Shown here in pieces: positions 1 to 64,000 of a stretch of 64,000 nucleotides of DNA; within the stretch, counting starts at the first letter, position 1; each line of letters begins with the position of its first letter. The stretch comes from Eledone cirrhosa (Eukaryota), in NCBI GenBank assembly GCA_964016885.1, contig OZ024741.1:381858001-381922000 (forward strand). Reading direction: 5' to 3'. The notes under the pieces were generated by a model. That model saw only the letters and a program-made list of their open reading frames with translations. It was not told where the DNA came from and searched no databases. The position numbers and the translations under genes are program-made.

Positions 1-200
1 CTATATTATAATCAGAACCACCTTTGTACAACTCTCACACAAACATTGACAATGTAAATAAATCCTATTTTTTCTTGCTTTCATTGACGCCAGAAATGGT
101 TAATGTATCTCCTAACACTACTATCTATAAATCTCTCTTCCTATATCTCACACACTATCTCATCTCCCCTTCTCCCCCCTCTCTCTCTCTATATATATAC

Positions 201-246
<46 letters not shown>

Positions 247-310
247 AATTCATTGGCACGCCAAAGGGAAATCTATACAGATAGCCACATTCACTCACGC
301 ACACACACAC

Positions 311-356
<46 letters not shown>

Positions 357-2452
357 CATATCGATGCATATTGTACCAACATCGCTTTTGTATACCTAGG
401 GGAAAACAGACTGGGAACCGTATGTTACATATTCTGTTCAAGGAACGACGGTTAGCTATTAATATACTATAAAAATAGATATTTCCTTCTGAAAGGTTTC
501 TAAAAAAAGGTAATACTGTGTGTAAGCTAGTTACATGGTTAGATGGGTGATGTATAGTCAGTTTTATCACATGCTATAGTCTTTACTTTATTTTATCGAC
601 CCGGCAGTGATGAAAGGAAAGCCATGAAAGGAACACAGATCGTAAAACGCTGGAAGAAATGCCCCAAGGGAATATTTCCGACATAACTCAATCCTGAAAC
701 CTTGTTAGTTTGCCTTATATACTTAATGATATTTAGTGTATCAGATATACTGTTATTAATGTTATTGACCCTGGAATGGGGAAAGACAAAGTTGATTCAA
801 GACTTAATGGGAAAAATAACTAAAAGATAATTTTGGAAGAAAAATGGGGAAGTGAATAAGACGAAAAGTTTTTAAAAAAATATAGTTAATAATGTCCTTT
901 CCTGATAGCTATGCACATGAATTATATAAAACAATTCCAGTTTACCGAATAGAGCATGGATCGATACTCGGTCCCTCACATTTTATCTTATAACTAAAAT
1001 GTATACTGAAGTTGCAGAAACAAACAAAACTACGCACATTCATAGAATACTGATAACTATCATTTTACAGCAAGTTATAGAGACGACTGCAGGATAGCTT
1101 GGATCTATTACGGATTATGTCAGACCTATCTGCGACATAAAACACTTCTAAAGTAAAAAAAATAACAAAAATAGAGTACTTCACTTTGTCATACATTGGA
1201 TATAGCTACATAGATAAACGAACTAGTCAAAATAACAAACATAAAATAGTACTTGTGCATATAAAGGGAACAATTCCTTTTTATCGCAAACGTAAATCTC
1301 ACAATCTTTGCTGCTTTCTAAAAAATAGTAATCAAATATCAAACGGGATAAAGCACCCCAAGGATCCTACAAACACTATCCCTTGGTCTTCGTCAGAGAA
1401 ACATAAACAGACGCACATGGATGTAGTATGTTGGCATAACGTCAATAATCCATGCTAATAAGAAAACCGGTAGGCACAGATGTTTGACATGCAAGAGTTA
1501 GCAGCCAAAGCCCAATTAAATCTTTACATTGGGTCAGTTTTAAAACCTATACATGTAGGCGGTGGCATTATATATTTATACCATCGATTTGATGGTTTAT
1601 CAACTTACCTACACATAATACTCCTGGTTGATTAAAGCAAGTCTAGTGCTAAAAAAAAAACCCAGAGTAACAATAATAACATTAATGGCAATATTGTGTT
1701 CAAAAGTGTATGACAATGCTAGGATGTGAAATCATCGAAAGTATTGAGGGACGATACCTTTTTTCTTTTTTTTTTTTTGGTAATCGTATCTAAAAACGAA
1801 CGTTCGTATAACTTGCTGAAATCTAACAATAAATTGTGTAAAGTGTATAGCATGTAGAAAAGGAACATGAATATATATACAATCGGAGAACAATATTTCT
1901 TTATCAGGTTTTCATTCAATACTTACTGTGTTTATTGAATTATTGAAAATTTAATGCTTTATGAATTGGCACAAAATCGAAATATTACTAATATTTTATC
2001 GACACTGAAAATGTCATGAAATACTGAATCATTCCTTCATTTTATATACATTGAATCATGTCCTCTATGTCATATAGTATATGTCATATAATATTAACTA
2101 TTAACAAGGAATTCTCTCATCACTAGATTAATTTAAATTTGATGAGTGTGTTTGTCCATCTGTGTATTATGATATTTTATGCTATTACACTGCTCTGCCC
2201 AGTACTGTTTGGACACACGGGTGGACTCATATGATCGGTGTCATAACATTTGTGTGTGATAAATTAAGGTGGATTTGGGCCTTTATTGTTATTCTTTTTA
2301 TTTTCTTTATTCATGGATTTGGTATTGGTAGAAAAAGAACCTTAAATAAAATTACGTTAGTGACATATCTAATAAAGTTGATTTAAAACAGGCATATATG
2401 TTGGAAAGTTAGTAGAGTGAAACGAATATTAGTATTGCTACTACTTATATAC

Positions 2453-2561
<109 letters not shown>

Positions 2562-2986
2562 ATTAAGTCTATTTGGAGTGTAACTAGATATTTGAAGACA
2601 TTTTATAAGCAAAATGTGAACAACTTGATGGATACATCTTGAAGGGTCTTTTCATATATCTGCTTGACTAGAATTGACCTGAAGTTAGTCGGCAACACAT
2701 CTTGGTAAAGAACAGTCTTATATACACCTGTAATATAACATTATATATACCCAGGAGGAAATACTTTTGTTCACTACAGTTGCAGAAATGACAAGGGAAC
2801 GGTATTTCCAGTTACGCAGTGCGGCTTTGAATTTTCTAGGCATTCCTAACCATTCCCCTCGTATAAATGCGTACGCATTTTTACCTCATTTTATTTGTAT
2901 TGTGTTTCGTACTATTATATAATTTTTGTTAAAATAATACAATTATTTGTTATGGAAGATCAGTTCTGAAAATCTGGAGTGAAGTG

Positions 2987-3172
2987 TAATAATTGTTTCT
3001 ACTTTGGGCACAAGGCCAGTAATTAACCAGTGCATTACTGGTACATTATTTTATCGATCCCACAAAGATGAAAGGCAAATTTAAACTCGGCGGGATTGGA
3101 ACTCAGAATGACAAGGGACGTAACTCTATGCTGCAAGGCATGGTGTCCGTCCCTCTACCGATAATGCCAAAT
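2987..3172 (-). mobile_element. tRNA-derived SINE (octopus OK/OR-like family)
   Basis: Reverse complement of the repeat seen about 10 times in the window: A box TGGCANTATCGG, B box GTTCAA(A/T)TCC, core TTTGCCTTTCATC..GGGTCGATAAAAT, tail GGCCTTGTGCC..GTAGAAACA(ATT)n. Confidence 0.8.
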
Positions 3173-3273
3173 CATTAAAAAACAGCTTCAAGTTCCCAAA
3201 GGAAACGACATAGACAAATTATATAAGAGAAATACATTAGTGAAATGATACTTTTATTTAACTGCTTTAATAG

Positions 3274-3323
3274 ACTATCGACGAGTGACTGAGTTCGACA
3301 CTATGGCAAGGCATCTTAACAAA
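3274..3323 (+). CDS. Candidate 50-nt internal host exon (peptide xYRRVTEFDTMARHLNK)
   Basis: Acceptor ...ACTGCTTTAATAG, consensus donor AAA|GTAAGT, one open frame, non-repetitive context. No homology recognised. Confidence 0.3.
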
Positions 3324-3916
3324 GTAAGTGTGAAGTGATATTTTTAGGGGAATAGGAAATTATGTTCAGGTTTAATGATTTTGTAAATAAAACACTTCAG
3401 AATTATACAATAGTTTGAAGAACAATTCTGATAAAAGCAATTAGCCATTTTACAAAGGTAATTACAAATCTATAGATTTATTTATCTGGACTTATATAGC
3501 ATTAAACAAATCAATATTTCAAAGTATTTCTTAGCTAATATATATTAAGAAGAGAAATAAATCTAACAATATACGACACTAATAAAATCATTGAATTATT
3601 TAAATGTTTTAAATTATTGCATATAAGGAAATGAAATAAGATAATTAAGTTCTTAATTTAAAATTTCATCAGATGGATACAAGATTTGATTTATATGTAG
3701 TAACATGATAATAGTAACTCAAGCCTGTTTGAATTATAAACTGGTAGAGAAGAAATGACGGAAGTAATTATTTTGTGATATGAATAATCATAGATGTTAA
3801 AATGTGTTGTTGAGTTCTTGTGATTGATTATTCCACAGTTTTAGCGTTCTGACAATATTATTTATTATTCAGTTATGAATCAGCTTCCTTAAATATATAT
3901 ATATATATATATATCA

Positions 3917-3948
<32 letters not shown>

Positions 3949-4149
3949 ACACCACAATCCAACATTCAACATACTCGCAGTACAGGAACACCCCATTCAA
4001 TCTACAACCACCAACCCGAACCACATTTTACAACAACAAGGAATATAACAAACACAGGAGACCACTTAACATCAGCAACAACACCTCTACCCCAACCATT
4101 TTTTAGAGACAGCACACAGATACAGGCAAACAAAATAACACAAGACAGG

Positions 4150-6400
4150 GAGGAGAAACCGATAGTAATAAAAATTATCAATCTTACTAGTGCAGAACCA
4201 ACACCCAACCTTATCAACTTACTCTCCAAAGGTCTTAAATTCACACCGGCCCCATTACGTCCTAACTACTATGAAATGAAGGAAGACATCACAGACTTCT
4301 GTAGAAAGTTACGACTCAGTGAACAACTATTCGACCAGTACGATGAGGATGAATCATTAGCCAGAAATAGAAACAACTAAACCCCATCAAAAGGTAGAAA
4401 TAAAATCCTGGGAGAATTCTGTGAACTCATCACAAACTTCCCTTACCAACACTTGCACATACAAAAACACAAGCCAAACTTCAACAAGAAAGAATGGGAA
4501 GAATTAAATAGATTAAAAACCGACAGAACCATTACAATTAAAGAGGCTGATAAAGGGAGTACATTAGTCCTAATGGAGACAGAATTCTATTTCAACTTAG
4601 CGCTCTCCACTTTAGAAAACGAAACATACTACGAAAAGGTTGAACACTACAATCAACAGAAAATTATAAGAAACCTAAAAGCTCTAATCAATCAATACAA
4701 AGAAGGACTCACTATAATGAATTCAGCTTCATCACAGACTTCACAAGTAAATCCAGCCTTTTCTACGGTATCCCTAAAGTACATAAAAGCGAATTAATAA
4801 GTAAGGCATGCAAGGAATCCACAGACATAGTCATCAATGTCCCCTCACCCAATGATCTCAAATTAAGACCTATAATAGCAGGCTCCGCTTGCGAAACCCA
4901 CCGCCTTAGCAACTTCATTGTTACCCTTCTCAAGCCTTTTCTTAAACACATCAAAAAATATATAAGGGACGACCTAGATATGCTCAATCACCTCCCTAAT
5001 ATGCCACTTTCTGAACAAACCCTACTAGTGACGTGCGATGTGGTCAACCTATACTCCAACATCCCCACAACCTAGGAATAGAAGCTATCCAATTCTGGCT
5101 GTATAATTACCACAATGAACTCCCACAACGCATCAAAAAAGAATTCGTGATAGAGGGACTCAAATTTATCTTGGAGAACAATTACTTCGTTTTCAATAAC
5201 AAACCCTACAGACAGAAATCTGGGACCGCTATGGCAACGAAAACAGCCCCCACCTATGTCAACCTAGTCATGGGATACGTGGAAATCACCCTCTACACTA
5301 AAGTCCCAAACAAATTTGGAAACACTCTCCACTTACACATAGAAAGGAACTGGAAGCGATATCTAGATGACTGCTTCATCCTTTGGCACGAAAACATCGA
5401 GAAACTTAAAGAATTTCACACCCTTATAAATGGGCTCAACACGAATATTAACTTCACGATGGAATACAGCCATCAAATACTCCCCTTCCTCGACATCCTC
5501 ATTAAGATCCATAACAAAAAAATAGAAACAGACATATACTACAAGCCCACAGACTCCAAGCAATATCTTCCTTTCAACTCTTGCCACCCTAGACACGTTA
5601 AAATTAATATTCCCTACAACTTAGCCAAGAGAATCTGTACTATAGTCTCCAATAAAAGCACCTGCTACTTACTGCTACAAGAACTAAAGGACACACTCAT
5701 AGGCAGGGACTACCCTGCATCACTAATTGACAATGGAATCCAACGTGCCCTAAAACTCAGTACCCAGGACCTTAGACACCCTAAAGTAAATCAACCGAAA
5801 CTAAAAGCTTTTCCATACATATCCACACACAACCCCCTCAACAATGAGGCCTCTGACACCATCCTCCTGTGTTGAAAAAGGACCACAGAATGAACCAAAT
5901 CCTACGAACACACGATATCATAAAGAGCAAAAGACAATCTAAGTCAATGAAAAACATCCTAACACATGCCAAAGTACTGCCAACCACAACAACGAAACCC
6001 ACAGTAAAAAAATGCGATAGACCCAACTGTGGCATTTGCATCAACCTAATAGAGGGTTCGGAATTCTATTTCAAAGAAGGACAACGTTTTATAATAAAAC
6101 ACAATTTCACATGCGCATCAGAAAATCTAATATATGTATTAACTTGCTCAGGTTGTCGAGAACAATACATAGGCCAGACCAAATACAGCCTCTGCCAACG
6201 CATGACTGTCCATAGATCCCAAATTAAAATACGGGAATACAGGAAAATACCACTGAGTGAACACATTGATACCTGTGCCGCCCAATTTCAGAATATTTTC
6301 CCTCTCCAAATTTAAAGATAATGCCACCCACACACAGCGCATCAGCAAATAATCTTACTTTATTAACAAATACGGACCCCGTCTAAACACTTCTCCCTAA
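4150..6400 (+). pseudogene. PLE reverse transcriptase + GIY-YIG endonuclease, frameshifted
   Basis: ORF pieces 3916-4380, 4453-4797, 5033-5875 and 5869-6315 join into one RT-EN polyprotein. Confidence 0.9.
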
Positions 6401-6613
6401 GACGAACCCACAACATACACACGTCAACATACATACCTCCATCAGCATACATCTCTACCCACATATAAACACAATAACATACGTAAACACACATGTTCTA
6501 TGGTGCAACACAAATATACACAATTTTACATACATTTTGATGTCTATAGATATAAACGTGCCGACACACACACATACATAAACGCACACATGCATTGCAT
6601 ACTGATGGGCACA

Positions 6614-6824
6614 TACATATTTGTGCACAGATATTCCAATACGGCAAGGCCTAATGAATTCCCCTTGCAGTACGTACAATCTGAACACACTCCAGATACA
6701 TGTGTACAATTTGTGCACAGGTATACAATTTCTGGACACACTCCAGTTACATATTTGTGCACAGGTATTCCAATACGCAAGGCCTAATGGATCCCCCTTG
6801 CAGTACGTACAATCTGGACACACT
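6614..6824 (+). repeat. Tandem duplication (about 134-bp period) in the PLE 3' UTR
   Basis: TACATATTTGTGCACAG(A/G)TATTCCAATACG..GCAAGGCCTAATG..CCCCTTGCAGTACGTACAATCTG(A/G)ACACACTC occurs twice. Confidence 0.85.
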
Positions 6825-6965
6825 CACACACACCTTGGTATTATGCCAATACTATATATCATTTCACACCTTTTATTTTTAAGGTTTTTGATGTTCTATT
6901 GAGAGAATCGATTTTACTGAAAATATCGAATAATGTACACCATTTTACCAGGAAAAAATACTGGT

Positions 6966-7001
<36 letters not shown>

Positions 7002-7839
7002 TCTCTCACACACACATATATATACACACACACATACACACGCGTAGATTAACATACAAAGAGACACACACACACACACACACACACACACTTCTCCGTA
7101 TAAGACAAGAGCTGAAAAATATCTTTTAACATGTTAAAATATCCCCCCACACCCTTACAGACACATTCCTACTGACCATCCCCCTACACGAATTACTCCT
7201 CTACAAACACACACACACACACACACTTGTCTTAATAGGCATTTGAACTGTCAACAGGCTGCGGTTGGCACACATTTCCCTGCTGACCATTATCACAACA
7301 ACGAACCTCTTTACTACTACTACACACACACACACACATATTTGTTGTGAAAGACTTATTTCTCAGTCAGCCGACACAAACCTACATTTGGCGCAAAATC
7401 AATTTTTTACATTCACATGACCTCTACCGACCAATCAAAATTGTTTTGACCACAAGAATTTTTGCAACACAAATTGGCGCAAAACTTATTTTAATACTGT
7501 TGGAGCCACTTTTTTAACATAAAAACAGGTAGAATTCCCAAAACTAATCAGATCAGAGCAAACATCATGGACGCTCTATCTCAAAGTTGTTTTTGAAAAG
7601 CATTAGAAATGCGCAACCGGTAAACTAAAAACCCAAACTGAATACTAACCAATACTATTACTAATTCTCACTTATTCCTAATTAAACTATTTTTCACTGT
7701 GAACAATTTGTCAGCATTTTCTATTCCGTTTACCAATATATATATATATATATATACGTTATTCCGGGTTGAATCGGAGGTAACCACAGTAAGTAAGGTA
7801 CTCAATACATAGCAGAGTATAACAGTTTTAATATAGATG

Positions 7840-7890
7840 AGATTCTACAGGACTAGAACTGTTTCATTCATTAGAAATCATCAGGAATCT
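7840..7890 (-). ncRNA. Type I hammerhead ribozyme (left arm of fold-back)
   Basis: Exact reverse complement of 7929-7979. Confidence 0.85.
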
Positions 7891-7928
7891 GGGTATCAAA
7901 AAAATACCATATTTATTTTTTGATACCC

Positions 7929-7979
7929 AGATTCCTGATGATTTCTAATGAATGAAACAGTTCTAGTCCTGTAGAATCT
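7929..7979 (+). ncRNA. Type I hammerhead ribozyme
   Basis: Stem I AGATTC/GAATCT; CTGATGA at 7935; stem II TTC-TAAT-GAA; GAAA; stem III CAG/CTG; predicted GUA cleavage after 7973. Confidence 0.88.
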
Positions 7980-7991
7980 CATCTATATTAA

Positions 7992-8045
<54 letters not shown>

Positions 8046-8050
<5 letters not shown>

Positions 8051-8148
8051 AAAGGCTTCAAGACCCGGACGGCAGACCTCAAACCATTTCGACGGCTAGC
8101 CGTCGAAACGGCTTGAGCTCCTCCGTCAGTGTCCTGAACATTTTCCTA
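8046..8148. repeat. Imperfect palindrome made of two opposed hammerhead 3' halves
   Basis: Centre GACGGC-TA-GCCGTC, each arm GAAAYGG..CCGTC. Related half copy at 27752-27815. Confidence 0.7.
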
Positions 8149-8238
8149 TTACCCACTCTACTACCCAAAGTATCGAGTACTCTGGGGCGTTATGGTCCAC
8201 CTGTCTCCTTACCACACTTCCTTCGTTATATATATATA

Positions 8239-8317
<79 letters not shown>

Positions 8318-10959
8318 ATGCATATATATATATATATATATATATACAAGTGTGTGCGTGCGTATGTGTACATTTGAATATGAGTAAATTTCTGTGTTAT
8401 TTCGTCCCACTTAAATTTCTCCAAATTCCTTTCTGAATTAATTCCTTTATAAAATAATATAAAGTATCTAGTAATTATACTAACCAACTCATTTTGTGAT
8501 GAAATCCATTCTCAATTTTCCAACTAATAATAGCCAAAAATGTATTCTCAAATCACGGGTAAATTCCTGGCTTGCTCACCTTACAATTTTACATATATAC
8601 TTAAAATTGCTGTTAGAAAAAGCAAGAATGTAAAAACTGCAAGCTCACCAATTTGTTTATCTCATTGTAGAGAGACTTGGAATCGGATCACTGATCTCTG
8701 ATATCGACAGTTGAACAAACATAATCTCAGACGCTAGAAGAACAACAACTACTCTGCCCAAGAATCAAATTGATATAAGTAGGTTTTGTGAGTGAGAGTG
8801 AATTTCCTGATGATTTGGGATGGTGATGCGCTCCCAAGGAAAAGTAAAAACGTGTTTACTTTATAGCCATAATTACTAACGTTATGAAATTCAACGTTAG
8901 CTATCTAACTGAGTTATTGATATAAAAGCCTATAGTGAATATAAAGAAATATATGTTATCATTATGCAATGGCGTGTTACTTGTAATAGCATGTATCCAT
9001 GAACCTATTGATATATCTTCTTAATTCTCAAATCAAAAACCATAGAAAGTGTCTGTATCACTGAATCAATGACACATTTATATATTATGAAGTACCCCGA
9101 CCGTGTCGCCATATTTAATTGGTAATGATCGTTAAAAATTTCACCCATGGATCCAGCACAACATGAAATAGCATCCAACTTTTATGTTTCTGAATATGTC
9201 GGCTCAGCTACAATTCCCACTACAATATATACAGATTTGAAATAGTGTTACATTTTCCACTTTACGATCGAAAGAGCAGAGTTAGAAAATGTTTCCAGCT
9301 GTGAATTATTTCATTAATAATATATAAATAGCAATATTTACGTCTCTATTCACACCATAACAGCTACATCAATGATTGAATATAATCCTATGAAGTGAGA
9401 CCTGCATTTTTCCAGATATATAATTGAGATTATATAGAATTAGCTCTCTAAAAGTCTGGTTTTTATATTCCCATTGGTAATTCCTCCCATTACACATACG
9501 ATACCTACCCACATCTCACTATTGATATGTAACATGTATATTACGCCATTGCTGCTCATAACGTTGGTGGATATATAATATGTGCCTCGACATAAGTTTG
9601 GAAATATCATATATTTACAGCAATTTCTTAATGAATGTAGCGAACATTGATTTTTCTTATTACATATTGCCTCATGTGATTATTGTCTAGAGAATAGATG
9701 AGTATATTTGATCAGGATGATTTGATAGGGGTTGTTCGGCAAACGATTGCAAAATGTCACTGTGTCATTCGGTATTCTTACAGCGCGTGTGTTCATTATA
9801 GTTGTTGTTGCAGTTTAACCATCTGGTCTGGCCTGAAAATGTAAATCTTTACGGAGAGAATTCCCAATCATGATCATCTCGCCTTTCACTTGGGAGTTGA
9901 ACGTCTAGGAATATATTTTTAATGTATATTTTCATTTTCAAGACATTACCATTATGTACTTTGTAGAGAATTTCGTTGTTTTGTTTGCAAACGGGGCAGG
10001 CATAATTACATTGGGAAATATGCCCCGTTGGCTTGGTTATAAACGTGTATTTGCTTTAAACAAAATGATGGCATTCCATTAACCTATTGAAGGCTGAAGA
10101 CATGATTTCATGGGGGATACTTAAAATATAATTCTCTATATCATTCCTCTAACGCAGGTTCCTTTTTCCAGGCTCTCTGGTTTTACATTACTCATATCTA
10201 AATGCAATTGAGGCACACTGAGTTACGTGACTAAAAACAGAGTAAAATGATTATGGACTGCTCTACTTATTACTTTTTTATTAGAACTTTTTTCATGTTT
10301 CCTTATACGTATACAAACATGAATTCTGATACATTGGAGCAACATCAAACTTTTTCAAGAAAATGTGGTATCGACACACACATTAATTCCAACATCCAAG
10401 GACAAGGAAATCCACAGTGGTGGCAGGTAAAATATGGGAATAAATAGAATCCAAAAAGAAGTACAATATTTCTTGGAGTGTTATGGAATTTACCCTTGTC
10501 ATATTTCTACTCTAGAAGTTTACTACATAATAACCGGAAAACAAATTTAATACAAGACGGGAGATAATGTTTAATCGCAAACACAAGCAATGTAATACTT
10601 TCTCTAATAACGATCCAAAATAACAGGTGATTAGAACGCAAAACCTAATCACTCACTTCCTCATTCAACCACAATCACTCTTTTACAGGTATAGATGACC
10701 TCTAAAGAGGATGTCCTCATCCTCGGGTCACCAATCCTCCCGCCAGTCATCCGCTCCACCATCGGATCAACCTCAAGCAGCTCTCGACACTCACAAGCAG
10801 ACTAGGCATGATTGACGCCAACCCAGCCCACTTCCTCTTGATCTACTGCTTCACCATGCCGAAGCTCCTTTACACACTTTGTTGCGCTCCTTGCTGTAGC
10901 TATGCATCTCTCCTTGCTGACCTCGACACTTGTATCGGAGGAGCAGCTGAGTAGATATG

Positions 10960-11182
10960 CAATGTACATATGTACGTATGGATTATATCGAAAATTAATA
11001 ATAATGTTCCAGTCGTTGGTAAAGAAACGGCCCGATTAGAAGCCGTAAATCGCTCGGTATGCAAATGAGGCTACGCAGCCGATGTGTACTTTAGAAAATA
11101 CTATATATTTTCAACCGTTCAACAGACTGGCAGAGGTGTACAGTCCTGAAAGTTCCACAAAGCCAGTTTTGAACAAACAGGT

Positions 11183-11185
<3 letters not shown>
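10960..11185 (+). mobile_element. Decayed relative of the 13439-13886 HHR unit
   Basis: 10965-11045 resembles 13520-13600. 11030-11135 resembles the reverse complement of 13695-13795. Contains ATGCAAAT at 11059. Confidence 0.55.
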
Positions 11186-11219
<34 letters not shown>

Positions 11220-11229
11220 TTATTTATTT

Positions 11230-12321
11230 AGGTTTGAAGGTTCACCACTGGATAGAGTTGGTCATTCCGTATGGTCAATCTTGCTGTAATAATAGGGAGA
11301 GTACTCAACGTAAAGCAGCTCAACCGTCTTCGTTTGTGTAGTTGGTGGTGCGAGTACGGAGTTAATTATTATAATAAAATAACAGGAGGTTGGACTTGTG
11401 TAAATCCTTGAAAAGTTTATTATACTATGATCATTTCAATGACCGTATTCCGTATGAATCCGGTGATATCATCAGGTATTCGAAATATAATAAATGAATG
11501 TAACAGATAAAATCCATGGGGCTGAAAAACATAGACCTGAGGGAGACCTACCATCTAGTATCTTCCACTTTAGCCGGTCGCTCTCAAGTGCTGGCTATTC
11601 GGTCTACTTAAGGCTATCTGGTGAGGGGGCGAAAGCTTATAGTGTGCTACTAACCTCCCGGTCAAAGAGAAGAAAAAAAAAGAGAAAAAAAGAAAGAAGA
11701 AAACTGAGCGTTAATGTCATGCTACAATCAGGCTAGGAATTGCCGCGAAAAATGTTATTCTTAAGAACCTATATCTTAACAGAGGTATATATTATAACAG
11801 AGGTATATATAATGGGCGTCTGCATGATATAATGTGAACAGAAAATTGGAACGTTAAATTTTTATTTAGATTTATAGGATGAAATTAAAAAAAATTAAAT
11901 TAAAGATTAAAATTATAAAATTAAAAAAAATTGAAAATTAAAAATTAAACAGTTTAAACAAATTTAAGGTTTGGGTTTCGAGATTTAGTTAAAGAATTTA
12001 CAGAGAGAGTCTTTTATGAACAAATTTTAAGCGTATTATAAAGATCCTCGATAAGTTTTCAGGGTGGGATATAGAGTAAAGATTAAGTCCTTCTTTAGCA
12101 GTCAAACAGCACGCGACGACTGCAGACTCCAGCCAGCCCATCTTAACCACGTGTCAGCCATTCCGAGTGAAACCGTCTAGCGAAAGATTAGGAAATCAAT
12201 TTTTCCGAGCACTCGAGGAATGCAACTGTTCTAGGCTTCGGGTGTGCTAGTTGGAAGTCAGCCATTGTCGTTAGGCCATAACGATGACCTAACGACAATG
12301 GCTGACTTCCAACTAGCACAC
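11230..12321 (-). mobile_element. 5'-truncated PLE remnant: GIY-YIG C-terminus, 3' UTR with HHR, 5' fold-back
   Basis: Minus strand near 11960-12040 reads like ..FIKDSL..KPNLN (PLE endonuclease end). HHR at 11422-11479. Perfect hairpin at 12242-12321. Confidence 0.55.
11422..11479 (-). ncRNA. Minimal hammerhead ribozyme with palindromic stem III
   Basis: Minus strand ATAC-CTGATGA-[extended stem II]-GAAA-TGATCA-TA-GTAT. Confidence 0.75.
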
Positions 12322-12463
12322 GGCGGGGGGGTCTGTGCCATGCTTATGAAGAAATAGAAGGCAATAAAATGAAGAAAATAAATAGAAAATAAATAAAAAA
12401 TAAAAATGAAGATTCAAATAAAAAAAATGTGTGTGTGCTATATATATATGCATTTAATATATT

Positions 12464-13113
12464 AAAAACCAGTATGACTCTAAAAACCGGTTTGTCTGTG
12501 TGTTTACATACAGAATAGCTGGATACTCACAGTAAAGTAACCAGTGAAAGACTTGGTACATCTACATATGTATACGTGTGTGTATTCATATGCATACTAG
12601 TATTTCAGTATGCATATGTAGATGTACATTTTTAACTTAATTGTTTAAGCGTCAGTCATACAAAAGTGAGTTACAAACGAAACGAAATTTAATTTCGTTT
12701 CGTTATTTGTTTTTATCGTCTCCGTTGAACCGGTACGTACTCACACTCTATGCAAATTAGTCTGCCCACTACTAATTTTCATAGAAAAAGCATATAACGA
12801 TATGTGCTTTTACGATTCTCCAGAAATGCCGGTAGATAGGTAAATATTGCTGATGAGTTGTAACAACAACGAAACTAGTTCAATATTCCTTGTCTGGCTT
12901 TCTGGAGAATAGAGGAAAGGTGTTTCCTCAAAAACCAGTATGACTCTAAAAACCGGTTTGTCTGTGTGTTTACATACAGAATAGCTGGATACTCACAGTA
13001 AAGTAACCAGTGAAAGACTTGGTACATCTACATATGTATACGTGTGTGTATTCATATGCATACTAGTATTTCAGTATGCATATGTAGATGTACATTTTTA
13101 ACTTAATTGTTTA
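12464..13113 (+). mobile_element. ORF-less retrozyme-like unit: 466-bp period, identical 184-bp direct terminal repeats, internal HHR
   Basis: 12464-12647 is identical to 12930-13113. HHR at 12843-12887, several internal hairpins, TA-rich flanks. Confidence 0.8.
12843..12887 (+). ncRNA. Type I hammerhead ribozyme, canonical core
   Basis: AATATTG-CTGATGA-GTTG-TAACAA-CAAC-GAAA-CTAG-TT-CAATATT. Stem I extends via ATTCTCCAGAAA/TTTCTGGAGAAT to 12815-12910. Confidence 0.92.
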
Positions 13114-13133
13114 TACATAATATATATATATAT

Positions 13134-13270
13134 GAAGGCGTGTGGCTGAGTGGTTAGAGAATTGGATTTTCAATCGTAAGGTTGTGAGTTCGATTCGTGG
13201 ACCAGGCGATGCGTTATGTCCTTGAGCAAGATACTTTATTTCACGTTGCTCCTTCTACCTGGAGTTGCGA
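13134..13270 (+). mobile_element. tRNA-derived CORE-type SINE
   Basis: A box TGGCTGAGTGG, B box GTTCGATTC, CORE-like TGTCCTTGAGCAAGATACTT. Degenerate relatives near 25930-26075 and 37765-37830. Confidence 0.75.
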
Positions 13271-13438
13271 CCGATAGATAGTATTAGCAATTCGAAAGAC
13301 CAACGGAAACATTGTTCCCTCGGTCCGATTTGACGAAAGTCGATCGTTCCTATAAAAATATATATATATATATATATAAATGGAAAAAATGAAACGAAAG
13401 TTCATTTCTCACTCACTCTTAGTACGGCTGTTACTTAA

Positions 13439-13886
13439 ATATAAGTATGTATACGTACATACATATATGTATACGGACGTACGGTAGTATATATATATAT
13501 ACATACATGCACACATACATATATGTACGTATGGATTTACCGAACATTTATTATAATGCTCGGTTTGTTTGTAAATAAACATCCCGAATTAAGCCGTAGT
13601 GTTTAGCAACCATCGTTGCCCTTTTGGTCAACACTGGCAAAGGAACAATGTACTAGTTTCAAGCTTATTATCTATCGTCAGCATCGTATATCTTCCTGCC
13701 AGATGATTGAACGTCTGAAAGTATATACTTTCATTATGCATATTAACGGCTGAGCAGCCCAATTTGCATTTCGAGTGAGTTAATCGGCCGGGCGCACCGA
13801 GACGATTTATGTGTGCATGTATGTATATATATACATACTACTGTACGTCTGTATACATATATGTATGTACGTATACATACTTATAT
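13439..13886 (-). mobile_element. ORF-less unit with about 79-bp inverted termini and internal HHR
   Basis: 13439-13518 is close to the reverse complement of 13808-13886. HHR at 13646-13686 (-), octamer at 13762-13769. Confidence 0.7.
13646..13686 (-). ncRNA. Minimal hammerhead ribozyme (weak stem II)
   Basis: Minus strand CGATG-CTGACGA-TAGATAATAAGCTT-GAAA-CTAG-TA-CATTG. Confidence 0.7.
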
Positions 13887-14162
13887 ATATATTCTGTTTT
13901 AACGTTTATAATTATTTCCATTTAATTGCATAACAGCTGTATGTTTAGGTTGAATATGTAATTGGCTGTTATGATATTGCCTTCGGTGTTATCTACTAGT
14001 GTGAGTTTTGTGGTTTATCAAGTTTTTCTGTAAGAATTGTAAGTTTTCCATTCATCTCTTGTAGTATATTTAGGATTTTCTCATTTATAATTATAGTTGT
14101 GTTGTCAAATTCCAGTGCAATTTTCCGGATCTGTATAGTTTGAGATATTTGAAAAGTGGGTA

Positions 14163-14974
14163 AAGTTCTATACAAAACGGGGTTTATACAGAAAAAGTGG
14201 AATTAGAAATAGCACGAAAAATATATTTAAGGATCTATTTTCCTTTTTTCTTCTTTGGTTTGTCAAAGTGACATTATTGAAGAAGGGTCACTTGACTAAG
14301 CACATACACATTGATACTCAGGAAGATCGATAGTCTTGCACACGTATACGCATGTATATATATATATATATATATATGTATGTACGTGCATGTCTATGTA
14401 TATGCACACGTATATACACACATACCCACACACATATCTGTTTGTATACACAGTCATCCACCCTAAAACTATATTCCTAAAATAGAATTTCTTTTTTTCC
14501 TCTCTCATTTACCTCTCTCCCCTATATCAACTGTCTCTAACTTGGTCACCGCCATCTGAACTCTTGTGCAATCCTTTAATTTTGATCTGTTAAAATATAC
14601 AACTATCAACGCTATTTCTACAACTACTGGTATGACTACCTCTCTCTAATTTTTTAAGATTCCATTTTAGACCCGGACTTCGGAACAGCCAAGGTAACAG
14701 ACCTTTCAACACTTAAGTTTAATTTTTTTATTTTTTTATTCATTTTAATTCTTTTTAATTTTAATATTTAACATTTGATAAAATGGTTTACACTGATTCA
14801 TCGAAACCGGTGATAGTTTATATAATTTATATACATTATAAAACCCCTTTTTAAAAAGGAATTTTTTCCTCTCACTTTTCAATAATAATACTTTGAGGAA
14901 GAAAAAGAATAACAGATCCCTAGATATATTTTCCGTACTATTTCTAATTCAGCTTTTTGTATAGAATATTACAC

Positions 14975-14980
<6 letters not shown>
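14163..14980 (+). mobile_element. PLE-type 3' end with diverged inverted termini and degenerate U3-A8 HHR
   Basis: 14185-14252 resembles the reverse complement of 14898-14962. TTGATAA...GAAACCGGTG at 14775-14812. Confidence 0.5.
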
Positions 14981-15025
<45 letters not shown>

Positions 15026-15036
15026 TAGCGGATTAA

Positions 15037-15087
15037 AGTTTAAGCAAAGAATCGCTGCTTTCACCCTTAACGGGATCATCTGAAACT
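15037..15087 (-). ncRNA. Hammerhead ribozyme variant (CAGAUGA core)
   Basis: Minus strand AGTTT-CAGATGA-TCCC-GTTAA-GGGT-GAAA-GCA..TGC-TT-AAACT. Confidence 0.65.
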
Positions 15088-15920
15088 AACAAAGTCAATC
15101 TGTAAACGCAGAACTGGATATTTCAAAAAACGTTGCAACCGGAGGAAGACAGGAAGACGATACTTTGGTTCGTGGAAACGTTCGCTGGCAAAGAACGGGA
15201 AAAAACGAATAATACGTCATTAAAAGGAGCGGTGAAAAACAATTACGCGCAAAGACAGAACCACGTTTAGGTATAAAAGAGGTCGTAGACTAATGTTCTC
15301 TTAGGTGGTGCATAGAGACGTTCTCTGGCAATGAACGAAAAAACGAAGATAATAAGTCATATGTGGAGGGTGGAGAACAATAGCACGCAAAGACAAAACC
15401 ACGTAAATGGTATAGCAGAAGTCGTAGACTAAAATTCTAACTAGGAGACCAAATGAATCTCCGCTACAGAGTTAAGTAAATAAATACAATACAGAAGTAA
15501 TAGAAATAAATAAATACATACACGCAAACAAATACGTACATACACAAGCATACGCAAAACCTTACCATAGGTATACAACCACGCACATATAAATATGTGT
15601 GTGTGTGTGTATGCTTGTGTACAAATAAATAAATAATTATATAAACGTATATAAGTAAATAAATACGTATATAACAAGCGCACACACACACCTACATATA
15701 AATACACGAATGTTCGGAGACGTAGTCAACTAAAACAAGAAGTACACATATACACACACCCACTATACGTACGAACCTGCATACTCACGCAGACGCAAAA
15801 CTCCCGTATACAAATAGCCAAACCCTAAATACCAGAATATATAAAAATTATACGCCATAACAATTAAATATACGTACGAGAAGGTATACAACCTTCACAA
15901 AACATACGGGTAATATATAC

Positions 15921-17930
15921 TTACCTATGCAAATAAGTAAAGGAATAAACAAAACATATACTTAGCTCCCACATCAGGACGTAAAATATCCACGTATAGA
16001 TCGTACTATCCGTTAGGGTATAACGTGGGGCTATAATACAGGAATGTTTGTGCAATTTATGTTTACAAGCCGAAATTGCCTCAGATTTTTTGTTTAAGAT
16101 GTGGTCTGTGGCGTAGAGTATTTCCAGGGCCTCAGCGGCGCAGAGGTCACATGGTCTTTTATTTCCGTTATACGATCTAGCCCTAGCTAGGATCTCCCAG
16201 TGTAACTTATATTGGGTGTGGTTGTCTTTTAAACTCCAGATATAAGCTGAAAGTGACGTCATATTCCTTCTTAGAGGGTAACGAAAAGAATGGGTATGCA
16301 TGTCAAGACGCTGCTTGAAACTATTGGCGGTTAACCCTATGTAGGCCCTACGGGACGTGGGTGTTACAACCTTACATTTGTAGACAATGTTACTAGACAG
16401 GCATTTCCCGGATAGGGGGCAATCAACCCGATTCCTACAATTACAGTTAGTACTAACTACAGTGTTGCACGTGTTCCTACGGCAAGGTAGTTTAGGTAAA
16501 TTTGAAGCTGTGATGTTATGTGCAAGGTTAGGAGTCGTAGAGTAAGAATTTTTAATAGTATTTCTATTAAAAATGTTACTACATTTATGTGTAGGGGGAA
16601 AATGCTTCGTAATAAGGGAAAGAAATATCTTAGCTAATGGTGTGGCCACCTCCATATTATATGGTGGGTGAAACCAACAAATGCGACGGGATCTATTTCT
16701 TCTAGGTCTATTTTCGTACTCTGTATATGCTACCTTATCGACAAATCCACTTCGAGCAAGAGCTTCATTTTAATAAGTGGAATGGTCGTTGAAAATGCGC
16801 TCGTTGGTGGAAAGACGGGAAAGCCTCAACGAAACGTTTCTTACCATGTTCTTGGTTATGCTGGCGGGATGTTTGGAATGCTTACTTATGTAATTAAGCG
16901 TATCATTCGGCTTTCTATACCGGTAATACAACCCATTCAATAAACTGAGAGTAACATCGAGGTAATTAACGACCGAGAGATTGGCCTCAACCTGTATAGA
17001 GAGGTTGAAGCCTTTAAAGAAGGCTGTGAGTTCTTTTCTGAACCTGTCGCAAGCACGAGGTCCGCACTTAGTCATGGTCAAAAGACCATTGTCACGGTAC
17101 AAACCACCGCCCGCGTTGGGGAATTCGTCCTTGATAGAGAAAAGAAGGAAAAGGCCAATAAGATCAGTAACCTCCGCAGAGTCACTGGCACCCATACTCA
17201 CGTCGAATGGGGTACTATTGGACTTTTTAATCCAAATAGAGTCGTCGAAATTAATCACCGACTTTCGGGCATTAAGGATGACATAACTTCGAAATCCTTA
17301 ACCGCTGTGAGTGTTTTAGCGAAATTGATAGCTATAAGGAGAAGTGGTAAAATGATGGAGGAATAGTAATTGTTGATGTCGAATTGGATAAAACGGCAAT
17401 GTTCCTTGTTACATATGCCGTTGAACCAATCAATCACCGCGAAAGAATTGTTCCACAGTGCGAGAGGGGCCAAACTTCTAATTTCAGGTATAATTCTATC
17501 AAGAATCCTTTTACTAAGTCTACCTAAATCGGACTTCGTAGGGTTAATAAGCCGAATAGAGGGGTAGTTCGGAAAATTGGATTTGTGATCCTTCAGGGTA
17601 AAGTGGGGAGAAATAGGGTCCAGAGGTTCCGTTCGGTCCGGTCCAGGATGTTGAGATCAGATGTAATTTTAAACCCAGCATCGTTGATTTCATTGAGACG
17701 CACCGATTAGTTTTACGGTAATCCTTAGTCACAGCATTATGTAGTAGTTGATGGTAAGTACTGCGCTCCACTTGATATAGGTTGCCAGTTTTGACGGAAT
17801 GGAGGTGCACGGCGTTAGAATCCTTAATAGAACGAATTCTATTCTTCAGGTCATGCTGGAAGGAATTGCTCCTATTCCGAAATTTGATACTCCGAATGAG
17901 TTCCAAGACATCATTTTTGAAGGGTAGCAA
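15921..17930 (-). pseudogene. PLE RT + GIY-YIG, 5'-truncated and frameshifted
   Basis: Four ORF pieces in order carry the RT and endonuclease motifs. Confidence 0.9.
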
Positions 17931-18213
17931 TGCTCAACATATGACTTATTATCTTCGTTTTTTCGTTCATTGCCAGAGAACGTCTCTATGCACCACCTAA
18001 GAGAACATTAGTCTACGACCTCTTTTATACCTAAACGTGGTTCTGTCTTTGCGCGTAATTGTTTTTCACCGCTCCTTTTAATGACGTATTATTCGTTTTT
18101 TCCCGTTCTTTGCCAGCGAATGTTTCCACGAACCAAAGTATCGTCTTCCTGTCTTCCTCCGGTTGCAACGTTTTTTGAAATATCAAGTTCTGCGTTTACA
18201 GATTGACTTTGTT

Positions 18214-18264
18214 AGTTTCAGAAGATCCCGTTAAGAGTGAAAGCAGCGATTCGTTGCTTAAACT
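18214..18264 (+). ncRNA. Hammerhead ribozyme variant (CAGAAGA core) in the inverted pseudo-LTR
   Basis: AGTTT-CAGAAGA-[stem II]-GAAA-GCAGCG-ATT-CGTTGC-TT-AAACT. Confidence 0.65.
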
Positions 18265-18371
18265 TTAATCTGTTATTTTAATAAATATTTACTCTACGGT
18301 TCTTATATATTTGATATATATTTATCCTTATCGAGCCCTCTTTGGATTTTAGTCTTCAATTTTATTATTAT

Positions 18372-18414
<43 letters not shown>

Positions 18415-18867
18415 ATTTTGAACTGCTTATCCTCAAGAACTATGCCTGTAAATAATATCATTCTTTCTTTCCTATTACCTTTTCTTGTTCCACATCAGCC
18501 CCCCCCCCCCATTTTTTTTCTTTTTCCTTTTTGCTTCAAAAACCTTGTTTGTAAATAATAATATTCTTTCTTTCCCATTTCCTTAACATTTTCAGCATCA
18601 CATTATTTTCTCTCCAGCATTTTATACCAATGCAAATTCACCCCTTTGATAATGCATAAAATGCTGAAGCCAGTAATAAACAATTATTAAATATATAAAT
18701 AAATAAATAAATGCCATTGTTAATTAATAAAAACATTAACTAATATCTTAACACTTCACACAAATTAAAATATTTTGTTTTAAACATTTTCTCACCCAGA
18801 AAAAAAAAATAAATAAAACGAAAAAAAAAATGTTTCTTCCTAATAATCGTATTTTCTCCCTATATTC

Positions 18868-19122
<255 letters not shown>

Positions 19123-19267
19123 ATATATATATATATGAATGTAATCTGAGTTTTACGAATATTAATAATAATATTCAATTCGTTTGCAGTTACGCAAACA
19201 GCCTCTTTTTTAAACCATGTCAGTAGAATGAGTTCCTCATTATTGCCCCTGCGTTGGCATGCAAACA

Positions 19268-19317
19268 GAACTGGAGACACTAAGGTTTCTGGGTATTACC
19301 CTTCATCAGTGCAGTTC
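19268..19317 (-). ncRNA. Type I hammerhead ribozyme
   Basis: Minus strand GAACTGCA-CTGATGA-AGGGT-AAT-ACCCA-GAAAC-CTTAGT-GTC-TCCAGTTC; 8-bp stem I with one mismatch, GUC site. Confidence 0.8.
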
Positions 19318-19392
19318 ACTGTTCACCTGTCATCTGTCAGACGTAGTGAAAATATATGATATGTTCTAAAATATACATGATTGATCGTCCCG

Positions 19393-19487
19393 ATTTGCAT
19401 ATTAGCAGACTGGCTGATCAGTCAGATTTGCATACGTGCAGATCCACTGATCAGCCATATTTGCATATCAGCAAACAGGCCAATCAG
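19393..19487 (-). promoter_or_regulatory. Three 33-bp tandem units, each with an octamer (ATTTGCAT), plus a CCAAT
   Basis: ATTTGCAT at 19393, 19426 and 19459; CCAATCAG at 19480. Function is inferred. Confidence 0.5.
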
Positions 19488-19847
19488 CTTCCCGTATTCG
19501 AGCGATAAATTCCCGGCTTTGCCATATACAAATACATTTAAAAAAACATTATCTCTCTACATGTCTGAATACAACAAATGTAATCTGAGTTTTTCGAATA
19601 TCAATAATGATATTCAATTCGTTTGCAATTATGATAAGAAAAGCCTCAATAATGAGGGAGTCATTCTACTGGCATGGCTTTTAGAAAGATTCTGTTTGCA
19701 TAATTGCAAACGAATTGAATATTATTATTAATATTCGAAAACTCAGATTACATTTATTGTATTCAGCTATGTAGAGCGATCATTTCTTTTTTATTTACAT
19801 ATACATCTATACGCAAGCATTTGCACACGAAGAAGAACGTATATATA

Positions 19848-19893
<46 letters not shown>

Positions 19894-20008
19894 TGCTTGT
19901 GTGTATGCACATGCTTGCGCCCATATAACTTACATACAATTCATGAAAATATAATAACGTTTATTTCATGCATCAACAAAACATATTCAAGCTTATTTCT
20001 TTCTCTAG

Positions 20009-20046
20009 GTCTGAACCATAACGAATCGATTGAACCCCAAAGATAA
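20009..20046 (+). CDS. Candidate terminal coding exon (xLNHNESIEPQR*)
   Basis: Strong acceptor TTATTTCTTTCTCTAG|G, short open frame to TAA, downstream AATAAA near 20445. No homology recognised. Confidence 0.2.
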
Positions 20047-20610
20047 CCGACACTGATGAATATTTTAAAACATATGTACCTAAACCATTCAACTCATCGG
20101 AAGAATGTAATATACCCTACACATGTTACTTTTCGTAAACATCTCAATGTTAAACTCTTAATGATAACCGTATTGTTAAAGCCATTGGTGTTTTTATGTG
20201 TTTTGTGTGTGTGATATAAATTATTTGTAACAAATTGAAGGCACGTATGGTTGTTACTCTCATAATCAGCTAAATTGAACTAACCTCTGCATCAGACTAT
20301 GTTATATGTATGGGATCTAATTGAAAGGTAAACATCATGTGAGTGAAAGGGTTTTCATCATTAGAGAATTGCTTTTCAAACATATTGTAAACATTCAAGC
20401 TGTACTTTTCTCTCCGTGCTCTTGAATCTAAATGCATATACTATAAATAAATGATAATTATTAACAATTTATCAAAGCATGCTTTTTCGATTTGGCATAG
20501 AATGTTTTCCCCCATGAATTACTTCAGAGATACACACACACATGCATATGCACACACAAACACATGCACACTCATACACATACATACACACAAACACACA
20601 CACGCGCACG

Positions 20611-20642
<32 letters not shown>

Positions 20643-20643
20643 C

Positions 20644-20719
<76 letters not shown>

Positions 20720-20879
20720 AGAGAGGAAGAGAGAGAGAGGAGAGAGTGAGAGAGAGATGCAACTTGTGTCTCCAAATTATATCATGAATTTGATACAACT
20801 TGTACAATCATACCCAAATTGTTTAATCTTTAGTTCCATATATAACATAAACACCAAGTGTTTATTCTTTATTTGACTG

Positions 20880-21292
20880 TTTTGATGATGAGTGACGAAA
20901 AATTGCAATTAGTGTTAAGGCACGCTACATCTGGAAGAGAGTACTGAATGCTAGGGCAGTAGCAAAAGAAAATAATGATAAGGAAGGCCAAGGAACTGTC
21001 AAAGTATGTGTGGCACAAAATTAATTCAGATGACTTAAGGAAAGTGATACCAGCCTCGTAGACAGACCAGGGTCAGGAAAACTTTCTGTTGTGGAAGATG
21101 TGACCTTGCTTTAAATGGTAGAACCATAGCAAAGGACTAGTTCTCATACATTGTCGGAAGAATTTGGTACTTCACAAACACCATCAATTGGCACCTCCAT
21201 AATCTCGGTCTTGTGAACAGACGCTGTTCGGAAGTTACTCTTAAACCTGCCAAAGTTTGAAATACGAAAGACCGTTTAACTCAATCTGGTAT
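20880..21292 (+). mobile_element. Mariner-type transposon remnant (N-terminal HTH region)
   Basis: Decayed translation ..KEGQGTV..VAQN*FR*LKESDTSLVDRPGSGKLSVVED.. resembles the mariner WFxRFKxGDxSLEDxPRSGRP motif. Confidence 0.7.
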
Positions 21293-21412
21293 ATATATAT
21301 GGTGTAAAAAGTTCGCGCCGTTAGAGCAACGAATACAATACTTTGTGATGATTCTTCCGAGATCCTGCGATGTGACATAAAATCCTACTTAATTTAGCCT
21401 TTTCTTATTTTC

Positions 21413-21621
21413 TGTGGAACGGCAGTATCCCTTGAACGTCGGTGACCTTGCTTCACGGTATAGAGTGACGGCCCTTATGTCATGAGTTCAAATCACGCCG
21501 AGGTTACATTTGCCTTTCATCCTTACAGTAACAATAAAATAAAATACCAGTCACGCACTGGCTCGTTGTAATCGACTTCCCAAACAAATCAATTGCTAGC
21601 CTTGTGCCTAAGTCAGAAACC
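21413..21621 (+). mobile_element. tRNA-derived SINE, diverged
   Basis: GAGTTCAAATCACGCCGAGGTT..TTTGCCTTTCATCCTTAC..GCCTTGTGCCTAAG. Confidence 0.75.
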
Positions 21622-21876
21622 TTTATTTCCGGATTGATGAATAAAGTAGCGGTCATGGTTGTGTTGTCTTTAATGTACGGGATGCGCATTTTTGGTGACA
21701 GATTAAATTCTAACCTTTTTGTTTTCACACCCGCCACGTGTGTTTGAATCATGTCAAAATCCTTCTTATGGCTGGGAAGGCCTTAAGTAAGCTTAGCTTA
21801 AGTATTTCAGTTGATAAATGTCAATGCCAGGACATAAGGAGACAATAGAAAATGCGATACGGCTCTGCACCTTCAT

Positions 21877-21933
<57 letters not shown>

Positions 21934-21973
21934 GAGATGAAATCGAAAATGCAATATATATATTTATTTGGTT

Positions 21974-22011
21974 CCTTTACCGGTTTCGCAGTTCTTCTGC
22001 TTTTCAAAAGG
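21974..22011 (-). ncRNA. Minimal HHR, U3-A8 core
   Basis: Exact reverse complement of 22530-22567. Confidence 0.8.
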
Positions 22012-22529
22012 TGAGTTGAGATGAAGGGTCTGTGGTTTTTCTCACATCTGGTTGGTCTCTGAATGTTACTTGTTTTATATGGAAAAAGTGGCTCGAAATG
22101 CCAGGTTTTTCGAGAAGTAATTTGATTGGTTTGTCAATAATTATAATAAATTTCGCACCAGTTCGCGTTACAATAGTTCTTCAAATAAGAGGGGGGGGGG
22201 GGTTGTCACAGGTTGTTTTTTCATATATGAGTGTTTGAATTTATTTTTACTTGAAAAAAGGAGGCTCACGAAGGCTTTTTTTTGGTTGGTTATAAATGAA
22301 ATTATGGCTGTCACGTGAACAAGTTTTCATTAAATTTTTGTGCACAAAAATCTTATTTCAAGAACTATTGTAACGCGAACTGTTGCGAAATTTATTATAA
22401 TTATTGACAAACCAATCAAATTACTTCTCGAAAAACCTGGCATTTCGAGCCACTTTTTCCATATAAAACAAGTAACATTCAGAGACCAACCAGATGTAAA
22501 AAAAACCACAGACCCTCCATCTCAACTCA

Positions 22530-22567
22530 CCTTTTGAAAAGCAGAAGAACTGCGAAACCGGTAAAGG
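22530..22567 (+). ncRNA. Minimal HHR, U3-A8 core
   Basis: CCTT-TTGAAAA-GCAG-AAGAA-CTGC-GAAA-CCGG-TA-AAGG. Confidence 0.8.
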
Positions 22568-23013
22568 AACCAAATAAATATATATATTTTTTTAAAAAAT
22601 AAGACTCCAGTTGCATTTTCGATTTCATCACTTTTTATTTATACTTTCACTCGTGTTGGACACCTCCGTTATTTTTCATTTTGTAAAAAAAACCTCACTT
22701 TCTAATATATATATATATATATGTATATATAGCACATATGCACGGACTCACACAGACACGTATATACATATATATATATTTATGTGTGAAGAGATGTGGT
22801 TTTTCTGATTAATAGTGTTGTTTATTTTTCTTCTAAAACTGATGGCTCGACGATATGTTTATGTTCATACGTATTGTACATACATTAAATGAAAGTTAGA
22901 AGTGTATATAGAGTAAGAAAATATATATTTACAATATAGCGGAAATAAATGAAAATATTATGATTCTGATTATCGGTATGTTTACATACACACGCATATA
23001 TATACATTATATA

Positions 23014-23185
23014 TAGTATCGGTAGAGTGTCGGACGCCATGCCTTGACGCAAAGAGTTACGGCCCTTGCCAGTCTGAGTTCAAATCCCGCCGAGGTTAAC
23101 TTTGCCTTTCATCCTTACGGGGTCGATAAAAAAAAGTACCAGTAATGTACTGGGTAATTGCTGGCCTTGTGCCAAAAGTAGAAAC

Positions 23186-23190
<5 letters not shown>
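23014..23190 (+). mobile_element. tRNA-derived SINE
   Basis: Near-consensus copy of the family at 56237-56430. Confidence 0.85.
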
Positions 23191-23220
<30 letters not shown>

Positions 23221-23223
<3 letters not shown>

Positions 23224-25815
23224 ACAACGCCCACGCAACCCACCCCAAGTTCCCCCTTACCACCCTGACAACCCACTCCACCCCCTCACCCACCAACCAC
23301 GAACTCGACACTAAACTCATCAGGCTAAAACACTCCATCTCGGATATTCTTCACAAACACACACACACGCATAACACACAACCTCACCAATTCTCAACTC
23401 ACCACTCTCTCCAACCTGAAATCAAAGAACCTCATCTACCTCCCCTCCGACAATGGAAAAGAATTCTGCGTCATCAGCAGAGAGGTCTACAACACCATGG
23501 CCCTCCAACACCTTGACGATGACAACCTCTACTCCAAGGTCACGGGAATCACTCCCGTGCAGATAGTGGAGCACATCAAAGCCGCCTGGACCAACATCTG
23601 CCATCGGCAGAAGCTCCCGAAGAAGCTGAGATACAACCTCCTGACGAGGAACAGTAGACTACCTGCCTTCTACCATCTCGTGAAAACACCCAAACAGGGA
23701 CCCGACCTGAAGATCAGGTCCATTGTATAGAGCGTGGATAGACCGCTCTACAAAATTCCATGGCTCCTAGCCAGAATACTCAAACCCATCTTAGACACCT
23801 TGCCGGGACACGTTAACAGCTCCGAGGAGGTGTTGGAGCGCCTGCATCAAATAGAATGCGACACCAGAAAGGCTAACAGATATGCCTTCACCCTTGTTGT
23901 AGTCGCTCTCTACACCTCGGTCCCGGCACTCCTGGCCGTTACTATACTGATGGAACGCGTCCAATCCACCGAGCTACACTACTTCGGGCTCACCACCACT
24001 GATATCCACCACCTCCTATCAATCGTCGTTGAAAACTCATACTTCGGATTCCTTGACCAAACGTACCAGCAAACCTCGGGACTGCCCATGGGCTCTAGCC
24101 TGTCGGGTGGGCTAGCGATCTCATACATGGACAGCCTCGAGCGCAAGGCACTCAACACCTGCCACCCCAACACCGTCGCCTTTTTCTCAAGGTACGTGGA
24201 CGATATCCTCATCATCACATCTTCCCAAGACATGGCGAACAGAATCTATGAGACGTTCAACAACACGGACGAGAACATTGATTTCAGTGTTGAACACTCC
24301 AGTGACGACGGGTCACTTGACCTCCGCGACTTCCGAATCAACATCATGGAACAGGGAGGTTTCCACTACAACTTCTACCGAAAGGCAGCCTGCATGGAGC
24401 TGTTCGTCCACCACAAGTCCGCTCTCCACAACAGTGCTAAAAGAGGATACATCACAAACGAGATAACGCGAATTAAAAACAGATGCAGCGCTCCAGCGAG
24501 TGGTGTCACTCATACCAAGCGATTCCTCGAAGTGCTGGTGACGACGGGTACCCTGCCTCACTCACAAACAGAATAAGAGACACCAGAAACAAGAGGCAGA
24601 GAAACACCGAAGGCATGTCCTCCCTTAAAATACTACACCAGGGCGAGTATACCACCAATGCTATCCGCAAGGCTATACGGAGGGAGGGCCTTGACATCCA
24701 CCTGGCCCACTCGAGCCCCTCCCTGCTAAGATGCCTCTCGAGGAAACCCGGGAAATCAACTGACGCGTGCTCCCTCAGAACGCCATACGAACTGTTGCCA
24801 TACGCACATACGTTGTGTATAAGATAGAATGTAACCAGTGCAACCACTACTATATAGGTAGCACAATCCGGCCGCTACACATCCGGATCAAGAAGCACAT
24901 TAACACCAGGGCCTCGTCTTTCCGGAAACACATAACCAAATGTGGAAACAAAGACGGAAGGCCCATTGTCACAATTCTAGCGAGAGAAAGAAACGTCGGC
25001 ACATTACGAATCAAGGATGCACTTTGGATCAAACGCGTAGGGCCACCAATAAATAACCGATCCGAGAGAAGCGAAATGATGTGGTTGGTTTAAGTAAACA
25101 AACGATGAAGCAACACACGCACACACACACACACACAAGCGAGACATCAACACACGTACACACACACACAGTAGCATTCCACCATACGAACATACTACAC
25201 TGCTAATACAGACGAACGAGGCAACAACACACGCATACACACACACACTCAAGCGAGACAACAACACAGGAACACACACACACAGTAACATTCACCAAAT
25301 AGGCAGAGAATACTATCACAACCACACACTATTCAACAGGGCAGATAATACAATGGACTGACAGTTAACGCCACCCCACCCCCACAATTGAAAGAACTAC
25401 TTCGGCCGCTGACCTCTGCCTGACCGACCCCATTTCAAGCGCACACGCGCTCTGCTGAATACCTCAGATATTCAAAACCACGGACAGCGGGGGACACGTT
25501 TCGCACCTTTCCGACAGATAACCTACCCCCTCCCCCGGAAAAAACCCAGTTGATGGATGTGAATCCGAAATATATAGGGACAATTAAATCCTCCCCAAGG
25601 TAATTCTATCTCGTGTTATTATTTTTTATCCTTTACGCTCTTTCCTACATTCTTTTACACGCACACATCTCAACCTACAATCACTTACATCTCTCTCTCC
25701 ACCACCGGATCTTGTTACCCGGAGATTTACCCATCTGCATTGTTGAGGCTTCCAAAACGACCTAAAGAAATATACCTTATTATTCCACAATGCTTCAAGC
25801 AAACTTCAATACTCT
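23221..25815 (+). mobile_element. Penelope-like element (Penelope/Poseidon-type), decayed
   Basis: ORFs 23497-23730, 23734-24576, 24483-24827 and 24767-25093: FYHLVKT, LYTSVP, GLPMGSSLSG, RYVDD, VVYKIECNQCNHYYIGST. Degenerate HHR at 25545-25579. (TA)n on both sides. Confidence 0.9.
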
Positions 25816-25897
<82 letters not shown>

Positions 25898-26489
25898 CAT
25901 ACATACAAACACCCATAAACATAGATAAAGGACCAGTGGATTAAGAATTGCGTGTCAGTGAGTCAGATTTCCGGACAACACGATGCATTTTATTCTCCAG
26001 CAGGACACTTTATTTTACGTTGTTCCAGTTCACTCAGATATACAAATAAATTGCGACCTCACTGGTGCCAAGCGGAATGGGCCTTTGTCTTTTATCCTAG
26101 TAAACATCGGTGCGGTCCAGAAGAAAGCCTGAAAATCATAGGAGACTTCTGGTATCACACAAAACACTTTGCTCGTAATTCTGCCGCGTGCAAATTCATA
26201 CGCATAATGATATATGTAACAAGTCTAAAACTGCCAAATAGACGGTAAGATGAAGGAAAGGAAAATGTTAATTACCTCGTGATCTTCTTTTTGGGAGGGG
26301 GGCAATTTTATCAGTGTGTTGGAGGGTGAATTTTATGTTTTTATCTATATTTGTGAACGTCATAGATATTATGTCGGCCACCTCACGACTAAAAAGAACT
26401 TACGTGTATCCGCAATTAATGCTGTAACTCAGAGGACTAGATCTCTTACACTGCATGGATATACTGAAATTGAACGGATACATAATATC

Positions 26490-27010
26490 TACACTGAATT
26501 GACTTAGGAATTGAAGGTGCCGCAGCCATAAGACTGCCTCAAAGATCTGCTTCATGAAAGTACTACACTTCAGCGAAAACATAACCACAGCTATCCGCAA
26601 GGAAGGATTTTACATACAATTAGCTCACTCCGGTCGTTCACTACAAGGATATATTTCTAAAATGTGATCCAGAGGCAACAACAAGCAATGCACGCTGACT
26701 AACTGCATTATCCACGGCACAGGTAGGCGCCAGCTGACATGTGGCGTACCGGATTGAATGAAACAAATCTAAGTTCTACATTGGTACTATGATTCGACTA
26801 CTCCATATAAGCATTAAAGAACACCTCAACATGCACACATCATCATTAAGAAAGGCATTAACGAATGCAGAAACACCAACAAAGATATAGCAGTTAATAT
26901 TGAATCCAGAGATAACAATGTGGGCAATTTAAGAATAAAGGAAGCCTTCATTGTACGTAGACTCATTCCACAAATCAATAACAGAATAGAAATCAACACA
27001 CAACACTTGA
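26490..27010 (+). mobile_element. Highly decayed fragment of the 23.2-25.8 kb PLE type (endonuclease end)
   Basis: AIRKEG..QLAHSG, FYIGTMIRLLHISIKEHLN, LRIKEAFIVRRLIPQINNR. Confidence 0.75.
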
Positions 27011-27657
27011 CATAAAGGGACATTTCCACTTGCACACACTTGCAACCTAAAAATAATAATCTATATGAGAAAATTAATTCCATACATACGGCAATTGGCG
27101 TCATCCCCTTTCTTCTCATCTACAGCAAACATCAAACAATGCTTGAAAGCTGTTTATGAATTTAAAATTAATTTAAATCTAATATCAAAGCGCATAGACT
27201 GTAACGTTTTTCTATGTGAGTTCCATAGACTCTGACAAAATGAATTTTAATTCCCGACATATTACGATGAAACTAAACAACAACAACAAATAACAATGAC
27301 TACAAGGAAACTAACCTTTTCGTTGCCTTTATTCTACCGGGAATTTTGCATTGTTTTAGCCTTTTTACATAGATCACAATCAACATTACAACGGGAAGAA
27401 ACATAATAGTACCACTGACGTTATCACAGATGTGTGACGAAAGACATTTGATAGACTACATTTATATCTACATTTATATCTATATGTATAGAGTACATTT
27501 ATATCTATATTTTTAACTGTTGGTCAATCCCTGATAAATATTGATTGCCAGCTAAATTAACTATGGAATATACTGAAGTAAAAACCAATCCAAACCAAAC
27601 ATAAAGTGTGTTCTATTATATATTTTTGGCAATATGAACCTCCACAAATATAACAGC

Positions 27658-27698
<41 letters not shown>

Positions 27699-27814
27699 TA
27701 CATACATACTCACACACACACACCCACCCACATACACATGTATATATATATATAGGAAAATGTTCAAGACCCCGACGGCACAGCTCAAGCCGTTTCGACA
27801 GCTGTTCCTGAACA

Positions 27815-27862
<48 letters not shown>

Positions 27863-28414
27863 CTGTATTCCATATATATATATGTATATATATACACGGC
27901 TGAGTGTTTCTATATAACATGAATGAAGGTGGCATAGAGTGATTATTCCTCCCGGCATGTTATGTTTAATGTGTGTTACCAGCGTGCATTGCTTCAATGT
28001 GTTACAGCCCTCCTTTAGAGAAACATAGATCTCAAAACCTTTACCGCTTAAAGACAAATACATGTATTAGTGATGAGAAAGGACTCTTTTAATGCACTGA
28101 TTCTATTATTGAATTGGCGCCAACCGATGACTATCCTGTCTTGCCAAATAATAGAGAGCTAGTCCTGTTGTATAGTTCAAGTATTAAGCCTATTAAGTCT
28201 GGAGCAAAACGTACCACACTAAGTAGAAAGTTTAAGTAACGTTGATGGAAAATATCGAACGGTCAAGTCACATTCACATATACGATGTATACATTGAGCT
28301 AGATGCATCGCATTTCGATACACTAGGTTTTAAAATTGCCATTGTACTCCTCATGCAACTATTTATAATATCTTCATCCTCATGAGAACCCCGACAAAAT
28401 ATATGTTTCCAATA

Positions 28415-28585
28415 TAGGCAAAAGGTCATCAATTTTGGGGAGAGAAATATTGATTAAACGGAACCCATTAATTGTCTGGAAGCTTATTTTATCAACCCCA
28501 GATGAATGAAAGACAGGATTTTAAATCAGATCGCTAAGGCTCAGTGCAAATACTGTTCTAACAACACTGCTAATCCACCACCTTC
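28415..28585 (-). mobile_element. Old diverged SINE copy
   Basis: TTATTTTATCAACCCCAGATGAATGAAAGAC..CTGCTAATCCACCACC. Similar traces near 580-670 and 750-805. Confidence 0.5.
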
Positions 28586-29010
28586 ACAATGTTTCATATA
28601 CACAAAACTCTGCATTCAAATTGAATAATTATTTGTAACCTAGTTACATAGCTTGAAGGTGCTGTATAAAATTAGCTCTGTAATAAACGTTTATTTTATT
28701 TTATCGACACCCGAATTAGAAGGGAAGCTTTGAAGACGGATCGTGAAAAAATAGAGAAAATAACTTAACAAATTTTGTTTAATGATTATTTCCAGCATAA
28801 CTACAATCCTGAAATCTGAATTTTTCTTTAGTTCGATTATCGTCGTTTAATTGCATTATGCACTTGGTGGCACTTAATGTATTGTACTTCACTGTCATTT
28901 ATGTTATTGACACTGGCATAATGGAAGATAAAATAGACTGAGGGCATAAAATAAAAAAAAGTAACAACCAAGTAATGAAGAGGTGAGTAGGGGAGGAAAG
29001 AGAAGAAGAA

Positions 29011-29011
<1 letters not shown>

Positions 29012-29092
<81 letters not shown>
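29012..29092. repeat. (AAT)n microsatellite at the LINE 3' junction
   Basis: About 27 AAT units, preceded by a short (GAA)n. Confidence 0.95.
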
Positions 29093-29094
<2 letters not shown>

Positions 29095-29355
29095 TTTCTT
29101 TATTAACCACAAGGGTTTACATAAAGTAGACATTAAGGACAGTGCAGGACAATGCAGGACGGTACAAATGGGCATTTCTGCGTGTAAAAAAAACAAAAAT
29201 AGAGGATGTAACAAAAATAACAATGAAAATAACAATGAAAAATTCCCCAATAGGGGGGAGACTTCGGAGGGACATTTGTGGAGAAAGCCCAGTAAAAAGC
29301 CACAATGACCCTGACCACCAAGGCAAGTGCCCTCTCCCAGTTTTCCACCTTTAGT

Positions 29356-32300
29356 TTACAGATATATACTCAGAGTCGGCCCATTCACTCGGGCCATTCT
29401 TGCTTCTCTCACCCATCTTTCAACAAAATGCTGGGAAGAGAGCACTTCCTTCTCTACTCTGATTTTCCTTTTCAAATGAAATTTGAAAAAGTCAATCAGA
29501 GCATCACCGAAGAGGTAAGTGCTCGTCTTCAGCCCTTTCAAACGTGTCCACCATACTATCTCTTTCGCCATGGCCACCAGACAGATAAAAACTGCCTGCC
29601 CTTCCCGGCTAAAGGAGGAGGGCGGGGCAATCCTCACGATAGACTCAGATGATAGCTGGATCCGTCCTAAACGCGACAGCAGGTGTTCGACATAAACCCA
29701 CAAGTCAGCAATTTTCGGACACTGGACGAGTGCGTGCAGGACGGTTTCGTCGCCCTGCGCGCATCTCGGACATGCCCGGCTGACGGCACCTCCATGCCTG
29801 TAGAGTTTATCCCGAACTGGCAAGGCTCCTCGGTAGCACTGCCAGGCCAGAGATTTCTGGAAGTTGTCCATAGGCCCTGGCCCGAAAGTTCTTCCGAAGA
29901 GATTGGCTAGTTGATTTTCGTCGACGCCTAGAGTTTCCCCAAGTACGTCGTCGCTCTTCCCCTCCACTAATCCTCTATAGAACGCTGAGGTGGAGTTTCC
30001 ACCGATCACATTGCCCGATTGGTCGAGGGCTGTGAGCGCCTGAAGACATTCCAGTCTCCAGGCGCTCCCTCTCGGTCTTCGCTTGACCCAGGACTGCAGC
30101 TCCGTCAAGGAAACGAGCTGGGGAAAAACGCGTCTAGCAAACGGCGACCACACCTGATCACCGTCGAGGAAGAGGTGGAGATGTCGTAGCCTGAGCGCGT
30201 GCCTGCGCATCATCAGCCACGGCATGCCCAGCCCTCCACGTAGCGGGTGTTGACAACAGATGGACCGCCTGACCATCGGAGCACGTCCCATCCACAAAAA
30301 GCGAAAGAGCAAACGCTCCAGCGCAGTCAGGCGAGGCTTAGGACAAGGTACGACGGTTAGGCGGTAGCAGATGACAGACGCGATGTACGCGTTAGCCACC
30401 TCCGCTCGACCTTTCAGGGATAGCTTCCTCTCCGCCCATTTCTGGGTGAGAGAAGCCACCCTGCTCGTCACCTCGTCCCAGTTTTTGTCCGTCTGGAGGT
30501 CCGGACCGAACCAGACCCCTAGCAATTTAACCGGTCCGTCCGTCCAGCGCCCGACGACGCTGTTGGACGGCATGGACCTGCCTCTCCAGGTGCCGAGCTG
30601 CAGGCCCACTGACTTTTCCTGGTTGATCATTGCTCCTGTCACCGCTTCGCATTCTCTTAGTGTAGTGCCGATCGCCTCGATGTGTTTGGCGTTCGACACC
30701 ACTACGGTGACATCGTCCGCATATGCTGACACGGATCTTCCGCATCCTAGTTCGCGCGGGACTCCCCTCAACGTCTCCAGTTTGTGCAGTAATGGCTCGA
30801 GAGTCAATACGTACAAGAGGGACGAGAGGGGACATCCTTGGCGGACCGAGCGCATGATGTTGAACGGTTCCGACAGGTGACCGTTCACTCTCACCACAGA
30901 GCAGATGTCGCTGTGCATGGCAGCGATCCAGCCTCTGAAGACGGGCCCAAAGCCAGCCGCCCTCAGGACTGCCGCTAGGTAACGATGGTCGACCCTATCG
31001 AAAGCTTTCGACTGATCTAAATTGATCAAGGACCCACCCGTGCCAGGTTCCCTAGCTACCCTCTCTACGATGTATCGCATGAGGTGGAGGTTGTCGTGGA
31101 TGGATCTGTCGGGAATGGCGCATGTCTGCGCCTCTCCCACCAGACCACCAACGACAAGCGCCAACCTCTTTGCTAGCACCTTGGCCAAAATCTTAAACTC
31201 TGTGTTTAGCAGAGTTATGGGCCGGAAATTGTCTATGTTATCCCCCTTGTTCGGATCCTTTCTCAGCAGTGCCACCGCTCCTCGGCTCACAGAACTGGGA
31301 ATTCTCCCGTTCTGTTGCCAGTTGCAGTAGACGTCCGCCAAGAGGCCTCCGAACAAGTCTGGCATCTGTACGTAAAGTTCATAGGGCAGACCATCCAAAC
31401 CAGGCGATTTACCCCTTGTGCAGCCAGTCATTGCCTCCCGTACTTCAGCGGCTGTTATCGGCTTTTCGCAACACTTCGCCTCAGTGGCCGAGAGCCGCGG
31501 CAGTCCGTCGAGGTAGACACTAAAGTCCATCCCTCTACCCGGCCCCCCGCTGCCCCCGAACAGCTGAGTGAAGTGTCGCTGAAAAGCTTCACACATTTGC
31601 CCGGGATCGAGTAGCATGCGCCCGTCGTGGTCCACCAAAGACCGGATCGTGGCTTTGTTGCCACGACGCGCCTCCGCCACTCGGGCCCATTGAACGGCTT
31701 TCGTCCCCTCGTGTCTGAGAGCACGCACCCTAGCTCTGACAACGCAGCCTTCGTGCTTTGCATTGAAGAATTGGTCAAGGGCCAATTTCGCCGCAAGCAC
31801 GTCGGTCGCAATGCCTTTGCTAAGCGCCTCGTCTAATTTTCTAACTAGTTCTCCCTCTGCTCTATTTTTCTCTATTGCTAAAGCCTTACTAAACCTAATC
31901 GATTCTATTCTAATCGCTCTTTTCAGAGCAAACCACCACTTGTTGTTGACGATGGCCCCCGTCAACGCCCGCTTAACTAGTTCGCTAATCCGGTCTCTGT
32001 AGGCCTTGCGCGCTGGTAAGGACGCGTTTAGCTTCCAGTAGCCGGGTCCTCGTCTATGAAGCCTATCTAAGTCAAGCACACAGGTCACGAATTTGTGGTC
32101 CGTGTAGCTGACTATCTTGAATTGTGGACAGCCTATGCTAGACCTATCTATTTCCCTACAAAATACTCTATCTAGATATGATCTGGATGACCCTATGCGG
32201 TTTGTCCAAGTCCACATTGGCACATTCGGGAAATCCAATCGGTACCTGTCAGACAGTTCAAAACGCCTGAGCAGGTTGGTGAGGCTCTTGCACCCTCCAC

Positions 32301-32775
32301 CCCTATCCGCTAATCCCACACAGTCCCAGCGTGCATCTAAGATCCCGTTCCAGTCGCCCACTAACACTAAAGAGCGGGACGTTCCAAGAAAGGTCTCCAG
32401 ACGCCGGAAGAAATCAGGCCGCCCTGCTCCTGTCGGGGCATAGACGGCCACTAGCCTGAAAGCTTGCCCGTCTCCGCTGGTCACGTCCAGCACCACCAGC
32501 TTACCCTCTGGGTCCAGGAAGATGGCCCGTATGGCGAGATCCAAACCTCTCCGAAAAAGCACAGCAACTCCTCCACCCGATCCAGGACGGCTGGGAGATG
32601 CGTACACATCGTAGCCGCCGAAGATCGGTGCGAAGGCCCGTGCTTCGGAGATTCTGGTCTCGCTGATGGCCACTACATCTATGTTTAGTGACCTGAGGTC
32701 GTTGAGCAGGTGACCCTGCTTCCATGACGACCCCAAGCCACGCGCATTTATGCTGCCTATTCTGAGTGAGGTCAT
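29356..32775 (-). CDS. LINE ORF2: APE endonuclease + reverse transcriptase + C-terminal zinc finger (1139 aa)
   Basis: SINARGL, SETR, VYAP, GDWN, YLDR, TDH; KSPGLDG, FRPITLLN, KAFDRV, RQGCPLS, YADD; CPRC..ETVLHALVQC. Confidence 0.97.
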   Translation of the reverse strand: MTSLRIGSINARGLGSSWKQGHLLNDLRSLNIDVVAISETRISEARAFAPIFGGYDVYASPSRPGSGGGVAVLFRRGLDLAIRAIFLDPEGKLVVLDVTSGDGQAFRLVAVYAPTGAGRPDFFRRLETFLGTSRSLVLVGDWNGILDARWDCVGLADRGGGCKSLTNLLRRFELSDRYRLDFPNVPMWTWTNRIGSSRSYLDRVFCREIDRSSIGCPQFKIVSYTDHKFVTCVLDLDRLHRRGPGYWKLNASLPARKAYRDRISELVKRALTGAIVNNKWWFALKRAIRIESIRFSKALAIEKNRAEGELVRKLDEALSKGIATDVLAAKLALDQFFNAKHEGCVVRARVRALRHEGTKAVQWARVAEARRGNKATIRSLVDHDGRMLLDPGQMCEAFQRHFTQLFGGSGGPGRGMDFSVYLDGLPRLSATEAKCCEKPITAAEVREAMTGCTRGKSPGLDGLPYELYVQMPDLFGGLLADVYCNWQQNGRIPSSVSRGAVALLRKDPNKGDNIDNFRPITLLNTEFKILAKVLAKRLALVVGGLVGEAQTCAIPDRSIHDNLHLMRYIVERVAREPGTGGSLINLDQSKAFDRVDHRYLAAVLRAAGFGPVFRGWIAAMHSDICSVVRVNGHLSEPFNIMRSVRQGCPLSSLLYVLTLEPLLHKLETLRGVPRELGCGRSVSAYADDVTVVVSNAKHIEAIGTTLRECEAVTGAMINQEKSVGLQLGTWRGRSMPSNSVVGRWTDGPVKLLGVWFGPDLQTDKNWDEVTSRVASLTQKWAERKLSLKGRAEVANAYIASVICYRLTVVPCPKPRLTALERLLFRFLWMGRAPMVRRSICCQHPLRGGLGMPWLMMRRHALRLRHLHLFLDGDQVWSPFARRVFPQLVSLTELQSWVKRRPRGSAWRLECLQALTALDQSGNVIGGNSTSAFYRGLVEGKSDDVLGETLGVDENQLANLFGRTFGPGPMDNFQKSLAWQCYRGALPVRDKLYRHGGAVSRACPRCAQGDETVLHALVQCPKIADLWVYVEHLLSRLGRIQLSSESIVRIAPPSSFSREGQAVFICLVAMAKEIVWWTRLKGLKTSTYLFGDALIDFFKFHLKRKIRVEKEVLSSQHFVERWVREARMARVNGPTLSIYL

Positions 32776-32810
32776 GTTTAAAATAGAGTGGAAAAGATGG
32801 GAAAGACCAC

Positions 32811-34940
32811 TTACCGTACTTTTGGTAGAGGAGGGATGGTTTTTACATCCCTTTTCACTTGATCGTCTGGTGAAGGGACCGTTGAATCGTCCCTTCGGCT
32901 GGTCGTCGGCTCTTCTAAGAGAATGTCTGAATATACTCTTCGATTAATGGTTCCTCCTAGGTCCCTGAAATCACCAACTGCGTTGGGGAATTTCGTTTTA
33001 ATGTTTGTGTATTGTTTCTGTGCTATTTTTAGCAGTCTTATGTTAGTTGGCGTTTTGATTGGTGCTGGTATTATGTAGTCCTGTTGTGAAATGTCTGTGT
33101 GTTCAATTATGTAAGTCATTAGTTTCTTGTTGTGTGTGTTTATTGCCGTGCATTTGTTTTTCTGGGAGTGGGGTGTGGTTCTGCTATTTTCTTGTCGTTG
33201 TTGCTGGGTGTGTGTGTTTTGTTGTTGTGTTTGCGATGTTGGTGCTTGTGGTGGTGGTGTTGAAGGTGTTGTTGGCGGTGGGGTTGTCGCCGGTGGTGAT
33301 GGTGGTGCTGGTGTGGGTGGTGATGGTGTTGGTGGTGTTGCTGCTGTGGGTCTCTTTGCAGTAGACTTTACCCTTTTCTCATTTCTTTCCTCCCTTTTCA
33401 AAGGCGACGATGCGCTGCTTCTGCGTTTGTGCCTTCTTGAGACCTTTTGCCATCCCTCTCCCACCTCACACTCCATGTCTGATTCTGTAAGGTCGGGGAG
33501 GGGTACCAGCTCCACTCTTTCACTTGTTGTTGTTGGTGATGTTTGCACTGGAGTCTCTGTTGCAGCTGCATTTGGTATTGCTGTTGTTGTTGTTAATATT
33601 TCCACTGCTGCTGCTGTCTTTGATTTCCGTGGAGTGGGTATGGGTGCCACGGACCTATCGTTCCTGGTTGCCGCTTGTCCTGTTGCTGGTAGCCGTGGAA
33701 CCGGATTCGGGAGGAGGGGGGTTTTCTCCTTTCTCATGGTCTTCTCGTTGCAGAAGGCCCTGAGGTGAGTCTTCGATCCACAGCGAAAGCATTTCGGGCG
33801 TTTGCCCTCAACACTTATGGGCAGTTGAGTGCCGTTATCGAAGTCTATCACATCCGGGATAGCTTCGATGCACTCCTGGTTGGTTTGGATTAGCATCTCA
33901 ATGGAGGAGCCGACCCAATCTTCTCTTACTTTTTTCTGTACTTGCAGTACAGTTGTTTTGTCCTCGATTCCGACGAGGACAGACGCGGCCAGCCAAGAAG
34001 GGGTCATTCCGGGGGGGACGTGGGTCAGTTTGACCCTCACAATTTTTTGCCCGCAGTAGGAGGGCACCAACACCATTTCCTCGCTCCTTAGGGTCACTAC
34101 TGATTGGGCCTTTGCCTCCTGGGGTGTGGCAAAAAGTACGTCTACGGTGGCGTATTTTTTGCCTCGGGTGATGTGCGTTTTCCTCTGCCACACAGACCCC
34201 AAGGCTTTTTGTATTTGGGCCTCTGTGGCTCTTTCCACCCTACGGGATTTTGTACTTACTGTACGGTACGTGACCGTACAGTGCTCTTGGGTTTCGAAAA
34301 AATTTTTCGCTGCCTTGCAGATTGCTCGGTGTCCGTTCTTTGTCACCATCTTCTTCGCTTCCTCTAATTCCTCATTTGTTATGAGGATTGTTTCCAGGTT
34401 TTTCGCAATACCTGCAAATGAGATTGGTTTTTCTCTGCTGTTGTTGTTGTCGTCAGAGCTGCTGGTACTTTTGTTGTTGCTGCAGGTACTACGACTACTG
34501 CCTCCGCCGCTGTTGCTGTGGTTGTTGTTGGTGTTGCTGCTGCTAATGCTGTTGTTGTTTATGCTGCTGGTGATGCTGTTGCGGCTGCTACTGTTGTTTT
34601 CATTGTCACTGTTGCTGTTGTTATTACGGCTGCTACTGCTATTATTCCTGACCTCAGACGAATGAACTGGGTTTTCGTATTTCCCGCACACCTGTTTCGT
34701 CGCTGTCGTCGTCGTCGTGGAGAAACCTTGCACGCTTTGCACGAGACTTTTCTTTTCTTTCGTCGCTTGCGAAAGAGAAGGGAGGGAGAGAGACACATTT
34801 AAAGAAGGGAGGGAGAGAGACAATCTTCTCTCTGCTGTAGTGATGATTGAGGAAGAAGAAGACGGAATGAGTGGGAGTGACGTATGAAATTTCTTTTTCG
34901 TAGCCATGTTTTTTTGTTTAAAATGAAATTTTGGGTACAA
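32811..34940 (-). CDS. LINE ORF1: gag-like nucleic-acid-binding protein (709 aa; start may be MATKKK at 34907)
   Basis: Zinc knuckle CFRCGSKTHLRAFC (CX2CX4HX4C), N/S-rich and P/T-rich tracts, GWQKV..KRR motif, position upstream of ORF2. Confidence 0.92.
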   Translation of the reverse strand: MYPKFHFKQKNMATKKKFHTSLPLIPSSSSSIITTAERRLSLSLPSLNVSLSLPSLSQATKEKKSLVQSVQGFSTTTTTATKQVCGKYENPVHSSEVRNNSSSSRNNNSNSDNENNSSSRNSITSSINNNSISSSNTNNNHSNSGGGSSRSTCSNNKSTSSSDDNNNSREKPISFAGIAKNLETILITNEELEEAKKMVTKNGHRAICKAAKNFFETQEHCTVTYRTVSTKSRRVERATEAQIQKALGSVWQRKTHITRGKKYATVDVLFATPQEAKAQSVVTLRSEEMVLVPSYCGQKIVRVKLTHVPPGMTPSWLAASVLVGIEDKTTVLQVQKKVREDWVGSSIEMLIQTNQECIEAIPDVIDFDNGTQLPISVEGKRPKCFRCGSKTHLRAFCNEKTMRKEKTPLLPNPVPRLPATGQAATRNDRSVAPIPTPRKSKTAAAVEILTTTTAIPNAAATETPVQTSPTTTSERVELVPLPDLTESDMECEVGEGWQKVSRRHKRRSSASSPLKREERNEKRVKSTAKRPTAATPPTPSPPTPAPPSPPATTPPPTTPSTPPPQAPTSQTQQQNTHTQQQRQENSRTTPHSQKNKCTAINTHNKKLMTYIIEHTDISQQDYIIPAPIKTPTNIRLLKIAQKQYTNIKTKFPNAVGDFRDLGGTINRRVYSDILLEEPTTSRRDDSTVPSPDDQVKRDVKTIPPLPKVR

Positions 34941-35120
34941 AACCCCAATAACTGGTTATTTAACCCCGAAGGGCCAAATAACGGACAGAAAGACCCCTCT
35001 CACGAGGAGGAGGGTGTCTTTATCAACAATTTGGTTCAAGTTTTAAACAATTTACAATTGTTTTAACGGTTAAAAATTACTATACCTTACAGAGCCGAGC
35101 CTCCGTCAACCATGGCATTC

Positions 35121-35189
<69 letters not shown>

Positions 35190-35202
35190 AAGAAGAAGAA
35201 GA
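35121..35202. repeat. Compound (AAT)n(AAG)n microsatellite at the LINE 5' junction
   Basis: Read directly from the sequence. Confidence 0.95.
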
Positions 35203-36384
35203 ACGTTTATGGGGTTTTGCTACATATAATTTGCATCTTAATTGCCATTGAATCAAAATACATTTTATATGATATCAATGAATAATTTGTTTCACAATAC
35301 ATTCACATTTTTAGTGCATTATATTTTATTACCCCACATTCTTATTCTTAGTTTTATGTCATTTGTTTCAATATAACATACATTGTTATTTAACGATAGA
35401 ATGGCAGGGTCCCTCTGCATATATTCGAGCCGCTATAGTTTGCTGTTAAATATTATTTAATTTAAAACCCACCGTCTTAAAAACAAACAAAGATAAGATA
35501 AAGTGTGCTTACCAAGGGATAATATGATATTGATCATAGATTTGCTCATTCAGTACTAATCTACGATGAAACAGTAGCAGCAGCAATATCAAAAACAATA
35601 ATAACAACAACAGCTAGGCCTTGTCTAACTTGAAAATATATTGCAGTATAGTATAATGTAAATGCAAATACCACAATGTGTCATGCGGAGATCGTAGTGC
35701 AAATATATAAAAGAAAAGCGAAACAAAATTCTGAACAGAAGTTTCCGAGCTCTTTGTTATAAATGTGTTGAAGTTATTTCATTGTAATATACATATACAT
35801 GATACATTGATTTGATGAGTACATAATAAAATTACCTATACCAGGGATAGATTTATGTTGAGTGTAACATATCCTGACATTGATATCATCCTTCTCTCTT
35901 TGCTACTTTTAGTTTAGAGGCAGAACAAAGACATGTATAATGTAGAATACGGAATATCATATGTCAGTAGTAAATATTCGATAAATTCAGTTTATTCCCT
36001 GTTCAAGGTGTATACTAACACATAATATCGTTGATGCAATGGGATTCGGCATAATACACTGCTTTTCCGGCTTGTTATTAGAGACCTATATATATGTTTG
36101 CGAGTTTGCCTGTGTGGGTGTTTGTGTATATGTGCGGGGAAGCGGTTTGCGTGACTAGGTGTGTGTTTATCGGTAGGTATGGGGGTTTATCTGCGTATAA
36201 AAGTTGTATTGTATTTGCCTGTTATCCCGAAAGAAAAATACGTTTAGTATTGAGGCAATAATATTCCGATAGAGATTCCAATATTTACTGCCGCTATTTC
36301 CGGCTTCCAAGGTTACGAAGCGAAACACGAGGGGAATAATGCAGTTAAAAGGGCGGTTTTGTTTTTCGGACTTCAATATATACA

Positions 36385-36445
<61 letters not shown>

Positions 36446-36656
36446 TACAGACGGGATTCACCTGCGGCAATTCCATCATGACAATTCATCACAATCTCTC
36501 CTGCTACCACTCCTCCCCATACATATCCGTATTCTCGCCTTCACGTCCTCATTTTCATCCAACTTCTAATCATCATCATTATAGGCTGCCGCAACACCAG
36601 CAACATCGCCATCAACTGTTAACTGTTTTAGAATTATCCTCATAACTATCTCCATT

Positions 36657-36845
36657 ATGGATTGGCACTATCGGTAGAGGGTCGGACGCCATGCTTTGAC
36701 GCATAGAGTTACGGCCCTTGCCATTCTGTGTTCAAATCCCGACGAGGTTAACTTTGCCTTTCATCCTTATGGGGTCGATAATATAAAGTACCAGTAATAC
36801 ACTGGGCAATTGCTGGCCTTGTGCCAAAGTAGAAACAATTATTAT
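36657..36845 (+). mobile_element. tRNA-derived SINE, full length
   Basis: A box TGGCACTATCGG, B box GTTCAAATC, (ATT)n tail. Confidence 0.88.
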
Positions 36846-37492
36846 ATCGTTCTTCACCACCATTATCAGCTTTAACATATGTAACTTCAGCATCATCTAC
36901 ATAACCATTATCAGCTACTTCCCGCTAAATCTTAAATAGATTACACTCACATTAAAAAAAAAACATAATCTTTCAAACCTACTAATGTTGATGAGTTAAA
37001 ATATATCGTGCTACTACTACTAATCATACCAATCAAGATATTTTCTTGTTGCTTTTATTTACATTTAGTATTGTATTGGAGAAGTTTACTTCAATTTATT
37101 TGGGCATAAAATTCGCCGTTTTATACGCCATACATTTATTCGGCCAAACAGAATCGAAATAGTAAAGTGCTGTATTCCCGTAAATAATAAAAGAAAGGCT
37201 TCATTTCTATATTGTCGTTTCATGTATGATGGAATAATGTCATTAATACTCACTTTGCTATTACAAAATAAACTTTATTTTGTAACATGAACTACATCCA
37301 TTATAAGAGGTGTTGAACACTTTCACTTTGAAAACATTATAAGAGAGCAATAAAGAGAAATCGCTACATATATATTGAACACATCTGAAACATTACATCA
37401 AATTTACTCATGTAAACGATAACTGACAAAAAGCGGATGTAAAATTACATAATTTTTGTTTTCGTAAGGATATCTATATAAGAATAAAGCAG

Positions 37493-37555
<63 letters not shown>

Positions 37556-38076
37556 GTATGGGTGTGGGTGTGTGGGTGTTTGTGTCTGTGTTTAAAGTAG
37601 ATACAGAAATACATATATTTATATACATACATAAATATTATATATATATATATACATGTGTGTGTGTGTGATGTTATATGCATTTGAAAATTTAGAATTC
37701 GGATTTTGGATAAGGATATATATTTGAAGGATAGTATTTAAACTTTATGATATACAGTTTACAGTTCAGTACATAGTCCCACTACACAGCAATTGGGCAA
37801 GACTTCTTCTCCAATAGTTGTGGGTGGTTGGAGTATAAATTTTTTGAGGCTGAAATTTGGTTGGCAGAAACTACATGATCTCGTGTTGTACATTGATAGA
37901 CTCACATACAATAATAAGACTATCCTTTGTTTTCTTGAATTATGAATTGTAAATGCTCTGCTATTGGAATTCTGCTTTATTCATCCAGTTTTGTTTTCGT
38001 TCCTGAAGATGAACTGAAAATAGTACACCGAGTCTGTCTCATCTCACGAATGAAAGTAATGAAGTACTACACTGCA

Positions 38077-38118
<42 letters not shown>

Positions 38119-38327
38119 GAGAGGTACGCACATATATGTGCATACATATATACACATGTATATATACACATATATTTTTTCATAAGTATGTCAGATTGTG
38201 TGTTATCTGTGTCTACTATTTCTTCTTACTTTATAATATATATATTCGTTTTTGAATATATGTTGCGAGATTTCTCATCTGAAATTGTGTGTTAAAAAAT
38301 ATATTGTTATACTTTGGGAGAGTCACG

Positions 38328-38649
38328 TTGCCAATAAAACACATGCACATCTTCGTTTTCACTTCAATTTATTATAGATTTCAGGTTGGTTCGATAACCG
38401 GAAGGTTGTTTATATATTGTCAAAGCTCTTTCTGTGACCTCCTCAACACACTAAAACAAGATGGTGTAGGATAGAACAAAGCAGAGACGCACAAAATAAA
38501 AGCCTAGTCATTGAGGAGGTCACAGAATGTATGACGAAAGAGCTTTGACAATATATAAACAAACTTCCGGTTATTGAACCAAGCAAGCAACCGGAAATTC
38601 ATTATAAGTTAAAGTGAATACCATCAAGTGCGCGTGTTTTTATTGGCAA
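38328..38649. mobile_element. Fold-back HHR-bearing element
   Basis: 38328-38446 is inverted at 38511-38649. Degenerate HHR GTCA-TTGAGGA-G-GTCA..TGAC-GAAA-GAGC-TT-TGAC at 38507-38549. Confidence 0.7.
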
Positions 38650-38672
38650 AATGAGCCACCCAAATTATAACA

Positions 38673-38861
<189 letters not shown>

Positions 38862-39076
38862 AATAATGGAGCTGCGGCGTTGCAAATGGGTTACATATGA
38901 AAAAGTAAGTCCTTCATCAGTGGCCTTCCAACCGTCCTAGGCATTTCATCACTTTAAAGGCCATATGCCTCAGGTTGGTGCGAACAACGGCTAAAGAAAG
39001 TCGTTGGGACACGTAAATAAAGGGGACGCTAGGCTGAACAAACAAAATGGTTTAAGCAACAGAAAGTGTGTGTGCC

Positions 39077-39162
<86 letters not shown>

Positions 39163-39270
39163 AGATAGATAGATATATATAAATATAGATATATATGTGG
39201 ATGGATTGTTACTAAAACGCGTAAGACATAGTACGCACTATTTAAATAATTCGAGTGTAGATGTTATATT

Positions 39271-39373
<103 letters not shown>

Positions 39374-39708
39374 GAGAGACCGTGAAATGTTAGTGTGTTT
39401 GTGTGGGTATGTATGTGTGCCTGTGTGTGTATTTACTGTGTGTGTATTCATGAACCTACTCATCCATGTGAGTTAAATGGATCTGAGGCATGAAATTTAA
39501 AAATACCACATAAAGTTAATATGAAATATTTACCAGACGAGAAATATTTGATTGTTTCCATGACTCATATCGACAGCTGTCTGTTAATGAGAAACAATTA
39601 CAAGTTTAGAAAAATATTATATACACATTATTGACGTCACGATAGGTACAATGTAAATATTGACACGATACGGACAAAGGTACAAATCGGACATTTTATA
39701 TATCATCG

Positions 39709-40230
39709 ACTAGCAGAAAACCACCCGGGGACGAATTCTGCTAGTCTATATATCTAAAACAGAGAATGTATGTCTGTCTGTCAGCTCACTAAAACTTGAG
39801 AACCATCCAACCCATTGTTTTCATACTTTAAACATGTAATACTTATGGTCCTGTGAGTGTGTTGAGCAAAAATTATTTCAAATTTTCAGTGCCCTAGGGA
39901 CCGCATTAGGCGATTTAACGTTCTCTCTATATAATTCTTAGTCTTTCTTTTTAGATAGATACATAGATATAACGTTGCGCCCTTAAAATATCTGTCTGTA
40001 TGTCTGGCTGTCTGCATTACGTCATTATGACGCGCTCAGTGTGTGTGTGTATATATATATGTATCGTAATGCAGACAGCAAGACATAGCTTTCCTTCCCC
40101 TCTTCCAGCGTCTCTCGCTCTCCCTCCCGCTATCCCCCTCTTGTAGTCTGTCTCTTTCTTTCACTCTCACTCTCTCTCTACGCGTCGGACAGACAGACAG
40201 AGAAATTGCTGGTTATATATTATAAGGAGA
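39709..40230. mobile_element. Non-autonomous Helitron-like composite
   Basis: Two opposed TC-start ends followed by (GTCT)n (39745 +, 40230 -), and CTAGT ends around a GC-rich spacer (39709-39745). Confidence 0.5.
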
Positions 40231-40913
40231 TATATTATAAACGACTAAAAAAGACAAACAAAATAAGGTAAGCTCTATATAGCAGATGCACATAGTGGAA
40301 CATGTGCAGTATGTTTCAAAAGAACAATGGTAGCGAAATCTATAAAAATAAATGAAGTAGAAAGTATAGCATGAAAATATAGCTAACTATATTGGTTTTC
40401 ATCCAAATGTGCATTGCTTAATTCTTTCCAAATAAAAGAGACACTTGATAAGCAAATATATTATTGGTAAATTTAAGACATTGTATTGTTTTATTTTTAA
40501 ACTGCGCTAAATTACGAAATACGTTTATTTGGAGAGGTCTATATATTATCATGCATATAGCTAACAATTCTATACGACTGTGATTTGTCATAGTACTGAT
40601 AAATGATACAATCCATTAAGCCATATTACATAATGAGATATTTTAAATCAGAGACATTTCTTTTTCTTTGAAGCAGCTTTTATTGTATGGGCGGTAAAAA
40701 TGGAATATGCAAAATTGAAGTCGATCTGTGGATTAATAGATAATAGTAACTATTTATAATGGACATACATATATATTTGCGAATGTAAAAATACATATGT
40801 ACAAATTATCACCATAAATTGCCATGAATATCAAATTTTTGGTGTATACAATGAAGAGTAGCATGTTAATAATTATAAGTGTGGATGATGGTTTTACACA
40901 ATATATACGAGAA

Positions 40914-41035
<122 letters not shown>

Positions 41036-41659
41036 TTAGAAATTATAAGCTTTCACCGTATTTTAGACTAAAGAAATTTCTAGCCTGATAGTGGGGTTTA
41101 TAACCCACGGAGAAATGGAAAAAGATGAGTGTTGCCGTAACTTAGGGAGGGTCATATAGTTGTAATAATATTGCCAGAGTTAATAACAGAACACACTCAC
41201 TGTTTGGTTGGCTTTCGCTTCTGTATCTTTTATATCAGTTAATTTATTCGGTCCTCAATGTTTACCATTGATTGACTAATGGTCAAAAATACAGATATAA
41301 TATAGACACAAACACATATATATATAGTCCAACAAAGTTCTTTCGTTGCACATCTGCAACATCGTCAGTGGTGATATTATGTTTCCTCCTGTTGTATTGT
41401 ATGTCTACGCCATCTTTATTTAATCTGTTTATTTTTTTATTTATTTATTTACTTATTTATTTTTGTCTTCTTCTCTGCGCTTGCGTTTGCGCGTGTGTAT
41501 AGTGTTTGATGAGTGTTCGCGTTTGGGTGACTGTGTTTTGGTTATTGTATTCTATCTTAGTTTTCAAGTGTGTGTTTCTATGTGTTTGTGTTATTGTGCA
41601 TGTGTATATATTTATTTATTTATTTATATTTCTCTTACAAAATTTACACAGCAAATATA

Positions 41660-41733
<74 letters not shown>

Positions 41734-41948
41734 GAATAATCGAGTATCGAAAAATCGGCGCACGAGTTCACGATAAACAAAATTCGAGATGAGCGGCAGA
41801 GGGCTCTATAATTCAAATAAATCAGAGCTATAACTATCGTTAAAATACCGTCACACGTAGAATATGTCTACAATCAACCAAATAACCGAAAGATTTCGAT
41901 ATGGAAGATTCGGGACACTCAGATAAATTATCAATAAATCAATAAATG

Positions 41949-41984
<36 letters not shown>

Positions 41985-41986
<2 letters not shown>

Positions 41987-42790
41987 AAGTTAAATAAAAA
42001 GTCAAATGTTTCAAATTTAGCTTCGTTCATTACTGCTATATATATTTTAGTGACAGCCATCTTTGGCTGTGACCTCTTCAGGCAGTTTGAATTAGTGTGG
42101 TATAGACAAGTACATATGTTGTTGAGGTGTATACTATTGTCAATACTCTGATATGACCAGTTCCTGGTTGGGTTGTTATTTCACTGCGGAACTGGAATCA
42201 TATGTATATATATGTATATATATTATTTAACCAGTATTAAACTGGTTAAACCATTATTTAGATACGCGTTACTAGGGATAATAGTGTATGAATATATTGT
42301 AAAGATTCAGGACCCGATTACTGAGTTCTTGTCGTTTTAACAGCTAAATCGAAACGGCAAGAGCTCAGGCATCGAGTTCCAGCTCTTGCTACTCGTTCTC
42401 TATAAACAGACAGATACACACACATATACAGACACACACATATATATTTGTATATATATGTGTGTGTGTGTGTGTATATGTGTGTGTATCCGCATTTCTT
42501 AACATGCATTGCTACATTATTTGTAAGCAGTTTCCTTAGGTTAGGTGCTTGGCGTCTACTATATATTATGTGTGCGTCTTTTATGAGTGCATTCATTTTA
42601 GGGGAATGTTGGAGAATCGGGAGATATCGTTTAGCGGCTTTCACAATATTGAAGTTCCTTAAATTGTGAGTGATGACAAAACGGATAACTCTTTTTTCCA
42701 TTTTATTTTGTTGCTTTGTTTTTCTCAGTGTTGTCACAGAGATGTTCTGGGCTTTGCAAATGGCTGCGTTGATGAGGTTCACCTGATATT
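41985..42790 (-). mobile_element. Neptune-type PLE fragment with 3' degenerate HHR
   Basis: ORF 42318-42782 (FVITHN..LPILQ..SRRQAPNLRKLL) aligns with the 5.8-6.0 kb region. Minus strand ACTGC-CTGAAGA-[stem II]-TAAAA-TATATA-TA-GCAGT at 42032-42086. Confidence 0.75.
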
Positions 42791-43380
42791 CTTGATTCAG
42801 TTATGAGATACGAATTTGGAAAACATCCTGCCATTATATTCATCAAAGGTCATTTATTGAAATGTAACAAGCAAGAGGGCACTTTTACAGCCCCTTTCTT
42901 AAACACTCATAAAAAATACAACAGCACTTCCAACCCCTTATCTTGCTGTCACCATTCACCATGTTCTGTGTATATATGTATATATGTGTATATACACACA
43001 TATATACATATATATACACACATATATATATACACACATATATATTTATGTGGGTATATCTTTATGCATTAATTCCTTTAAATCGTCATCAACACTCCTT
43101 GACTCCACACTCATTAATACTGCCCCCCCCCACATCCAAATATCTCTTATATATAGAGTCACACATCGTAACACAACCTGAATCTCAGTTTGACAATCGC
43201 CACCGACGAATGTTTTCCACGAAAGTTTTCCACGAAAGTTAACCATGAATCTTTAAAAATCTTCCCACCGAAGTTAACAAAGAAGTTATTAGTTCCACCA
43301 ACTCATAATATTATAATATTATAAAATTAAATCAAATTGTTTAGCACTACAAGTGAAGTCATTCTTTTCCTTTTTTACAA

Positions 43381-43454
<74 letters not shown>

Positions 43455-44944
43455 ATAGATAGATAGATAATGTTGCCTGGGTTCTCTTATCTAAATGTTG
43501 AAATGAACAATCCGGTATCTGGGAGATAGGGGTTCAATTGTTTGTGGCGGCCGCTATATAATTGTTTTCTTGACTCCATTGTTTATATGCCCAACTTAGA
43601 CTACTTTAAAAAAAAACGCTGATGCTTCAAAAATCGCACACCAGTTCAAAAAATGTTGTTTACATATGTACTGCCTGATTAATAAGACATGATATATCAG
43701 ATAAATTTGTCGGCAACGCATTAGACTAATATTAAGCACGTCGAAACTGTATATTGCAGGCGTGGGCCGGTGTCCCAATGCTGGCGCTGTACAATTCGGC
43801 CCGTTTATTTGGGTAACATTGAAGCTATTTATCATAGTGAAAAAGCGTTACCGCACATATTATATTTGATTAGTATGGGTAGACTTCAAGGAGCATTATT
43901 GATGTAACTCTATTAAAGTTCAGCTAAATATGATAACATCTGTGTCTGCTTACCTGGAGAAGTTCTACGTATTCATGAACTCATGTTTATGGTCATACCT
44001 ACATTAATTTTTATGTATAGGCTGCAACTAATTTCATTGCCGGTTATTACTCGTAAGTCTGCTCTAAAAATTTAGTTACTCATATGTTGATACTACCGGA
44101 ATAAAATACAGCGATATTGATCTGAGGTATATGTTATTGTTATCTATTCGATATTTTGATAAAATTATTGTAAATACTTTGGTCGCGAACTCTTTCGATT
44201 GGTCTTATAATCTTTATTATTTATTGTCACTGTTTCATCATTTCCCTGATTAGAGTTGCTCCCTTAATAGTAATTATTGTTGTTACGGTAATTTTACTTG
44301 TAGCTTATAAATATTCATAACGTCTATATATTTTAAATAACCTTGAGTATTATCAATAAAACAAAGAAACAACCATTAATTCTTATAAAGGTATTGAAGT
44401 CTGTGCAAATCTAATAACACAAAATGGAAACATATTTATAATACCGGATGTTATTTTATGATATTGAAGACCTAATTCAGACAACGTTGAATAAAAATAA
44501 ATACTTGCATTCAATAATCTTCCAAGTTCTAGACAATATTTATTGTAAACAATACATCCATCCATTATATTTTATCCATAGTATTTTCTTTCATTATGAA
44601 CAATATCGTCTACTGTCTGCTTGTATAGAATCCTTATTTCGATATAACGCCACACGCTGCCAACATTTGAGTTAGTGAAGTTTCTGCATTTCAACACACG
44701 TGAAGGTCACTGAACCGGCCTATTTTGTTCACTTGAGATTAACTCTTTGCCATCGGTACTAATCCCAATTTACATTTATGCTACAGGGGGGAACAAAGCT
44801 GTCATCCAAACCATTAGAAACCAAATCAAAATCTCTATCGAATCAAAATACGCCATCCAACGAATGGGAACTTGAATAATATAGTCATAAATATCGCTAA
44901 AAGGAGGATATTTTTCGGAACGACATACCTTAGGACACAAGGAT

Positions 44945-45620
44945 ACTACATGACGAGTACTGCATTGCTGGAATGAAATTCAGTGTTGCGAAAACTGTGA
45001 CACTCGGCCGCTCAAGGAAGCCTGAACAGTGCACTCTATATGTGAATGGAGTTTCGCTGAAGCCAATGGAGAGGTCAAAGCATCTCGGAGTGGTGTTCAT
45101 GTGAATGTGAGGCAGGAGTCTGAAATAAGTACAAGAATTGCAGTAATGTGCCAGTTTCCACATTCACTAATCAGAAGGAAAGTAGGTGTAAAGGTCAAAC
45201 TTGCTACCTTCAATTCTGTATTCAGCCAACCTTTACCTATGGTCATGATTCTAGGGTAACGACCCAACGAATACGTTTGCAAATACAACCGGCCTAAATG
45301 GGGTTGCTCCGAAGAAGAGTCTTTGGAGCAGCGTTACACGATAGAGTGTGTAACTAGGTGAAGAGAGAATTTCTCCGAAATGAGAGATAGCTCCAATACT
45401 ACCGGTGTGTTTTTAGAACTTCACAGGAAAGAATCGCTATAGATATTTTACACGCAAAATCAACTGGTGGGAAATCCAGAGGTAAACTCTGAGCAAGATG
45501 GTTGGAAAACATGCATAAGCTGGGAGGGTCTCGCTAAGGTATCCAGCCATAACTTTTGGTAACGATGCTTCTGGAATTAGTGTTAGAGGATTCTGCTCCT
45601 AAAACCGTCTCGAGGTGACG
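44945..45620 (+). mobile_element. RTE-clade LINE remnant (RT C-terminal part)
   Basis: AGMKFSVAKT..CTLYVNGVSLKPMERSKHLGVVF, KVKLATFNSVF, GKSRGKL..RWL. Confidence 0.7.
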
Positions 45621-48023
45621 AAAAAGATATATCTATTCACTCCTAGTATTATTCTTAAATAGAGGTACTAATTTGCATATAATTAGTTCTCTTTGTGGTA
45701 TTTAATTAAGATGTAGATTAATTGCGTTATCTCAGCTTACATACAATTATAACATTTTCAGACACTTGGGCTGTTAAACAAAAAGGCTTTGCAGACTTTA
45801 GAACACTTTATTTCCCGCCGATGTCAACCATGATATTTCTAAATGCTGGTCGGTAAAATAAATTGCTCATCGTGTTCGGCAGCTGATGTAATCGACTTTC
45901 TCCTCCTCTTACATTGTTGGCCTTGTGCTTAAGGTAGACATACCACCGATTTCTTTACACCCGATCATGTTTATAAAATTTTGTTAATCTTAATTTAAAT
46001 CCCAACATTCCTGCTATAATTAATTTTCTCTATTAAAAATATTTTACATAACAAAAAATGCAAATTACTAGAAATATCGTACGTTATAAAATGTTTAGAA
46101 TGGGTTGGTTTCTGAATATGTCAACTAAACCACTAATTCTGGTTTTAACGGAGACAAACTAGAAAAAATACCGATTTCGACCACCTCCCTGTTTATTTCA
46201 TACCCCCTACTTAGTCCAACTTCCTCGGCTATTCCAACCCCCCGCTTATTGCACCCACCCCCTATAGTTTGGGACACAGGGTTATGCACATATACATAAA
46301 CACGCATACGTACATGCTTTAGTAGGCAATACATTTCCACCATGAGTGACTGAGCCTAAAACAATTGAGATTTGCTGACGGTGGTGTTATTTATTTTATT
46401 TTATGTAAAACCCAGACATATCTAGTGAAATGATATTTATAACACAACTAATTGCATAGGATACTTCAGTATTGAAATATTTGCTATTATGGTTGATCAT
46501 AGTAAAAAATACTGATGTCCTGATCCGTTAGCTGATGCATTGTAGAAGTGTTTCTGTATAATGTGTTGTGTTGCTATAGAGAGATTGGAAGTTATCTGGT
46601 AATCAAATATATGTAAGGCTAGCCTTTGAGAGTGAAATTTCTATTTTGGGGAAAACATTGATAACAAGTGTTAAGAAAACCGATGTGACAATAAGATATT
46701 GATTGCGGAGAATATTGACTAGGGCAGATATATAACGACAAAATAACATACAAATATATGGAATTGAAGCTACTAAAGCTTGAATAAACAAATAGTGGAG
46801 CTAAAGAATATCGTCATATTCATTGTGATCAAGATGTATCAAATATTCTTGAGTATCCATATATGATTTTAGCACATATATCCATATTTAACAATGGCGT
46901 GTCTATTGTTAATATTTGTCAATATAAACTACATGCAATCCTATAAATGATATACCTCAACATTAGAGATAATCATCAGATTCCAACATTTATTCGTAGA
47001 TATTCCATTAAATTTACATCTTAAACATTTTTGTAGGAATCATCCATGTTATATGTTTAATTTTCGGTCCATTAATAAGCATTAAGTTCAACTGTTTTGC
47101 GAGATTGATACCATCATTAGGCTGTTGTTTCAAACAGGGAGATGCTGATTTAAATTCTCTAACATGTACAAGTATAGGACTTGAACATAGTGGCAGATCT
47201 TTCCTATTTCGCTATGTTGTTCTGCATTCCAGCTATGTGTCTGCAGTAGCATAACAAAACCAAAATATGTTGATCCATTCACTGATGAATTAATAATAAT
47301 TCAGATAAAGGCTTAACGTTGCATTTCTTATGAAGTCGATATTTGTAACGAAACATATTACACAGTGATAACTGCTTCTGTGATAATAGAATAAGTTGTT
47401 GCTTGGAAACCATTTCATTTTTAAGGATCCAATTATTCATCTGCCAGTTTCTGGCTTTGTCATTTAGCGTAAGTGACAAAACAAGAATACATTTATTATG
47501 AACTAAAATATAGAACTGCTTTATTTACTTAATACTCCAAAAGCTAAAATATGCAATAGCTGTCACAGTTTCGATTCTATTAGAGCGACAAATTAATAAA
47601 CATAAGCAAAGGAAACTAAAGAAAATATAATCTAAAACTGTACATTTCAATAGCTCGTACAATATTTCGCCAAGCAGGCGCTGTGAAAAAGAAAAAAAAA
47701 GAACACTTGCAAATGTAATAGAAATATGAATTAAAAAAAATAAATAAAAGATTATTCTTTCCTATGGAACGTTTGTTCGTGTCAGATAAACAAGCGTAGC
47801 ATTTTGTTCATCAGTACTTTACAAAAGATAACAAGATTAACATATCATGGAATAAAATCTAACATTAAATGTAAACATGCCTCTAGATAGGAAGTGTTAT
47901 GCAAATGTGTCTCCATTCAAGTGATATAAATTGAAAAAAATATTCTAGCGCACATATTCCTTATCCGAATGTGACCTACTATATGTGTGTGTGTATGCGT
48001 GCGTGTGTATATATATTTATTTA

Positions 48024-48086
<63 letters not shown>

Positions 48087-48584
48087 GTGTGTGTGTGATT
48101 ACGTGCGCAGCCTCTCCACCACGTGCAATTGTGTTTCTACGTACGTATGTTTAAGAATTATCTTTTCTCAGCAAATGCTTATTTTTGGGGGTTATATTTT
48201 CCCATGAGTTTCTGGCGTCTGAAAAATGTCTATGAACGAAATAAAACCATTATATAGTGCATTGTAGAAAACATTGTCACCAATGAAAGTGACCGGGGTT
48301 CGTGGTTGCAAATCAAAAGTATTAGAGGCATTCTGTTAAAATAAAGAGAACATGCTGAGTTGAAAATGAATTTCCATGAAGACAATATCCAATACCTGAA
48401 GAGATTGATGCGTGATGCCCGTGGATATGTTCTTTTGAATGTGGGTTATATGAATCGTATGGTGTATCACACATATTAACAGACTGAATTTACAGATATC
48501 AAAGATTTTCTTCACACCAAAGACATATGAGTTAATGATCATAAAGCAAAAACTAGACTACAAAGCCATATATACAAAAGTTAC

Positions 48585-48781
48585 TGTCTCTACGTTTGGC
48601 ACAGAGAGGGTCATGGGTGCGGAAACCTCAACCAGTTACTGATGCTTCATTTTATCGACGCTGTATGGATGAAAGACAAAGTTAATTTTGGCGGGATTTG
48701 AACTCACACCGTAAAGGGCCGTAACTCTATGCTGCAAAGCATTCTGTCCAACGCGCTACCAATACTGCCAATTCACCACCC
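48585..48781 (-). mobile_element. tRNA-derived SINE, diverged
   Basis: Reverse complement has GGTGGTGAATTGGCAGTATTGGTAG..GAGTTCAAATCCCGCC. Confidence 0.8.
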
Positions 48782-48939
48782 ATATAGACAAAAACAACAC
48801 TCGCCTGCTATGCTCACTCTAGGTCACATGTATGCTAAGCTGACCATGTCAAATATGCGAAAGAAAATCATCAGCTGCTGGAATGAGAGTCAGCCACAGC
48901 ATATCGATAAATGTATGGGTATAAATAGTAGAGAGTCAC

Positions 48940-49485
48940 GTCGAAATTAATAATATGACGACTATATTCTCACAACGTAAAGCAATTTTGTACGATGAAC
49001 ATGAACCTACAGGAAAGACATATAGAAGTGTCATATATTTGTGTTGAACATGAAATTTTATTGCTGATGTATCTATATGTGTATCCGACTATATGTGTTC
49101 GGATAAATGGTGCTAAATCGAAACCATTCAATGTGGGAGTCCGATTCCGACATGGGTACATACTGTTCCCCTTGTGTTCAATATTTACATGAACAAGAGG
49201 GAGGTGGATTGGCCATATCGGTAAAAATGAGCAGCAGTGTTCAAAATGGTATCAGAACTGCCAGGCATAAAATATGGTAGCTGGAATTTGCAAATGACAG
49301 TAGATTATCTTAACTCGACAGAAGGTGAGCTTCGACGTGTACTTGAAAGGTTGATGACGAGTGCTGCATGGCTGGAATGAAAATTAGTGCATCGAAAATT
49401 AAGACACTCATCCTCTCACGGAAACTTGCCCAGTGCATTCTATATGTGAATGGAATTTCACTGAAGCAGGTGGAGACATCGGTTG
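48940..49485 (+). mobile_element. RTE-clade LINE remnant (RT core)
   Basis: CVRINGAKSKPFNVGVRFRHGYILFPL, EFAND, AGMKISASK, NGISLKQVET. Related to the 44945 remnant. Confidence 0.75.
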
Positions 49486-49731
49486 CAAACGAAGTCACAG
49501 GTTTATACATATATTAAAATAACAGATTAAATGTTAAAGAAAAAATAGCTGCTTTAACACTTAACGGGATCTTCTTAAACTAAAAAAATCAATCTGTGAA
49601 CGCAGAAGTAATTATTTCGAAAAACGTTGCAACCGAAGGAAGACGGAAAGACGATACTTTGGTTCGTGGAAACATTCCCTGGCAAAGAACGGACAAAAAC
49701 GAAGACAATACGTCATTATTTGGAGCGGAGA

Positions 49732-49855
49732 GTTATTTGAGTTCAAATCCCGCCGAGGTTAACTTTGCCTTTCATCCTTCCGGGGTCGATAGAATAATAT
49801 ACCAGTAATGCACTTGGTATTTGCTGGCCTTGTGGCAAAAGTAGAAACAATTATT
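49732..49855 (+). mobile_element. 5'-truncated SINE nested in the PLE pseudo-LTR
   Basis: Flanked by a 17-bp TSD, ATTATTTGGAG(C/T)GGAGA, at 49715 and 49850. Confidence 0.88.
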
Positions 49856-52017
49856 TGGAGTGGAGAAAACAACTACACGCAAAGACAAAACCACGCTTAT
49901 GGTATAAATGAAGTCGTAGACTAATATTCTATTAGGTGGTTCGTGGAGACGTTCTCTGGCAATGAACGGACAAAACGAAGATAATACGCCATGCTGTGAA
50001 TCGATGAGAACAATTACACGCAAAGACAAAACCACGTTTATGGTATAACTGAAGTCATAGACTAAAATTAAATTTAGGAAACCGAATAGTTCTCGGCTTC
50101 AGAGTTAAGAATAATGTAAATAAATTACAGAGGTAATTGAAATCAACAAAAATATAAACATTCACGCATATTTATATGAACATACACATACATACGCGAA
50201 AACACGCGCGATGTCTATGCAAATACGAGCACGTACACAAAAACACGCACGCACATACAAAACCCACGCAACGCCTGTACCCGCACACATACGAATGTAT
50301 ACAACAAATACACATAAAAATATATATAAAAAAAAATATATATATATGTGTGTGTGCGTGTATACATATAATTATATAAACGTATGACATCAACGGTACT
50401 GGGTTTACAATCATCTCTGATCTCAACATCATGGACCGGACCCTTATTCTCCCCACTTTACCCTGAAGGATCACAAATCCAATTTCCCGAACAGCCACTC
50501 TATTCGTCTTTTTACCTTACGAAGTCCCATTTAGGTAGACTTAGTAAAAGGATTCTTGATAGAATTATACCTGAAATTAGAAGTTTGGCCCCTCTTGCAC
50601 TGTGGAACAATTCTTTCGCGGTGATTGATTGGTTCAACGGCATATGCGACAAGGGACATTGCCGTTTTATCCAATTCGACATCAAGAATTACTCTTCCAT
50701 CACTTTACCACTTCTTCTTAGAGCCATCAATTTCGCTAAAACACTTACATTGGTGAAGATTTCGAAGTTGATGTCATCTTCAATGCCCGTAAGTCGGTGA
50801 TTAATTTCGACGACTCTATTTGGATTAAAATATCTAATAGTACCCCATTCGATTCTGCAGAGGTTACTGATCTTATCGGCATTTTCCTTCTTTTCTCTAT
50901 CAACGAAGAATTCCCTTACGTGGACGGTGGTTTGTACCGTGATGACGGTCTTTTAACCATGACAAAGTGTGGCCCCCGTACTTGCGACAGGTTCAGAAAA
51001 GAACTAACAGCCTTCTTTAACGGCTTCAACCTCTCTATACAGGTTGAAGCCAACCTCTCGGTCGTTAATTACTTCGCCGTTACCCTCAATGTGTCGAATA
51101 GCCTGCACTACCCGTATAGAAAGCCGAATGATATGCTTAATTGCATAAGTAAGCATTCTAACCATCCTGCCAGCATAACCAAGAACATGGTAAGAAACGT
51201 TTCTTTGAGGCTTTTCTGTCTATCTACAAACGAGTATATTTTCACCGACCATTCCACATATTACAATTAAGCTCTTGCTCGGAGTGGATTTGTCGATAAG
51301 GTAGCATATACAGAGTATGAGAATAGACCTAAGAAAAAAATAGTCCGACGCATTATATGATATAACCCACCATATAATATGGAGGTGGCCACACTATTAG
51401 TTAAGATCTTTCTCTCACTTATTAAGACGCATTTCCCCCAGCACATAAATATAGTAAACTTTTTAATAGAAATACCATTAAAGTTTCTTACTCCAGGACT
51501 CCTAAACTTGCACATAACATCACAGCTTCAAATTTAGGTAAATTACCTAACCGTAGGAACACGTGTAACCCTATAGCTAGTACTAACTGTAATTGTAGGA
51601 ATCGGGCTGACTGCCCCTAATCCGGGAAATGCGTCTCTAGCAACACTGTCTACAAATGTAAGGTTGTAAGACGCACGTCCCGTAGGGCATACATAGGGTT
51701 AACCCCCAATAGATTCAAGCAGCGTATTTACATGCATACCCATTCTTTTATTAACCATTTAAGAAGGAATATGACGTCACTTTCAGCTTATAGCTAAAAT
51801 CTAAAAGACAACCACACCCAATATAAGTTATACTGGAAGATCCTTCCCAAGGCTAGATCGTATAACGGAAATAAAAATCCATGTGATATCTGCGCCGCTG
51901 AAGCCCTGGAAATACTCTACGCCAAAGACCATATCTTAAACAAAATATCTGAGGCAATTTCGGCTTGTAAACATAAATTGCACAAAACTTTCCTGTATTA
52001 CAGCCCCACATTATACC

Positions 52018-52203
52018 GTGGATTGGCAGTAGCGGTGGAGGGTCGGACGCCATGCTTTCCAGCATAGTTACGTCCCTTTACGATCTGAGTTCAAATCCCG
52101 CCGAGGTTGACTTTGCCTTTCATCCTTACGGGGTCGATAAAATAAAAGTACCAGTAATGCACTGGGTAATTGCTGGCCTTGTGCCTAAAGTAGAAACAAT
52201 TAT
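52018..52203 (+). mobile_element. SINE nested in the PLE 3' region
   Basis: TSD ATTATACC at 52010 and 52199. The empty site is visible in the paralogue near 16020. Confidence 0.9.
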
Positions 52204-52709
52204 ACCCTAACGGATATTACAAACTATACGCGAATAATTAACGTCTGATGTGGTAGCTAAGTATATGTTATGTTTATACCATTACATATTCGTATAGGTA
52301 AGTATATATTACCTGTATGTTTTGTGAACGTACGTATACATTCTCGTATCTATATTTGCTTGTATATGTTATAGGCGTATATATTATATTATATATACTG
52401 GTACATGTGCATATGGTTATGTGTATACGTGAGTTTTACGTCTGCGTGAGTATGCGGGTTCGCACGTATGTAGGGTTTGTGTATATGTGTACTTTGTCTT
52501 TTGGTTGACGTACGTTTAGCGAACATATGTGTATTTACATGCAGGTATGTGTGTGCGCGCGTTATATACCTATTTATGTGTGTATATTTATATACGTTTA
52601 TATAATTATATGTATACATGCACACACACGCATATATATATATTTTTTTTTTCCGTTATAATATGTTATTTTAACTCGCTCTCAATTTGAAAACTTATAT
52701 ATATATATT

Positions 52710-52743
<34 letters not shown>

Positions 52744-53589
52744 TAGATTGGTACACTCTCCCCACCATCACATATACACTCACAGAAGTCAATATCCAAT
52801 TTATTTTTAGACTAAAGTCACTGACCTGCTACCAAATACCCTACAGTGTGTTCAATGTGTGTTGGTATATACATGATGATGGGTGCCCCCGCGTAATCGA
52901 GTACGGCCATTGCACGATATAATATTATTAATAATTATCAATTAATGCTATTTTGCGTGAAGTTTTTTTTAAAAGTAAGAAACACTGTGAACTGGGCCAA
53001 TCATACTCTCTGAGCCAAAGTAGCTTTAACCCCAAAAGAAGAAAATATCAACATCATCTGTAACTACTGAGCCGCAGGTTTTATGTCGGGGTTATCTCAG
53101 ATTCATGAGTTGCCTTCTCCTAGAAGAATGCCCTGAAAAAGGTCTAGAAGTCCTTCTCTTACAGTGGTTTAACCTCGCGATCGGGTATGCAGCCAGATTA
53201 TTTTAATGTCCCCTCGCATATATATACATATGTATACATATATACATACACGCATATATCCATATGTATATACATATTTACACATTGATAGATGGCGGTT
53301 GCCTCATAGGAGTTCTTCCTATGGTATATACATACATTACACAATATATACATACACTCACGATCACAAATACACGGTCATAAATACAAAATCAAAGGAC
53401 ATGCATAGATATATTTTAAAAATTATAAAAAATAATTAAAGAAATTATAAAAATTAACAGACATTATATGATAAAAATATAAATATAATAAAAAATGAAA
53501 AATAAATACATGGATAGAACAAGGGAACGACAGAAATATTGGCCAGACAATTAAAAAGACAAATCATATATAAACCTGTATTCATATAG

Positions 53590-53623
<34 letters not shown>

Positions 53624-53631
53624 CCCCCCCC

Positions 53632-53710
<79 letters not shown>

Positions 53711-54775
53711 AATATAAACATGTATTCATATAGATACACACACACACACATATATATATATGTATACATTTTCTTCCTAAAATCTCTAAAATCTATCATG
53801 CACCCTGGAGGCCGAAGGTTCTTTATTATTTTTTCTATTTTTGTTTGTCAAAATTAGGGTGCGTCCTTGACGATGACACGTCAGAAAATCGCGTATATAT
53901 ATGTGTGTTTCGGTGTAAACATATAGACAAAACTACAATGTGGACATACACATATATACACATAGTAGAGAGATAGGAACGCATACTATACATTTATCCA
54001 TACATGCATACATGCATACATACATACATACATATACATAGAGATACAAATGCACTCAAATATATATATATATATATGCACACACACACACATGCATATA
54101 TACATATGCACTCATACACATACACATATATACATTTGGCCATATATGCATATATACGTCATATGTACACATATTATATGACTATATGCATATATGCATA
54201 CATATTTCATTTAATACATATATAAATCATGCATATATACGCATAAAACCGAACGTACAAAGAATATATTCACATACGTATAACCGCATACATACACACA
54301 TACAGACATACATACATAGAAAAAAATAAATATATTAGCACTCAAAAATATGCATACATATCTATTGATATGTTAAACATATTTGCAGAGAAAAAAAGGT
54401 GTAAGATTGGATATAAATCATATACAAAAGTTACAAATATAATTAAATGTATGTGAAATTATATATGTGTCAAATATATCATTAGAATGGTGGATTGTTT
54501 GATGCGTATTTTAGAGAGACCACATGCATATACTTACATACGTAGATGTACGCATAATGAAAGAAAGGAGTGAAAGTAATCAATGTGTGAGTATGATAGG
54601 TATAATAAATTGTATGTAATCATAATCAATACGTAAGTTTTGTTTGTGTGTTATGTGTATAACTAAATATATGTGATCATATTAAGTATAAGTTCAGGTT
54701 AGTTAGTGTTAATTCTATTTCATAATTGAAATATATGTTCTGGGTGGTTGTGTGTCCAAATTGATTCAATTGATG

Positions 54776-54842
54776 CTTACCCGCATATAAAATCACATCT
54801 GCTTCCAACAGGGAAGCAGATGCGATTTTATATGCGGGTAAG
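54776..54842. repeat. 67-nt hairpin, 31-bp arms, one mismatch
   Basis: CTTACCCGCATATAAAATCACATCTGCTTCC-AACAG-GGAAGCAGATGCGATTTTATATGCGGGTAAG. Confidence 0.92.
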
Positions 54843-56116
54843 ATCTGAATAAATTCAGTTTTGGGTGCAAACAAGTATTTGGAGATTCATGTTCAGTAGA
54901 ATTCAATATTTCTCGCTTATGCATAATGTACATTTTCTAGAAGCTTTTACATATTCAATTCATTACATATTGAATTCCAGCTTCTTTCAACTCATACACT
55001 CTGTTTTTCAGCACCCTGAGTTTCTTTACCTTTGTCAGGATGTCTGAAAGAAGAGAGATATGGGTAATATCATAGTTTAAATTTATCTGGATCCATACAC
55101 ACATATCAATCACTGGTAGTTGGTTGGTGATTACAGGTGTCTCTGTTGCCTCATATTGTATTTGCCCTGCAGATGCATGACCATTCTGGATTCTCTCTGG
55201 GTATTTTCCTGATTGTAATCTTGGATTTCATTGAAGGACTGCGTGAATAGTTAATCTTGACTACATTTCTGTTAAATATTTCATTATATGTATGTTGTTG
55301 GGGGAAATGTTTATCTAAGAGATCAAGGAACCTTCTGCGTACATTTATGTTTACTGCTACTTAAAAGGGTAGTGCAACCCGAATTATTTCTCTTTTGCTT
55401 TTTTTATGTTTAATGCCATTAGTATAATTAGGTGTATATTTAATTAAGTTGTTAAAGCTACTATTTTCAGGGCCTGATTATAATAAGTGGTTGCTTTATT
55501 AAATATTTCTTCAGGAAAAGAGAGGCTTGCTATCTTACGAACAATACTCGGGATAATGTTTTAAAAATGATATGGGGGTTGCAATAACCTTTATTTATAT
55601 ATCTTAAATTTGCATTATGTTAATGATGTGGCTTAAAAGAAGCGGTAATTAAATCAAGATTTTTTATCAAGAAGGTTAGCATTGGTTAGATTTGTGTCTA
55701 TTGTGATTTTATGATCTAGATTTTAGAAGGTTTTTATCAAATTTTTACGAGATTTTTTGTCAAGATCATAGTGGTATGAGAGACTGCTAGTCCAGGATTT
55801 CAATATAATCCGATAGTGTAATTGAGGAATTTCTCTTTAAGTGTGTGGAGGAGGAATAAGCCATCTAAATCACACGCATCGGCACTATCGAAATAACCCA
55901 TTGAGACATCAAAATGATTTTAGGATTTTGTTTCCAGGTTTCGTCTTTGGTAAAAAGTAATGTTTTCCTCGCATGCAAAATTACATCTTTCTCTTCTGAT
56001 ATATGATGAAATTGCATACCAAAACCTAAGGCTTTGCCTAACAAGGAGTGTGTAAAAGTAAGGTAGAAATATACTATATCAAATTGGGCAAATCTAGCCT
56101 TATTTTTCTCTATTAT

Positions 56117-56430
56117 TCAAATCCCGCCGAGGTTAACTTTGCCTTTCATCCTTACGGGGTCGATAAAATAAAGTACCAGTAATGTACTGGGTATTTGCTG
56201 GCTTTGTACCAAAAAGTAGAAACAATTATTACAATAGGGCGGTGGATTGGCAGTATCGGTAGAGGGTCGGACGCCATGCTTTGACGCATAGAGTTACGGC
56301 CCTTGCCATTCTGAGTTCAAATCCTGCCGAAGTTAACTTTGCCTTTCATCCTTACGGGGTCGATAAAATAAAGTATCAGTAATGTACTGGGTAATTGCTG
56401 GCCTTGTGCCAAACGTAAAAACAATTATTA
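56117..56430 (+). mobile_element. Two tandem SINE copies (truncated 56117-56231; full length 56237-56430)
   Basis: Both are near-consensus with (ATT)n tails and interrupt the PLE RT at an ATTATT site. Confidence 0.9.
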
Positions 56431-57033
56431 AACCAAGATATAACTAAGGAGGTAATTTAACCATTGAAATAATTCTGTTTTACTTCTTATTTGTTTAATG
56501 ATATTTCTTAAGATATATTTAATGGCAAGACCAATTCCTGTTTTAGCTGGGTTACTAAGTCTACAATTTGGTCGGTTATTGAAATCTATGTTATGGTTTT
56601 TAAGTATAATATACGGTTTAGGTTTCACATACACATACATAAATATATTCCCACATACACACGTCCGTTCATACATAGAAAAATAAATATATTAGCACTC
56701 AAAATTCATATAAATATACTTAGCATATTCATAGATATGTATAAATAGTTTTGAGTGATAATATATTTAATTTGTCTATGTATGAACATACGTGCATTTA
56801 TGTGTATCAGAATATTTTTTCTTGTACGGTAGGTTTTATGTATATACATGTATGTTTTATGTCCATATATGTACTAAATTAAACATGTATGTATATATGT
56901 ATATACAAATAAAATACGGTTGTATATATATATATATCATATATGGCCAACAGTGTGTGTGTATATGTATGTCTGTACGTACGTGTTTATATATGCGTAT
57001 GTGTTTGTATATATATATATACATACATACATA

Positions 57034-58251
57034 CAGCGGATGGACTAAATAATGGAAACACCTTAACATTTCAAACAAATTTATTTTAATATGGGGTAGG
57101 ACCGCCTTTGGCAGTAATTACAGCTTGAATTCTACGAAGTATGGACTCGTACAAAGTTTGAATTGTTTCCAAAGGAATTTTTGTCCATTCTGCAGCTAAA
57201 ACAGTCTCCAGTTCTTGTAGTGATGATGATGGAAGATATCGACTCCTTACTTGTTTTTCTAAAATGCACCATAAATGTTCAATAATATTCAGTAACAGCT
57301 TTAGATGTGTGAATTGGTGTACTATCATCCTGAAAGATTGCGTTTCCCTCCGGAAACAGTTCCGCAAACATGGGATGAATTTAATCATATAAAATGCTTA
57401 AATAATCTTGACTATTAATTCTGCCATGACTGGAAACCATTGGGGCGGCGGATTTCCAAGATATAGCCCCCCCCCCCCCCAGATCATCACATATCCTCCT
57501 CCATGTTTCACAGTTGGAAGAAGGCAGTCTGGGTCAAATGCTTCTTTTGGCTGTCTCCACACGTATAATCGACTGGTGGTCGGAAATAAGGTAAAGGATG
57601 ACTCGTCCGAGAAAATAACATTCTTCCACTGCTCTAGGTACCAATTCTGTAGGTTTTTACTCCACTCTAAACGCTTTGCAACGTTTGTTTTTGAAAGTAG
57701 GCGTTTTCTGAATGCAGCCCTCCCGTGAAATCCGGCTTTGTGCTGCTCCCGGCTAAGAGCTTTTGTGGAAGCTGGATTCTCGAGGTGGTCATTAAGATCT
57801 ACAGTAATTTTGGGAGCTGTATTTTTGTGATCGTTTCTAACAATTCGCGTAAGAGTCCGACGGTCCCTATCTGAAAGTTTTGGCTTTCTTCCGGAGTTTT
57901 GTTTCGAGGAGGATGTTTCTCCCTCTTTCTCAAAGGCTGTCATTACTTTCGAAGCAGTACTTCTTGATACACCAAACATTTCGGCTGTTTTCGTTACGCT
58001 AGCGCCTGCTATACGAGTACCAACAATTTTACCTCTTTGAAAGTCCGATAGATCTGTCATTTTAATGAATTTTAATTACCTTTCTCTGATGATATCTGAA
58101 AAGAAACAACAATTTTAACAAAACATATTATGCAACGCTAATAATAAATAAATAAAAACATAAAAGTAAACAAGCTTTTGACGGTTTTATAGATATATTA
58201 AAATTATGATGTTATGATGCGAGGTGTTTCCATTATTTTTTTCAACCCCTG
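57034..58251 (-). mobile_element. Tc1-family DNA transposon (1.2 kb, defective)
   Basis: TIRs CAGCGGATGGACTAAATAATGGAAACACCT and AGGTGTTTCCATTATTTTTTTCAACCCCTG, TA on both sides. Confidence 0.93.
57086..58060 (-). pseudogene. Tc1 transposase, frameshifted
   Basis: LSDFQRGKIVG, SGRKPKLS, WKNVIFSDES, TVKHGGG.VMIWG, NIIEHLW, AKGGPTPY. The region before NIIEHLW appears disrupted. Confidence 0.92.
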
Positions 58252-58393
58252 TATATGTGTATAGATAGGTGTGTGTGTGTGATTGTCTGGACGATATTTG
58301 TATCTTCCACTTCATGTATCCATGTATTTATTCTTTTTATTTTACCTTTATTCTTTATCATGAGTGTGTGTATATATGTACATATATATATAC

Positions 58394-58468
<75 letters not shown>

Positions 58469-58563
58469 TGTGTGTATATATTTGTGCATATATATATGTG
58501 TGTATATATATATATATGTATATATCTGTGTGTATGTGTGTATGTATGTGTGTATGTATGTGC

Positions 58564-58600
<37 letters not shown>

Positions 58601-59473
58601 CATGTATGTATATGTATATGTGTGCATATATATTTTTTTCCGTCATAAGATGTTATTTTAACTCAGCCTCATATTCATTTTCAAAAGATATAATTTTCAA
58701 AACTCGTACGCTAAACATAACCATTTCATCTGATGAACTGTCTGGACGTTTCTGCAATGATCGTCTAGTTTCTTGAATCCTTTGGTAATGGAATAACAAT
58801 TGATCGTAACTCTTCATATATAACAAATATTTAAATTATCTATCTATTAATAAAAACAACATATATACTTACCATAATTATTTATATGTAAATAACCTGT
58901 CGTAATTTAATAAAATAAAATATACATACAACTCTAATCTTCATAAAATATACTTATAAATATTGTCTCTATAACACACCAATAGAATAGACCCAATTGC
59001 ATATATGAATACAATATATCTCTCACTTTTTAAATTAATATTCTCCCAATTTAACACATTTATAATTATCACATTATATTATAGATACTCCCAAAATATA
59101 TAATTACATAATTAAATAATTAAATATAATTATTTCACTTTCCATATACCCTCACAAATATGTTCCTTACAATTTATTTACATATATTAATGATAATAGT
59201 CTATTTCTAACTCTAATATACTTTTTTCTTATATTCTTTCCTTAAATTTCTTCCACCCTAATATTAACCTCTATCTCCTCTTCCCTTAAAAATTAATCCT
59301 AATAATTATTTTAATTTACCTAGCGTCTATATATAACGATCTTTTTTTCAATTTTACGTTATCCTCATTAGCATATTCATCCTAAGATTTTTAATTCGCT
59401 GTCACTATTCAAATGGAACTTAAAACGATAAGTTCTTGTTTTGAACATGCCACTATCTGTAAAACAACGCTTA

Positions 59474-59535
59474 TATTTTATCTGATGAGTATGTACCAAA
59501 TGTTTTGGTACGGTTGAAATACATATAATAAAATA
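59474..59535 (+). ncRNA. Type I hammerhead ribozyme at the end of an AT-rich PLE-like tail
   Basis: TATTTTAT-CTGATGA-..GTACCAAA-TGT-TTTGGTAC..-GAAA-TACATA-TA-ATAAAATA. Confidence 0.78.
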
Positions 59536-61240
59536 AATATGGTTTTATAAAGATAGTTTCCATTTATTAATATTATTCATATATATATATATATATAATC
59601 ATATATGGGAGAAGCAAATGAAAATCTTTACTTGCGTACTTTAATCTCCCTACTGCAGTTTGATGGAGAGAATAATGATACTCACAGTAGAGTATCGCGA
59701 GAAATCTCAAAACATCAGGAGTCTTTTTCAGTCATTAAAGTAAATTGAAGACAAGAATTCCCCGCTGCTCACTGTCAGTGAAATTTTAAAATGGATGGAC
59801 TATCACATGAGAAACGAGCAATAGTGTGGTAGTAGTAAAGTGGACATTGGCAGGCTACGTGCTACTAGGAAAAATATTTAGGAAAAATGCGTAATTGAAA
59901 TGGAAGTTTTTCTCATTTCCTTATGGCCATTTCATGATCCAAGAAGAACCACATAAGTTAAGGAGGGATCTAAGCAATAATTTATCGATCACCAACTATC
60001 GATATTTGATGAAGTTTTTGGGAGACGTGAATCAATCATCAGAGGGATTACGCCACTTAAATAAATTGCAATAATGTATATTGTACAAAATACATGTATA
60101 TATCTACCAGGATTCAAGAGCTATGCCAAGACGCGTGGTGTAATAAAGTTTACCCCAATATTGTGATTTTTTAAAATGTGAATATATATATATATATATA
60201 TACAGACAAATTCAAGGTTTCATAACATATATATTTACTCATAACAGCTCCAAATTCTATATTTCCTGAGATTCTCTAGAGGAAGCAATGAACAATTTTG
60301 TTGTTTCTTTAATTTTCAGTAAAGCAAGACGTGAAACCGCTTGGTTAAATATTAGGGTGATCCGCCGATATATATTTAGAGAATGCCCTACATTCTCAAG
60401 AGTTCTAGTGAGCGACAGCAGAGAGATACACAATATTGACAAAGGGCAATAACCCAGAAACAATATTATTATCGAGTGTTTCTCTCTGTAACCGCTAGAA
60501 TAAAATAAGAATGGCGATGGTCATCTATCACATAGCCTAATGATGCTGATTGCTTGGAAACGAAAACACTAATTCCATTATCATTATCTATAAAAGGCAG
60601 ATTGTTGTTGTTGTGTGCGTGCACATGTTCCATGTTTATACATTTACAAAATTTTAAACCGATTCGACTCACCGTCTGTAAGAATATTGTAAATTGTCTG
60701 ACTTAGCTCAACGACTATTTATTTATTTCAAACTCATCCTCAATTACGGAAATAATCGATAAAACTAAATACATGACGCTTTACCCCTCTAATACAATCT
60801 TATTTGTTCTATCTACCCCCCCATAAAGCCACTCCTTTAGAGAGAGAGAAAAAAATAAGGGAGGTAACCAGAGAGACAGAGACAAACGTTAAATACATGA
60901 CGCTTACATCTCTCATATACGTTTATAAACCCACTCCTTAATAATTTCCTCTCTCTACTCAACATAAAAATCGAAAAACAAAATACATGCTCACACACAA
61001 TTTCATTTTGTGTATAACATATTTACACGTTTATTGAGTGAAAAAAAACAAACAAATAGGGATATTTGGCCAAACAACTTCAAATTGCTGACAGAAGCGC
61101 GCTTTCAATAAACTGTGAGTTATTTATTTGCCGTTTGTTCTCCCATTTTTTCCCCTGCGGAACGCGACAGTTTTCAGCCTTATACTTTCAAAGGCAATTT
61201 TGCTGTAGAAATAACGTTCACCCTTTCTTTTTCACATAAA

Positions 61241-64000
61241 ATGCCACCTAAAAAGAGAAGTCGTCGCGGTCTCCATATCGCGTCAGCGGCGGCTCAGAGG
61301 GCGATTAGAGCAAAAGAGCCCCCCGAAGAAACTGCTTTAAGACTTTCACAGAGCGCCTTACGTTCAGCGGAATGCAGAGCTGCTGAAAGTTTTCAACAAC
61401 GCACCGCACGCCTAGCCAAGATGGCTTCATACGACGCCTCGAGACGTGCTGCGATATGCGATTCGGAGCGGGCAATACGTGATTCCAAAAAAAACGCTTC
61501 TACTGCTATTTCCAGGGCTTCCGAGGGCTGGAACAAAGGTCGACTCGCCTGAATAGAAACGCTGCTGCTACTGCTGCTTCTAGGGCTTCAGAGGGTCCGG
61601 AACAAATGGCGGCTCGACTGAATAGAAACGCTGCAGCTACTACTGCTTCCAGGGATTTGGAAGGTTTGGAACGGCGGACGAATCGCCTTGGTAGGAATTG
61701 CTATGACTGCTTCCATGGCTTCTGAAGATGCAGACGCGCGCTCAATTAGGATTGCAAGGGTGGCTTCTGCTACTGCTGCGAGAGCTTCCCACGACCCACA
61801 GGAGCAACATTCTACGTTGGAGCGGAACAATCGACGACAAGAAACTGTCCGCGGTGTGAGGAGCCCCGACAGCCCATAGTGGCAACCACGGGCTTTCAAG
61901 TATGAGCCCAACGTTAACTACTCGATGCGTGCCGACATAAATATAGGGGAAATCCGCTTCAATTGCAAATTCTGCAATGCTAAAAAGTGGGCTGGGGAGC
62001 CACCTGCAATGTGCTGTTTAAACGGTAAGGTCAGCTTTCCCCCTCTTGGGGAACCACCAGAACCTTTGAAGGAACTACTTACTGGTTCTACCTCAGGTCA
62101 TCCAAATTCCTTCAACTCATCAGGAAGTACAATTGTGCGTTTCAAATGACTTATTTCCGGACTAACATTGTCAGAGAAAGTGATGGGATGCCTACTTTCA
62201 AGGTCCAGGGGCAGGTGTACCATCTCATTGGGTCGCTCCAACCACTACAAAATTGCAAGCTTTCGTTCCTTCAAATTTACTTCATTTCTAACTACAGTAG
62301 GCAAGTTGATGCGCGGTTCGGCGTTATTCCAACATTCGCAAACTCTGTCGCTGACACTTTTGAAAGGGACGTGCTGCTCGGTCTTCAAAACATGCTTCAT
62401 GAGCACAACAGTTATATTCGCAGTTTCAAATACGCATTGGAAACAAACCCTTCACCAAACTTCACCATTGTCATCGTTGATGACAGAAGACATTCTGGGG
62501 AGCACGCACGCCGTTATAACACTCCTTCGTGCAATGAAGTACCCGTAGTTATCCATGGTGAACAGCACAATAAGCGAGACATAGTTCTTCAAAGTCGTGA
62601 CAGTGGTCTTCGACATATTAATGAGACGCATCGTTCATACGACGCCCTGCAGTATCCCCTTCTTTTTGCAAACGGAGAAGAGGGGTACCATTCCTCAGCG
62701 CAATCCAAACGAGCACACTGGTGCGACATCTAAAACTGTTTCATGCATGGCTTAATACTCATAGCGCTTCATGACGAGCCCTAACGATTTCAGCACCCTA
62801 CACAGGTCACGGGAACTGTTTCACCAGTTTGCAGTTGACATGGCTGCGAAGTCGGAGTCAGAGAGACTGTGCTTCATATAATTGAATCAGAAGCAGCTGC
62901 GCTCAGACTCCTACATCTATTTGCGTGACGGCATCAGGAATGACACTGACTCCCGGAACATCGACAAACTGTGCATTCTCACTTAAACGTATACGGGGGG
63001 GGGGGGACTACATGTACGAGCGAACACAGGACGCTCTGACGTTTGTTCGGCATTTATTCATCACGTTTACGTGTAACACCAAGTGGGTTGAGGTTACCCG
63101 GGAACTTATCCCAGAGCAGCAGTACTGCCATCGGCATGATATTATTTCCATGGTTTTCAGGCAGAAGCTGGCTAAGATAATTGATCTAATAAAAAAAGGG
63201 AAGGTTTTCGGGCCTGTTAGGTGCCACATGTATACTGTTGAGTGGCAGAAGAGAGGGTTGCCACACGCGCACATTTTGGTTTGGTTGGTCACCAAAATAG
63301 ACCCTACAGTTATAGCTGACGTCATCACAGCGGAAATACCGGTCCCCGTTGTTGACCGGGAGCTGTACGACATTGTGAAGGCACACATTATGCACAGTCC
63401 GTGCGGTCCAGGTTTTCAAGAGTTCTCTTCATGCCACAAGGACCATGTGTGCACTAAACGATACCCAAAGAGGTTTGTTGAGGAGACTCGGACCGGTGGC
63501 CACGGATACCCACTGTACAGACGAAGGCGGCCTGAGAACGGTGAATTCATCAAGTTGATAATAGGTGGGTGGCCCCGTACTGTCCATTTCTGATGAAAAC
63601 TTTCAACGCTCATATAAATGTGGAGTTCTGTCATTCAGTGAAGTCGATAAAGTACATATGTAAATATGTTAACAAGGGTTCCGACGCTGCCATGTTCGGC
63701 CTTCAAAACGACAATTGCAGGGATGAGGTCTCGGAGTACTTGGCAGGTCGATATATCAGCACTGGTGAAGCTTTGTGGCGGATATTCGGATATCCACTTC
63801 AGCAAAGGCACCCCGCCATCATACAACTAGCGGTTCATTTGGAAAACGGCCCGCGGGCTTACTTTACTGAACAGACTGCTGCTCATTTGGCGGCCAATCC
63901 AAAAGAAACAACTTTGACTGTTTATTTTACGCTTTGCCAACTTGACACATTTGCAAAAACACTTTCATATCCTCAGGTCCCGTCCTAATACGCGTGGTCA
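61241..64000 (+). mobile_element. Helitron Rep/helicase gene, decayed, running off the window end
   Basis: CKFCNAKKWAGEPPAMCCLNGKV, FKVQGQVYH, YDALQYPLLF, LFITFTCN, HUH motif EWQKRGLPHAHIL, HINVE..IKYICKYVNKG. Multiple stops and frameshifts. Confidence 0.93.

Follow-up and report, generated by a model that had tools for sequence, protein, structure and literature searches.

The 64,000-nt stretch of Eledone cirrhosa DNA analysed here (the window) contains, at 12464..13113, a copy of an element that we assign to a new, multi-copy family of animal retrozymes. Our main reading, to which we give a probability of roughly 0.6, is that it is a young, non-coding hammerhead retrozyme inserted by a reverse transcriptase/endonuclease borrowed in trans from Penelope-like elements (PLEs), which probably copied round a circular RNA. 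The element is real, ordinary in kind and informative in mechanism, and the signs of circular templates are suggestive, not conclusive.

The window copy, its ribozyme and its family

Unit coordinates (q) are window positions minus 12463. The insertion has the following features.

12464..13113, + strand: whole insertion, a single arm spanning 1.39 units, truncated on the 5' side at q1 and ending at site A on the 3' side
12464..12929, + strand: repeat unit of 466 nt (q1-q466), 35% GC, non-coding, strongly self-paired
12556..12627, + strand: long hairpin with GTACATCTACATATG arms, repeated at 13022-13093
12648..12716, + strand: the 69 nt that separate site A from site B, equivalent to the 'tail' described for PLEs (PMC11167929, PMC8557442)
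12676..12704, + strand: perfect hairpin; other copies show recurrent A>G at 12682, 12686, 12687 and 12691
12710..12716, + strand: 3' end site B (q253), internal in this copy
12750..12757, + strand: octamer ATGCAAAT, intact in 118 of the 125 loci covering that stretch
12815..12910, + strand: extended stem I, enclosing the ribozyme and present in the fold
12843..12887, + strand: type I hammerhead, the only ribozyme in this copy, read directly from the sequence, with a nearly invariant core and a compensatory stem II pair
12843-12849/12881-12887, + strand: stem I, 7 bp
12850-12856, + strand: CUGAUGA of the hammerhead core
12857-12861/12866-12870, + strand: stem II, 5 bp
12871-12874, + strand: GAAA of the hammerhead core
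12874-12879, + strand: stem III, ACUAGU, 2 bp with a 2-nt loop, a perfect palindrome
12880/12881, + strand: cut predicted from the hammerhead reading of the sequence, after U12880 (q417/418)
12930..13113, + strand: second, partial unit, identical to 12464-12647
13107..13113, + strand: site A for 3' ends (q178-184), at which this copy terminates, with an internal duplicate at 12641-12647
13114..13132, no strand: (TA)-rich target flanking the 3' end, immediately ahead of a high-copy SINE-like repeat

An earlier note on this DNA had described a 466-nt unit with exact 184-bp direct repeats and no ORF. This was confirmed: the repeats (12464-12647 and 12930-13113; 184 nt, spacing 466) are 100% identical, and no ORF of at least 100 aa overlaps the element. 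Read as a circle, the unit has longest ATG ORFs of 19 aa (+) and 50 aa (-). The left flank (12439-12463) is AT-rich, and no target duplication is evident at the flanks of the insertion. A single private base occurs in this copy, at 12827 within the extended stem I (T in 1 of 67 loci). The left junction has a 7-nt match to the reversed B end, which we did not count as a micro-arm, since six of the seven matching bases are the unit's own.

We take the octamer to be a possible internal promoter element, presumably analogous to the octamer promoter of newts; a literature search on the latter returned no relevant report. Octamer-containing motifs resembling q286-305 are also found in other window repeats (11058-11077, 19392-19488). 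In a 468-nt subfamily (L081/L082, L288-L290, L304-L306), three A>G changes destroy the motif, yet this form spread to seven loci, several of which carry long, nearly mutation-free arms.

The canonical hammerhead was recovered in the sequence, where the core bases of the window unit are complete, and the extended stem I and the hairpins named previously were recovered in the predicted fold. At gathering score, Rfam gave no match for the window element; the best score was 38.6 bits with Hammerhead_HH9 (E 3.9e-8), below the gathering score of 52. The fold of the unit had z = -11.85 and that of the ribozyme region z = -5.23, with none of 100 and none of 200 shuffles, respectively, being as good. 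Folding of the circularised unit, which had been proposed as a check, gave -156.9 kcal/mol and strong self-pairing. The catalytic core is not shown formed in the minimum-energy fold of the monomer.

Across the family, changes in the core amounted to 8 among 2,231 base calls, as against 4,867 among 98,401 elsewhere in the unit, and locus-fixed variable sites in the core numbered 0 of 11 (p = 0.04). The stem II pair q395/q406 is compensatory, being A-T in 47 and T-A in 21 of 69 loci. Such a short palindromic stem III hinders cutting of the monomer, and tandem RNA works as a double hammerhead (PMC4209133); eight of nine predicted Xenopus elements failed to cut in the study of Li et al. (10.64898/2026.07.22.740005). 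Since the window copy has a single ribozyme, it cannot itself release a 466-nt monomer or yield a circle, and it is likely a dead end.

The exact 33-nt core has at least 5,114 matches in the genome and its reversed control 0, so the locus is not single-copy, a case that had been raised against a retrozyme. The number is a lower bound that misses a common variant with the compensatory stem II pair and C at the cut site. The view of a young, multi-copy element of retrozyme type is supported. In a genome search with the unit, the best 40 of 510 candidates were scored, and all hold a near-identical copy. We mapped 147 non-redundant loci, made up of these 40 best matches, the first 27 core matches on contig C1 and 80 loci from end patterns on C1; duplicate fetches of the same place were removed by coordinate, and one locus had no mappable arm. 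The unit is 466-469 nt long (35% GC) across the family, 80 of 133 arms exceed one unit, and the longest reach 17 units. At one place, two independent two-armed insertions of different subfamilies (L284, L285) are adjacent.

Several other repeats lie in the window. A near-full PLE copy at 3850-6970 (+), with ~91% protein identity to the L137 family, is broken by stops and frameshifts, and more PLE fragments are present at 23350-25070, 26455-27012 and 42447-42800. The LINE at 29356-34955 (-) looks young: it has an open ORF of 1,195 aa (Exo_endo_phos, RVT_1, zf-RVT), preceded by an open frame of 714 aa without a Pfam match. Just upstream of the insertion is an inverted repeat of 38 bp (12242-12321, 97% complementary, 4-nt loop), and directly after its TA tract is the very high-copy SINE-like repeat (13133-13346); ARAGORN called no tRNA gene within 12000-14000. 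A high-copy MITE-like element whose 85-nt inverted arms are 94% complementary (13436-13889), a Tc1/mariner-type transposase fragment (57401-58075) and a Helitron fragment (62886-63590) were also found.

Insertion ends and the copying enzyme

Resolved 3' ends lay at site A (about q178-184) or site B (q253) in 219 of 228 cases and mostly adjoined (TA)n; the two sites are ~70 nt apart (69-74 nt). Genome-wide, site B followed by TATAT was found in 2,001 copies and the site A end in 777 on the forward strand (the reverse count is inflated by a gap), and ends at the ribozyme cut followed by TATAT were found 0 times. The 5' ends, in contrast, are scattered, with 7 of 240 in the cut region (q414-423; no enrichment, p = 0.26). 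Copies had been expected to start at circularly permuted positions, but circular permutation of both ends had to be rejected, since scatter is confined to the 5' ends, with the 3' ends restricted to two sites. A cut linear monomer was excluded as the template, because no class of ends coincides with the ribozyme cut and the copy continues across that site in 104 of 133 arms.

It follows from the fixed 3' ends and scattered 5' ends that the 184-bp overlap is a truncation accident without special meaning: the 'terminal redundancy' of the earlier note marks where the cDNA happened to halt. The window copy is a one-armed site-A product whose cDNA halted at q1, and the partial unit at 12930..13113 would be the part made first, if polarity is taken from the end pattern.

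Both outer ends could be seen in 87 insertions with two arms arranged head to head; 81 of these were A+B, none was A+A or B+B, and six had one odd end; of the remaining loci, eight run off the fetched DNA and 51 are single-armed or other. In the two samples that were not chosen by end, the A+B share was 38 of 43. A very short second arm was detected in 14 of 46 single-arm loci, and it was always of the opposite end type. The exception is L292, among the loci fetched later for haplotypes, which is B+B on both arms.

The PLE protein PAc cuts AT-rich DNA and extends both of its strands, starting at two internal RNA sites; the distance between these sites equals the genomic tail (PMC11167929). PLE insertions have an inverted 5'-truncated partner, (TA)n targets and a tail on one of their ends (PMC8557442). 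The Eledone family has two fixed 3' ends with the tail on one of them, an inverted 5'-truncated partner and variable 5' ends, and the 3' flanks of its copies are AT-rich or (TA)n targets. This two-site, two-strand pattern matches the footprint of Penelope-like reverse transcriptases. We infer from it that sites A and B are reverse-transcription start sites 1 and 2 and that a PLE enzyme did the copying. Mobilisation by a PLE reverse transcriptase, which had been suspected from the window alone, thus gains support from the insertions themselves (219/228 ends, 81/87 A+B), and we regard a PLE-mobilised retrozyme as very probable.

PLEs are abundant in the genome, with 10,596 GIY-YIG candidates, of which 150 were scored, and long ORFs of 938 and 1,096 aa. 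Nucleotide comparison, ribozyme scan and tblastn found no autonomous partner or shared pseudo-LTR (pLTR) among 50 GIY-YIG loci of these 10,596 candidates. One PLE family (L134, L138, L144), unmatched to the retrozyme, carries a hammerhead core within its 3' repeat and terminates at either of two positions ~50 nt apart. A 15-nt antisense match to the end of one PLE family (E 0.52) was treated as chance.

That the unit is merely the pLTR of an autonomous PLE, with the copies being 5'-truncated insertions of that PLE, would agree with the PLE-like ends, tail, inversion and (TA)n target (PMC8557442) and with the derivation of vertebrate retrozymes from pLTRs by Li et al. (10.64898/2026.07.22.740005). 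However, the arms consist of consecutive units, up to 17, without coding DNA. The reverse transcriptase and GIY-YIG ORF of an autonomous PLE is absent from the unit and was not joined to any arm; PLE coding DNA was present in six of the family loci searched, in none of them running directly into an arm's 5' end. Furthermore, there was no pLTR match among the 50 GIY-YIG loci, a small part of the 10,596 candidates, and the ribozyme is full and canonical with a long stem I, unlike the minimal kind. We therefore hold the pLTR reading to be very unlikely; the related suggestion that all copies are the 3' end of an autonomous PLE likewise finds no PLE coding sequence directly entering any arm. The least probable account, in our judgement, is a satellite or fold-back element spread at the DNA level by recombination or rolling-circle DNA copying, with the ribozyme as a passenger. 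Local duplication is evident in long arrays, but the strand-specific fixed ends, the scattered 5' ends, the A+B rule and the sense-strand recurrence of A>G need an RNA step, and the nearly invariant core with its compensatory stem II pair also speaks against this account.

A>G scars and the form of the template

The 1.4-unit insert had been attributed to reverse transcription around a circular or tandem RNA. A template of more than one unit is borne out, whereas the 1.4-unit insert alone cannot separate a circle from a tandem transcript. We consider it likely that a circular template served for a substantial share of insertions. The rival account retains the same element and the same PLE enzyme but takes an uncut linear multi-unit transcript as the template, with long homogeneous or periodic arrays made later by unequal exchange and circles, if any, as by-products. 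Such a transcript would be acceptable to PAc, which uses unprocessed RNA in vitro, its own ribozyme being dispensable (PMC11167929). Nevertheless, given the comparison of arms below, we judge the linear transcript unlikely, if well worth weighing.

Of 85 pairs of arms from one insertion, 44 showed no difference at informative sites, compared with 3.3% of 25,948 between-locus pairs; without the best-match sample, the values were 30 of 60 and 1.7%. Against a circle, 18 of the 85 arm pairs differed at two or more informative sites. Five insertion-wide variants were counted across the genome, and three of them were nearly private and present in both arms (L098, 4 of 6 matches; L089, 3 of 5; L252, 5 of 6); in L098, the variant was missing from one of five covering units. 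The outside matches of the nearly private variants are single units on other haplotypes or backgrounds. They were rejected as donors because of these different backgrounds, and no donor array is therefore present in the assembly. Private variants in both arms without a donor array count against a linear multimer and fit one circle read repeatedly, although a donor may lie outside the assembly. The remaining two variants each characterise a small subfamily, one of 7 and one of 11 loci. Consequently, homogeneity of a long array is by itself no evidence of rolling-circle copying, and small subfamilies with long arrays could act as donors of linear transcripts.

Locus-private variants occurred in one unit (254), in some units (21) or, in only 18 cases, in all units, which counts against a circle. 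At L007, L252 and L277, some variants are seen in both arms but solely in the terminal unit of each; these cannot come from a monomer circle and speak for a linear multimer. Differently edited neighbouring units in L298, L299 and L302 also favour a linear multimer, as do block patterns limited to one arm (L086_87, L050, L249, L273), which show duplication after insertion.

One arm of L282 is built of two alternating unit types, distinguished mainly by sets of A>G changes; both types recur in the other arm, the middle of which is recombined. L295 is similar, with alternating, differently edited units and both types in both arms. The unit combinations of L282 were not found as an array elsewhere. 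This absence and the recurrence of edited unit types in both arms are difficult for a linear multimer; the alternation is explained most simply by a dimer circle. In axolotl, dimers and trimers have been observed (PMC7229834). All three resolvable switches of unit type (L306, L282, L295) bracket the cut site (estimated chance ~0.02), which hints at joining there and is again unfavourable to an uncut transcript.

On the ribozyme strand, locus-fixed alleles comprised 40 A>G versus 22 T>C changes (p = 0.013), and single-unit changes were balanced (52 versus 47). The contrast between fixed and single-unit A>G was not significant (Fisher p = 0.14), and neither was the enrichment of A>G in paired sites (p = 0.19). 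The doublet q223G+q224G in the perfect hairpin, often accompanied by q219, q228 or q229, was found in 61 units from 14 loci on at least five backgrounds. Its recurrence is consistent with repeated A-to-I editing of the RNA, for which the hairpin at 12676..12704 would be a hot spot. T>C rows at q167 were gap-placement artefacts and were ignored. A literature search on retrozyme editing and ADAR yielded no relevant report.

Contigs of four sequencing runs were also searched for the unit, and no run holding it is on record as RNA. One run of unrecorded kind (X4) has a single 496-nt contig comprising the whole unit plus 30 nt; in this run the neighbouring SINE-like repeat is not covered, but another window repeat is, at low depth. 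The contig has the form that a cycle takes in an assembly graph, and it was not counted as evidence.

Taken together, the A>G scars, the insertion-private variants in both arms and the two-unit periodicity favour a circle over the alternatives, with local tandem duplication and uncut multimers being possible. A more specific version is that the Penelope-type enzyme held individual edited RNA circles, both monomers and dimers, at two fixed sites and copied round each of them repeatedly from both ends of one break, so that edits repeat in step and edited forms founded subfamilies; we offer it tentatively, at somewhat less than even odds.

If a PLE enzyme does copy round a circle, multi-unit loci would be transcribed, and the palindromic stems III of neighbouring ribozymes are predicted to pair and cut, giving monomers and some dimers that a host ligase would close. 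Hairpins of the RNA would be A-to-I edited, as the A>G scars suggest. The PLE protein would then cut (TA)n on both strands and use the two DNA ends as primers at fixed RNA sites separated by 69-74 nt, as the footprint indicates. Each cDNA would pass the ribozyme site, extend over 0.1 to more than 10 units and halt at a scattered position, and the two would meet head to head, the arrangement seen in the DNA. Long arms would later be reshaped by tandem duplication and exchange, of which some arrays bear traces.

Comparison with known systems

In its sequence features, the Eledone unit qualifies as an animal non-LTR retrozyme. Metazoan non-LTR retrozymes have units of 150-450 bp, with ~5,000 copies in mussel, and circle-templated tandem cDNA made by a PLE reverse transcriptase has been proposed for them (Cervera and de la Pena 2020; PMC7229834). 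The Eledone family resembles them in its tandem non-coding unit, one canonical type I hammerhead, low GC, self-pairing, thousands of copies and co-existing PLEs. Its unit is slightly longer, and it is known from DNA alone, whereas RNA circles and cleavage were measured there (PMC7229834). The words 'inverted' and 'tail' are absent from the main text of that paper, which gives no account of insertions with two arms and two fixed ends.

Vertebrate retrozymes (Li, Clavereau, Pollet 2026; 10.64898/2026.07.22.740005) are of the same class with the same proposed mobiliser, and their units of 51-972 bp span the Eledone size. Support there comes from co-occurrence and pLTR phylogeny, and local tandem amplification is favoured, whereas the Eledone evidence is an insertion footprint, with no pLTR parent found among 50 loci. 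The main text contains no cephalopod and no tail or head-to-head analysis.

PLEs, especially Poseidon PAc of Anolis, share with the Eledone family two internal start sites, a tail at one end, 5' truncation, a partner arm that is inverted and likewise 5'-truncated, targets that are AT-rich or (TA)n, and a type I hammerhead (PMC11167929, PMC8557442). In contrast to them, the Eledone unit has no ORF, its tail is 69-74 nt instead of 30-40, an arm can hold many whole units, and the start sites are U-rich and not an AC-rich stem-loop. Hammerhead repeats of newt and axolotl, which give monomeric and multimeric RNAs, have a similarly short and palindromic stem III, with which efficient cutting is predicted to depend on a second copy (PMC7229834, PMC4209133). 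They form mainly satellite arrays, while the Eledone insertions are dispersed and very young with PLE ends, and ribozyme activity is predicted. Plant LTR retrozymes differ in their type III hammerhead, PBS, PPT and 4-bp target duplication; the Eledone hammerhead is type I, and the Eledone repeats, instead of being LTRs, form a partial tandem whose length varies.

Judged by titles and abstract openings, a literature search found no paper on tails or inverted arms of retrozymes or covering cephalopods, an earlier listing in a repeat database or supplement being possible; a search on hammerhead ribozymes in octopus gave no relevant report. In the retrozyme papers cited here, the proposals of PLE mobilisation and of a circle template rest on co-occurrence, shared ribozymes and phylogeny. 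In the Eledone family, the retrozyme insertions themselves bear the PLE footprint, and precise predictions of the start sites (q179-184, q253) are available, together with edited haplotypes and a strict rule of one site per strand. Both proposals thus become directly testable in vitro, and the family bears on the origin of the tandems, inversions and tails of PLEs.
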